Shown here piece after piece: positions 1 to 64,000 of a DNA stretch of 64,000 bases. The stretch comes from Ruditapes philippinarum (Eukaryota): assembly GCF_026571515.1 (NCBI RefSeq), contig NW_026854867.1, positions 62,001 to 126,000 of the forward strand, written 5' to 3'. Position 1 is the stretch's first letter. Each line of letters opens with the position of its first letter. The translations under genes were made by a program, and so were the position numbers. The notes beneath the pieces are model-generated. The model ran no database searches and was not told the origin of the DNA. It was given only the letters and a program-made list of their open reading frames with translations.

Positions 1-203
1 CATTCATAACTTTTAAGTAACTTTTTAGGGGCGACTTCAAAAATTTCTTTTTAATATAATCTTGGAGAAAGTTAATCTCATTTGTAAAAAAATTTTATCA
101 GTAGTTCCAAAGTTACCATAGAGATAGTTGGAAATATAATTTTGATATTTCTGTTACTGATAGTCCAACAAAATTACATGAACAACCAGCAAGTATCAAA
201 TTT

Positions 204-279
204 TGAGGGCTTGGTGCAAAACTATTGTAACTACCTTGATTTATGTAAGCATTTACAATAGTTTTGCACCAAACCCTCA
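204..279. repeat. Small palindromic element / hairpin with 27-bp arms
   Basis: tgagggcttggtgcaaaactattgtaa (204-230) is the reverse complement of ttacaatagttttgcaccaaaccctca (253-279) with one mismatch; 22-nt spacer. Confidence 0.8.
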
Positions 280-1260
280 CAATGTTTATTAATTCTGCTA
301 GCAGGAATGATATCATACTATGTAACCAGTATAATAAACCAGGCTTTCCTGATTGTGGATTTAACTCAATTAGTCACTACAGTGTTGGAGCAGTACCTCC
401 AGACTCTTGCAGAAATCATGATCATAAAATAGAAAAATATTACTTTTTACACAGATTTTTACAATTTTCATTCATCATCATATATAATTCGATGTGAACA
501 GATGCATTGGGAGTCTTAAGTGCATTTCAGTGGATGAAAAGGCAAGATTTTAGCATTTAATTGTTTAAGCTCCTTGTCCAGTAATACAACATTTAGAGTG
601 GTGCTCTAACACATTTTAGTTTCACACAATAATTGTGAAGTCTTACAAGGCTTAATATTGCAAGCTGCTCAATTTCAATATTGAATTTAACTGGTTATAT
701 AAGTGTATCAGTACTCTGGGTATTCTGGAGAAATAAGTCAAAAGAGGAAGATAATATAAAAGCTCTAGGTAAAAAGGCAGCAAGATTTTGAAAATTCAGG
801 TAATTCATCAATCACTTGTAGTTAGATAATATATTTTGTTTGAATGACCATGAAAAAGTGGACAATATAAAAATGATGGTTTATTTGCTTGTATTGATGT
901 ATCACATGTATAATTTGAAGTATTTAAGAGAATTTTAAACTGCTGTACAAAAATCTTGAACTGCCTTTTCACAATGTTCAGGAGTTTTTTTTTGTACATT
1001 TTCTTGAGTGTACAAAGCTATTATCTCGTGAAATATTCCTAAAAAAGTTATAAACAGTAAAGTTAAGATGTTTTCAAGAAGAAGAAAAAATTAACAACTG
1101 ACTATATATAGTTTTATACACTTTAATATTTTAGTGGCTTTATTTATGTTATAAAAGTACACATGTATATTTTCAATATGTCAATGTCTTGCATAAGTAC
1201 ATGTAGGCCTTCAGGCAGAGTTGATAGATAGTTTCTGAATGGAGCTTTTAGTAATTTTGG

Positions 1261-1600
1261 TTAAAGCAGCATGCCTCTAGATTTATGCAAATTTTCGTGA
1301 AAAATTTAAAAATGTATTTTAAATATTGTGAAGTGAACAAAGAAAATAATTTACACATTGCAAACAGCTATTGCAGTTGACGTAATTTTACCAAAAAGAG
1401 GTCAAAATAAGCAAAAATAACCCTTACTTCGTTAGTGACACAATATATGGTGAGAAATCTACAATTTCAGTCCATAATTGCACAAAATAAAGTTTTTACA
1501 TGTACTTGGATCATAAATCTTTTTATTTTTCTTAAAATCATTTTTGTCATTTTTTATTTTCTTGAAATAATTTGGCTAACCTGAAGGCATGCAGCTTTAA
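1261..1600. mobile_element. Non-autonomous TTAA-flanked DNA transposon (Kolobok-type MITE), family 1
   Basis: TTAA|agcagcatgcct ... aggcatgcagct|TTAA; TIR with 1 mismatch; related copy at 38169-38472. Confidence 0.75.
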
Positions 1601-4600
1601 AGACATTCTCATCTGTACATACATGTAGCCACCAATGTATAATAGTAACCTATAGTACTCTTACTCGTAATGATAAACAACACACACATGTATGTTATAT
1701 CAATCTGACTAAAGTTCAGATCTACTTTAATATTTCTTGCATGAAGATATGATTGCCACCATATTTGTTTCACCTTCATCATGATTTGGATTTCACGAGA
1801 AAGCTTTTTTTAGCCATTTAATCAAACCATACTTAAAAGATAGGCATTAGATGAAGTATCAAAATATTGTTGTCCATGGAAGTAAACCAAATTGTTGATT
1901 TTTGTTAGAAAAATTTTTTTGAAAATGATAGACTCAATTTTCAATAGGCTAGATTGTTTTGCCGGCTATATGGACAACACCATGTTTGTTCTCAAAATCG
2001 TGAAAATTAACTACTCAGTATTGGTTTTCCAGTGATTAAAATTAGAAACGGCATTGCTTTCAAAGTTGTGAAATATCGCTGATGATAGGCTGTTGGAAAG
2101 GTCACAAGGTGACAATTTTTTTGGTGGTTGTCAGATCCTAATGCATGACTTTAATCAGATTATATGTTATATATACAGTTCATATGTGTGTTATTTATAT
2201 GTGTTCAGTTATGGTGAAAATCAAAGATTATATTCAGGTATATTTTGAGACATTTTTATAACTAATACAAAGGCAGCAATAAATTACGCAATTTTCTTCA
2301 TTTTTTAAAGTTTAAATCACATGTTATTACATACTTTAACAATTGTAGATTGTAGTTGGCACCATGTATGTTTTGTGAATGTATTGTAACCATTGTTTGA
2401 TACATGTACATGTTTTGTGTACTTTATTTATCATGATTATAAACTAAGAGAATATAAGATAGTTTACCCAACTACATGGGTCAAACACTTGTTTAGCCAT
2501 ATTTTTATCCAATGACAAAATAGATATAAATAGGCACCTTGTTATTTTGAAAGAGCCATATGGAATTTAAATGACCTCTTTATTTTTGGTAATATATAAG
2601 CTACTAAAATTTCAAAAAAGACAAAAAAAGGTACAACATTTGATGAAAACAAAGTAACATGTTTCTCTGAGTTTCTGTGTGTATTATGTCTGATACATGT
2701 ATATTTAGAGCTTTTTGGGGGCAATGTTCTGTTTTAGAAAGAGATAAACTATAGTGTGAGATAGAGGCAAAATGGTTGTATCTCTGTTTGTATGTCTTAC
2801 GAGTTACAACGATTTTACACTAACCCTTCTGTATGAGGAATTAAACCATTTTCTTTTTTTTAATAAACAGTACTATTGTATAAAGTCTTATCCTCTATGT
2901 ACTCCCATTATTGACGTTCGTGTAATAATAAAAAATTGTAATTTTTGTAGAATATGGTTTCTTCTTTTTTCACCCTCATTTGTATATAATCTTATGTACG
3001 AAATGCTTACTGTACAAGTACATATTTTTAGTGACAGTCAATGTCTTATATTTTGACATATTAATGTTGTGTATAATATAATGGCGCAGGAGTGTTATAA
3101 AGCTATTTAAAACAGTGATAGTACACTAGTGTAATAAATCTTTGCAGTGAGTCATTTGAATTATATACAAAAATATAATTAAAGCGTGCTAATGTTAGCG
3201 TTACACTAAACTGCTCAAGAGTGATCTTTTGCAATACTCTTAAAAAACATCTCCTATACTGATAGGCCAATATATTCCATTTCATGCTAAATTCTGGTTG
3301 CCATGGCAACCGAACGAAAAAAAACAACAACAAAAAAACTTTAAAAAATCTTCTAAAAAATCGAAAGAGCTAGAGCTTATATTTAGGAGTGGGTATCTTT
3401 GGTAAAAAAAATCCCAGAGGCTAGCATAATATGATTTTATTGTAACTCGTTCAATAAAATTAATATTAAGTCTACACACATTCATTAGCTACAACTAAGA
3501 TATAGAGGATATTTGTTTGTTTGTGTGTAGCCACGAGTGAGAATACTGTTTTTAAAGTTCACGAGATGAAATAAAATTAAATCTTACACAACAAACAAAC
3601 AAATTTTCTTTTTATTTTATGCTTAAAAACAAGTTAAAGCGAAATTTCCTTAATATTTACGTTAATATTAAAATCTGTTTCCCCATTTAGAGCCTCAAAA
3701 AAGTCGAATTTCTCATTAAATACAAGAAGACATGGGCTGAAAAATAAGTTCCACAATCAACGTTAAATGGTGGTGATAGTATTCATTTTATTAAAAAAAT
3801 ATGTCTGATCGCATGTTTAAATAATAAAAACAAACAATTCTAGTAGGAGAAAAGGTCCAACCATCCATCCATATTTCTGTTACTGACTGCGAATTTATAT
3901 TAGACCTGGCTATGTTAAATGTAAACGGCCGTCAAGTTGTGTATTTCACTGGAGGAAAATAATTGTGTTTGATTCAGAGGGATATCATTTGGATTTGTTA
4001 GTCATACACCTTTTTAAAAGAAAAAAAACTTATATGAGGATTGTAACAGACAATAAATAAGTGTTGACAGATGTGTAAACATTCAAAAAAGTGGATAGGA
4101 AATTGGAAAACTTGGAAGCCTTACGAACGCTGGGTTGTTTAACATATTCTTCGACAGAAAGCTGCCATTGCTTTTCAAGTTTTCATAAAGCATACTGCAG
4201 TTTTTGCTCGTAGGATACTTAAATATTCCCAAATGTCATCAAGAGCAGTTTTGCATGTGGAAGGAATGTATTTTTCAGACTGTAAAATGAAACAAAAAAT
4301 TAAAGAGACGATATTTGGTGATTGGTAATTTTAATGAATAGAAGTAACTTATTGTAAGTTTTCTTCTTTTTATTACTTTTGACATATAAGTTATTTATCA
4401 ATTTCAGCTTTGCATTTCTTTAAACAGCCTGATATCGACAGAATAGTCAGCAAAAATAAAATTGAGGTACAACATGGGGAAAATCTTAAAAAAGTAGTTT
4501 CGTCATTGAAAAGTGTGAAATTATATTTTGATAATTTTCACTGTGAAATTATCGAATATAATTTTCACGGATAAATCAGTAATCCACTGAAAAGCATAAA

Positions 4601-4639
4601 ATTAAAAGGTTTATTTGGAAAATTGTCAAGGCTGTCATA

Positions 4640-6252
4640 TCCTTTGAAAAACTTCTCAATATCATTACAAAGTTTGAATATGTATCAGGTCTAAAACTTA
4701 ATTTGAACTAAATCTACTATTTTAAGCTTGCCGTCTCTTGTAGACACGTATTTAATATTTTGAAAAGATAAACACGTTAAATGAATCTGCTAAAACAATA
4801 GGCTTCAGCTTTTCAAACGACGTTAAATACATAGACCTCAATTTACAACCTAAGCTAAAAATTGTTTAAAACACTGGGAACATAGAAAACTGACTTTATT
4901 TCGAAAAATCACAGTAATGAAAACGTTTGCATGGTTTGCATTACCAAAACTTATTTATCATTTTACTGTTTTGCCAAACCCGTCTGATATATATATTAAA
5001 GAAAATAACAAAAGACCTATACTGCAGTATAATTTTATATGGAATTACAAAACAGAAAAAATAGAGATATATTACAAGTACATGTAGAATAAAAGATAAA
5101 GGGCTTTAAATGATAAATATTTTTTTCAAGTTATATCAAAGCATGCTTAGCCAAAAGTTTCCTGTCTCATGATGAAAATGTGCTTGGGATTACATTTTAC
5201 AATAAAACATTGGAACAAGCAGGAGGGGACCTAATATTTGAAAGTAAAATAGATAATAAAGATATCAAACAATTTTGTAAACACAATACTTTTCTTACAG
5301 CCTTTCTTGTTGCATGGCATAGTATCAAATTTGACAAATTAAATGAAACAATTGAAAAGCAAAAAAATATGGATCAATTTTAAGATAAAAATCATTTGGT
5401 ATTACTCTTTTTTATATAAAAGCAAATGGTTTGACAAAGGTATTAAATATCTAGCACAGTAGGATTTTTTTACTTCTTTGAGCATATTAAAGAATTATAT
5501 AATTAAAAAAACAATGAATTTCTAAAATTCTACCAAATCAACACAAGCAAAAATCAAAAGCAAAGAACAAATTCTTTAAGATGAAAATATCATATATATA
5601 GTGTAGTAAAAAAATATATATACTCTAGTAAAAGACCTAAGCAAAGTAAAACACCAAATTATTTACTATATATACGAAGCAAAGAACGGTTAAACCAAAA
5701 TCAATTAAATTTGAAAATAAATGGGAAAATGTTTTGGAAAATAATGATATAAAATGGAATTTAGTATAAAGCCAAATTTGAAAAGCTACTGTTGATACCA
5801 AAATAAGGACATTTCAGTTTAAATTTCTAATGCGAATAATTCCAACAAATAAAATATCTCTGAAAAATGAAATTGTCGAGTATAAACTTGTGTGATTTTT
5901 GTAACATGCAGCCTGAAAGTATGATACATTTATTCTGAGAATATCATTATGTTGAAATAATGTGTAATAGATTAGGAACTGTTTTAAATTGAAATGGAAT
6001 ACCTATTCTTTTCAGCTTAAAAAATATATGTTTTGATATTTTGCATAACAAAGTGATGTAATACATTTCATTATTCATCTAATGAAGTATTTCATTTTTC
6101 AACAAAAAAAGAAAAAAAAAGAAGAAAGAAAACAACAACAAAAGTTACCTTTTTTCTGTCATTTTCTTTCATATTTAAAACACTATTGAAAAAGAAATTG
6201 CAATTATTCCAAACATGGTTGAGTACCATTTTAAGAAATGGTCCTTTTTATT
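4640..6252 (+). mobile_element. Decayed non-LTR retrotransposon ORF2 (L1/Tx1 type), RT C-terminal part and zf-RVT
   Basis: Fragmented frames read FEYVSGLKLNL (~4675), KLTLF.KITVMKTF..LPKLIYHFTVLPNP (~4890-4980), TVDTKIRTFQFKFLMRIIPTNK (~5790) and CDFCNMQPESMIHLF (~5890); many stops/frameshifts; T-rich tail probably resumes after the Tc1 at ~7968-8065. Confidence 0.75.
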
Positions 6253-6254
6253 TA

Positions 6255-7965
6255 ACTAGACCTTTGGTTAATCAGCTATATTTTTTAATGTAATTGTATT
6301 GATCAATTAAGGTTATATTTCGGATATTTATTTCTACACATACGACGCATACTTCTGTAGAATTTTATTCAAATCACATTTCGATAAAATGTCAAACTTA
6401 ACAGAAAAAAAACAGTCTTATAAAAAGTCAAAGTCGCAAAATGGCGGCAAAATAACAATGTGAAAAGTCACTCAACAATATCACTTAACTGTCCTGGTAA
6501 AACTCTCTGGTTTAATATTTAGTGTGACCACCTCTAGCTCTCAGTAAGTGAGCACATCGTTGTCTCATCGACATAACATAGTTTGAAATAGTCTGCTGAG
6601 GAATGTTGGCCCATTCTTGGATCAGCATCTACTCTAACTGAACAAGATTTGCGGGCGGATTCGGTCCGTTCCGAACACGGCGGCCAAGTTCATCCCACAA
6701 ATGCTCAATGGGGTTCATGTCCGGGGATTTAGACGGCCATGGAAGAACTCTCACTTGTTGCTGTCGTAGAAGCCTCTCCGTGGTCGCAGCTTTGTGCGGG
6801 GTCACCCCATCCTGCATCAGAACCATACCTCGCCCACCGGCACGCAGGTGAGGTATGGCCTCCGGAATCAGAATCTCCTGTTGATATCTCAAAGCGTTGA
6901 GATTATCACAGATGACTACGAGGTTGGTCTTAGTATTAAATGAAATCCCAGCCCAAACCATCACCGATCCCCACCGTAGTGGTCACGCTCGTGAAAGCAG
7001 CTGTCGTTTAAATGCTCGCCTCGACGCCTATAGACGCGCATCCTGCCGTCACTGTTTTTCAAGTTGAAACGGCTTTCGTCTGTGAATAAGACGTTGGCCC
7101 ATTCAGCACGAGTCATTCTCTGGTGACGGCGGACCCATTGCTCACGTCTTCGGCGATGTACGTCGGTAAGTACAAGGCCACGAAACGGCCTCCTTGCTCT
7201 TATACCATGATCACGGAGGCGATTAAGTACCGTTTTCTAGCTTATTGATCTGTTATGAGTACCTATCGTCTGCCTGGCGGTTGAAGCTGCAGTTCTAAAA
7301 GGTTGTTAAGGTGATCAGCAACAATCTGTGCATCTTGTGCTGGAGTTGTCACTTTTCTGCGAGGTTGCCTGCGCTCTTCTTCAACACGATCTGCGCGCTG
7401 GAACTTGGTGAAGAGGTTGGTGATTGTACAGACATGCCTGCCAAAAAATCGAGCAACTTGCAGAGAGAACAGAAGACATGCAACTTCATATCATATCTGT
7501 ACATTTTTCTAAGCTATAAATGCTAAAATAATTTGATTAAATATTGTTATTTACAATAAATTATTTCACGAAGAATGATTTAATACCATATTTAGATGAA
7601 CAGAATATTTCAATGATGAATACCTGTACTCGGGATGAGTCAGCCTGTAACATGCCAATTGCGCGAGCGCGTTCTGCATTGTTCATACGTGGAATTTCAG
7701 CAGTTCTATCACTTAAATGGTTTTGGTATGATTTTTGCTATAGAATACTGATTTGATAAGAAAAATCGATTTTGAGCACTGAATTCACATAATCTCGTGC
7801 ATAATTATAAAACTACACATGAAAGCATGTGCAAATTGGAATATCGTCACGGTCGATGATTTTCATGATTTTTAAAAAGCATTGGCCATGTAATTAATTA
7901 ATGCAAATAATAAAGTCCATATCTTTTACCATTATTGAATAATTTTAATTTAAAAAAGGTCTAGT
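6255..7965 (-). mobile_element. Tc1-family (DD34E) DNA transposon, defective
   Basis: TA|actagaccttt (6255-6265) ... aaaggtctagt|TA (7955-7965): 11-bp TIR with TA target duplication; encloses transposase remnants. Confidence 0.85.
6512..7695 (-). pseudogene. Tc1 transposase pseudogene, two exons (7695-7624 and 7457-6512)
   Basis: PRMNNAERARAIGMLQ...VARFFG (HTH), WANVLFTDESRF, VMVWAGIS, MQDGVTPH, WPSKSPDMNPIEHLW (34 aa between D and E), C-term RGGHTKY*; premature TAG at 6629-6631 and frameshifts near 6970 and 7295. Confidence 0.9.
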
Positions 7966-8534
7966 TAGAACATCCTTTCAGTGTTCTCTTAAGTATCTTT
8001 TTTTCTGGGCAATCATTTATCTTTCATTAGTTTTATTCCAGCATGTTTCATTGTATGTGTCTACTTCGTGTTTAACTACTAGTGTTTGAAAGACCCTGCT
8101 TTAGGCATGATGCTTTAGGCCTCAACAGAGTACTAATTAAAGATATGATATACAATTTTCAGAGCAACACAACACTTCAGGAGTCCTGAAAAATCAATTC
8201 CCTCCAAGTGTGTCCCTTGCAGAATTTACACACTTTTATTACTGGATTTTGTGTAATTTTTGGTACTGACCAATTAAGAAGATTGATAAAAAGGTAGACC
8301 AAAATGTTTACACCTGGATAGCATGGAGGGAGCATTTAGGAAATTACCATATCCTCATTCCTGGAATTGATAGAATATTTGAGAACCATAAAACCTCTTC
8401 TATATTTTGGTCTTATGGTAATGAACTATTTTTCCTTCATAAGTAATGATGGAAACTCCTCCATTTTTTAATAAAATTTTTAGCCTATAATAATTTTCTT
8501 AGTAATTTGGGATTCGAACATGCTACAACTCGGG

Positions 8535-8825
8535 TGAGGGGGCTACCCAAGTGTTTTTCAACATAAATTTTATCATATATAACTAAATATTTACATTTTT
8601 GCTCTAATTTTTTCGGGAAATTCATTCATTAAACACACCATCGGGGCCACCCAACGAATGGTCTTACTTTTCAATATAATCGCCCTCTACATCAATGCAC
8701 TTTGCCCACCTGTGCTCCAACTTGTTTAACCCTTCAAAATAGCACTCTCTATTTTGGTCCTCAAAGCACTCATTGGCTGCCTCCATGACACCTTGCTTCC
8801 CAAAAGTCTACCACGAAGCAAATTT
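8535..8825 (-). mobile_element. Mariner transposon 3' remnant (transposase C-terminus plus probable terminus)
   Basis: Minus frame LRGR...VMEAANECFEDQNRECYFEGLNKLEHRWAKCIDVEGDYIEK* (stop at 8664-8666) matches the mariner C-terminal L..RW.KCI...GDY.E pattern; gagggggctacccaa at ~8536 resembles a mariner end. Confidence 0.7.
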
Positions 8826-8857
8826 TAACATGCTGTTTATAACTTAATCTAAAGTAA

Positions 8858-8945
8858 ACATTCATTCATTCATTCATTCATTCGATCGTTCGTTCGTTCG
8901 TTCGTTCGTTCGTTCATTCATTCATTTATTCAATTCAATTCAATA
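8858..8945. repeat. Compound microsatellite (CATT)n(CGTT)n(CATT)n
   Basis: Directly visible tetranucleotide array. Confidence 0.9.
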
Positions 8946-9666
8946 ATTTCAATTCATAGATTAATTAATTAATTGATTAATAATTAATTTTTATCTATTT
9001 TGCATATCAACATTTTAAAGTACAAATTTACTTCTTATTAAAGATTCTACTCCTATCAAAGTAAAGTCAAAATGACACCATAATTATTAGAAATACACAT
9101 ATAGTATAAATTAATGAACATATGACCTGTATACATCTTAATGGTGTGTAACGATGTTAAATGAACGCGCTATTAATTAATGTACACAATTACTGCAAAG
9201 CAATTTTAGAATGAACGTGCTTCAAGTTGTCACGTAGTCAACCTTTAATCTTTAGTTGCCATCAATCAAACATCTAATGCTGACGGTTCTTTATATCACT
9301 GAACATAGGAAAACGGTATTCACTATGGTTGTTAATCGATGGTTGTATTGCACGTATGCATTGCATGTATATTAAATACACATATAATATATAATCGTTG
9401 TATATAAATAGAATACATATTTTTGTTGAGATACTAAACCTACCGATATTATGTTTATTGACATACATCCACGTGTTTTCTCTATGGATCTAAAAAGAAT
9501 TATTTATTTATAAATGCTTAATTATCTTTTTTTTCTTGTTTAGTACTGTATGAGTAGCTTAGTTTATAAAACATTTTATCTGATACGAAATGTCCTAAAT
9601 ATTAAACTTGATTATATTGGACCGCTTAGAGATAGTGCTTATGGAATAGCATGTTAGATCTGAGAC

Positions 9667-12600
9667 ATGACAAATATCAAAAGAGATAGTGGATGGAGTT
9701 GGTTAGTGTTGTTTTGTGTGGTTTGTTGTCAAGTTGTACTTGGAGGGATTTGCTTATCGGGTGGAATATTTTACATAGAGTTCACGAATGCATTCGGTGA
9801 CAAACCCGTGGAAACATCCTGGTTGTGTTCACTTCCTATCACCATGTGGTTTATTTCATGTGAGTCATTTTTCCCTTTCATAAGTGTAGCGAGACAGTTA
9901 ATGTCATTCAAAGGCAATTATTCGGAGAATAACTTTATAAGATCGATATATTTCGCTCTTATCCAATTTACGGCGTCTATAGCTAAATCTGTATATTATG
10001 TATTGTGTATGGAATTAAATATGTTTAAACATAATCGATTATTTCCTGGACATATTCATTATCTAACTTTGTGGATAAAGTGACTTCATATTTATATTCA
10101 CCCTTATCTTACACAGGCTTTATGTTGTCACGAAAGCTAAAGAAAATGATGTGAATTTGTTCGTTTACAATTCTTATCGTTTCGGTTCTCCTCCTTTATA
10201 AATTTTATGTAGTTAAACGGAATGCGAAGATATAAATAACCTTTTAAAAGGCCCTTGTACATGAAATAGGATATACTGAAATAAAAAAAAAGAAAACTGC
10301 AGTTACACAAGTATAGGTAGATGGATTTTTCTAAATTGATCGTAGATCTATTTGGTTGTTTTAATACTCTCCTTTTTTATTTACTTTTAAATATCTCACA
10401 ACTTAGGGTACTGAATATATGCCCTTGATCTAAATAAAAACGTGATATTTTCTGTTCATTTAATTTTAAAGAGAAAACATTTTATATTTTATGTATAAAT
10501 AATATAAATCCGTGGTAACATTTATTTTTATATTCATTGCAAAAGATTGAAATGATACAAATTTCTATTCAATTATAAAATTGTGTTAACCTGTGTCAGG
10601 ATAATTAAAAAAATCTGAAAGAAAACGTATTAATACATATATTTGAAATAATGCGGTATATATGCTGCTGAACGTGTGGACGAAGACCCAAGTTAGTGTA
10701 AAACATCGGCTCTTTCCATATGCTTCGGATAAGAGTTTATTGCGAAGCAAAATAGCCGAGGATATCAGATTGAGACCCAAGGTGTCAATCACTTTATGCT
10801 GGAACTTGTATTGTTGTAACAATGATCTACGTATAGATATTTTATATTTCAGCACCGATAGGAAGTGTATTGACAAATCGCTATGGCTGTCGTGTTTGTT
10901 CGTTTGTGGGAGGCATTCTAGCAGCACTGGGACTTTCCCTGAGTTACTTCGCTACAAGTTTAACATACCTTTTCTTTTCACACGGTTTTCTAACAGGTTT
11001 GTTCTATTGTCTTACAAAGTGTCTAATAATAAAAGTCACTAAAGCAGAGGTACTAAGGTGCATGGTTGCTATGGTATCTGTAATGGTTGTTGTTCTTGCT
11101 TCATGAAAAGTTAACTCTCAAATGCTTAGAGATTGATCAATCGTTGTAAATAATGTACAGGAATAGAACAGAAAATGAATAATGGTTAGAACTTGTTTGT
11201 ATCAATTCTGAATATGGATTTGATTTGTTAGATACATCTTGTCCATCCATACATAGTTTTGGTTGAGTTTAACGTCACGCCAACACTGTTAAGGCAATAT
11301 GGCGTATTTTCAGCTTTACTAGGACCATAATGGCCTCAGGCTCCGCTCTGGTCAGTGTTTAGGGACGGACAGGCACCTGAGTTGAACCACCGACATTCTC
11401 CATATATACATACACCATGTACCAACCAATTGTATATAACAGGTACAAAGTCTGTTTCAAAACTTTGCTTAATTGAATTGCCTTTTTAACGTTTTAACGT
11501 TTCAAATATGAAATACATGACTGTTATATTTTAAAGTATTACTAGTTTGTTAATTTATAATTTCAGGTCTTGGACTGGGTATTAACTATAATGGATGTAT
11601 GTCGGCATTGAACGTTTACTTTGACAAATACAAGACTTTAGCTGCTGGTATTGCATCAATTGGTCACAATCTTGGTCTTGTGATATTTGCTGATTTGATT
11701 TCTTTCTTGGTTGAACACTTTGCCTTGAAAGGAATGTTCCTTGTCCTTAGCGGATTAACATTCAATCTATGCGCATGCGCAATGGTAATGTTCCCGATAA
11801 GTGTTGAAAAATATGCTCAAACAGATCATTTTAGAACCGCAACTGTGATGAAAACTTCTAAAAGGAATTTTATAAACTTTTCTCGGTTTTTCTGTGTGGA
11901 AGTAATGTGTTTGTTAACTTAAGTCAAGGAATTTATATATTGCATTTACCGTCATATTCAAAAGATGTAGGTTTCAACCAAAATGACTTTGGAACTGTGC
12001 TCATGGTTTATGGTATATCAAATATCATTGGCAAAGTATTTTATAGTTTTTTAGGTCACCATCCACAAGTTAATGTAATGGCTGTATATACTATTTCACT
12101 TACAATGACTGGAATAAGTATGGGTCTAACTCCAGTGTTCCTCACAAGAACTGGGATGCTTGTGCTAGCTGGCTGTGTCGGATTTTTCTTCTGTGTAACA
12201 GGGGCATTAATCAACGCTATTGTCCACAGTATTGTCGGATTTAAAAGGTTTCCAGACGGGATCGGAATGTCAATGCCGTTTAAAGCAACAGGTAATCTCA
12301 TCGGAGGGCCATTAGCGGGTAAGCTGTTTTATGATATATTGTCTTCTAGTTTCATATCAAAGTTACTTGCTTTATTTATATTGCATAGAGTTCTTTATAG
12401 ATTGACGTTTTACTTTTCGTTGGAGACAAGTTCTTTAAGTTTAACATCTAAACTGCTGGGACAGAAACAGCAAAGCCTTTGTCATCAATGATGTTAGTCA
12501 ACCTTGGTGTATATGAAGCATGAGTAGGCTGCTAAATTCTTTCATCATTTAATTCCTTATATAAACTGCAGTTTTTTTAAAAAAAAAAAATCCAGAGCAG

Positions 12601-13535
12601 GGCGTGCTCAGTTTTACAAATACATGTAATTGTAAGAATTTTAAACATAAGGAATGAAAAAACTCTGAAAGTCGCCCCATCACGGCAAAGTGTAAGAATG
12701 TCTCAGACTTAGTTTAGTTTTCCGGTTTGTAAAACACAAGATACTGTCCTTGCCACCCAGACACATTCTTAAGTAGAATTCGATATTTAAATATGAAAAT
12801 GGTGAAATTTAGAATTGATTAAGAAAGCTGTTTCTATTTAAAGATATTGTAATGAATATGAATATGCGTTCATTGAATGCCCCCCTTTCTTGTTGATCTT
12901 GTTTTTCGTATTCTGAGATCGAGATAAATTAGCCTTATTTTTAAGAGTTCAGTGACCAATCATATGAAGAATACTAAGACTGTATTCCGAAAACTTACAA
13001 AATACGTGATGGAAGATAACTTATACAGCACAAGCAGGTATTTGTTTTGAGTTTGTTAGATCACGTGTACAAAATGTTATGAAGGAATGCTGCATTGTAT
13101 TTCGGACCAAAACTATATTATTCTTTTTTTTGTCCGAGATTGTATGTTGTAAAATATAGAAATGATAAAATAATCAAGATTTGACCAGATTTAATATCTA
13201 TTTCAGGTGTCTTGCTGACAATTACTGGAAGTTATGCCTTTTCATTTTATATGGCCGGTGTCAGTATGATTTTAGCATCTTGTCTTATGGTCCATCCAAT
13301 AGTTCATATAAGACAACGAGAAAAGAATCACAAAAACAAAAATATCAATATTGTTTGTGAACAGGACGTAGTAATCGACGGGAAAGCATCGTTTAATAAG
13401 GCAGACAATCAGGAAATAAAAGAGCATGATGAAAAACAATGCGAACCATTTTTATGTAATAATTCAAAGATGATGGACACAGACACGGGTGACAGAATTT
13501 ATGAAGAGATTCCATGTTTGGATAGCGAAAAATAA
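9667..13535 (+). CDS. Monocarboxylate transporter (SLC16/MFS) copy A; 4 coding exons; frameshift in exon 3 (possible pseudogene or assembly error)
   Basis: Exons 9667-9859, 10853-10996, 11567-12318, 13207-13535, all GT-AG with phase-1 junctions; motifs RDSGWSW, SPIGSVLTNRYGCR, YFDKYKTLAAGIAS, LIGGPLAG, TGSYAFSFYMAG; ~19-bp deletion vs paralogues near 11880-11890 shifts frame (ORFs 11599-11922 and 11907-12491). Confidence 0.85.
11262..11395 (-). mobile_element. SINE 3' fragment (mollusc tRNA-derived type) in MCT intron 2
   Basis: Minus strand gtcggtggttcaactcaggtgcc...aaagctgaaaatacgccatattgcc...tgttggcgtgacgttaaactcaac resembles the tail of bivalve SINEs (recognised from memory). Confidence 0.5.
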
Positions 13536-15032
13536 CGACACATCTTTTTAATTGTTTGAAAATAATAATCATCATGATATTATTAAATCAAATAGAGAAA
13601 GAAGAAATTGCTAAAGAATGTCCAAAATTGCAACACTGAAAATCTTGCAGGCTCGGGTTGATTAAGCCTGTTTTTGGGAAGATACTGGAAAGTACATGCT
13701 ACCATACAAGTCAACGCCCCCTAGCACCGACTAAAGCAAAATTCATTAGTTGTGAATATTATACAAATCAAGACCATTCACGTGGTATTACATTCATTGA
13801 AAATTGAAGAACTACGAATATGGTATATTATTTATCTGTGTTTAGTAACGTTAAAAGATTATCTAGCATACACATATTAGTATTGTTAGATAATTTCTCA
13901 ATACAGTTATATGATGTCATCTGATCTAGAAACCTTATTATGACAACTCATATATTCAGGGGATCGAGCAATGATGGAACCATATGTTTGTGGTCTGATA
14001 TTGATCTCATTTCGTATGACAAAATATACAACTTTTGCAATATCAAATAGTATGTCAAATTTCCTTTATGAAGTATAATTTTAGTAATATAAAGACAAGC
14101 AAAAATCATTACAAACATTTAAATAAAAATGTATTTTAAATAATTTATTTTCGTGATTTTTTTCGGAGCGTCATGGAAAAACGAGAATATAATTATTTAG
14201 CGATGCATCTTTGAAGACTGAAAAAAGGCAGAACCCTTGGAGTGAGATAGGAAAAAAGACATTTGACACAAATATGTTGTGGTCGAAATCGAAGTCAACA
14301 GATATATTGAATATTAATCATGACTGAATATAAAGTTGTCTTAATATGTATTAAATTGTAATTTCATAAATAATTGTCGAGATGTCTCAGAAATCATTAC
14401 TTTTTTATTCATTACAAAGATCAAACATGTGCACAATTATGTGAAATGATAATGACTTTTGAGCATGTTAGATGAAGAAAGTAGCGATGAACGGGCAATA
14501 ATGCATAATAAAAGTAGAACAAATTATATATATATTTTAGTTTTATGTAAAAAAAACCCACACAATTATTCCAGAATGTTGATATTTGTACATTGTGTTT
14601 ATAATTAATATCTCCCTTTTGAGACACCTGCTTAAATGTGTTTTACATTTCTGAGATGTTAACCTTCCTTGTAGTATCATACTTGCAAAAACATATTATT
14701 TTGTTCGACATCTACTTGATTTTTGTTTTATTTATAAATATTTTTTACACAAAATATTTAAACCACTAGTCATTTATACTTTACAAATGTTTTTCTTTGG
14801 TTGCTCGATTTTGATCTCCAGAATAAATTCATGTCAAACATTTAGTCGTCTCCCAAAAAGTAGTATTATGTTTATTTCAATTACAGTAACACTACTTCAG
14901 TTTGCAATTTAAGTTTATTGATAATGAATAGCCTGTCACAAACTCATAGTCTTTGTTTCTGATAAAACAGTTAGTCAGTCATAGTGCACTTTATGCCATC
15001 AGTCAGTGTGCAATTTGTATCACTAGTCACAG

Positions 15033-15764
15033 TTAGTCAGTCATAGTGCAATTTGCGCCACTGGTCATTGTGCAGTTTGTACCACTAGTCATTGTGCAGT
15101 TTACACCACCATTCATTTCGCACTGTTCATCACTATTTTGCTCGTCAATGAAGATATAAAGTAATATGATTGCAAGAATCAAAGAAATTAAAACACAAAT
15201 CATCAAAAGGACAGAAAAAACACGGTATGTAGTGGTTATTTCTTTTTTCTGACAACAGGATCCTGCCACTTTAGATACGACTGAGAAGTTCTTTTTCACT
15301 GTAAGACTTAGAATTAACCCAGCAGTTCCAAACAAACCTGATAAAAAATCATTTAAAGTGTCTCGTATTAGGTCATGAAAAACGTTAGAGCCTTCTGGCT
15401 GTAGACAATCAAAGGAAAATATTATCAATATGAGAAGATCCAGGCATTGAAACAATGACAAGAAGAAGGTAATTATCAATGACAACGTGTCGCAGTCGTT
15501 TAATTTATCACTTCCAATGCGTAGACTTTTACCAACAAAGACATTTTCTGGGACAGCAAAAAGCATTTTTCCTATCACAAAAGCCATATAGATCCAGGAT
15601 AAACTTTAACGTCCGTGTCACATCTTTTGATTTCAGTTTTTTTCAATATTTTTCTGGTTTTGACGAAGTTCTGAAAAATTAAACCAGTCAAACACAATTC
15701 CAACAATCGTGAAAATAATTCCAAACACGTAAACTGATATAGCAATGATTCTTTTTAACTCCAT
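15033..15764 (-). pseudogene. Orphan 5-TM protein copy 1, with +1/-1 indels creating a short out-of-frame segment containing TGA
   Basis: Colinear 732-bp paralogue of 23638-24369; ATG at 15764; extra T in the run at ~15637-15643 and missing G at ~15598; downstream 184-aa ORF intact. Confidence 0.75.
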
Positions 15765-16369
15765 TATCTAATATATATAAACATGAAATTTAACCGTACT
15801 TATTCAGCGATGTTATTATTCACCTGCGAAGAGTTATGTGCAAATAACCTTGAATATCCTACTAGGTGGTAATATACTACATGTATACTTGTGTATTTCT
15901 ACTGTTTAACACCAGGCTTTGCAAAGCATATTCACGAACTAGGTTATTTATAAATTGCGGAGAAAAAGACTTTGTGGCTGGAGTGAAATGTCATGGGAAC
16001 GTAGGACATTTATTAAGGTCGTTTCCTACTCTCATTTGGTAAGAGCATAGAAAATTACAGTAATTACAGTACAAAAATTACAGTAATTACAGTACAGACA
16101 AAAATAAATAACCAAATTCTACAGTATTCACATGCAAAAAATCAAGATAAGGTATTAACAGTTAACCACTAAGAAAATGCAAATATGATTCCATTAAACA
16201 AAAGCGGTTTAACTTTTAAAGTGTAATTTTCTCGTTGATATATATACATTGTATCGAAATCTTTGTTAGAACTTAAAAATATATTATTTACATGATTATA
16301 TGTTCTGTTTATAGAAATTATTGAATCGCAGGTATATATCATAAATAATAACTCCCGTTAAAGAAAACA

Positions 16370-16528
16370 GAGTACATAGATAAAATTATCTTGATCTGTT
16401 ATATAAATTACATTGCAGCAATTAATTTCGACAATATTTCTGGGATAGCAAAAAATCTTTTTCAATCACAAGCCATATCAATCCAGAGATGAACTTAAAC
16501 GCAAGTGCTACATCATTTCAATGTTTGT
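16370..16528 (-). pseudogene. Third, more diverged fragment of the orphan 5-TM gene, truncated by the assembly gap
   Basis: atttctgggatagcaaaaaatcttttcaatcacaagccatatcaatccagagatgaacttaaacg aligns with atttctgggacagcagaaagcatttttcctattacaaaagccatatagatccagggataaactttaacg (~24150-24218). Confidence 0.55.
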
Positions 16529-16667
16529 NNNNNNNNNNNNNNNNNNNNNNNNNNNNNNNNNNNNNNNNNNNNNNNNNNNNNNNNNNNNNNNNNNNNNNNN
16601 NNNNNNNNNNNNNNNNNNNNNNNNNNNNNNNNNNNNNNNNNNNNNNNNNNNNNNNNNNNNNNNNNNN
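16529..16667. other. Assembly gap (139 N)
   Basis: Run of N. Confidence 1.
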
Positions 16668-18457
16668 AAAGAAAATCACCAACATGCCAAAAAGCTACAT
16701 ATTGAAAATATTATTTTTTATCATTACATATGCGATCCTTCTAGAAGTATAGCTTGTGATTTTCTTGCTATGAAATGGCTACTTATATGTCAAAGAGATC
16801 CAATCAAACCGAGCCTGAACACTTTTCAATGATTGACATTTAGGGTGAGCCTTTACGTTACCCTTTTTGTCTATTTCAAATATAAACCTATTGATATAAT
16901 TTGCATGGGGGTACTTAGACTTAGTCACGTGATGAATTTTTTACTTTGCGCAATTCAAAGAAGTAAAACAACGTGTAGGCAATTATTAAAAGTTGAACAG
17001 ATATAATAATTATAAACTATAATTTAGACCGATAAAGATTCATATTTATTGTGATGCACTTTCGATTGTAAATATACCACCTCCTCAAATACCATAGAAC
17101 GTCATGTGTTAACTGAAAAAGGCTATAGCAAAAATTATACGGACAAGGTTCACTTCTACGGTCCCTAAAAACATGAATATACACTTTGAGTAACTGGGTA
17201 GATTATTTGCGCAGAATCTTAGGTGTTGCATATCTTTCAAAGGCCGTTATTCGTGCGCATGGATGGGTGGGTGTCGGTACAGTGGATTAATTCATAAAAA
17301 AGATAGATGCAAACAGTTGTTTTCGTATATCCTTTATCATTCTGAGTAAAAGGTTTATGGCTTGTGTAAATTGTTTGAAATCTCTTGTTGTCGTGCTTTC
17401 AACTAGACCTTGAGCTGTCTCAATTTGAGGTATATATTCTTTCGAAGGAATATCTCGCAATTTGATTTTGATATCCTAGTATCTATTATAAGAAGATATG
17501 CATCACTTCGGAGTTCAATAGAAATTGACCATAAGATGTTGTATTTTTGTTGTTTGTTTATTCTGAGTCGCATCAATTTGGAGTCGTTTAAATATATTGA
17601 AAAAGTTAGTATGATAGCCATGTTTTTATGCATTACAAAATACCATGATAATACATTAAGATAGAATGATAGCTAAAACGGAAAAATTGAAAATGTTGAA
17701 GGTTCTGTTTTGTTGAGCCTGTTCATCGGAGGTAGTTGTAATGCAAACAAACTATTACTCCACCGAACACCAGCTTAAGAAGAATTCAATATCTAAATAC
17801 GATGTTGTGAAACTGTGAATTTAGAAACATCCGCAGATGTATAACGAGGTGTACACAAAAACAAGAATAAAGATCAACAAAGCAAAGGCAACGTTCACAG
17901 GACGCAGCAAACCTTCCATGTGTCACGTTAGCGCCATTCCATGGTTACCAAGTATAAGAATGCGTGTGCTCTAAACGAGAAAAGGAGGAAGCAATTTGCG
18001 AAACAGATTGCACTTGAATTTATAAAGGAAATCTGAGGTTATCAAGTCTTTGATTTTTTTTGTTCTGTGCTCATGTAGTCAATGGTTTTTGCTCAAATTC
18101 CCACATAAGTTCTTCCCATTATGTTGACTCCTATAATTTGCGCCTTTGGTTATCTCATGTCTTTTGTTGTTTGCGGTTATGAATTAGCAAGCCCGCTGTA
18201 TGAACACCTATAATCAACGACATAAAGCAAGAAGAGGTATATCCTTGTTTAGATAAAACCTACTAGCTCAATCACTGTGAAACTTCCACCCAGACCATCT
18301 TTCTCTTCACTTAACATGTAAAGGCATTTAAATGGTTCCCCAGTGGATCACGCTTAAAATTTACATTTTTGTGCCAGTTCGTGAAAAGCAGCGTTTGGCT
18401 TGAGTGGGACCTGAGATTGTAGTTACAATAACCCTTAATAGAGCGCATAAACTCTAC

Positions 18458-20233
18458 CGGCGATTGGCCCTCCAATGAGATTGCCGGTTGCTTTGAAAGG
18501 CAAGGACATCCCAATTCCGTCTGTGAATCTTTTAAATTCAACGATATCGTGAATAACGGCATTGATCAATGCACCGGCTACACTGAAGAAAAACCCGACA
18601 CATCTCGGTAAAACAAGTATACCGGTTCTTCTCAGGCACATCGGAGTAAAATCTTCCTGTTATTGCAAGTGATAAACAAGTAGTATATACAAATGCTTCA
18701 TTAACTTGTCGATGGTGACCTAAGAAACTATAGAAAAATTTACCAACGAAATTTATATTCCATAATTCATAAGTAATAGTCCAATTTCATTTTGTCGAGA
18801 CCTACCTCTTTAGCGTAGGAATGTTTATGTAATATATAAACTCCCTGGGTGAAGCTCATGAGAACATTACCTGCACAAAGAAAACCAAACGATGACTTTC
18901 TTAAAATGGAAATATTAATGCAATTCCTTTCGGATGTTTTCTTATAATTTACTTTTATATCATTTCCGGATTGTATTGGAAACATTACCATTGCATAGCG
19001 CTTAAATTTAACGTAATTCCGCTTAGAAAAAGTAACATCTCCTTCCAGCCGAAGTGTTCATCCAAAGAAGAAATCAAATCAGCAAATATCACAAGACCGA
19101 GATTGTGACCAACTGATGCAATACCAGCAGCTAAAGTCTTGTTTTTGCCAAAGTAGGTTTTCAAAGCAGACATGCAACAATTAAAATTTACTCCTAGGCC
19201 AAAACCTGAAAGCAGTACATAAATAAGAAAGTGCATTTATTTACATGAATGATTGCAGATTTTAAAATAAACAGAATCAGCATGTAAGTATTTTTTAAGT
19301 AGTCCTCTTATTACAAATCTAATAGACGAATTGAATCACTTGTGTTCGTTTACAAATGACCGCGGCCCAATATATACAAAATGTGCCAATTGACTTATTT
19401 ACCAATGAATATAATCAGTAAATAAATGTCCTTACGTTTCTTTAAACTGCAAGTAGCAAATAATGGACACTAATACTTTAAAGAAGAAAAAATATTACCT
19501 GTGAGAAAAACATATGAGAAGAAAACTTATGTTAGTGTGAAAATCATCTACATTTTGAAAAATATTTTTCGTGTGTTAAACAATTTTTATTATAATTATC
19601 ATAACATTCCACATGGAACACATAGGTATTTCATTAATTTTAAATTATTTTACCTTTCTATGCTTTTAAAAATATAAAAGTTTGTAGTTCAGCTCAAACT
19701 GTTGGAAATCCTTTTCATTTACCGTTATAAAACTGTATCTTTATGTAAAATTAATTCAATTAATCCAAGAGAACTTTTTCAAATGTAAATAGATGTTTTG
19801 CACGAGTATTTAGATAAATGAGAAAGCAAAGAAAATACATTGCAACAGCAACATTTCCTTTTTTGAAAATTGGAGAAAAAAAACCAACAAAAAATTAAAA
19901 CATTAATAAAAATAAAATAAAGAAATAAATAAATAAACTACAACAACAACAACAAATAATAACCTAAACAAAAACTGGAGATAAGATTGGAAAAGATAGT
20001 AAAATCAAAGCAAAGCAAAGCAAAAGCAAAAATAACTCACATGAAATAAACCACATAGTGATAGGAAATGAACAAAACCACGCTGTTTTCACGGGTTTTT
20101 CGTCGAAGGCATTCGTGAATTCTATATAAAATATTCCATCTGATAAGCAAATCCCTCCAAGAACGACCTGACAACAAATCACATATACCAATACCAGCCA
20201 ACTCCATCCGCTATCCCGTTTGATAATTGTCAG
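18458..20233 (-). pseudogene. Monocarboxylate transporter (SLC16) pseudogene copy B
   Basis: Exon 1 20233-20041 (193 nt, start reads CTG), exon 2 reduced to ~19535-19499 by a ~175-bp deletion that removes its acceptor, exon 3 19205-18458 with frameshifts (ORFs 18985-19236, 18767-18991, 18435-18641); exon 4 not found. Confidence 0.85.
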
Positions 20234-22469
20234 TGTTTCTCATTGTAGTTATATTAAAGTATATCAATATTAAGCACAAAGTTCAATAACGGTTACCGTT
20301 TTATATATATTTTAATTTATTTATACAACTTTAGGATAATATAGTTATGTTAATGTTAGGAAAGTTACGTGATCTTACATTGAATTCATCTTATGACAGG
20401 TGTTATCTTTAAATGTGTCAACAATTTATGTAATTGAACCCAAAGTACTTTTATGGTCTGTCTACTAATCGAGTTTTCTCAATAAACAATGGTATCAGTT
20501 TAGCACGAAACCTCAATTAGGTATATATTCGTACACACGCATGCTTAGATAATATAAAATGTATCTACACATGAGTTTTTAGACAAATCTTTCCTTCTCA
20601 AGTAGGGTGGTATGTTCTTATTCAGTGCTTATATACCATGTTGTACCACATTGTCAATCTTCATACGCGACAATACAAATAGACAAACATTTTTATTTTT
20701 GTCCTTGAACAAACAACGCATGCGTGTTCACCGTTTGTACCTTTGTGATTTTTTGAAACAAGTTTAAGTAATGAACATACATTACATGAAATTTGACAGG
20801 AATCAAATGTTTTAAATTGCCATATGATTTGAATGATTGCATTTGTACAAAAATAATCCCGTATAGGGTATCACTAGGACTGCAAAAGAGGACTATCTAA
20901 TCAGTAATGTATTTTTTTAATATTAATGCGATTGGATTCGAATTGTAATACATGTATATAGGTTCATTGAATACTGGTCAATGATCGATATCAGGTACGT
21001 AAAACACTGTGTAAAATTTTTTAATTGATATAGCTTAATGCGCAGATATCGGTTATTCATCTATTGCAGCGGTTGATCCCTTATTATCATTTTGATAATA
21101 TTTGGTTTTCAAGATCAAATTTGGTCATTGATTTCTGTTCTTTTGATCTGCCCTCTTATGTTATAGTGTTTATTTAATTACCTAGAGTATTTGGGTCATT
21201 TTTGGCCACAATTTAGTATATTCATGCCCTCTTCCAAAATATATTTTGGAAAAAATATCCCCTAAAAACAATGAATCGGAAACTTTAGTTTATTATCATC
21301 AACGAAATTACTTCTGTTTGTGTAACACCATATTTCCCTTTTAAAGTATCCGTCAACATTTGCATACAGAAAAAAACCCACACTAGGATCATGAAAATTC
21401 TTAATCATCATAACTCTAGTAAGATCTAAAGAACATTTAATTTAGTGTCTGTGACATTTTACGTTCAAAAGATATCACAGGAGGCTCTTGCCAATTTACT
21501 ATTTTGACATCTCAAGACTTATGAGGCTCGGGCACAACGTACTATGTTTTAAAATAAAAGAGAAAAAGCGAATCCCCAAACCAGCGAAAAAGAAAATGTT
21601 GCAGGCTTGGTTTGACTGAGTCTGTTCATGGACGGTACTGGAAATATCAAGCTATCGCCCAAGCCACTACACAGGTAGACTGTCAGTAAAACTGGATTTT
21701 TGTCTACATTATTAAGATTACACAAAAGAATTTCCGTTAAGAAAAACAATTTAATATCAACATTCATAAATAGTTGTCATATCCATTTATTCACATTAAA
21801 TATCGATGTCAAATTATTTGAGTAATTATGGAAACTATGTTCCGTGAACGTTGATGTCACTTGATGATTCATATTCATCTATTATGAAATATAGAGATAT
21901 ACGTCCAGATGTCCGACATCCTGTAGGAACTCTAAATTCTAAAGAAGTAGCGTTATTTTTACAGCAATGAAAATGACGCATAATTTATCAGTACCTATGT
22001 AACACACGTTTGTCCACATTGTCCAAGGAGATCGTATTTTTTAAGCAACGGATATAGAAATATTATTCCATCCGGTTAGAAATAACTGCTTCTTCTATGT
22101 GCACCGCGTAAAACACCATTACACATACAACACGTAAAACACAATTACACATGCAACATACACAACACTATCTATTTAATTAACGGTATTTTTTTGTTTT
22201 TGTTCTTCACAGATTCTGACGTATACATTAAAGATCCTGTATGTTGTTGTTATTAAGGATAAAACCACACTTAAGTGAAATTTTATATATGTATATACTT
22301 AATTATTCCTCTAAAAACAATTTCCAAACATCCGAGAATAATTATGTAAAATATGTACTGCAAATGTTTATACGCATTATAAGTAATCAGTAAAATATAT
22401 GCATTTCTCATTGAAAAAATTGGCTATGACTTTATCACAACTTATCCAAAAAAGGATTTCAAAATATGC

Positions 22470-22775
22470 AAAGAGTCCTTACTACGTTAGTTACCCATTG
22501 GGTTCTTGTTTCGGGGAGACGCTTTTTTTTTTACTTGGGGACCATAAGCTGCTTTTCATGGAATGGCACTTACGTGTCTCATTGAAGGTTCCATGAAAAC
22601 CGCCATATGAACACATCTGCGGATGTTTCAAAAGTGTACCAGTTCATGTTAAATGTTGAATTCTGCTTAAGCCGGTGCTAGGGGCGTGGACGGTAGTTTG
22701 CACTTGACAATAACGTCCACGAACAGGCTCAATCAAACCGAGCCAGCAACATTTTCAGTTTTGCCGTGGGAATTG
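22470..22775 (-). repeat. Dispersed hairpin-rich repeat family
   Basis: Consensus gcaggctcggtttgattgagcctgttcatggacggta...taccgtccacgccccctagcaccggct; other copies at ~13645-13745, 17695-17990, 21590-21670, 56330-56420, 56585-56700, 61565-61890, 62190-62320 in both orientations. Confidence 0.75.
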
Positions 22776-23637
22776 TTATTTTCTCTTTTTTACGCAGTAG
22801 AAATATGGAAAATCAGTACTTTAATTGCACATAACCGTACATCGTAAAGGTCCTGTATGTTTCGGTGTTATTATGTATCAAATAAACAATTTTTACTGAA
22901 AACATATATTCATTTTAGTTTGTTTTAGAAACACAATTATTCCAGGATGTTTGTATACCATTAATATCCCCTTTATGAGACACCTGCTTTATTTTTTCTT
23001 TCTTGTAGTATCATATGTTTCCTGTCATATCATATTACGTCATCAAATTGATTTTTAGTTTTATTCATAATACATGTCTTTTGTTAAAATCATTTCCTGT
23101 CTGGTTCAAATCCTTATGTCTTTATCTCGGCATTTCGTTATCTCGACATTTGTTGAAGATCTCTACGACTAAAAGAGATAACGAAAGTTTTCTGTAACTT
23201 CCATCGATAATTGACATGTCTTTGTCTGGTCCAAATTAAACATCTTCAATAACAAACTGTTATATTAATTTACTTCCACATTGTTTATATTTTTATTAAA
23301 TTAGATATTGATTGTAACAAAGTACACTGTTGATTATATTGAAATGTTCCAAATCTTCATCGTAAATGGCTTTCGTCAATAGCATTGTTACAGCAACCGA
23401 CATTTAAACATTAAACATCTATACAATATTGTAAACCACTAGTAATTTATACTTCACAGATACTCGATTATGATTTCCGGAATGAATACATGCCAAACAT
23501 TAAGTTGTCTCCGAAGAAGTAGTATTATGTTTATTACAACTACAGTAACATTACTTCAGTTTGCAGTTTAAGTTTATTGATAATGAATATATCCTTAGAG
23601 CCCGTCACAAACTCAGTGTTTGTGTCTGGTAAAACAG

Positions 23638-24369
23638 TTAGTCAGTCACAGTGCAATTTGCGCCACTGGTCATTGTGCAGTTTGCGTCACTAGTCATTGT
23701 GCAGTTTACACCACCATTCATTGTGCACTGTTCATCACTTTTATTTGTCTCAGTGAAGTTATAAAGTAATAGGATTGCAAGAATCAAACAGATTAAAACA
23801 CAAATCATCAAAAGGACAGAGAAAACAAGGACTGTAGTGGAAATTTCATTTTTCCGACAACAGGATCTTGCCACTTTAAATAGGGCTGAGATGTTCTTCT
23901 TTACTGTAAGACTAAAAATTAACCCAAAAGTTCCAAACACACCTGATAAAAGATCATTCAAAGTATCCCTTATCAAGTCATGAAAAACATTAGACCCTTC
24001 AGGCTGTCGACAATCAAAGGAAAATATAACCAGTATGAGAAGATCCAGGCATTGAAATAATGACAAGAAGAAGGCTGTTATTAATGACAACGTGTCGTAA
24101 ACGATCAGTTTATTACTGTTGATGTAAAGACTTATACCACTAAAAACAATTTCTGGGACAGCAGAAAGCATTTTTCCTATTACAAAAGCCATATAGATCC
24201 AGGGATAAACTTTAACGTCAGTGTCACAACTTTCGATTTCAGTTTTCTCAATGTTTTGCTGGTTTCGCCGAAGTTCTGAAAAATTAAACCAGTCAAACAC
24301 TATTCCAACAATCGTGAAAATAATTCCAATCATGTAAACCACTATATATAACATTCTTTTTAACTCCAT
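23638..24369 (-). CDS. Intronless orphan multi-pass membrane protein (5 predicted TM) with C-terminal NCT[MV]TSxA repeats
   Basis: Intact 243-aa ORF, longest in window; five hydrophobic segments; tail with 5 N-X-S/T sequons; conserved paralogue at 15033-15764. Confidence 0.8.
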   Translation of the reverse strand: MELKRMLYIVVYMIGIIFTIVGIVFDWFNFSELRRNQQNIEKTEIESCDTDVKVYPWIYMAFVIGKMLSAVPEIVFSGISLYINSNKLIVYDTLSLITAFFLSLFQCLDLLILVIFSFDCRQPEGSNVFHDLIRDTLNDLLSGVFGTFGLIFSLTVKKNISALFKVARSCCRKNEISTTVLVFSVLLMICVLICLILAILLLYNFTETNKSDEQCTMNGGVNCTMTSDANCTMTSGANCTVTD

Positions 24370-24907
24370 TATTTAATATTTAAACATGGAATTCAACAGA
24401 TACGAGAAGCGTATACAACGTTTGTGCAAATTCAGCAATGTGATTATTCAAATGAAAAGAGTTGTTATTTTAAAGCTTTATGTCTTTTATTCGTAAAGAA
24501 TGGAAATATAATGGTTTGTAAATAACCTTGAATTATAATACACTAGGTGTTAATATAGTTTAAATTTATTCTTATGTTTAAGACCAGGATTTTTAAAGCA
24601 TTGACGATGAAGGATATTTGTTACATTATTTTGTAAGAGCGTAGAAAATTGCAGTAATTAAAGTACAGACAAAAAATAAATATCCAAATACTACAAAAGT
24701 CACATACAAAGAAAAGAAACCAGATAAGTTATACACAGTAAACCACAAGGAAATGCAAGTATGATTCAATAAAACAAAGTGGTTTTAACTTGTAAGTGCA
24801 TTTTTTGTTGATATTTATTATCATAATCTTTGATTGAACTGTAACATGTCGAGCTTCTGTCTAATAATTCAGGTAGCGTTTGAACCCTATGCAGTAATAG
24901 CTTTGCT

Positions 24908-25945
24908 ATATAGAGGATATTGTATGGGTGAAGGTTTTATACTAAAATTATTGAACGAGTTGAATAAAATCATATAATGCAGCCTCTGGCAAGCATAATC
25001 TTGTTTTATTCAACGAGTTCAATAAATTTAGTATTGAATATAAACGAATATAATATTCTATTTATCACATAATATAAATAAGAGTGGTAAACTGTTAAAA
25101 GAGTCATTTTTATTTGTTTGGGTTGTCAGACCAAACAAATAATGGTAGCGAAATTACAGACTCTGATGCTGTTAATTGCAAATGCCGAAAATAGTCCGCT
25201 TTTTTGAAGCAGTTACTTCCCTTTATATGTACACTTACGCCAAAAAAGTCAGGGGAGATCACTGCGTAAAGATGGTCAAATGACAGGAGCATTAATTTTT
25301 AAGCAAAATAGTTCCCGAATGGTCGAAGAATTCTAATATTATTTTATTCTTTATAGATATAGATGCTTATAGTAAGGATCCATGATTATTTATATCTGTA
25401 TTAAACAACAGTTAGCGTCGAAACATTAAGGGTTACAAACCCTATTTTAGAATAATATGGTTTTCGTAAGGTCGGTTACATACAACATCACCGTGGCCGA
25501 GAGGTTTGCGCTCTCGCTTAGGAAGCGAGAGGTCTGGAGTTCAAATCCCAGTCGAAGGAACTCATTTTTTTTTCAAATTGTTTAAGTAAAATAAACATTG
25601 AATTGAATATAAGTGTTGCAATTAGTCCTGTAGCCAATTTACTACAATTAAAACGCTGGAAAGCATTGGTGGTACTATACAGAAACAAATTGGTTTGTAA
25701 TCTCACAATCTTCACCTTTCTGACATTCTGAGACCCAAACAAATTCAGCGCCTTCTGCGCTTTGATTTATTGACGCGCCTATAGTGTTACGCTAACATTA
25801 GCGTGCTTTAACGCTATGTTTATATACGAGTATAACGCAAATGACGTCACGTCAAAGTGTTATAACACTGGCGTAATATCGTTTGGATTAAATGGCTTTA
25901 TGACACTCCCGCGCCGCGGTTTATGTGATAATATACTTTATATAA
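24908..25945. mobile_element. Probable non-autonomous element with subterminal inverted repeat (Crypton-like) carrying a tRNA-like segment
   Basis: ttattgaacgagttgaataaaa ... ttttattcaacgagttcaataa inverted pair (~24948-25025); right end 25781-25935 has an inverted homologue at ~3065-3210; tatagaggatatt also begins a repeat at ~3501; superfamily is inference. Confidence 0.4.
25486..25558 (+). pseudogene. tRNA-Pro(AGG)-like pseudo-tRNA / SINE head
   Basis: A box tggccgagagg (25494), anticodon arm ctcgc-ttAGGaa-gcgag, B box gttcaaatcc (25539); acceptor stem does not pair. Confidence 0.6.
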
Positions 25946-26860
25946 TGTTTTCCATATTGGCTACTTTGCCTTATGATGAGTATAAATGATTCTCAAATGG
26001 TTTAAATAAAAGAAATATTGTATAATCAATATAACACAAACAGTTTACTTTAACTAGTAAAACTCAACATAGAAGAAGTACTATAACATTCATATGGTTG
26101 GCCTATTTTCAATGATTTTTTGTTAATTTATACATTAACCTATAGGAATCACTATATATTATATATTATATGGTAAGACAAATATACACAGCTCTCCACT
26201 AATCGCACAACTAAAATATAACTAAGATCAAACACTGAACACAAAGACCAATGCTTTAATGTTATGCAATGCTCTGAATCTCTTGGACATTTATATGTAT
26301 TTGTATTTTTGGCACAAAGTCCCAAGTATTATATTAGTTAGCTGATAATTATGACATATTATATATGTGTCTCACCTTCCTCTTAGATGTCTCTACAACA
26401 ACTCCTCAAAATCTATATGTATATAGTCTATGTTTAATGAGGGTCCATCCGCCCGTTAAGGTACAAAAAGCAGCTTTCGCTGCCGAGTACGGACCTCACA
26501 CATGTTATCAGTCATGCCCTTAAAGAGTTTATTTTAAAGCACAAAGGGGTGATAATTTACCTCCATGCAATTTACACGGAATATTAGCCTCATATATTAA
26601 TATATTAAACTTAAAGTAGGTCAATGTAGCAGAAATATTGCTAGTAGAGGTTAACTTCTTCTGCCCGATGAAATTTGTTAATGATACAAAAAAGTGAGCG
26701 TGTCACAGATACTAAGTTGAGCTAATAAAACACACACGCACGCACGCACGCACGCACGCAAGAAAAACAAAAACCAACAAAAATATATTTTCTCTTCCGT
26801 TTAGAATCGTTTTTGGGGAGGCTATGCCGACCCAATGTTAATAACTGTCTGTCAAATCTT

Positions 26861-27247
26861 ACTGCCGCGGTAATCAGGTCAAAAAATAGTACCTTGATTT
26901 TTTCTAAGCTGACTCATCACTCATCACAGACATTTACAATATGAAAATATTTTCATTCTTTAATTTCATATCTGCAATTTGTAAAGATAATAATTCTCTG
27001 AAAAATTCTTGATTTTTGTTTAAATCACTACTCCGTGACGTCATACTGCCGCGGTAATCAGGTCAAAAAATAGTACCTTGATTTTTTCTAAGCTGACTCA
27101 TCACTCATCACAGACATTTACAATATGAAAATATTTTCATTCTTTAATTTCATATCTGCAATTTGTAAAGATAATAATTCTCTGAAAAATTCTTGATTTT
27201 TGTTTAAAACACTACTCCGTGACGTCATACTGCCGCGGTAATCAGGT
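26861..27247. repeat. Near-perfect 184-bp tandem duplication
   Basis: actgccgcggtaatcaggt recurs at 26861, 27045 and 27229; the two full units are almost identical. Confidence 0.9.
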
Positions 27248-30200
27248 TTAGGCATACGTACGTCTGTAATAAATAGTTCTGGTATGAAAACCCTTCAAAA
27301 TAATAACTTTATCCATATTTTTTTAACAAAAAGCATAAATGAAAATTTATAAGTAAATGCTTTAATTCAGTGGCAAATATTCTTTATTATTTTTTGATAA
27401 CAATTTTCCAATTACTACGCAGCGACCAACTGTTTATGACGGGTCATTAACTAGAACGTTGCAACTACGTATTCTCAATATCATGCATGTTCTTTTGTTG
27501 TTATAAACTATTAATAGTCCTTAATATTTTTTAAAGACAAATAATTGTAAACTGTCGCTTACATCAGAGACATGGATCATGCTTGCGTGATAACTAAGGA
27601 AAACTAACTTATTTGTACACCCCAGGAGGCTGTACGCGGAAAACGCTCATAAACCTCTAAATCATATAGCTGTTTAGTAAATATTTTGCATACATTTAAC
27701 TAAAAATTCACTGATGGTGATGAACATATAGTTCAAAACCATTATATTCTTTAACCATTATCGCCGAAAAAAAACTATTTAACTACAAAACCCCTAAGGA
27801 CCTCCGACAAAATTCCAGCACAATATTACATTTCACATTAGCAAAATAAAAAAAGCAATACTTATATTTTCATCTTAAATAATTCATTAATCAAACTTTT
27901 AACATAAAAGTATCTTTGGTAATTGACAGATCCCTACTCTGATCTTTTATTTGTATAGGAATAAATTTAAACATGTGCTCTTTTGTTTAGGAATATTTTG
28001 TAGTGAAAGTCTTATATATTCACTAATCTCATAATTAGAATTAGACAGGTCAGGAATTTATAAAAACAGTTGTTTAGTTAACTATGTTCATTTTAATCCC
28101 AATAGAAACATTCAAATATTTGTGGTAAAAAACATGACCAAAGTACCTAGTAGTCGTTTACCCGGTGGTGATCCCATTAAACTGATTATAGATTCGAATT
28201 GATTAGAAAACACAAATAGAAACATGTGTTTCCGTACAACAAAATCGGAAGTAAAGTGAACAGTTAATTGACAGAAATATGTGGTCAAATATGTTTTAAC
28301 AAGGAAATGATTATTTCAGAGAAAGACGCAAAGATCAGTATGACCCCGTATTGTGTAATTAGAAAGTTTATTCAATTCTAGGGCATACATCATAATTTGA
28401 TAGTCCATTTGTAATAAAATTCAAATTTTCAATACAGATTATGAGATACATAAAAAATATTAAAGAATAAGAAGCTTTAATTAAAAAACAAAAACAAAAA
28501 AAAACAAAAAAAAAAAAAAAAAAAAACGCATACATATACAAATTACTTACAGTCGAGCATCGGGAAGTCATTAACATATCTTACGAAACTTTAATTTGAA
28601 ACCGATATTTGCTCGCGCTGAAGTGATAAATGTTTATTTGAAAAATAAAAAAAAGAACTTTTATGGTTGTGTTCTAAAAATAATGGGCGGCATAAGAGGA
28701 ATTTCTTATTCATTTAACAACACTTGAAAAATTACTACAGAAAATGTGTTGTTGTTTTGTTTTCAACAAAAGTGTGTGTGTTTTAAGTTTATTTATACTC
28801 GGCGCCGGAATAACCATATGTCCGAGATTATAGCATCTGGGACGTCTTTTTCAAGCAGATTCTTCCTGGAAGCCCATTCTTCGTTCTTTGGTGGTAAAGG
28901 AGACGACAATACCGTCAAGGCATCAACTTTCTGACTGACGACAACAAAAACGGCATCTATTAGCGCCAAACATCCAGAGTAAGTCACGACAGGTCAACCA
29001 TCACCTCTGGTACTTATGATGACTTGACTATGACCTTCCGTGTGCCTTCTCCGCGACGTGCACGCCACTGGAGGTATTTGGAGAAGTTTCAACAAACACT
29101 TCCAAAACACGCCATTTATAACACCATTCATAGCACTGACGGCTTCGATGTTCTCATCTATTTGCGGGAAATGGTCGACAGGGAAAACCCTACGTAATAA
29201 CCGCACACCCTGTTAACAACAGATTTTCCGCAGTATATATTTCAAGCTAGTGAGGTTTAAAAATACACGTAGAATCTATCGATTAACTACCATAAGTTGG
29301 TTGAGTGTTGAGTGTTGGCGGTAAAAAAAGAAGATATAACTTCCTGATCAATTTTCACTTAGGTTGATTCAATTTTGAATAAGCTTTGCAGAGATGTATT
29401 TTTTCAAGAAATATTTAGCTTTAATATTATCCGACGCAATGAAATGGGATTAATTTTCTGAAACGTGATTTTATTCGAGATTTGCTTCTGAAGAAGACAA
29501 CCTTCTGTCCGTAGAGCATGAATGTTAATTAATACTCATCACAAGACAGTATCTTATTGATCTCAATTATGGTACATCTAAACGTGTATAATTTTTATGT
29601 TCAATAAAAAATGTTGCATCACTTGCAGTTGTTATTATCATTCAATAATATTAAAATGACATAAAATATTTATGATGAACAGTCCTAGAATATTTTGATA
29701 AGGAACCGTCAGTTGTAAAATGTTATTGTTATCTGATAATGAACAGTCGTCATACTTGCTGGTATGTCATTTATTATTGACAGTTTAGGTTTTTCAAAAT
29801 TTGCATGATTAACAGTCCGAATGTAGACCTTAATTAAATGTTCTGGAATATTAACAAAATGAATAGTCAACCTCATTAACCATATATATGAATGGTTGAA
29901 CACAACAGTAAGGATAAATAGCGCAATGTGCATATCTTTTTATTTTGGTAGCATATTTTAAGCAAAAAGAAAAGAAACTATAAGTCTGAAACATTCTCTC
30001 ATAGCCTCCCCATCAGTACATTCAGTGCTTTGATTATTGATATTGGTATTGGTAAGATATAAACGCTCAGCATTAAAGATATTTTGATAGTATACAGGGT
30101 AATGCTCATCTGCAACTAACCTATACAAGAAATAAAAATACTCCCTCCGGCAGATATACAACAGAAGCGTATACACTAAATTTTAGTAATACATTATATG

Positions 30201-30996
30201 TCAACGTTCAGCTAGCAACATAAATAGATAAATATGATTGTAAAGCATGATTTCACATACAATTGTCGCAGCACAAACGTAACAAAGGGGTTCGTTGACT
30301 CTGCTGTGAGTTCTGGACCTAGGTTAAAGGGTCTGTAAAAAGACAGGTTTGCGCTGCTCAAAATATTTATCCTTCACCACAACATTACCAGGGCCTGTGC
30401 CAACATTTTCTCAATTTAAGTGCGCATGCGTTGTGCAAATGACCGTGGACTTTGAAAAATTAACGAGAAAAGCTAATCGAAGAAATTGAAAAGGTTATAA
30501 AATACTATTATGAATAGGTGACGGCACATTTTGATATGGTGTCTGAGCTATGAGTATATGAGTCAAAGAAATAACTACGTAAAAATACGGGACATGGTCA
30601 ATAACATACAAATATACCAAGACAAACTCGGACACGAACATAATAAAACATACAGCACTTGGCAATGTATACCTGACCCTGTGACACATTGCCATAATTT
30701 GAAGGCGCACTATCTGCTTATGAATGAAACACATTCTAAATATTTTAGAAATCTGATAAGAAAAGGTAGGAAACTATGCAAATATTTAACGTCTCCTTAC
30801 ACCATTTTAAGCATAGCTCCTCATTAATAAGTTTGTTATGAAACGAGAAATATTCGCAGATGTGGTCATACGGTAGTGGAAATGACAGCTTATGTTTTGT
30901 GCCAGTTCATAAAAAGCAGCGTTTGGTTTGAGTGGGATCTGAGATCGTAGTAAGCACAGCACTTCATAGAGCACTTAAAAAATAAATAAACTCTAC

Positions 30997-32360
30997 CTCC
31001 GATTGGCCCTCCAATGCTATTGTCGGTTACTTTGAAAGGCAGTGACATCCCGATTCAGTATGTGAATCTTTTAAATCCAACAATACTGTGAATAATGGCA
31101 TTGATCAATGCACCGGCTACACTGAGGAAAAACCCGACGCATCCCGGTAAAAACAAGCATACCGGTTCTTGTAAGGAACATCGAAGTAAGACATATAAGT
31201 ATTCCTGTTATCGCAAGTGATACAGTATAAACAAACGTTTCATTCCCTTGTGGATGGTAACCTTAGAAAATATAAAATACTTTACCAACGATATTTGATA
31301 TTCCATAAATCATAAGTACAAGTCCAATTTCATTTTGGTCTTAACCTACATCTTTAGGATAAGAAGGTATATGATATATATAAACTCCCTGGCTGAAGCT
31401 CATGAAAACATTACTTGCACAAAGAAAACCAAACGATGACTTTCTTAAAATGGAGATATTCATGCATTTCCTTTCGGATGTTTTCTTATAATTTACATTT
31501 TTATTATTTCCGGATTGTATTGAAAACATTACCATTGCACACGCGCATATATTTAATGTAATTCCGCTTAGAAAAAGGAACATCCCCTTCCAGCCAAAGT
31601 GTTCATCCAAAGAAGAAATCAAATCAGCAAATATCACAAGACCGAATTATGACCAACTGATACAATACCAGCAACTTAAGTCTTGAATAAGTCAAAGTAG
31701 GTGTTCAAAGCAGACATGCATCCATTAAATTTACACCTAGGCCCAAACCTGAAATCAGTAATAAATAAGAAAGTGCATTTACACACCTGAATGATAGCAG
31801 ATTTCAAAATAAACAGAACTAACGTGTACGTATTCTTTAAGTATTATTCATATTACAAATATAATAGAAGAATTGAATTACTTGTTTTCGTTTACAAATG
31901 GCCGCGACCCAATAAATACAAAATGTGACAATTGACTACCAATGGTTTTAATCTGTAAGTAAATGTCCTTACTTTTCTAGAAACAAGTAAGAAATAAAGG
32001 ACAACAATGCGTTTAAGAAGAAAAGATTTTACCTGTGAGAAAACCATATGAGAAGAAAAGGTATGTTAAACTTGTGGCGAAGAAGCTTAAAGTTAGACAT
32101 AATGCCACTAGAATGCCACCATCAAAAGAGCATACGCGGTAGCCGTAGCGGTTTGTAAAGATGTGCTAAAATGTAAATGAAATGTAGTATTTATATTTCA
32201 AATGATTCGATTAATTCTGGATTTGTTTACTTTGTCTTTCATGGTGTGAAAATCATCTACGTTTTAAAATTAAAAATAAAATATATTTTGTCTAAAAGCG
32301 AAGAAAAAATACATTGGAACAGCAAAATTTGCTTCCTGAAAATTGAAAAAATAAATAAAA

Positions 32361-32391
<31 letters not shown>

Positions 32392-32655
32392 CCCAAAACA
32401 AATCTAGAGATAAAATAAAAAAATGAAGATAACTAAACCAAAGCAAAACAAAAACAACCAACATGAAATAAACCACATTGTGATAGAAAATGAACAACGT
32501 CATGTTGTTTCCACGGGTTTTCCACCGAAGGTGTTCGTGAATTCTGTATAAAATATTCCACCTGATAAGCAAATGCCTCTAAGAACGACCTGACAACAAA
32601 CCACGCATAGCATTACCAGCAAACTCCATCCACTATCTCGTTTGATATCTGCCAT
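30997..32655 (-). pseudogene. Monocarboxylate transporter (SLC16) pseudogene copy C
   Basis: Exon 1 32655-32463 (ATG intact, TGG>TGA at 32500-32502), exon 2 32165-32033 (133 nt vs 144), exon 3 31748-30997 with several frameshifts; exon 4 not found; introns align with copy B. Confidence 0.85.
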
Positions 32656-34696
32656 TGTTTCTCATTATATAATATTTAATTATATTGTATCATTCAGCGC
32701 GAAGTTGAGTAACCGTTTTATCTACATTTTGACTTTGATTTATTTGCACAACTTTAAGATAATAGTATAGTTGTGTTAAAGTTAGGAACGTTACGTTACT
32801 TTACTTTGAACTCATCTTATGAGCACAGTTATCTTTATATTCATCAACTTAGTTACCAAATTATGTAACTGAATCAAAAGTTAAAGTACTTTTAAGTAAT
32901 GATTATTTGGTCGGTCTATAACCGTGTGTCCATAATCAACAAGGGTATCAATTTAATCAGATAAAATATTCGTGCACATGCAAACAGATATCACTTTTTT
33001 AATATGTTCTTATCAAAAAGGAAGTCTATCAATTTGGTAATGCATTTTCTTTATCACTAAATGCGATTCCTATAGCAGTATATAACTTTATTGAATACAG
33101 GCCAATGATCGATATTATGATATTTTAAACGGCAATATCTTTTTTTTACATATACAGTGAATGAAATATAAAAAATTACCAGGACAATATAAAACAATCG
33201 CATATCGTTATAGATTTTTCTTGAAACGCTACCATCAAGCACATGCATGTTTAATTTTTGCTATGATAAATTCTGCGATGTGAAACGCGCATTGTCATAT
33301 GTGAAGAATTTTGAAAATATGTGAAAACCTTTGCCAATAGAGGTCAGTCCCACTCATTCATAAACTAAGTTCTATATGTAATCATATAACAAAAACGCAA
33401 TTCTAAATAATAGTTTGCTGTACATTGCGTAAATACCCTGACTGCTTTATAATAAGACGTAGCGTTTAAATGATATATCTTTCTCCTTCAACAACCATGA
33501 ATCGCTGACAGATATGCATGTTCATGAAACGTAATTTAATAAAATGACGGAATATTCATAACGTTTGTTCGTTCCGCTGAAAAAAGATATTGTTTATCAA
33601 TATTTCCTGAATGATTGTACTGAATACTTGCAATTAGTTGCAAGAAAAATAGGTTTTTTTAAGTCAGCCAAAGATACCCACTTCCACAACTACAACCCAA
33701 GAGTTACCAACACCTGGTTTGAAAGAATAATAATGTATTCATCCATCGTCTTGGAAAGAATTCAAACTTTCTGTACATCTGATAATCATCAAATTTATAA
33801 TAATTATAAACTGCGAAATTTGTATAATATATTTGTCCAGCTTGATATTTGAAACAGTCAATTCAGATTTAAGAACATTTCAATACCAAAATACAAAAAA
33901 TAGCTGACATAGATAGAGTTGTCAGACTTTATGGATTTGAGAAAAATATAAGAAAGCTTAGAAAACGTATTTTTATATCATGTTTTGCTCGTGTTTGTTT
34001 AAAGTTTGAAACGTTCTTCACTGATGATGCATAAGTGACGATAATTTCATTTCATGAAACACAAACTCAAACACATAACAAGAAAATATAAAACTTAATA
34101 AAATCATAAAAGCTATGGAAATATCGTTTTTTTTAAAAAAGAGAGATTCTATGTAGATGTTATGTAGAGACACTGATGAATAGGAAATAAATTACTACAG
34201 TACGCATAATAAAGTGGTTAATGTATCATTCCTACTCGAAAACAAATGATAAAATTAAAGGGTAATTGTTTGTTTTATGAATGTGTCGATAAACATTATA
34301 CGCTAAAGAATAGGCAAAGCATCTTGTTCGTACTTTATAACATTTCTTTAATAACATTCGAAGTGGTTTAATTTTTTATTTTCACATCTGGCATTCGTGT
34401 AAGAATGTGTGTACGTACTGGTGTTACATACAATCATTTCACAAGCCCTCTTATAATGAAATTAAATAGAATAGTGCGCATTCCGTGGTGATTTGTTCTG
34501 TACATCATTGCCTTTATCTCCTACGTCGGTACTTGAAAAGAACAAGGAAATTTATTATAAGGAAAATATATTCCAGAGTGTTAACTTTTATCAACAGAGG
34601 CAAAATTTAAAGACCGTGTTTAAAAGAAAAATATTAAAAAAACAAAACATCTATCAAAAAAGGAATAAGAAAGGGATTGGCAAAGGTATTGGCAAA

Positions 34697-36397
34697 ATGA
34701 CCAGTGTACTTGGAAAATGGAAGATTGAAAGTTCTGAAAACTTTGAAGAGTACATGAAAGCAATCGGTAGGTTATAATACATTTTATGTTTTATGCTCTA
34801 ATTTCTTAAAACAGATTTATTCTTAAGTTTACTCTTTTGAAAATAGTAAACTTAAAAAAGCAAATTTCCGTAAAAATTTTGACAAAGCATATAAAAGCAA
34901 ATGTGAGTTTTGTTGAAAAAATGAAAGAAACTGAACATGGGTATGAAAAAAAATGGTATAAAATAAACCTCACACTAATAATGGTAACTTTAGCTATCAA
35001 AGCATACATTTATACACCGAGTGTTTCATCATGAAATATTTGTAACGTTGGACATGTACAGTCTATTAAAATTGATATTGGATCTAAATTTAGATGAATA
35101 TGATATTGTCAATATTGATAACAACATACTAAATGTAATATTCTAAAATTTCCATACTTTGTATCAAATGAAATAAATATAATAAAATATGATTGCAGGT
35201 GTTCCCGAAGACAAACGTGCAAATGCGCTAAAGTATTTGTCCGCAGGGTCGGACATGACCCAGGAATTTAAAGCTGATGGAGATAATTGGACAATGACCA
35301 CTGTGTCGGCTGCTGGTGAGAAAACACTGTCCTTTACGATAGGAAAGGAAGAAGATTCCGCCACACTTGATGGACGTCCTATTAAGGTATGTTGAAGATA
35401 AAAACATATTCGATTCTGGTTTTAGAGACTGCGTGTGTTTAAAGAAAAATAAAACTCACCCAGACTTTTTAATTCCTTTTAAGCATGATTGATTTTTGAA
35501 TATTACACAGAAGGTGTGAAGTTTTTAGCTGAAACTCGTATAATTACAACCACTTAGAATTGAATGATACACCTATTCAAGTATAAGTTCTCGTTTCTAA
35601 TCTTTTTTTCACACATTTTATGTGTTATAAAGTTACATTTGCAAATTGTAAATGTGTATTCTTGTTATAAATAAACTATGTGTTTAGCAAAAATAAATAT
35701 ATAAAAATCTCAATTTTTAACCATTACTGTTACATACAATTCTCTATGTAAATTTTCTCGGCATTTTCCCGGTTGAATTTTCTTATTTGCAGAAACTTTT
35801 ATTTCTAATCAATAAAATCCTAGACTTCTGCATTTCAGGTTTTGTTCACAATAGACGGTGATTGTCTTGTAGAAAAGCAAACGGCAGACGGGTTTGAATG
35901 TTCACATGTCAGAAAAGGTGACGGTAATACATTGACAATGGTAGGTATACACATATATTAAAAGGTTACTTGGTATTTTTATAAGCAATATGTATCTTGA
36001 GTATTCAACGGCACCCTCAATAGTTATGTGGAGACTACTGTACAAGTTTTACATATCTTAATTTTGTTAGCTCTTTGAATACTTCCTACGTAAAGTTAAA
36101 GGAAATTTACTTCCTACATGGAGTTAAGCGAAATTTGACCATCTTGCAAGCGCTGCGTCGTAAAACAAGTTATTAGCACTTTTGTTAAATTACATTTTCT
36201 TGTATTAACAAACAACAAACATGATTGTGGGTACTTCCCCGCCCCCATTCAGTCTAAGTTCGAGGCAAGTACACGCGCTGATAAAAGAAATATAATTAAA
36301 AAAACAAACTACATTGTATATAGAATTACTTTGTTTTTACTTCCAGACACTGAATGGCGGAGGGCAGACATGTGCAAGAAAATTCTCGAAGGTGTAA
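34697..36397 (+). CDS. FABP: Fatty acid-binding protein (intracellular lipid-binding protein), 136 aa
   Basis: Exons 34697-34766, 35199-35386, 35839-35940, 36347-36397; GT-AG, phases 1/0/0 as in canonical FABP genes; GKWKIESSENFEEYMKAIGV signature, SFTIGKEED..TLDGR; open reading frame throughout. Confidence 0.93.
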
Positions 36398-36586
36398 ATG
36401 GATCTTATACATGTATTTACGTTCACAAGTGCTGGAAACGTTCCAACATATCAAATTTGTTAGCCATGCAGCTGGCTTTTGAGTGAATAACTACTCGTTT
36501 AGACATAAGGATGTATTATTTGTTTAAGCGATTGTACTTGATTTGCACTCTTTTGTATATTTTGTCTTATGACTCAACATTTGAAA

Positions 36587-36592
36587 AATAAA
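36587..36592 (+). terminator. Probable polyadenylation signal of FABP
   Basis: AATAAA ~190 nt after the stop; conserved in the duplicate at ~61528. Confidence 0.5.
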
Positions 36593-38168
36593 TAAGCTAT
36601 GTAATCTACATTATATTTATTTAATGAAATCTTGTTCGAATATTACAAAATAAATTAACCAATAAAATGGCCTCATAAATTGTTTACATTCAACATTCTT
36701 CGAGAATTCTGTGTTTACAACTACAATAAACGATAATGATCTTTGAGAAATGTTTAATTTCAAAATTAATTGAAAATATTTTTAGAATATTTTGTTTTAT
36801 AACTATTTAAAGGTAAGTATATAAATTAGTTTGAATTCAACATTAAACTTATAATATATATTTCCTTATTTGACATAATCCACTTATTTCTGCATTTGCA
36901 TCGTTTTTCTTCGATTTTTATCACAAAAAGGGTTTTGTTGCTTTACAAATCAGAATTTTTCTTACAATAGTTGATGCACCATAAATTTAAGACGAGAGCA
37001 ATCGACCTTAGTTTCAAAAGGCAATGAACATTCTTACACGGGACCCGGTTTATCATAACTTTCTCTCGATCAAAAATCGACTTTTGTTCCCACGTAAGAA
37101 ATGGTGGAAATAAATTACTTAAATAATTTGTCACATTTCTATTTGATTATTTCTAACTTTATATACACACTTCAGTCATTTGCATAGATACTATTGCATG
37201 GCTGAACAAAGTATACTATGTTTACGACGACTTCTTATAATTGAAATTGCATTCCGTCATAACGTATGTCTGCAGAAATTTGAATGAATACTCGCCGTTT
37301 GTATAAAAAATTAACTGGCGTAAAATTGTCTAACAGTGTAAGATGACGGATGGTTTCTTTCTAATTACAGTTTAGGAATCCGTATATATTTTTTAAACAA
37401 AAAGTAGGTTTTTAGTTATGGTGTCACACAATATCATACAATCAAGACATGATCTGAGAAACTTCCTGTATTCTAATAGCGAACTCGATATATATATTTT
37501 ATACTCCAGTACATCAGATTTTTTTATTTTGATCGGGTTTAGGAAAGGTTTTGTGACAGACTTTCCATCTTTACTGGTGTAAGAATAGCTCAGGTGTCCT
37601 ACCATGCATTATTTCAGGAACGAACAGGCACATGACATGAGTAGAACAACCGACAGTATGTAAGAGCTGGTTCGATAGCTTCCTCACATGACTGTATCCA
37701 CAGTCCATCATGCAAAATATGAATTGTATTTTGTATTACGGACGAAAATTACTTTTTTCACATTTCATATAGACTGTTCACACGAGCGAAATAATTGCAT
37801 TATTAACAAATTGCGGGTGACCGAGTCTTAAAGAATATTTTGTAAAGGTAAATTGGTTTGTATGTTATTCTAATATTTTTATTGCAATGTATGTCCTTTA
37901 CTTTGATTATCGAACCCTATAAAGTTTGTTATATACATGTAACTATACAGTAGAAACCCTACTTAGACCAATCACCCGGACTAAAGACACCATTTTGGAC
38001 CACTCCTCCGGAATAAAGACACTACCTATATATAAACAGTCGTTAACATACATTTTTTCACAAAGCCACGACACGACTAACAACAATATTAAATAAATAT
38101 AAAATGAATAAATACTAAAGACTACGTGAAATTTAAAATTTTCAAGTATTCAGCGTGCATTATCAATA

Positions 38169-38472
38169 TTAAAGCAGCATGCCACCAGATCCATGTTAAT
38201 ATTGATGAAAAATGGGACCGTAATGAAAAGTAAAATAGTGTGAAGTGAACAAAGGAAATAATTAACAAATTGCAAACGGCACAAACAAACCACGTAAAGA
38301 ACCAAAGCCCGTACTACGTTAGTCACAGGGTAGAAATATGCTGATAACTACTGCAAATCAGTCATTTATTGCACACATGTGAATTAGAACTTGGTCTTGA
38401 ATTCTTTTACTTTTCTTAAAATAATTTTTCTCAAGGTATATTTGAGCTCATCTGCAAAGCATGCTTCTTTAA
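38169..38472. mobile_element. Kolobok-type MITE, family 1
   Basis: TTAA|agcagcatgc ... gcatgcttct|TTAA; internal similarity to 1261-1600 (gtgaagtgaacaaag). Confidence 0.7.
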
Positions 38473-39825
38473 CAAAATACATTGTAAAATCTTTCGCGCC
38501 TGAAGACATTCAAGCGGTTATGTCCATTTGATAAATTTTTACACACTTATATGATAAAGGTTCAAGAGTTTTTGTCTACAAAACAACAGAAGGTCAAAGA
38601 TCTATTTGACCGGCATTTACATACTATATATGGCTACAGTAATTTAATATATATTTGATTTTATGATTGCTCACTTGTATAAGAAAAAAATACCTGAGGT
38701 AAATATCAGTAAAGATTTCATAAAATATACCACAGGCGAAAATAATTACAAATTATTGACACTTTATTAATGATAAATATTTTACTGTTAAATGAACGTT
38801 ATGAAAACGATATTTAAGAATAGTATAGAAAGAAATAACATTATTAGTTTTGCTACAACACAGGAATAAACTCTGTTGAAATAAGTCTTAGCAAAAGGTA
38901 ATCATAACAGTTAGTCCCCTTTATTTTCTACAAAAATGAAAACTTTAAATACATATAAAAATGAGTTTTTTTTTTAAAAAAATTACAATCATAAAAAAAG
39001 CTTAACGGTATACCCTAAATGTATGATTCTGGTCATGGAATAATTGATACTTCAGAAATGTTAATTGAAATAAGCTTAAGTAATTTGCAAGCTTTTTGTT
39101 ATGAAATCACGAATGCTATTGAAAAAAAGTACATATATATAGGAGTTAACTATCATGTTTTTTTTCCAATATACGTCAATTATTCAGTTAAAATAATAAG
39201 TCACTGCACTATTACATTTTATCTATTTATTTTTAAATATCTTTTAAAACAACAAAAACAATAATAAATATCATTTTCAATTATTTTTTTTATACCTTGG
39301 GCGCAAACTTGATAATTTTATCTTTTTCTATTTTTTATAAATCTTTTTACAAATATTTATTCTAACTACATGTATAATACATGTAGTTATGATAACTATT
39401 TGAAAACTATAAGAAAATGATATATTTAAGTTCTTTAAATTGCATGAGAAAGAGCAGGATAATTCTGTTTTCATGATGAAGAAAACAATGCATCTGAAAG
39501 AATATGTTTACCATCTTATATTAATTTTCATGCAAGTTCACCGTTTATAGATCTTTTATTTTCATATCACGCCACTTGATTAGTCTATTTTTAATGAATT
39601 TTTTGTGTAAAATTCTTTATAGAAAGCATTTAAGCTACATATATATTGTATCAATTAACATAATGACATTTGCTGTACATTTATTTCTACATGTTACAAT
39701 TTTTATTTTAGTAAACGAAACTGTAGGTATGACAAAATAAAACACAGGTATTAGCTAATCATCCAATATGCAAATAATAAAGAAAGCTTTTTGTTTTGTT
39801 TATGGCCTTTGTATCATGATATGAC

Positions 39826-40590
39826 AAAATATTGAATTCTTTTGAGTACAACGCTGTCACAGCTTTGTTAGACGAGCGCTAACCGAGTCTCATATAGATT
39901 TTGCAGTTTATGGAATAACTATTGTTGAACTCATTGTATCGCATCAACAAAGTTGTCATTTTGACAGAACTGTGTTAATTTATTAACAATAATTGATACA
40001 AGAATTCATTGGTCTGCACAATATTGAATTCTTTTGAGTACAAAGCTGTCACAGCTTTGTTAGACGAGCGCTAACCAAGTCTCATATAGATTTTGCAGTT
40101 TATGGAATAACTATTGTTGAACTCATTGTATCGCATCAACAAAGTTGTCATTTTGACAGAACTGTGTTAATTAATTAACAATAATTAAATTCAAGAATTC
40201 ATTGTTCTGTACAATATTGAATTCTTTTGAGTACAAAGCTGTCACATCTTTGCTAGACTAGCGCTAACAAAGTCTGATATAGATTTTGCAGCTTATGGAA
40301 TTACTATTGTTGAACTCATTGTATCGCATCAACAAAGTTGTCATTTTGACAGAATTGTGTTCATGAATTAACAATAATTAAATTCAAGAAGTCATTGTTC
40401 TGTACAATATTGAATTCTTTTCAGTACAAAGCTGTCACATCTTTGCTAGACTAGCGCTAACCAAGTCTCATATAGATTTTGCAGCTTATGGAATAACTAT
40501 TGTTGAACTCATTGTATCGCATCAACAAAGTTGTCATTTTGACAGAACTGTGTTAATTAAATAACAAAAATTAATACAAGAATTCAATCT
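39826..40590. repeat. Tandem array of four ~192-bp units
   Basis: aatattgaattctttt.agtaca recurs at ~39828, 40020, 40213, 40406. Confidence 0.92.
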
Positions 40591-41309
40591 GGACCTTTGG
40601 AGTCTCAAAATGAAAACGACGCTAAATGCATTGGTTGTGTTTTGGGTTAGATATGGATTTCTGAAAAACGAGGCTAAATTGATAAGATTAAATCCAACAA
40701 AGAAGTCTACTGTAGCATCTTGTGGTACACATACAAAATGTACATTGTACATGAATTTCAATAGGTGTCAAATAGTATCAATTATCAGATATACAGATAG
40801 AGGGTTTGTTTTGTGAAATGAAATTAGATATTAGATTATTCTTTGATTGCAAACTATGATTAAAATTTTAAAAATAATTAAAATCAACATGTAATTGATG
40901 GTCTTTAAAGAACTTGCAAAATATTAATTGTTATGTTTTTATTTAAAAATTGTTATAAATAATCATTCTTTAATTGATATTTTCGACAAAGCATGATGAT
41001 AAGGTTCACCTGTGGTTATATAAATTATATCTTATCCTTATACATTGATACCATTACATGATAAAAAATATAAGTATATACCAATAAGAGTTGTTTTTCA
41101 TAAAATGTATAACAAACATGTATTTCTAAATTTGTTACATAAATAATTTATTTTTTAATTGATTTTTTTATTAAACGCGATAAGAAGATCCACCTAGTGG
41201 TTATATATCCAATACTCTACCACCAGAAAACATATCTACACTACCAACAGAAGACACCTAGCTGTTCTGTTTATGAGGAGAAAGTTGGATGATATATTCT
41301 ATTATTCAT

Positions 41310-41422
41310 TTAGTGTTAAGTGTCTTGCTCAAGAAAATAACGGCTTGCCCCTAACTGGCTTTGTGCCAACACGGCGAGCGATACATAGATGACTAGTCCG
41401 ACGCGCTAACCACTTGCCATAA
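41310..41422 (-). mobile_element. tRNA-derived SINE fragment (CORE-like)
   Basis: Minus strand tggcaagtggttagcgcgtcggact (A box) followed by ttcttgagcaagacacttaac. Confidence 0.5.
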
Positions 41423-42339
41423 TAATACTTTAATTTATTTATTATAAATATACATGCATAATAAGTACTATAATATAGTAATGATATTGTTATAAAGATA
41501 TTTATTTCGTGTACAAAATATGTTTCTATTTTCAAAATATGTTAGATAATAATATGACCGTTATAAAATAAGATTCTATTCTAAATATTGGCATCATTGT
41601 AACAAAATGTATTTTTACCATAATTCATGCGGTGTTGAGGTATACCAATTATGCGATACATATCGAAAATGGGTGCAAAACCTTAATAATTTTGATAAGA
41701 AATCAAAGGTACTGTACATTTATTCTGGGAATATCTGTATATACAACAATTACATACAAGCAACATACAACATATACAAATGTTAAAACAAATCAATATT
41801 TAAAAATTACGTATAGAACTTTAACAAATAATAGCGTTAAAATAACAACATGGAAACATGGAAACATTCAATACATTTTCACCCGAATAACGACTAATTT
41901 ACACTTGTGCTAGCAATCGGAATCCGGACCATTCAACCTTTCAGTTTCATCCAATAACAAGGAGGAAATCATTGAGGGTATGACCATAACCCCATGCTAT
42001 AATCACGAGTTATTGTCAATAAATGTGTAAGAAAAAGTTATTTTGTAAAGTCAGTAAAGGATGATTACCTGACTTATACTCATTGTTGGGACGGGGAAAA
42101 TATCTTGGATGGGACCCGTAAAAAAATGTTTTAAACCATTCATATTTGTTACATAAATTGTACACCATATATTAGCCTGCGTTCCAGTCTGTCATTCTTA
42201 TGTGTTTCTTTTCGGCTGATCGATATTATCAAAAAAAAAAACCGGACAAGTGTGAAATAACGCGTATGTATGTAATGAATAAGCAAAAGATATCAACGCC
42301 TGAATCCCAGGCGTACCATACATAAAACAAGTTTACGCC

Positions 42340-43385
42340 GCTACCTTCACAAAATAAAAGATCTCTCAAAGTGATCCTTTGCTTATATATCTTTTAAATA
42401 ACAAAAACTTCAGAAAAATTATAAAATAAAGAAAAAAAGTTGTCTGAAAGTGATTTTTTCTTTTTATATATCCTTTAAATGACAATAATTATCTTTAAAA
42501 CTTCATTAAATGCCGTTTTATTGTTAAAATAACATTTCTACAACATTACAATTTTTGGCCGTCAGGCAGCTGGGCTGCCAGGCCGCCAACTTCACAAAAA
42601 TGAGAAAATAAAAAAGTTCTCTGAAAGTGATTTTTTCTTTTTATATATCCTTTTAATAACAATAATTATCTTTAAAACTTCATTAAATGCCGTTTTAGTG
42701 TTAAAATAACATTTTTACATCATTAAAATTTTTGGCCGTCAGGCCGCTGGGCTGCCAGGCCGCCAACTTTACGAAAATTACAAAATAAAAAAGTTCTCTG
42801 AAAGTGATTTTTTCTTTTAATATATCCTTTAAATAACAAAAATTATCTTTAAAACTTCATTAAATGATGTTTTATTGTTAAAAAAAACAAAACATTTCTA
42901 CAACATTAAACTTTTTGGTCGCCAGGCCACCAGGCCGCTGGGCTGCCAACTTCACAAAAATGACAAAATAAAAAAGTTATCTGAAAGTGATTTTTTCTTT
43001 TGATATATCCTTTAAATGACAATAATTATCTTTAAAACTTCATTTAATGTCGTTTTATTGTTAAAATAACATTTCTACAACATAAATTTTTTTGGCCGTC
43101 AGGCTGCTGGGCTGCCAGGCCGCCAACTTTACAAAAATGAGAATGTAAAAAAGTTCTCTGAAAGTGATTTTTTCTTTTGAACTATCCTTTAAATAACACT
43201 AATTATCTTTAAAACTTCATTAAATGCCGTTTTAGTGTTAAAATAACATTTCTACAGCATTAAATTTTTGGCCGCTGGGCCGCCAACTTCACGCTGCTGG
43301 GTCGCCAACTTCACGCCGCCAGGCCGCTGGGCCGCTGGGCCGCCAACTTCACGCCGCCAGGCCGCTGGGCCACCAACTTCACACA
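42340..43385. repeat. ~179-bp satellite (about 5 units) with GC-rich core, ending in a GC-rich minisatellite
   Basis: ctgaaagtgatttttt recurs about every 179 bp; core ggccgtcaggccgctgggctgccaggccgccaactt; 43269-43382 built from the core motifs only. Confidence 0.9.
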
Positions 43386-44393
43386 TCTGACATTTATAGG
43401 AATTAACTATCATATTTTTTCAATATACGTCAATTATTTTGTTAAAATAATAAGTCACTGCACTATTATATTGTATATATTTATTTTTAGATATCTTTTA
43501 AAACAACAAAACAATAATACCTATCATTTTCAATTGCCTTTTTTTAACCTTGGGCGCAAACTTGACAATTTAAAAAAAAATCATTTTACAATTATTTATT
43601 ATAACTACATGTATAATACATGTAGTTATTATAAATAATTGAAACTATAAAAAAATAATATTTAAGTAATTTTAAGTGCATGAGGAAGAGCAGGATAATG
43701 CTGTTTTATGACGAAGAAAACATTGCAAATGACCTCAAACAACACATTTGTGTGAAAAAATTGCTCCGATCAAGTTTTTTCATGGGACAAGAAGGCACAT
43801 TTGTCTCATGCTTTTTAAGGTACAAGAAAGCACATTTGTCTCATGTCTTTTTTATGAATTGTTTGTACGGCATAATTTTATTAAGGTTCGCCGTTTCACC
43901 TCATGTCAAGTGTAATCATCAATAGGTTTGCTAATTTTTTTTTTAATAAAATCTTAAAAGTCTTAAACCTAAAAACTACAGTGGAACTATTTATTTTTAT
44001 ATCTCTTATTCAAGAAATTAATTAACTGAACCTAAAGGCGTACAATGAAACGTACGGAATCCGTTCAAGTACCCGATGGTTCAATGGTAAAAAAAAAATT
44101 GTTACGATGGTGAAACAACAATTGTACGATGGTGAAACAACGAAGGCACACTGATAAAAACGTTACGCTACAATGATGAAAATAGGACGTTACGATAATG
44201 AAACTGCGATGGCATAATATGGCATTACCTGGATTCATTTAGGAACTCATGCAGGTTGCAAGTGCTTTTTCAATGGCAGATCTGAAAGGAGCAATACTCG
44301 GATAATGGCGATATTTTTTTTATTTATAGATGAAAATATTCTGATAAACACAAAATACGTGGACGGTCTCATTTTCTTCCTTAGATCATTTAT

Positions 44394-44458
44394 GGGCCTC
44401 TGTGACCGAGTGATTTCTAAACACCACTTGCCCCTAACCGCTGTAGGTTTGACACTCC
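44394..44458 (+). mobile_element. Degenerate SINE head
   Basis: gggcctctgtgaccgagtg...cacttgcccctaaccgctgtaggtttga: degenerate A/B boxes. Confidence 0.4.
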
Positions 44459-47219
44459 TAAACTATCCCTTTAGAACGTAATATCTATCGCGTGCGTATT
44501 TTTTAGTATCGCGTAGCCAAGTAATAGCTATCGCGTGCGCACGTAATAGATAAGTCATATATACCCTTTATACTACCTTGTTGTTGTTTAGAATATATCT
44601 TAAATCATTTATAAAACTTTAATCATCGGAAAGAACGTCGTAAAATTAATAACGATAAAAATGGACTTGCTGCATAACTGTTTGGGTTCTTGATACTGCA
44701 CTGGTAGATTTTTTTTTCTGTAACATGCAGAACAGGGATATTCTTAATATATGATACCAATGCAGAGGTAGAAGTTTGTGATTGACCGTAAGTGACATAA
44801 AAACGGTATAAAAGAAAAATAAAGAAAACCCTGAACAAGTTATATCCAATTACAATATACTAAGCAGAAACAGCTGGATTGAGATAAATGGGATTAGAGT
44901 GTCCTTTCCATTGTGTGTCGAACACATCCGTCTCATTTCAAATTTGTAGCAAAAACAAATGTTTACGAACACATTGGTCACTCCTCGTGAGAGAAATGTG
45001 TTCCGAGACAAATGTTCTGCTACACAGCTGAACATTGCTTCGCAGCCATTTTACGCGTGCGAAAAACTTCGCCTATGCTCATTTAGAGTGTATTTATATA
45101 AAGCTATATATCTGTTTCACAAATTATTACTTCAAAGAATACTTCAAAAATGCTTGTATGATATAAACATGGTAGATAAAAGCAAATGACGCATGTACAA
45201 AATCATAAGTAAACTGATAAAATCCTAATTTGGATAGCAAATATTTTTTTACTCTTGATATGTACAATATTCATGTATGTTAAACAACAGGAAATTCTAT
45301 GTCACAACTTTTCGGGAATCAATCATATAATAATGAAAGCAATATAATTTTACTGTTGATAAATTTTATAAAAAAAGTATTTCATAAGATGTAGATTTAT
45401 ACCCTTTTAATAATTTATACACACGTATTATAACTGCGTAGGTGTCTGAGATATTAGCAAAGTTCACAAAACAGTGCCACAGGCTAAAATAATTACAAAC
45501 GTATTGACAGTTTATAAAGAAATATTTCAGTGTGAAATGAACGTTATGAAAATTTATTTAATAATTTATAGTATTAGTGTCTATTTTGCAACAGTACAAA
45601 AATATAACAAACACACGCATCAAGCGATATATAGTTTCAAACACAAAATAAAACGATTTTTGAACATCGAAGAATATATAAAATATGTACTGCAAATATT
45701 TGTGCATATAATATGTAATCATTAAAATGTGTGCATTCTTTTCATTTTCAAAATTTTACTGAAACTTTATAGAAAATAAATTGCTATCACCTCCTTTAAT
45801 GTACATGAAATGTTAAATTCGGTAATGCCTTTATAAATAATGCTTTTTGGAACCTACTTATATTGATTAATCTTAATTTGAGCATCAAATTTATGATTTT
45901 AAACAGTAAAAGAATGTGTTACAGGATCTTGAATATATGTGAAATAATATAAATCATTATATAAACGGGCAGATGGTTGTTTGTAAATTGAAATAGAATA
46001 TCAGATAATTATAGATTTTGATTGCAAACTATGATAATAATAATTTAAGATAGCAGGTCACTGATTGAATTCAATAGAATTGAACTGATGCCGTTACATG
46101 ATAAAAAATAAATACATAACAATAAGAGTTGTTTTGCATAAAATTTATAACTTATTTCTAAATTTGTCACAAATAATTTATTTTAATTGAACTTTTTGAT
46201 TTAAAGTGATAACAAGATTCAACTAGTGGTTAAATAGCCAATACTTTACCATCAGAAAACATTTCTACACTACCAGCAGGAGACACTTAGTTCATGATGG
46301 AAGTACCGTTTGGCATCTTTGTATTTTGTAAGTAACTTTTGTATATTTTTAATTATTAACACAACAACAAAAAATACTTTTCTTTCAAATTCATTGAAGT
46401 AAAATTTACTTGTTAGATACAAAGATGAAAAATATTAATTATTAGTTAAAAAATAGATAAAAAATAAAGGAGCATGCCTACAGATTAGATTCATTAAAAT
46501 TTTCAGAAATGTTTAAAAGAAAAAAATATTGTGACGCGAACAAGGATAGTTGTTTAAACGTTTCGTACTTAGTACTTGTTTTTCTCAAATTTGATTTTCT
46601 TGAAATATTTTGGTTCATCTGGAGGCACTTAGGATTCAGTGCTGTTCGTCAATTATTGGTGTTACCAAAGGACCGGTAAAACTCTCTCCTTTGAAAGTTA
46701 CAGAACTATGAAAAACTTTTCATGAAAAGTGACAAATTAAGAGCTGATTTAAAAAAAAATAATAACAAAAGATACGAACTACATTCATGTAGTGACTATA
46801 TATTGCTAACACATTGATATGTTACTTCTGAATTCTAATTCATAATTCTAAGTATTTAATACTGTAATTTGTGTAACTTACTGCATGATTTTTAAAGATT
46901 TTGTGAATTATGTGTTCATTCAAAAATTACTTTACTTATCCCTGAGTAAAATATTTTAATCACATAAATTAATTGAAATCGCTAATTTTCTGTTGAACAT
47001 GTCTAATTTGTATAAAAATTTATAAAGATAGTAAAGGAAACCGTGTTTCCTATAAAAGGTCAAGTAAAGTTTTTGTTTTGTTTTTTTTTTTCAATGGAAA
47101 AAAAAAGACTGCATGCTTTTGCTTCACGCTATATATTTTTTGTCACCACTTACCACCTAGTGTGGAATTTTAAACGCAATACTTTGTGTGTAGTCAAAAC
47201 GTAGAAATTGTAGCAATTA

Positions 47220-47580
47220 TTAAAGGGACTCCACTGAAGTTTGAAAGCCTAAAATCATAACATTTGAATTTCTTACATAAATAAGCTGGGCACTTTAAAC
47301 AGAAATATATGGAAAGATACTTAAGAAATATACTTTGAAATAAATTGACAATCGTATTTTTATGCTTTTCTTAGCCGATTTGAGTGAAAAGCGTTTAAAC
47401 GCTTTTCATTTTGGGTCATTTTTTACAATTTGTATACTAATTCTGGAAAAACGAAGTGCGCGAATGATCTGAAAGTTTGCACGAAGATAAGTGGTCTTAA
47501 CCTTAATCGAATAGTTCATTTATCTTGAAAAAATATTTTCAGTCCCACCATGTCAAAAAACCTCATTGGAGTCCCTTTAA
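47220..47580. mobile_element. Kolobok-type MITE, family 2
   Basis: TTAA|agggactcca ... tggagtccct|TTAA, perfect 10-bp TIR. Confidence 0.8.
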
Positions 47581-48275
47581 GATGCATACACGTGTACATA
47601 AATTTACGCCATAAACTATATTACGTCATACCGGGCTATTTGACGTCAACATCACTTCTGACGATTGATTTCATTTGTTTATAGCGAATATGTAGTTTTG
47701 TACAAATAAATCTAGATTATTAATACTTACCATAGATCGAACCTACACGTCTTTGTATTTGACTCCAACTTTCGCCATGGCGCCTATGTTATCAAATTTA
47801 TTGTCAAATTGCTCTTAGCGCAGCTGTAAAAATCCCGTCCCCCCGATACACAATCTGAAATGTCAAAATATAAATTATATTAAATCATGTTATCAATAAC
47901 AAATACTATCAATATTTTGTTAATATTCTCAAAAAAAGTAATTAAAATGCAAGAGATATCTATCCATTTGTTCAAAAGGACTTGGAATTGTTCTTATCAT
48001 TCTTTTTGTGGAAATATTTATCGGTATTTCTATATGTATCTGCAAAAAATTGATATAATACGTCTAGTCAGTATCACATAGCAACAATTTTAAATTGGTT
48101 AGTGCAATGATTCCAGCGCAAATTACGATGGTTCGACTTTGATTTCTTATGTTGAAAGTAAGCACTTTTCGCCATAGGCTCCATAATATAATTTTATTCG
48201 ATAAAGGTAGAATTGAACCTTAACTAATTAAATATCCTCTATAAGCTTTTTTGTATACTGTACATATATTTATAG

Positions 48276-51200
48276 GTGTCATCGTGACACTTTGTATGTC
48301 AGAAGATCTATCGGAAAAAATCAAAGGAGGCCGACCAGCAAGAAATGGAGACTTTAGTTTTGCTGTTAGAATAACGAAAAATGATGAATTTGTATGTAGT
48401 GGAATGTTGGTATCACGTTCCTTGGTTCTTACGAGGAAGGGTTGTATTGAAAAGTATGTACATTTCTAACCATTCAGCGTTATCGCGGTATTTCTATCAC
48501 ATGATTTGTTCCGTCATGTCTTTGCTATCGCAGGGAAACAGTTTATTATTTCTATAATAAAATTTTATTGCAACTGTATAATACATGTGAAAATAGAGTA
48601 ACACAACACAATTGTACATATAAGTAGAGTGAAAATGGATTGGGCTACAAGTTCTATTCAATTAGCAACAGCTCTTCCTACAAAGTCTAACTTTTATAAA
48701 AGCATAATTATATTTCAAGTAAGTATCATGAGAATACTTACAAATAACTGATTTTTAAAAGGAGTGACAAGTCCCCCAAACAAACATAAGACAAAACAAA
48801 AAACTCAAACAGCAAACATATAATTTTGGTATGGCAAAAAATATTGTTATATTGCTATACATGTACCACTTAGATTATCAAGGAATTAATAGCACAACAA
48901 ATGCAAAAGCCACAAAATGAAACATTTAAAAGAAGATAAAGAGAAAAATGCAAATGTTTCCCCTAAATAGCAGAGATAATGTCGACAGCGACAATTTGAA
49001 ATCGAATATAGCATGCGTTACACTTTACATTCATGTGAAGTATGTCGGTAGCTTAAGAAGACACCTTTATTGTGCAAGTTTCTATACAGATTTCACCACT
49101 ATACTTTGTAAAACTAAAAAGAAATGACAATATTATTCAGCTTTCACGGTGTCCCGTCAGGGCGATCGCGACACTCACAAAGACAATACAGAAATAACAA
49201 TGGTGTAATTACGAACGTACTATGATAGCAAAAAAAAAAGAAATAACGAAACCACGATGTTGAAAACTCTATATTATTTTCTGTTTTCGCCTTCATACTT
49301 CCGACCTTTTAAATCTTTGTTTCGTTATTTAAAAAAGCACTCAGCAGACTGTAACTTTTAATCGTTCAATTAATCACATTTAATGATCATTATTAACATA
49401 TATCCATAAACATTTTGTTTTACAGTGAGGTAGGGGACTACAAGATTCTGTTCTCGTCCCGTGCCACTCGACAAGTTAGATCTATACAGGTTAGTAATAC
49501 AAATATTCTATTGAATGTAATTTATTGAAAAAAAAACTGAAAATGATATCAATATTTCTGATTTATTGAAAAAATCATTTACATCAACCACTTTTTGCAC
49601 ATTAAAACTGTAGACGTCGCAAAACACTATGACACTTTTCGCAAATGATTTAATTTAGGATCAATTTGCTTTTAAACAGATAAAATAAATAAATAAATTT
49701 GTTTTAAATAGACAGACAAGAAGTACGACGAAATTATTCTTGCAAGACTGAATAAAAGAGTGCAGCGAACAAAAGACAATGTTCGACCATTTGACCGTTT
49801 CATCTGGAAAGGAGGTGAAAAACAAGTGGCTGACTGTAAAACTATCGGATTCTCAAGTATGTTCGTTTTCACATTCATAATGTTGATCTCGGCTTAACCC
49901 TTGCATATACCTTTTTTTCTAAACCATGATGTGTACCTAAATGATTTTCTTTAAGTCGCTTATTACTGATGATCCTTAGAAAACTTTTATTGATTTCGTA
50001 TTTCAGAAACGTCTGATCCGTGTATTTTTTAATCCGAAGTTCTTTAGTATTGATTTTATATGAGTCTCCTTCATGAGCACACATTATTCAAATTTAAAAA
50101 GAGTAAAATATAAAATTTGAACACCACATGTCTGCAAGAATTGTTAGGGATTGTTTTATGAATTTAAGCAATATTGTCAAAGGGACTCAACAGAGAATAG
50201 TTTCTCAAAATGTGTGTATAATTTGATAAAGGTCTGGACCAATAACTTATGTACACACATTCAGATCATTCACTCACCAGAAAAAATAAATTCATTGTGC
50301 AATTGACCCACAATTGAATAATATTTTTACGCTCTGAATTTTAATCGGACAAAGTATAGCAGTAAAGGCTATTTTCAAAATTGTTCTATATATTTCATGT
50401 TGATCGTTTGGAGACCTTTCCCTTTTTAAGTTAACTAGATTATTTATATAAATATTTAAATTAAATATTTTAATATTTTAGACATTTAATGAAGGCACCG
50501 TGTGACGAATATATGAATTTAAAAACTATAAGAATTCTTACATAATTATAAAGAAGTTGCTTTTCTTTTAATCATCACATATCTTTGTTGATAGTAGAGA
50601 AATCAAATTGAAAACAGAACATGTATCACCATAAATCATATTGGGGGTGGACAGATTAATTCGAATTACACTCCCATTGGTTATATTGATAATAACACTT
50701 TATTATGAAGAAAATATCCTTAAATACAAACCCTACAATAGTTTGTAACAAGAAACTCTTGATAGAAACTACTCTTTATCAAAATTGAGATGCATTGCTA
50801 AAGTGATGATTTTGCTACTGAACAATAACTATAAACACTCTATATATTAAATATTCTACGAAGGCAACGGGATTGCTTTGAAAGAAATAGGTACTAAGAT
50901 GAAGTGGAGTAAAAAGTGTGGACAATTCAACAAGGCTGTGTCTTTTTGCTTCGACGCGAATCAAGGAAGTATATGTGCAGTAAGTATAACAATGCTCAAG
51001 AAAATAAGTTGTTGAACCAACGATAATACGTTAAATAATTAAATATCATTTCTAAAGCCTATTTTACCTTAGAATCTTTTTTCGTTAGAGTTATCGGAAG
51101 CATGTTACTTTTTTGTCTAGTTAGAAATTCAAAAAGGTTATTCATTGGCAAATACTTGGACTATTATTTGAATCTGTTGCTTGTTTGCAGGTGGTACAGT

Positions 51201-53405
51201 TTTAGTGATTTGCAATGGTAAATGTATTTTGTGATTCGTTGTTTATATTTTGCTACGTTTATCAAAATATTACTTTACACCTAGTGTTACTTATTTTAGG
51301 TTATAAGAATTTAACATGATCTTAATTAATGCATTATTTTAATGTTGTAAACTGATGTTTGCTCTTTTTAGAGACGTAAAAAATATTTGTTTCTGTGGCA
51401 TAATGTTGCTTTAATGTAACTTTTTGGATGAAAATATAACGATTTTAACATATTAATAAGTAAAAACACCTCTCAGATCTGTCCATGACGAGTTGCAGCA
51501 ACAGCATATACATGTATACGAAATTACAGCCATATATTTCAAGGTGCTATTTAAACTAACAAATTCTAACAGGAAATATTATAGATTTTATTCGGCAAAT
51601 TTTATAATGCATGTTCAAAGTATGTGTATACTTTTTTTTCTAACTGCTTTAAATTTACTTCACATGATTACTCAAAATGTTTATCTTCTATTCATGATAT
51701 GACTACGATAAATACTGGTATTCAGATCCTAGAAATGAATAGTTTTATAGACAACATATATGTAATTTTGACATTTTTGTTATACTTCTCGGTATATGCA
51801 TCACGTTTCGGTCTCAGTTGTGAAACGCTTTTTATTTGATATTGAATTGCCTTGATACTCAGTCGTTAACCAGGCTCAGTAAAGCATATACTAAATTTTT
51901 TTTTTGATGTGACATCTTTATTCATTATTCCACTAGAAACGAGACTTCATTTTTTGGTAATTCTCTTGTGATAAATGCTTCCGAGGAATCATCCTTTTCC
52001 AGATCTTTCTTTTTCACAACATATGTTAGGTTGATGTTCATTAGCAAATAATACAAAGGTGCAAACATATAAAATTTAATAAGCACAAGTGATTTTTTCA
52101 TAGAAGATAAAGAACATAATATATTTTGATAGACAATGAATTATATCTCTTTCATTTAGGAAGACAATGGATCCCCAATCATTTGTAAATCAGGCCGTTC
52201 AAATGATAACAAGTGGTACCTTGTTGGCCTCACTTCTGTTGAAAAAAGATGCCAAGACAGCAACATCGAGGCTATCCGACTAACTTACTTCAAGAAGTAT
52301 ATCTTCAAGGTAAGCTTTTGTCTTTAAAAATCTGGTGATTTGTAAAAAGTTATATGTCTTTTTTATTATTTTTGTAAACATGTCGTTTCAATTAGAGAAG
52401 CAAATGTTTAAAATATGCACAAAATCTTACAATTTTAATATATATAAAGAGAATCTCAGAATCACTTATTACTATTTCAATATTGTATGAAATTGTATGC
52501 AATTGTACTCGCAAAAGTATAAAGCAATTGTCCGGAGGTATGAGAGGTGCTGGGAACGGACAGAGTCAAATCGAGTCTGCCATTTAATGTTTTTACTTTG
52601 CGTCTTTTTTCTAAACATATTTTCTGTAGATCTGACTCAGTACTGGAGCAGTACCTCGATCTAGACGCTTGCATAAAAGCTCACAAGGATTAGAAATATC
52701 TCATTTATCCCAGATTAAAAAAACATTTCATTCATTTTCGTATAAACATCTGTGTGAAGAGATGAATAAGACGTCTTAAAGTGCACGTTTGCGGTTGAAA
52801 AAGGGAGAGTTTAGCATTTGATCATTTGAGGGCATTGTCTGTTATATACCGGATTATTGTATTTAGTGTGGTGCTCCAACACTTCTTTTAGTCTCATTCA
52901 TTTTCTGTTGGACATACATAACATCTTAACGAAGCAACGGACAGAATATTTGACGTCAAAACTTGTATGATGTATCTATAATCAAGAACAAGGCCACGTT
53001 ATCTGTTGACATGTCCCCTCAAACACTATAAGGTCGATTCCTTCAATATAGAGTATAATATCTCAGCCTTCCTTAAAGTTTGTCCTTTAATTATCGCACT
53101 CAGGTTTGAAGAGGTATGGTGAAATGTGAGGCGGAACATGAAGGGAAATAACAAAGAAGGATTTGGTATTCTATTACACATTGTAACATTTTCTTACATA
53201 TTTGTAACAAGATTTCATAGAATATTGGTATATATATTGAAAGTCAAAAGTTTATCAGGTTGTTTATTTTGCGTTATCACGGGATCTGATGCAGATTTTG
53301 TGTTAGATTCGCAATAATTTAAGTTTATTTATTGCTATAGCAATTTGTGTAACACAGGAAGCAAAAAGACATGCAAAATCTCCAGACTGCCATCAATCCA
53401 TATAA
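48276..53405 (+). CDS. Trypsin-like (S1A) serine protease homologue, catalytically inactive; 5' exon unresolved
   Basis: Phase-compatible GT-AG exons 48276-48453, 49426-49489, 49712-49856, 50864-50979, 52160-52309 and probable last exon 53358-53405; IKGG activation site, CSGMLV..SLVLTRKGC, YDEIILARL, CKTIGF, ICAEDNGSPIIC, WYLVGLTS. Confidence 0.8.
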
Positions 53406-53423
53406 TTATAAACAATATATAAT

Positions 53424-54852
53424 TATACCCCTAAAAACGAAGTTTGGGGGGTATATAGGAGTCACCCGGTGGTCGATCGGTCGGTCGGTCCAGACGTCCG
53501 TTGCATTTTCCCTGTCCGGAGCATAACTTGAAGACTAATGGTTGGAATTCAATATAACTACATACAATGGTCAAGCACAATGAGAGAAAACGCAATGCAC
53601 AAGAAGCATAACTCTATCTTGAGTAATTACAGAGTTATTGCCCTTTGTTACTTTTCCTTGCCCTGGACATAACTTAAAAACTACTGGTTGGAATTAAAAA
53701 CAACTTCATACAATTGTCAAACACAAGAAGGGGAAGTGCAGTGCACAAGAACCATAACTCTATCTCAAGTAATTACAGAGGTATTGCCCTTTGTTACTTT
53801 TCAATTGCTTTCTTTTGTCCGGACCATAACTTGAAGACTTATTGTTGGATTTCATTATAACCTCATACAATGGTCAAGCACATTAAAAGGAAGTCCAATG
53901 CACAAGAACCATGACTCTATCTTGACTAATTACAGAGTTATTGCCCTTTGTTACTTTTCCTTTTCGGGGCATAACTTGAAAACTTCTGGTTGGAATTCAA
54001 AACAACTTCATACAATGGTCAAACACAATAAGGGGAAGTGCAGTGCATAAGAACCATAACTCTATCTAAAGTAATTACATAGTAATTGCCCTTTGTTACT
54101 TTTCCATTGCTTTTTTGTCCGGAGCATAACTTGAGGACTAATGCTTGGAATTCAATATAACTTTATACAATGGTTAAGCACATTGAGAGGAAATGCAGTG
54201 CACAGAACCATAAGTCCATCCGTAAAAAAGTACTAAAAATAGTTTTATGAACTTGAAATATGGGTAGATGGCGGAATAGAGTTTTCGCGCAACTAAGGTA
54301 AATGTCATTGTGGAGGTTCATTCTCCATTTATTATATTTTATAGATATAGATGTTGTGGTCTTGTCGTCTCTGAATGAAAGGATTTTAATGTTTCTTTCA
54401 TATATGAAATAACCATAGATGTAAAGTGTGTTGTGAATAAGACTCTTGTTTCTATGACTTAGGTCAGGTCACTGTGGGGGGTTCAAACTTTGTCAATTTT
54501 TATGTGAATATACATATAGGTAGAGATGATCTTGATGTCTGCTCTGAAACAAATATGCATGAAAAGATTATAGTTATATTTCATATATGAAACAATCATA
54601 TATGTATGATGTGTTGCCCTTAGTTCATGGTCACTGGGGTTTGAACTTTTTCAATATTTATGTTATATACATATAAATGGTGGATGTTTTGTCTGCTCTC
54701 TAACTTCTATATACATGAACATTTCAAATTTTATTAAAAAATATAAAGTCACCATAGATGGACAATGTGTTGTGAACAAGACTCTGGTTTCTTTGTCTAA
54801 CCTAAAGGTCACTGAGGGGGCATTAGCCACGTTCTGTGACAGCTCTTGTTTA
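53424..54852 (+). mobile_element. Helentron/HINE-like non-autonomous element with internal tandem repeats
   Basis: 5' ttatacccc...ggggtata hairpin followed by (GGTC)n microsatellite; five ~145/156-bp units at 53513-54215; 3' end gggggcattagccacgttctgtgacagctcttgtt. Confidence 0.7.
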
Positions 54853-55538
54853 TTTCCTCATCATTTACTTCCAATTTGAAATGTTTGTTCATTATCAACA
54901 CCTGCATAATATGTGATTAGCTTTATAAGCCTAGGTCCTTGGTTTCCATGAATGTTTTCATTCTGAACTTGAAATTTATATGAAAATTGTTATATATTAT
55001 TTTAATATTATGCTTAGTTGCTGTAAATAGTATAATCAAACATTGCTAATTTATAACTGTGCTATAATTTTTCTTTGTCGTCACTAACATCATGCATGAC
55101 AATGTCTAGCAAGAGTTCAAGATCTATCTCCTCTTTAGTTTCAGAATTGTTCTTTGATTTATATTTTGGTAACAACCACGGATGTTTAATGATTTACCCT
55201 CAGAGTGTATGTCAGTCCATTTATAAAAACTGTTTCTTGAGATCACTTTTTTAAGAATTTGGAACTTTACAAAAATATGTACTTAAAATAGAGAAAAGTT
55301 AAAACATTAGTTACACATATATTTATTCTGAGAAATCTCTTGATTAGCTGTTGAATTAACACAATTTCCTTACTTGGCATGAAAACGTTACACGTAACTA
55401 TGATACCGACAAAGTAAAAACTCAAAAGAGTTAAGTTCATCAATGACTTCCACAATGACATAATGGAATGGCAAATGGCCTTTGGGAATGTTGCTGCGGT
55501 TTGCTTTTAATAGTATGATAATTGTTTGCTTTTTTAAG

Positions 55539-57834
55539 AACCCGGAGAGGAATGTGATGCAAACGAACAGTGTCAGTCATTGCGTTGTGACGTGGTTTGT
55601 AAGAATAATTGCTCTCAGGGCAATTATTACTTTAACAAGACTTGCACTGGTAAGTATACAAAACTTGTTCAGGCCTCCTCTTATGTAGAATTAAGGAAGT
55701 CCTATGCCAAACTGCCACGACAATTGTCTTATACATTAAGAATAACGGCACATTCTTTGTCTCATTATTTTGTTGTTTAGTACCTTGGAAGAAAAAAATC
55801 TTTTAAAGACTGACCAATTAGCTCTGTTAAATAAAATAATTACATATACATGCATTTTAGTTGAGTTCGGTGCCAAATTTGGACATAAAACAGTTACATG
55901 GTGTAAGATTAAAGACCTGAATAATTTATTTGTTTCTTTTATTATTGTCCTATATACTGTGGCAATAAAAGTTGAAATTATTTTCATTTCCTGTTTTTTA
56001 CTTAAACAAATACCAAAATATATAAAAGGCGTACCAATTATCCATTTTAGCTTGTCCAGATGCTCAAGATTGTGCAGGCATTCGCCCAATTGTAAGAGGC
56101 ACTTGTATTATATGTCCTTTGGGAGGTAAGTAATCAGGTTTATCTAAAAGCATGTCAATCATTTTATATTCTTACACACATATGTATTTAAAACATTTGT
56201 AGGTACCTGCATCATACCTGCATTAACCTTGTAAGTACCGGAAAATAACATGAACAACTGTAACAGATCGTTTGTTATTGACTTCGTCCAAATAATGTTT
56301 ACAAATTATATTCCATTCTTTAACTTTTATTGGGCGTGAGGAATGTTGCACGTTTTCAGTATCCATCAATTACAGACTCATTCAAACTGAGTCGGCAATT
56401 TTCTTGTAATTTTGTTGTGATTAATGCTTCAGAGGGATCGCTTTGTTTCCAGATTGTTATATTTCACAACGGCAGGTGTAAAGTGCTGTGTTGCAGCTGT
56501 AAAACGTTGCCCTGTACCTCACTTCAGTGTTGTTAAGTTTTTCTGATCCTTACGGCATCATTGATGCCAGCACGAGTGTTAAGAATTGAGTACCGCTCAA
56601 GCCGGTGCTGGTGGGGCGTGAGGGATGCTCACGTTTTCAGTAGCCCTCATGTACAGACTCAGTCAAACCGAGTCTGCAATTTTCATGTAATTTTGTTGTG
56701 GGGATCACTTTGTTTTTTGTTTATAAGAAGGACCTTTGTTTGAGACCACAAATGAAATATGAGTTTGCCTCCATAGAAAAGCACGTGAGAGGTCTTTATG
56801 CAGCTGTGGAAGATTTCTATAATTCGAAAGATATATAAAATAGACTAGTTTTGTTCTAACCAAAGAACTGTACGTTCGAAGTGCCATAAATACATTAGTA
56901 TCTATGTCAAGCAAATCCCTTTCGTAAATAACATTAAGTCACCTTCAGTAGTGACTAACGTCTGACAACTTCAAAGTGGCTGATACATGCTACAAAGTAG
57001 TAACGACTTATAAGGATCACTAATTAGTCACCTGTCCGTCACAATACTTGCCTGGTGTATGTCCTTAAAAGCTAATGTTGCAATTGGATTAAAATTGACA
57101 GGCTTGTTAAGTGTTACTAAGTCTAGTTCTACCGTATACCGTCAGCATTTGAAGTTCTATGATTTTGTCAGAGTTGCAGCCTAAATTCTATTTTTCTCGA
57201 CTTCAGGATTGATAGATGACTCCTGAAATTGCTCATAAAAAATGATTTTTCTAGTTGAATGATTTATTTGCGGAGTTATGGCATTTGAATCAAAAACGAG
57301 TAATGGCCTGATATGATTTTTGTGTTATTTACCACAAATTAGTTATATAATGCTACAAAGTAGCCGCCACATATAGGGAACAAACTGGCAAATCGGCGCT
57401 AAATACAACTGCGTATTACTTGAACGTTAGTTAAAGTAAGAGATGTATGGCTTAGTTTTCCACTGTCATCAAAAGTTTTTATAAAACTATTATTTTATTG
57501 TCAATTCATTTCATCTCACACTGAAATACATACAAAATGTCACTCTTTGTGCCTTAATGATTTATTTTTTTCAGGACCAGAGTGCCCAACAAGATCATTA
57601 AGTCTCAGTGGATATGACGTAGATATTTATAATAAAGATCAGTGTGAAGGAATAAAAATACCGGCTTTCCTGGCCAGATCACAGATAGATTGCTATCAGC
57701 AAACAATCGATGGCGTAATGCCCGCCGCGTTAACATACAACAACAACATTTGCATTGCATATCCAAGAATTTGTAGATTAAGGTTGTTTAAATCGGGGGG
57801 CAAAAACATGGTTGTCAAAAGATGCACTGGTTAA
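55539..57834 (+). CDS. Cysteine-rich protein, 3' exons (EGF/furin-like Cys modules plus degenerate PAN/apple-like domain); 5' end unresolved
   Basis: Phase-1 GT-AG exons 55539-55649 (PGEECDANEQCQSLRCDVVCKNNCSQGNYYFNKTCT), 56051-56125 (CPDAQDCAGIRPIVRGTCIICPLG), 57575-57834 (PECPTR...ARSQIDC...ALTYNNNICIAY...KRCTG*); AATAAA at 57906. Confidence 0.7.
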
Positions 57835-58849
57835 GGATAATCAAGTACATATCTATAATAACCTTATCAACTCATTGAATATTTGTTTGTGTCTGTTCAT
57901 GTAGTAATAAATGGGGTGAACAAAATAATTATTTTTGTTCAAATTATAGATTTGTATGTACATATTGTTAATAATTACTTAATTAGTCAAAAAAGAAAAT
58001 AATGAAAATAACGTGGATTAAAATGTAGCGCAATTTAAACACTAACAAGGTTAATAAAGAAGACGTAAGTACAAGTACACATAAAGCATTGTTCCCATTG
58101 TTACAAAAATTCTTACAAATGGGTTTAATTATTAATTGTGTTATCAGTAGAAAATTTCAGCATTGGAAATTGATTAATCATTTAAAGTGTTACGAAACCA
58201 AAAACAAATACTAGACCAAATATTGTAAAAGGCAGTTCGGTTATTTGCTCTCTAGGCTATTTATTTTTCCAAATCAATGCCACCAATGTTTAGACTGATG
58301 CTATCCATTTTAAGATGTCTATACTGCTGTTTTGTTTTGAGAAAGAAACAAGTTTAGAAACTTTTTTTAAGCATAACAATATATCTATCAATTTATTGAG
58401 ACGCTAGATGTTTTAGATTTCTTATTTAACTGAAGTGTTTAGTTAAGAAATACGTAAGATATTTTCTTAGTTTGATATTAATTACGTTTTTAAGATATAA
58501 TTCCTTTTATTGGTTCTTAGCGGTTCCATCTTGGACGTATTTGGATTCTTTTTACCGTATACGTGTTTTTTTCTGCGGTGAATTTATTTCTGCGTATTCT
58601 GCGGTCAGTTTCAGCATCGCAGAATTAAAATCCGTAGAATATTTCTCCATGTTTTGTTCTTTAACCTGTAACTTCATGTGCCCTACATTATGAACTGTTT
58701 CGTCTAAAGTAATAACGGCTTATAAATTTTAACGGTTAGCGGGTCATCAAGTTGCATTAAATTGCTGTCGATTAAGAATGTAATCTGTGTGTGTTATGTA
58801 ACAAACTAATAAAAAAGGCTTAATACGGTCTACCATAAAGAAAAGCCCA

Positions 58850-59150
58850 CTGTCTACTGTAAACTGCTTAATACCTAAAGTCAACTGCTACACATTCACT
58901 GTTGAACGCTTAGTGCCTACAGTTAACTGCTACATATTCACTGTTACACGCTTAATGCCTATAGTTAACTGCTACATTTCACTGTTAAACGATTTATACC
59001 TACAGTCAACTGCTACATGTACATATTCACTGTTAAATGCTTAATGCTTACAGTCAACTGCTACATATTCACTGTTAATGCTTAAAATCTTAAGTCAACT
59101 GCTACATATTCACTGTTAAATGCCTCTAGTTAACTGTAAAATATCAACTG
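58850..59150. repeat. ~41-bp minisatellite, about 6-7 units
   Basis: Repeated tacagtcaactgctacatattcactgttaaatgcttaatgc. Confidence 0.88.
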
Positions 59151-59400
59151 CTATCAACTACTGAATGTTAATATTCGATCAAATGAGTAAAAGTAAATAT
59201 CAGCTTTTTACACCCTTCTTTCATTGTGTTTTATATGTTACAGTGGGGGACCTTCTGAAACAGGTATTGTTCAAAGAATTGTCCTTTATGATAAAAGTCA
59301 TTGAATACGTTACGACTATACTTTTATAATTCTAGAATGGAGAAACATATATTGCTCAGTTATCGAAAAGGAACATATTCTCTTTTATGTAACATGCATG

Positions 59401-59795
59401 TTAAAGATCCTGTATGTTTTGTGATTTGATATGGTTACTGTGTGTATACCACACTTGCAAATTTTTTTATATCATTATATGTATATAATTATGCAAATTA
59501 AACAATTTTCAAACATCGAAGAATATGTAAAATGTGTACTGCAAATATTTATCCACATTATCCTTAATCAATAAATTGCATGCATTCATTTCGTTTTGGA
59601 AAATTTGACTAAGAATTTATATTTATATAGAAAATAAATTTCTAATTACCTCCCTTTATTTACATGAAATGTTAAATTGGGTAATATCTTTAGAAATAAT
59701 GCCTATTGGGAAATTACAATATTGGGAAAAAACTAAATTTGAGCCCTCATATTATAAAAAAAACCCTGAAAAAAATTGTTTAAAGGATCTTTTAA
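59401..59795. mobile_element. Kolobok-type MITE, family 3
   Basis: TTAA|agatcctgt left end; right end garbled (aaaggatcttttaa); partial copies at 22228-22430 (left part) and ~45645-45933 (right part ending acaggatctt). Confidence 0.6.
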
Positions 59796-61285
59796 AAAAA
59801 AACCTTTAATTTTTAAATAAAAACTTTTTTCAGAAAATAAACCCTTTGAAAATTTTAAAATTGGGGAAAAAACCAACCCTTTTTTTTTTTTAAAACTGTT
59901 GCTATTTTTAATTTTAAAGCAAAAAAGCAAAATGCAATAAAAAAAAATATTAATCAATCTTTTATTTTTTTGCCCTTTATTTTTTAAAAATTTTTGCCTT
60001 TTAAAAAAAAATTTTTTTAATTGGGTAAAGTTTGGGTTTAAATTTTAAATTGGGGGAAAACATAAATAATGAGAATTCATTTATTGTAATAAGTTGTTTT
60101 TGTTGTTGCATTAAATTTGGTTGTTAAGTTATATCTGTTTGGTAAAATATATTTGGTTTATATTGGTTTATATTGGTGAAGTAGGATGGAATAATTTTGT
60201 CTTTTCAAAATTAAATAAGTTTATGCTTTGTTTTTTTTTTAAAAATATCTGTATTTATTGGGTGTTTTAGTTTAAGTTGTTTTCTAACGCTAATTAAATT
60301 TTAAGTTAATAGTGTTGGTTAAATGTTTGTGGTTTATACTGTATATTAAAGCTGTAAAAATATTAATTTTGTGTTCTTCATTTTTGTGGAAATTATATTG
60401 TTTTGTTTCATAAGTTGTTTAAAGCTCGGGCTCGGCAAAAACATATACGTAAAAAATATTTTGTATTAGTGGTGTGTGTTTGTTTTGGGTGTAAATAATA
60501 ATCAAAGCTTGTTGTTTAAATGTAAATATAAATTTAAGATAAAATAAATAAGAATGCCTAAGAAATAGTGTTAACTGTTAAATAACATGCTAGTTTCCAA
60601 ACTAAAATATCACAATTTTAAGTAAGGCGGTGCTGCCCAGTCTCCATATCTTAAAACAATGGTTCTAGTGTTTGTCACAAAATATTTCCTTTTATTAAAT
60701 AACATCAAGTCAATCACTCTCATGACAATGTAAATATAAGAATAAAAAGGTATATTATAACATCTTTTCCTTAATTCTGTAACTTTATATTTAATATTAA
60801 TTTGCACGTTTTTGTTGAATAGTCCTTTAATGCAATAAATGTCGTAAATTACAACGGCCATTTGTGTGGCTAGAATAATTGATGGTTTTGTAAAAAAGAT
60901 TAAAAGTTTGTTTGAAAGTATTCTGGGCCTTGTATCCTTATCTCCAAAATTTTGGAACTGGATTTTAATGCATCATATATTCGTTGTTTTTCAAACAAAA
61001 CCATCAATACGCCTCTGAAATTCTATGACCAGTTGTGAAATCTGATAAACGTACTTGGAGAGTATATACACTTTAATTGTCAAAATCTTGTATGGCAGTT
61101 TTGTCTAAAAAGTTAAAATGTTGTTAAATCCATCAAGTAATCAAACAAAGAGGTTGAAAAAAAAGTAAAAAAAAAGAACATTATTATGGGAACATCCCCC
61201 CAAATTCAATCTAAATTAGATATAAGTACACAAGCTGTTAGTGAAAATAATCGACAAATACAAATTAAAAAAAACCCAAACAACT

Positions 61286-61555
61286 ACACTGAATGGCGGA
61301 GGGCAGGCATGTACAAGAAAAATTCTCGAAGGCGTAAAACAATCTTATACATTTATTTACATTCATACAAATGCTGGAAACGTTTCAGCATATCAGATTC
61401 GTTAGCCATGCAGCTGGCTTTTGAGTGAATACTACTCGTCTGGACATGAGGATGATTTATTTGTTAAAGTGATTGTACTTGATATGCACACCTATGTATA
61501 TATTGTCTTATGACTCAACATATAAGAAATAAACAAGCTATGTAATCTACATTAT
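61286..61555 (+). pseudogene. Duplicated FABP exon 4 plus 3' UTR, non-functional
   Basis: Aligns with 36347-36615; splice acceptor deleted; +1 A in aagaaaaattc; downstream flank 63620-63915 aligns with 36885-37180; exons 1-3 not seen. Confidence 0.85.
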
Positions 61556-64000
61556 ACTCATGAAATAAAGAAAATAAGAACCTCCAAAGAAAGCCAAACA
61601 CGGCATAATTGAAAATGTTGCAGGATCGGTTTGATTGAGTCTGTTCATGGACGGTACTGTTAAGTGCAAACTACCGTCTACGCCCCCTAGCATCGGCTTC
61701 AGCAGAATTCAACATTTACTATGAACTGGTACAATTTTGAATTTTGAAACATCCGCAGATGTACTCATATGGCGGTTGTCATGGAAACTTCAATGTGACA
61801 TGTTAGTGCCATTCCATGAAAAGCGGCATATGGTCCCCAAGTAAAAAAAAATTCGTGTGCCCTAAACGAGAAAGCAATGGGCGAAACTAAATTAAATGGA
61901 ATTTTTGAAAGGGGATCAGAGGTTAGGAAGCCTGCATATCACAGATAAGAAGTCAAAAGACAAATTTAAAAAGCAGGCCACATATCCTAAGGGTGATTCA
62001 ACAGTTTTCAAGTGAGGAATACTTGAACCACCCGACAAGAAAAAAAAGCCGAATAGAAAAAACTAAATTATCACAAGCACATCAATAATGTCGTGCTGGA
62101 TCGGAAATATAACATCTCTGATTGAATGTAAGGGGCGACTTTTTACAGCCTCCACACGGCACAAACAATACTGATGTGGCGATAAAATAGAGAAAATAAG
62201 AATCCACAAAGAAAGCCCAAACACGGCATAATTGAAAATGTTGCAGGCTCGGTTTGATTGAGCCTGTTCATGGAAGGTACTGTTCAGATCAAGCTACCGT
62301 CCACGCCCACCTGCACCGGCTATTCAATCTTGTTTGAATATAACAAGATAAATTCACTATTAAAATGCCCTTATTAACCGCTTACATTCAACATTCTCCA
62401 CGCATTTTGTTTCTACAACTAAATTAAACGATGCAAAATGATCTAAGGCAACTGCTTAAATTTCAAAATGAATTAAAAGGTACTTTAGAATAGTTTGTGT
62501 TTAAACTTTTAACAGGTGATTATATAACGATTTTTTAACCTAATACTGATCCATGCTTCCATGCTTGTGGCGTAAAATACTTGCATATACTACTAGTGTA
62601 TGACACCAGCGTTCAAGGTAATAGAGAATTTATCTGAGCTCAGACAAACATCTCAGGGTTTTGTTTTTTTCAAAAACTACCGTAAATGTTTACTGACCAA
62701 TGAAAATCATGAGATTTGCGACGGAACTAAGAAAAAAAGCATTATGTCTCTAGAGCAGTATTGATAGACGCCTTCTCTGACCTTTTATTTGCAAAACAAT
62801 AGATTTAACTACAAACATTGATTAGTGCTCTTTTGTTCACAAATATGTTGTGATGAATCTTTTTTTATTGTATTCACTAATCTGATCATTAGAAATGGAC
62901 AAGTCAGAGATCTATGCTTTAGCTGGATTGGGGGGGGGGGGGGGGTAGTGGGGAACCGAGATATTCTCCATGCATTGAGATATAAGTTTGTTATTTTATT
63001 CTATGTTAAGCTTTGCTAAGCTTTTATCCCCAAGCATTTGTATTGTTAAGTATTCGTTATGTCTAATATTCTAAACAGACCCATCGTATGTTCACAAATT
63101 CTGTATATTACAAATAAGACACTGAATATAAAGGTAGTAATTACAAATAATTATACATCAAGACAGTTCAATGCCTAATCGTACTACTTTAATGCAAAGT
63201 TTTTCGTAAACAATAGATAAAATTTCGTCTGCACTAGCTTGTTATTCGAATTTCCCTTTTTATTTGGAATGAAAATGTGTTGTCTTAGCATCTCGATAGT
63301 TGTTGTCAGAGGTCAATCGTGTTATCAGGAAATGAAAAGATTGTCAAAGCACCGTGTTCACTAACATCCAAGGATCAGGATAAAGAAGCTGAAATATTTC
63401 ACATGATTATCCATATAAATATTAATATTCAATATTTACGTTACGGTAGGACTTGAGAGATCACGATCGTGAAAACTGTGTAATAAAATATATTATGTAT
63501 TTAAGAACCACGTAAGTGTTTACATAATAAATTACAATTGGTACAGTACATGATTTAGGTTTTTTTTATAATCAAGTAAGGACTTTGATCCCTTATATTT
63601 TTTCTTCACATGATTAGTGCGCGTATTTCTTTGTTTGCATCGTTTTCTTCCATTTTCATCACAAAAAAAAGGTTTGTTTCTTTGCAAATCAGAATTTGTC
63701 TTACAAGTGTCAATGTAACATCAATTCAAGACGAGCACAATCGACCTTAATTTTATTCTTAGTGAATACGGGACCTAGTGTATCACAACTTTCTGTCGAT
63801 AAAGACTCGCCTTTGTTTCCCACGTACGAAATGGTGGAAATAAATTTTCTAAATAATGTGTAACATTTATATTTGATTATTTCTAATTTTATATATATCA
63901 ACTGTTCAGTCATTCGCGCAAGACTTCAGTTTAAACGTAAGCGTAAATGCACGATCATACTTACGAATAATTTACGAAATGTTAGTAATGATGTATCAAA

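What the first reader, a model, noticed from the sequence alone, without database searches (positions are those of the whole stretch)
23638..24369. Orphan intronless 5-TM protein with a Cys/N-glycan repeat tail
Seen: 243-aa ORF with five hydrophobic segments, tail YNFTETNKSDEQCTMNGGVNCTMTSDANCTMTSGANCTVTD (five sequons, a Cys every 8 residues), one Cys each in loop 1 (ESCD) and loop 3 (FDCR), and a basic RSCCRK in loop 4. Inference: N-in/C-out topology puts the loop-1 and tail sequons and both loop cysteines outside and a palmitoylation-like CC inside, which fits a real plasma-membrane glycoprotein. I recognise no family; conserved intramembrane D/E residues (FDW, PEI, QCLD) are loosely reminiscent of XK-like or chemoreceptor/channel proteins. 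At least three copies here.
Basis: partly seen in the sequence, partly recalled or inferred. Interest (0 to 1): 0.7.

Follow-up and report, generated by a model that had tools for sequence, protein, structure and literature searches.

The report
Unnamed clam five-pass membrane family
This clam gene belongs to an unnamed family of about two dozen copies of a small protein predicted to cross the membrane five times, whose conserved charged core would likely bind or pass an ion or small molecule, while its sugar-site tail occurs in only one branch and is likely a recent add-on.

Summary
The 243-aa ORF is real. It belongs to a single-coding-exon family with 24 loci on 9 contigs of this genome (15 intact), 32-96% identical; two paralogues are RefSeq 'uncharacterized' Ruditapes philippinarum proteins. 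A profile search of 1.84 billion proteins gave only 14 hits. dN/dS is below 0.5 in 12 of 17 measurable pairs, and contigs of four likely-RNA runs cover the ORF. Pfam, PHROGs, PDB, Foldseek and viral searches name no family. AlphaFold (pLDDT 81) gives a generic five-helix bundle. The family core is invariant C48 and C120 (likely a disulfide) and polar residues D26, K66, Q/E106, D135 and D139 on one face of helices 1-4. The Cys/N-glycan tail is a 24-bp minisatellite of one clade only. The window holds two copies, not three, and the second is frameshifted. Copies in two distant clades sit tail-to-tail with SLC16 transporter genes. An XK-like link aligns in register but is not significant. Best reading: a surface glycoprotein with a buried ion or solute site (about 0.4).

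The parts
23638..24369 (-). Single-exon ORF, 243-aa five-pass membrane protein (P0001)
   Evidence: covered without a joint by contigs of four likely-RNA runs
24289..24351 (-). TM1 (about residues 7-27), ending in invariant F25-D26; the helix continues outside with N29, L33, N36 on one face
24226..24228 (-). Cys48 in loop 1, invariant; likely disulfide partner of Cys120 (inferred)
24130..24207 (-). TM2 (about residues 55-80) with invariant K66 and E/D73 on one face
24016..24093 (-). TM3 (about residues 93-118) with Q/E106, D109, L113, S117
24010..24012 (-). Cys120 at the outer end of TM3, invariant; loop 3 (119-137) is 19 aa in 27 of 28 rows
23902..23958 (-). TM4 (about residues 138-156) with D139, G146, G149; D135 just before it
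23761..23835 (-). TM5 (about residues 179-203), very hydrophobic, least conserved helix, little polar face; preceded by the basic Cys-rich loop 4
23644..23727 (-). 24-bp minisatellite encoding the N-C-T repeat tail; clade A only, variable unit number
23530..23578 (-). Two AATAAA signals (23573-23578 and 23530-23535); signals at similar distances follow L002 (one) and L003 (two)
15033..15764 (-). Second family copy, 74% identical, frameshifted in an A-run near 15640 (real or assembly error); 98.5% DNA-identical to intact L003
14970..15032 (-). The tail minisatellite continuing past the stop codon of the second copy
9667..13535 (+). SLC16/MCT-like transporter gene, four coding stretches found (bounds approximate, splice sites not checked), tail-to-tail with the second copy
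   Evidence: the C9907 paralogue hits MCT1 at E 4e-19
18367..20232 (-). Broken SLC16-like copy between the two family genes, part of the co-duplicated unit
30895..32655 (-). Broken SLC16-like copy upstream of the target gene

Best explanation
The ORF is one member of an unnamed clam gene family, and its product is predicted to be a five-pass surface glycoprotein whose first four helices likely enclose a buried charged site that would bind or pass an ion or small polar molecule. Shown: the family, its selection, its conserved residues and a predicted helical bundle. Inferred: N-in/C-out topology; a C48-C120 disulfide capping the outer mouth; D26, K66, Q/E106, D109, D135 and D139 meeting in the outer half of the bundle; palmitoylation of the inner Cys clusters. 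TM5 is likely a lipid-facing anchor that, in clade A only, displays a minisatellite-derived glycan tail. The family turns over by tandem birth and death, often copied together with pieces of a neighbouring SLC16 gene. The substrate is unknown; a small channel, carrier or sensor role is the committed guess.
For: Family and selection: 25 matches in the genome, which are 23 loci, plus one more broken copy; 15 of 24 are intact ATG-to-stop frames. dN/dS is below 0.5 in 12 of 17 pairs with measurable dS; target against L003 is 0.40 (Fisher p 6e-5). Transcription hint: contigs cover the ORF in 4 of 4 laid runs (4 studies; 1-23 differences; depth 6-15) while bins 16902-17468 and 18603-19169 are at zero in all four. 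Structure: pLDDT 81, pTM 0.78, five long helices. Conservation over 28 rows: F25, D26, N36, C48, K66, L113, C120, D139 and G146 at 1.00; Q/E106 1.00; D135 0.96; D109 0.71. Conservation and polarity moments point the same way in TM1-4 (32/45, 121/133, 163/168, 198/175 degrees) but not in TM5 (300/29). Topology: sequon-rich stretches arose in three separate branches, all on the predicted outside (loop 1 of L021 with 7, loop 1 of P0016 with 5, the clade-A tail). Loops 1 and 3 are net acidic (92 K/R vs 142 D/E; 56 vs 107); loop 4 is net basic (123 vs 64) with 64 Cys. Outer loops 1 and 3 are the constrained parts in clade A (pN/pS 0.092/0.270 and 0.060/0.442), which fits a fixed ligand or partner better than diversified recognition. 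Precedent for buried charged residues forming a transport path: Xkr8 (PMC8500837, passages).
Against: No function was measured and no homologue of known function was found. Buried charges can simply be stabilising salt bridges (same Xkr8 paper). Loop 2, predicted inside, is net acidic (52 K/R vs 78 D/E), and 16 sequon patterns fall in predicted-inside loop 4. D109 is lost in the basal clade. Five of 17 pairs have dN/dS 0.64-0.94 and 9 of 24 loci are broken. The regional pN/pS values pool six non-independent pairs. The runs are only guessed to be RNA and were picked because they hold this stretch. The best fold matches are soluble bundles (FTCD cyclodeaminase, Z 14.7, rmsd 3.5, 179 aligned, 8% identity), at the level the tool calls ordinary for helical proteins.
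Confidence: 0.4

Rival explanations
1. A tetraspan-type scaffold or auxiliary subunit (claudin, TARP, tetraspanin or LHFPL style) with an added fifth helix; the buried charges would be structural and the protein would organise or escort another membrane protein.
For: Helices 1-4 overlay Cav1.1 gamma (Z 10.0, rmsd 3.5, 136 aligned), TARP gamma7 (Z 9.4, 3.5, 143), claudin-19 (Z 8.9, 3.4, 127) and PRPH2 (Z 8.8, 4.7, 168) in register from helix 1. N-in topology, inner Cys clusters and constrained outer loops fit.
Against: These Z values are within the range of ordinary helical bundles (note). One of 16 members touched the Tetraspanin Pfam model (E 0.002) and no claudin or MS4A model was listed. 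An invariant Lys with several acidic residues inside the membrane is more than such scaffolds usually carry (own knowledge).
Confidence: 0.22
2. A highly diverged offshoot of the short invertebrate XK-like five-pass proteins, acting as a stand-alone half-XK lipid or ion translocator.
For: The Atlas feature search ranked a 224-aa mollusc 'XK-related' cluster second (0.78, lead only). An intronless clam XK-like protein (L193/P0021; Pfam XK-related E 0.043) has a similar five-helix layout. hhalign of the basal clade against it ran 102 columns in register through D-W, the TM2 Glu and the TM3 Glu...Cys. Xkr4 aligns from its residue 106 (Z 8.6, rmsd 4.6, 171 aligned).
Against: hhalign probabilities were 0.15-0.44%. 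My profile-profile score of 12.6 was reached by 28-33 of 150 shuffles. The family HMM does not score XK frames. The family lacks the E-D/S-x-P-Q motif, the TM1 Asp pair and the two-repeat build. The positive control also failed (XK-like against canonical XK, 0.54%), so the test is insensitive.
Confidence: 0.17
3. A dedicated accessory protein of the neighbouring SLC16 monocarboxylate transporters, doing the job that basigin does for MCT1 and MCT4.
For: A tail-to-tail pair with an SLC16 gene occurs in two clades about 39% identical (window 9667-13535 with 15033-15764; C9907). The closest SLC16 subclade sits mostly on family-bearing contigs. Basigin chaperones MCT1 and MCT4 (PMC12053622, passages).
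Against: Only 3 of 9 family contigs show an SLC16 match. The co-duplicated SLC16 copies in the arrays are broken or partial while many family copies stay intact, which points to hitch-hiking. Basigin is a single-pass Ig protein (own knowledge).
Confidence: 0.1
4. A diversifying chemosensory or immune receptor family of the non-GPCR, MS4A-like kind.
For: Tandem birth-and-death arrays with many broken copies; neighbours include B-box/propeller arrays, GPCRs and a Mab-21-like gene (labels from my reading of the frames).
Against: Outer loops are the most constrained parts and loop 3 length is fixed. No pair has dN/dS above 1 (19 pairs). No tissue data.
Confidence: 0.09
5. A transposon- or virus-derived, or non-functional, ORF.
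For: No intron in the coding sequence, narrow distribution, 9 of 24 loci broken.
Against: Purifying selection. No match in BFVD at E<=0.001, viral contigs or PHROGs (0 of 28). Poly(A) signals after close paralogues.
Confidence: 0.02

Closest known systems
RefSeq XP_060595299.1 (LOC132749518) and XP_060586539.1 (LOC132742219), uncharacterized proteins of Ruditapes philippinarum
   Same: Members of this same family (they match L010 and L017); 39-40% and 31-35% identical to the target.
   Different: No tail repeat and no function assigned; the target's exact sequence is not in the collection.
XK-related scramblases (Xkr4/8/9; PF09815) and the short clam XK-like protein XP_060607929.1
   Same: Charged residues inside helices; Asp at the end of TM1; in the short XK-like protein also five helices, D-W, a TM2 Glu and a TM3 Glu...Cys at the same spacing.
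   Different: No significant sequence or profile similarity; no E-D/S-x-P-Q; Xkr9 has two four-helix repeats (PMC8298096, abstract and passages) against five helices here; an invariant Lys in TM2.
Tetraspan folds: claudin, Cav gamma/TARP, tetraspanin PRPH2, LHFPL4, sarcospan, LCI1
   Same: Up-down four-helix bundle overlaying helices 1-4 (Z 7.6-10).
   Different: Fifth helix, helical loop 1, Cys link between loops 1 and 3, 3-11% identity; Z at the level of generic bundles.
FTCD-type cyclodeaminase five-helix bundle (1o5h, 2pfd, 7vg4)
   Same: Best overlay of all five helices (Z 13.6-14.7, rmsd 3.3-3.7, 179 aligned).
   Different: Soluble enzymes at 8-9% identity; read as shared packing only.

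Membership tests
XK-related (PF09815) | Pfam XK-related match | tested here: not met
   Not listed for P0001 at E<=10 nor among the 25 of 30 families shown for 16 members at E<=1
XK-related (PF09815) | Two repeats of four membrane helices (PMC8298096) | tested here: not met
   Five long helices in about 205 aa; a search for longer forms found none, which is weak evidence
XK-related (PF09815) | Acidic path D26/D30 and E137/E141 with Q145 (PMC8500837) | tested here: inconclusive
   One TM1 Asp and Q/E106 with D109 are present, but no second TM1 Asp and no P-Q
Short invertebrate XK-like five-pass proteins (L193/P0021) | Significant profile-profile similarity | tested here: inconclusive
   In register but 0.15-0.44% probability; within shuffles; the positive control also failed
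XK-related (PF09815) | Shared fold | tested here: inconclusive
   Xkr4 Z 8.6-8.9, rmsd 4.6-6.4
XK-related (PF09815) | Phospholipid scrambling | not testable with these tools
   Needs an assay
Tetraspanin / claudin / TARP / MS4A | Pfam match above cut-off | tested here: not met
   Tetraspanin E 0.002 in 1 of 16 members; the others are not among the 25 of 30 families shown
Tetraspanin / claudin / TARP / MS4A | Four-helix bundle fold | tested here: inconclusive
   Z 8.3-10, within the generic range
CALHM channels (PF14798) | Pfam match and a loop-1 to TM3-end disulfide (the latter recalled) | tested here: inconclusive
   Not listed; Cys placement is similar; no clam CALHM was retrieved for comparison; not in the top 50 folds
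GPCR / chemoreceptor 7TM | Seven membrane helices | tested here: not met
   Five helices; Foldseek GPCR rows E>=0.056 with rmsd over 9
Basigin-type MCT ancillary protein | Single helix with Ig ectodomain (recalled) | tested here: not met
   Five helices and no Ig domain
Basigin-type MCT ancillary protein | Binds an SLC16 transporter | not tested
   The spliced SLC16 protein was not available as a single stored sequence

The most novel reading that the evidence does not exclude
This is a previously undescribed class of minimal ion, solute or lipid translocator or non-GPCR sensor of clams: a disulfide-capped four-helix core with its own Lys/Asp site, possibly the most reduced stand-alone descendant of the XK fold, which repeatedly gained glycan shields from minisatellites.
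Probability: 0.2. Interest if true: 0.72.

Novelty: new variant of a known kind. Interest (0 to 1): 0.42.

Why it matters
Small multi-pass proteins with buried invariant charges have repeatedly turned out to be channels, scramblases or sensors. This family is compact, single-exon, well modelled and has six obvious residues to mutate, so it can be tested directly. It also shows a minisatellite supplying a membrane protein with a glycan tail, with similar glycan-rich inserts gained separately in other branches. For now it is a well-supported lineage-restricted family without a demonstrated function, and genomes hold many such families, which limits the interest.

Tried and rejected
Sequence searches with no family hit: Pfam, PHROGs (0 of 28), PDB sequences. 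The homologue search gave 5 hits, all at least 63% identical; with the profile 8 hits among 7996 scored candidates; none among longer proteins, a weak test. The representative library gave 14 hits, all family members or fragments. Metagenome contigs and viral contigs: none confirmed. Foldseek PDB and BFVD: 0 at E<=0.001. CALHM, TMEM97/EBP, CD47 and Orai were not among the top 50 VIA rows; absence there does not exclude them. TTYH1/3 (Z about 11) was set aside because the match starts at residue about 120 of a longer chain and is out of register. Atlas: top feature scores 0.84 and 0.79 and best TM 0.56, all under the tool's bars. Homotetramer prediction: no answer, score 0.00, alignment not used; no verdict. 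Sequencing runs: no RNA holder listed on record, 14 holders guessed RNA. The SLC16 gene showed only scattered low-depth pieces and no splice joints; uninformative. A third copy in the window was sought and not found. A collinear three-segment XK test with unrelated membrane-protein controls did not run. Literature: 0 papers for the species plus LOC132749518 or LOC1327*; listings showed no title or abstract start describing this family (listings only). No supplements were searched, and expression tables there could hold these loci. Earlier findings of the scan: none by sequence, words or nearby place; the 8 shown of 87 genome notes concern other genes.

Full report
1. Observation. The ORF at 23638-24369(-) encodes 243 aa with five hydrophobic segments, seven sequon patterns and the quoted cysteines. 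The tail is a 24-bp tandem repeat of 3.5 copies. The window holds two family copies, not three. The second, 15033-15764(-), is 74% identical and frameshifted in an A-run near 15640, and its repeat runs on past the stop codon. It is 98.5% DNA-identical to the intact L003 on another contig, so an assembly error is possible, although L007 breaks at the same place. Two AATAAA signals follow the target's stop.

2. Family. The genome search gave 25 matches, which are 23 loci because two loci were each hit twice; one search added one broken copy. Of these 24 loci on 9 contigs, 15 are intact ATG-to-stop frames. Some are probably alleles: L001/L002 are 96% identical and C14218 is largely collinear with C3354. 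Five further genome searches with divergent members returned the same set, plus one weak row on C1866 (E 0.19, not examined). Two paralogues are RefSeq uncharacterized proteins of Ruditapes philippinarum. A profile search of 1.84 billion representatives found 14 proteins. Three unnamed ones (P0012, P0013, P0016) have no match in this genome above 49%, 38% and 32% and likely come from other species; their taxa are not given, so the family's range is unknown. The tree of 23 rows shows a basal clade (L017, P0009, P0012, P0013, P0016), a clade B of 8 rows, an L012/L018 pair and unresolved clade-A branches, with a long-branch warning.

3. Is it a working gene? Of 19 pairs tested, 17 had measurable dS: 12 gave dN/dS 0.19-0.40 and 5 gave 0.64-0.94. 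The target gave 0.30 against L002, 0.40 against L003, 0.39 against L005 and 0.66 against L008 (Nei-Gojobori). Contigs of 4 of 4 laid runs from 4 studies cover the ORF at depth 6-15, one spanning 23478-24483 without a joint, while two unique flanking bins are empty in all four. The runs are only guessed to be RNA and were chosen as holders, so this is a hint, not proof.

4. Anatomy. Two AlphaFold models (pLDDT 74 with the tail, 81 without) give five long helices and a short helix after TM4; the tail is under pLDDT 50. Over 28 aligned rows the invariant or near-invariant residues are F25, D26, N36, C48, K66, Q/E106, L113, C120, D135, D139 and G146. In TM1-4 the conserved face and the polar face coincide; TM5 is the least conserved and least polar. 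Loop 3 is 19 aa in 27 of 28 rows. Sequon-rich stretches appear in three separate branches, always on the predicted outside. Loop 4 is basic and Cys-rich, and many N-termini carry CC or CxC. Against this, loop 2 is net acidic and loop 4 holds 16 sequon patterns, mostly N159 at the helix end. N29, N204 and N209 are too close to the membrane by the 12-residue rule (PMC3226467, passages). The tail occurs only in clade A, varies in unit number and shows pN 0.198 against pS 0.180 (pooled, non-independent pairs). It is therefore not the defining feature.

5. Context. The window order is SLC16 gene (+), copy 2 (-), broken SLC16 (-), target (-), broken SLC16 (-); the C9907 transporter hits MCT1 at E 4e-19. 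The same tail-to-tail pair recurs on C9907 with a clade-B gene about 39% identical to the target's clade. Only 3 of 9 family contigs show an SLC16 match among 97, and the arrayed transporter copies are broken or partial. I read this as an old block duplication with hitch-hiking.

6. Comparison with known families. No Pfam, PHROGs or PDB-sequence family was found, and Foldseek gave 0 matches at E<=0.001. VIA ranks soluble cyclodeaminase bundles first (Z 13.6-14.7), then TTYH, Cav gamma/TARP, LCI1, claudin and Xkr4 at Z 8.6-11, all within the generic range for helical proteins. I followed the XK lead to an intronless clam XK-like five-pass protein. Motif spacing agrees by eye and one hhalign ran in register over 102 columns, but probabilities stayed under 0.5%, my score was within shuffles, and the positive control failed too. 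Membership is unresolved, and the canonical XK two-repeat build (PMC8298096, abstract and passages) is not met.

7. Mechanism. Shown: family, selection, conserved residues, predicted bundle. Inferred: N-in/C-out surface glycoprotein, a C48-C120 cap, and a Lys/Asp site in the outer half of helices 1-4 that binds or passes an ion or small polar molecule (0.4). Buried charges do this in Xkr8 but also form stabilising bridges there (PMC8500837, passages). Rivals: tetraspan-type scaffold (0.22), diverged XK-like translocator (0.17), SLC16 accessory (0.10; basigin role from PMC12053622, passages), diversifying receptor (0.09), mobile or non-functional origin (0.02).

8. Novelty. Searches (listings and abstract starts only) found no description of this family; supplements were not searched. 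Labels for neighbouring genes other than SLC16 and the DDE transposase come from my reading of translated frames, not from a family scan. Verdict: a real, undescribed, lineage-restricted five-pass family with a testable polar core and a generic fold; interest 0.42.

Noticed in passing
window 9667-13535 (+), 18367-20232 (-), 30895-32655 (-); G000:C3354:139720-140550; C9907:29264-31872: A local subclade of SLC16/MCT-like transporters, with one apparently intact and two broken copies in the window, inside a genome with 97 SLC16-like matches.
   Followed up: partly
L193:1194-2129 (+), L196:1339-2796 (+), L199:1486-2649 (+): Intronless short XK-like five-pass proteins with a large C-terminal domain of about 280 aa (XP_060607929.1, uncharacterized); Pfam XK-related only E 0.043 and no Pfam hit for the C-terminal part tested.
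   Followed up: partly
L021:1369-2127 (-), loop 1: A separate minisatellite-like insert gives seven sequons in loop 1 of this paralogue, paralleling the clade-A tail.
   Followed up: partly
L017:1306-2052 (-), loop 4: A duplicated 14-residue acidic insert and a Cys-rich loop 4 (9 Cys in P0009) in the basal clade.
   Followed up: no
G000:C3623:46415-59262 (-): Tandem B-box/propeller (TRIM-like) genes beside the basal family member; label from my reading of the frames.
   Followed up: no
G000:C8311:83032-84471, C5854:61118-61612, C8311:158454-159083 and 171173-171871, C8990:15213-15845, C9907:17540-18151: Vanin/biotinidase-like and vWA-domain frames recur beside clade-B copies, suggesting these contigs are one cluster or its haplotypes.
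   Followed up: partly
G000:C9907:61888-63534 (+): A 549-aa single frame resembling a Mab-21/cGAS-like protein, about 35 kb from a family copy (recalled resemblance).
   Followed up: no
window 6629-6961 (-): DDE_3 transposase remnant (Pfam E 8e-11).
   Followed up: no
window 26860-27247, 39828-40586, 42433-43275, 53513-54220: Satellite arrays with periods of 184, 193, 177 and 146 bp.
   Followed up: no
window about 27000-30500: Long contigs of the likely-RNA runs cover this stretch at depth 50-350 with no ATG ORF of 100 aa or more; may be a long UTR, a non-coding transcript or a repeat.
   Followed up: no
G000:C3354:12040-20704 and 48458-48961: Helitron-like helicase frames and a NUDT9/TRPM2-like exon upstream of the window (recalled resemblance).
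   Followed up: no
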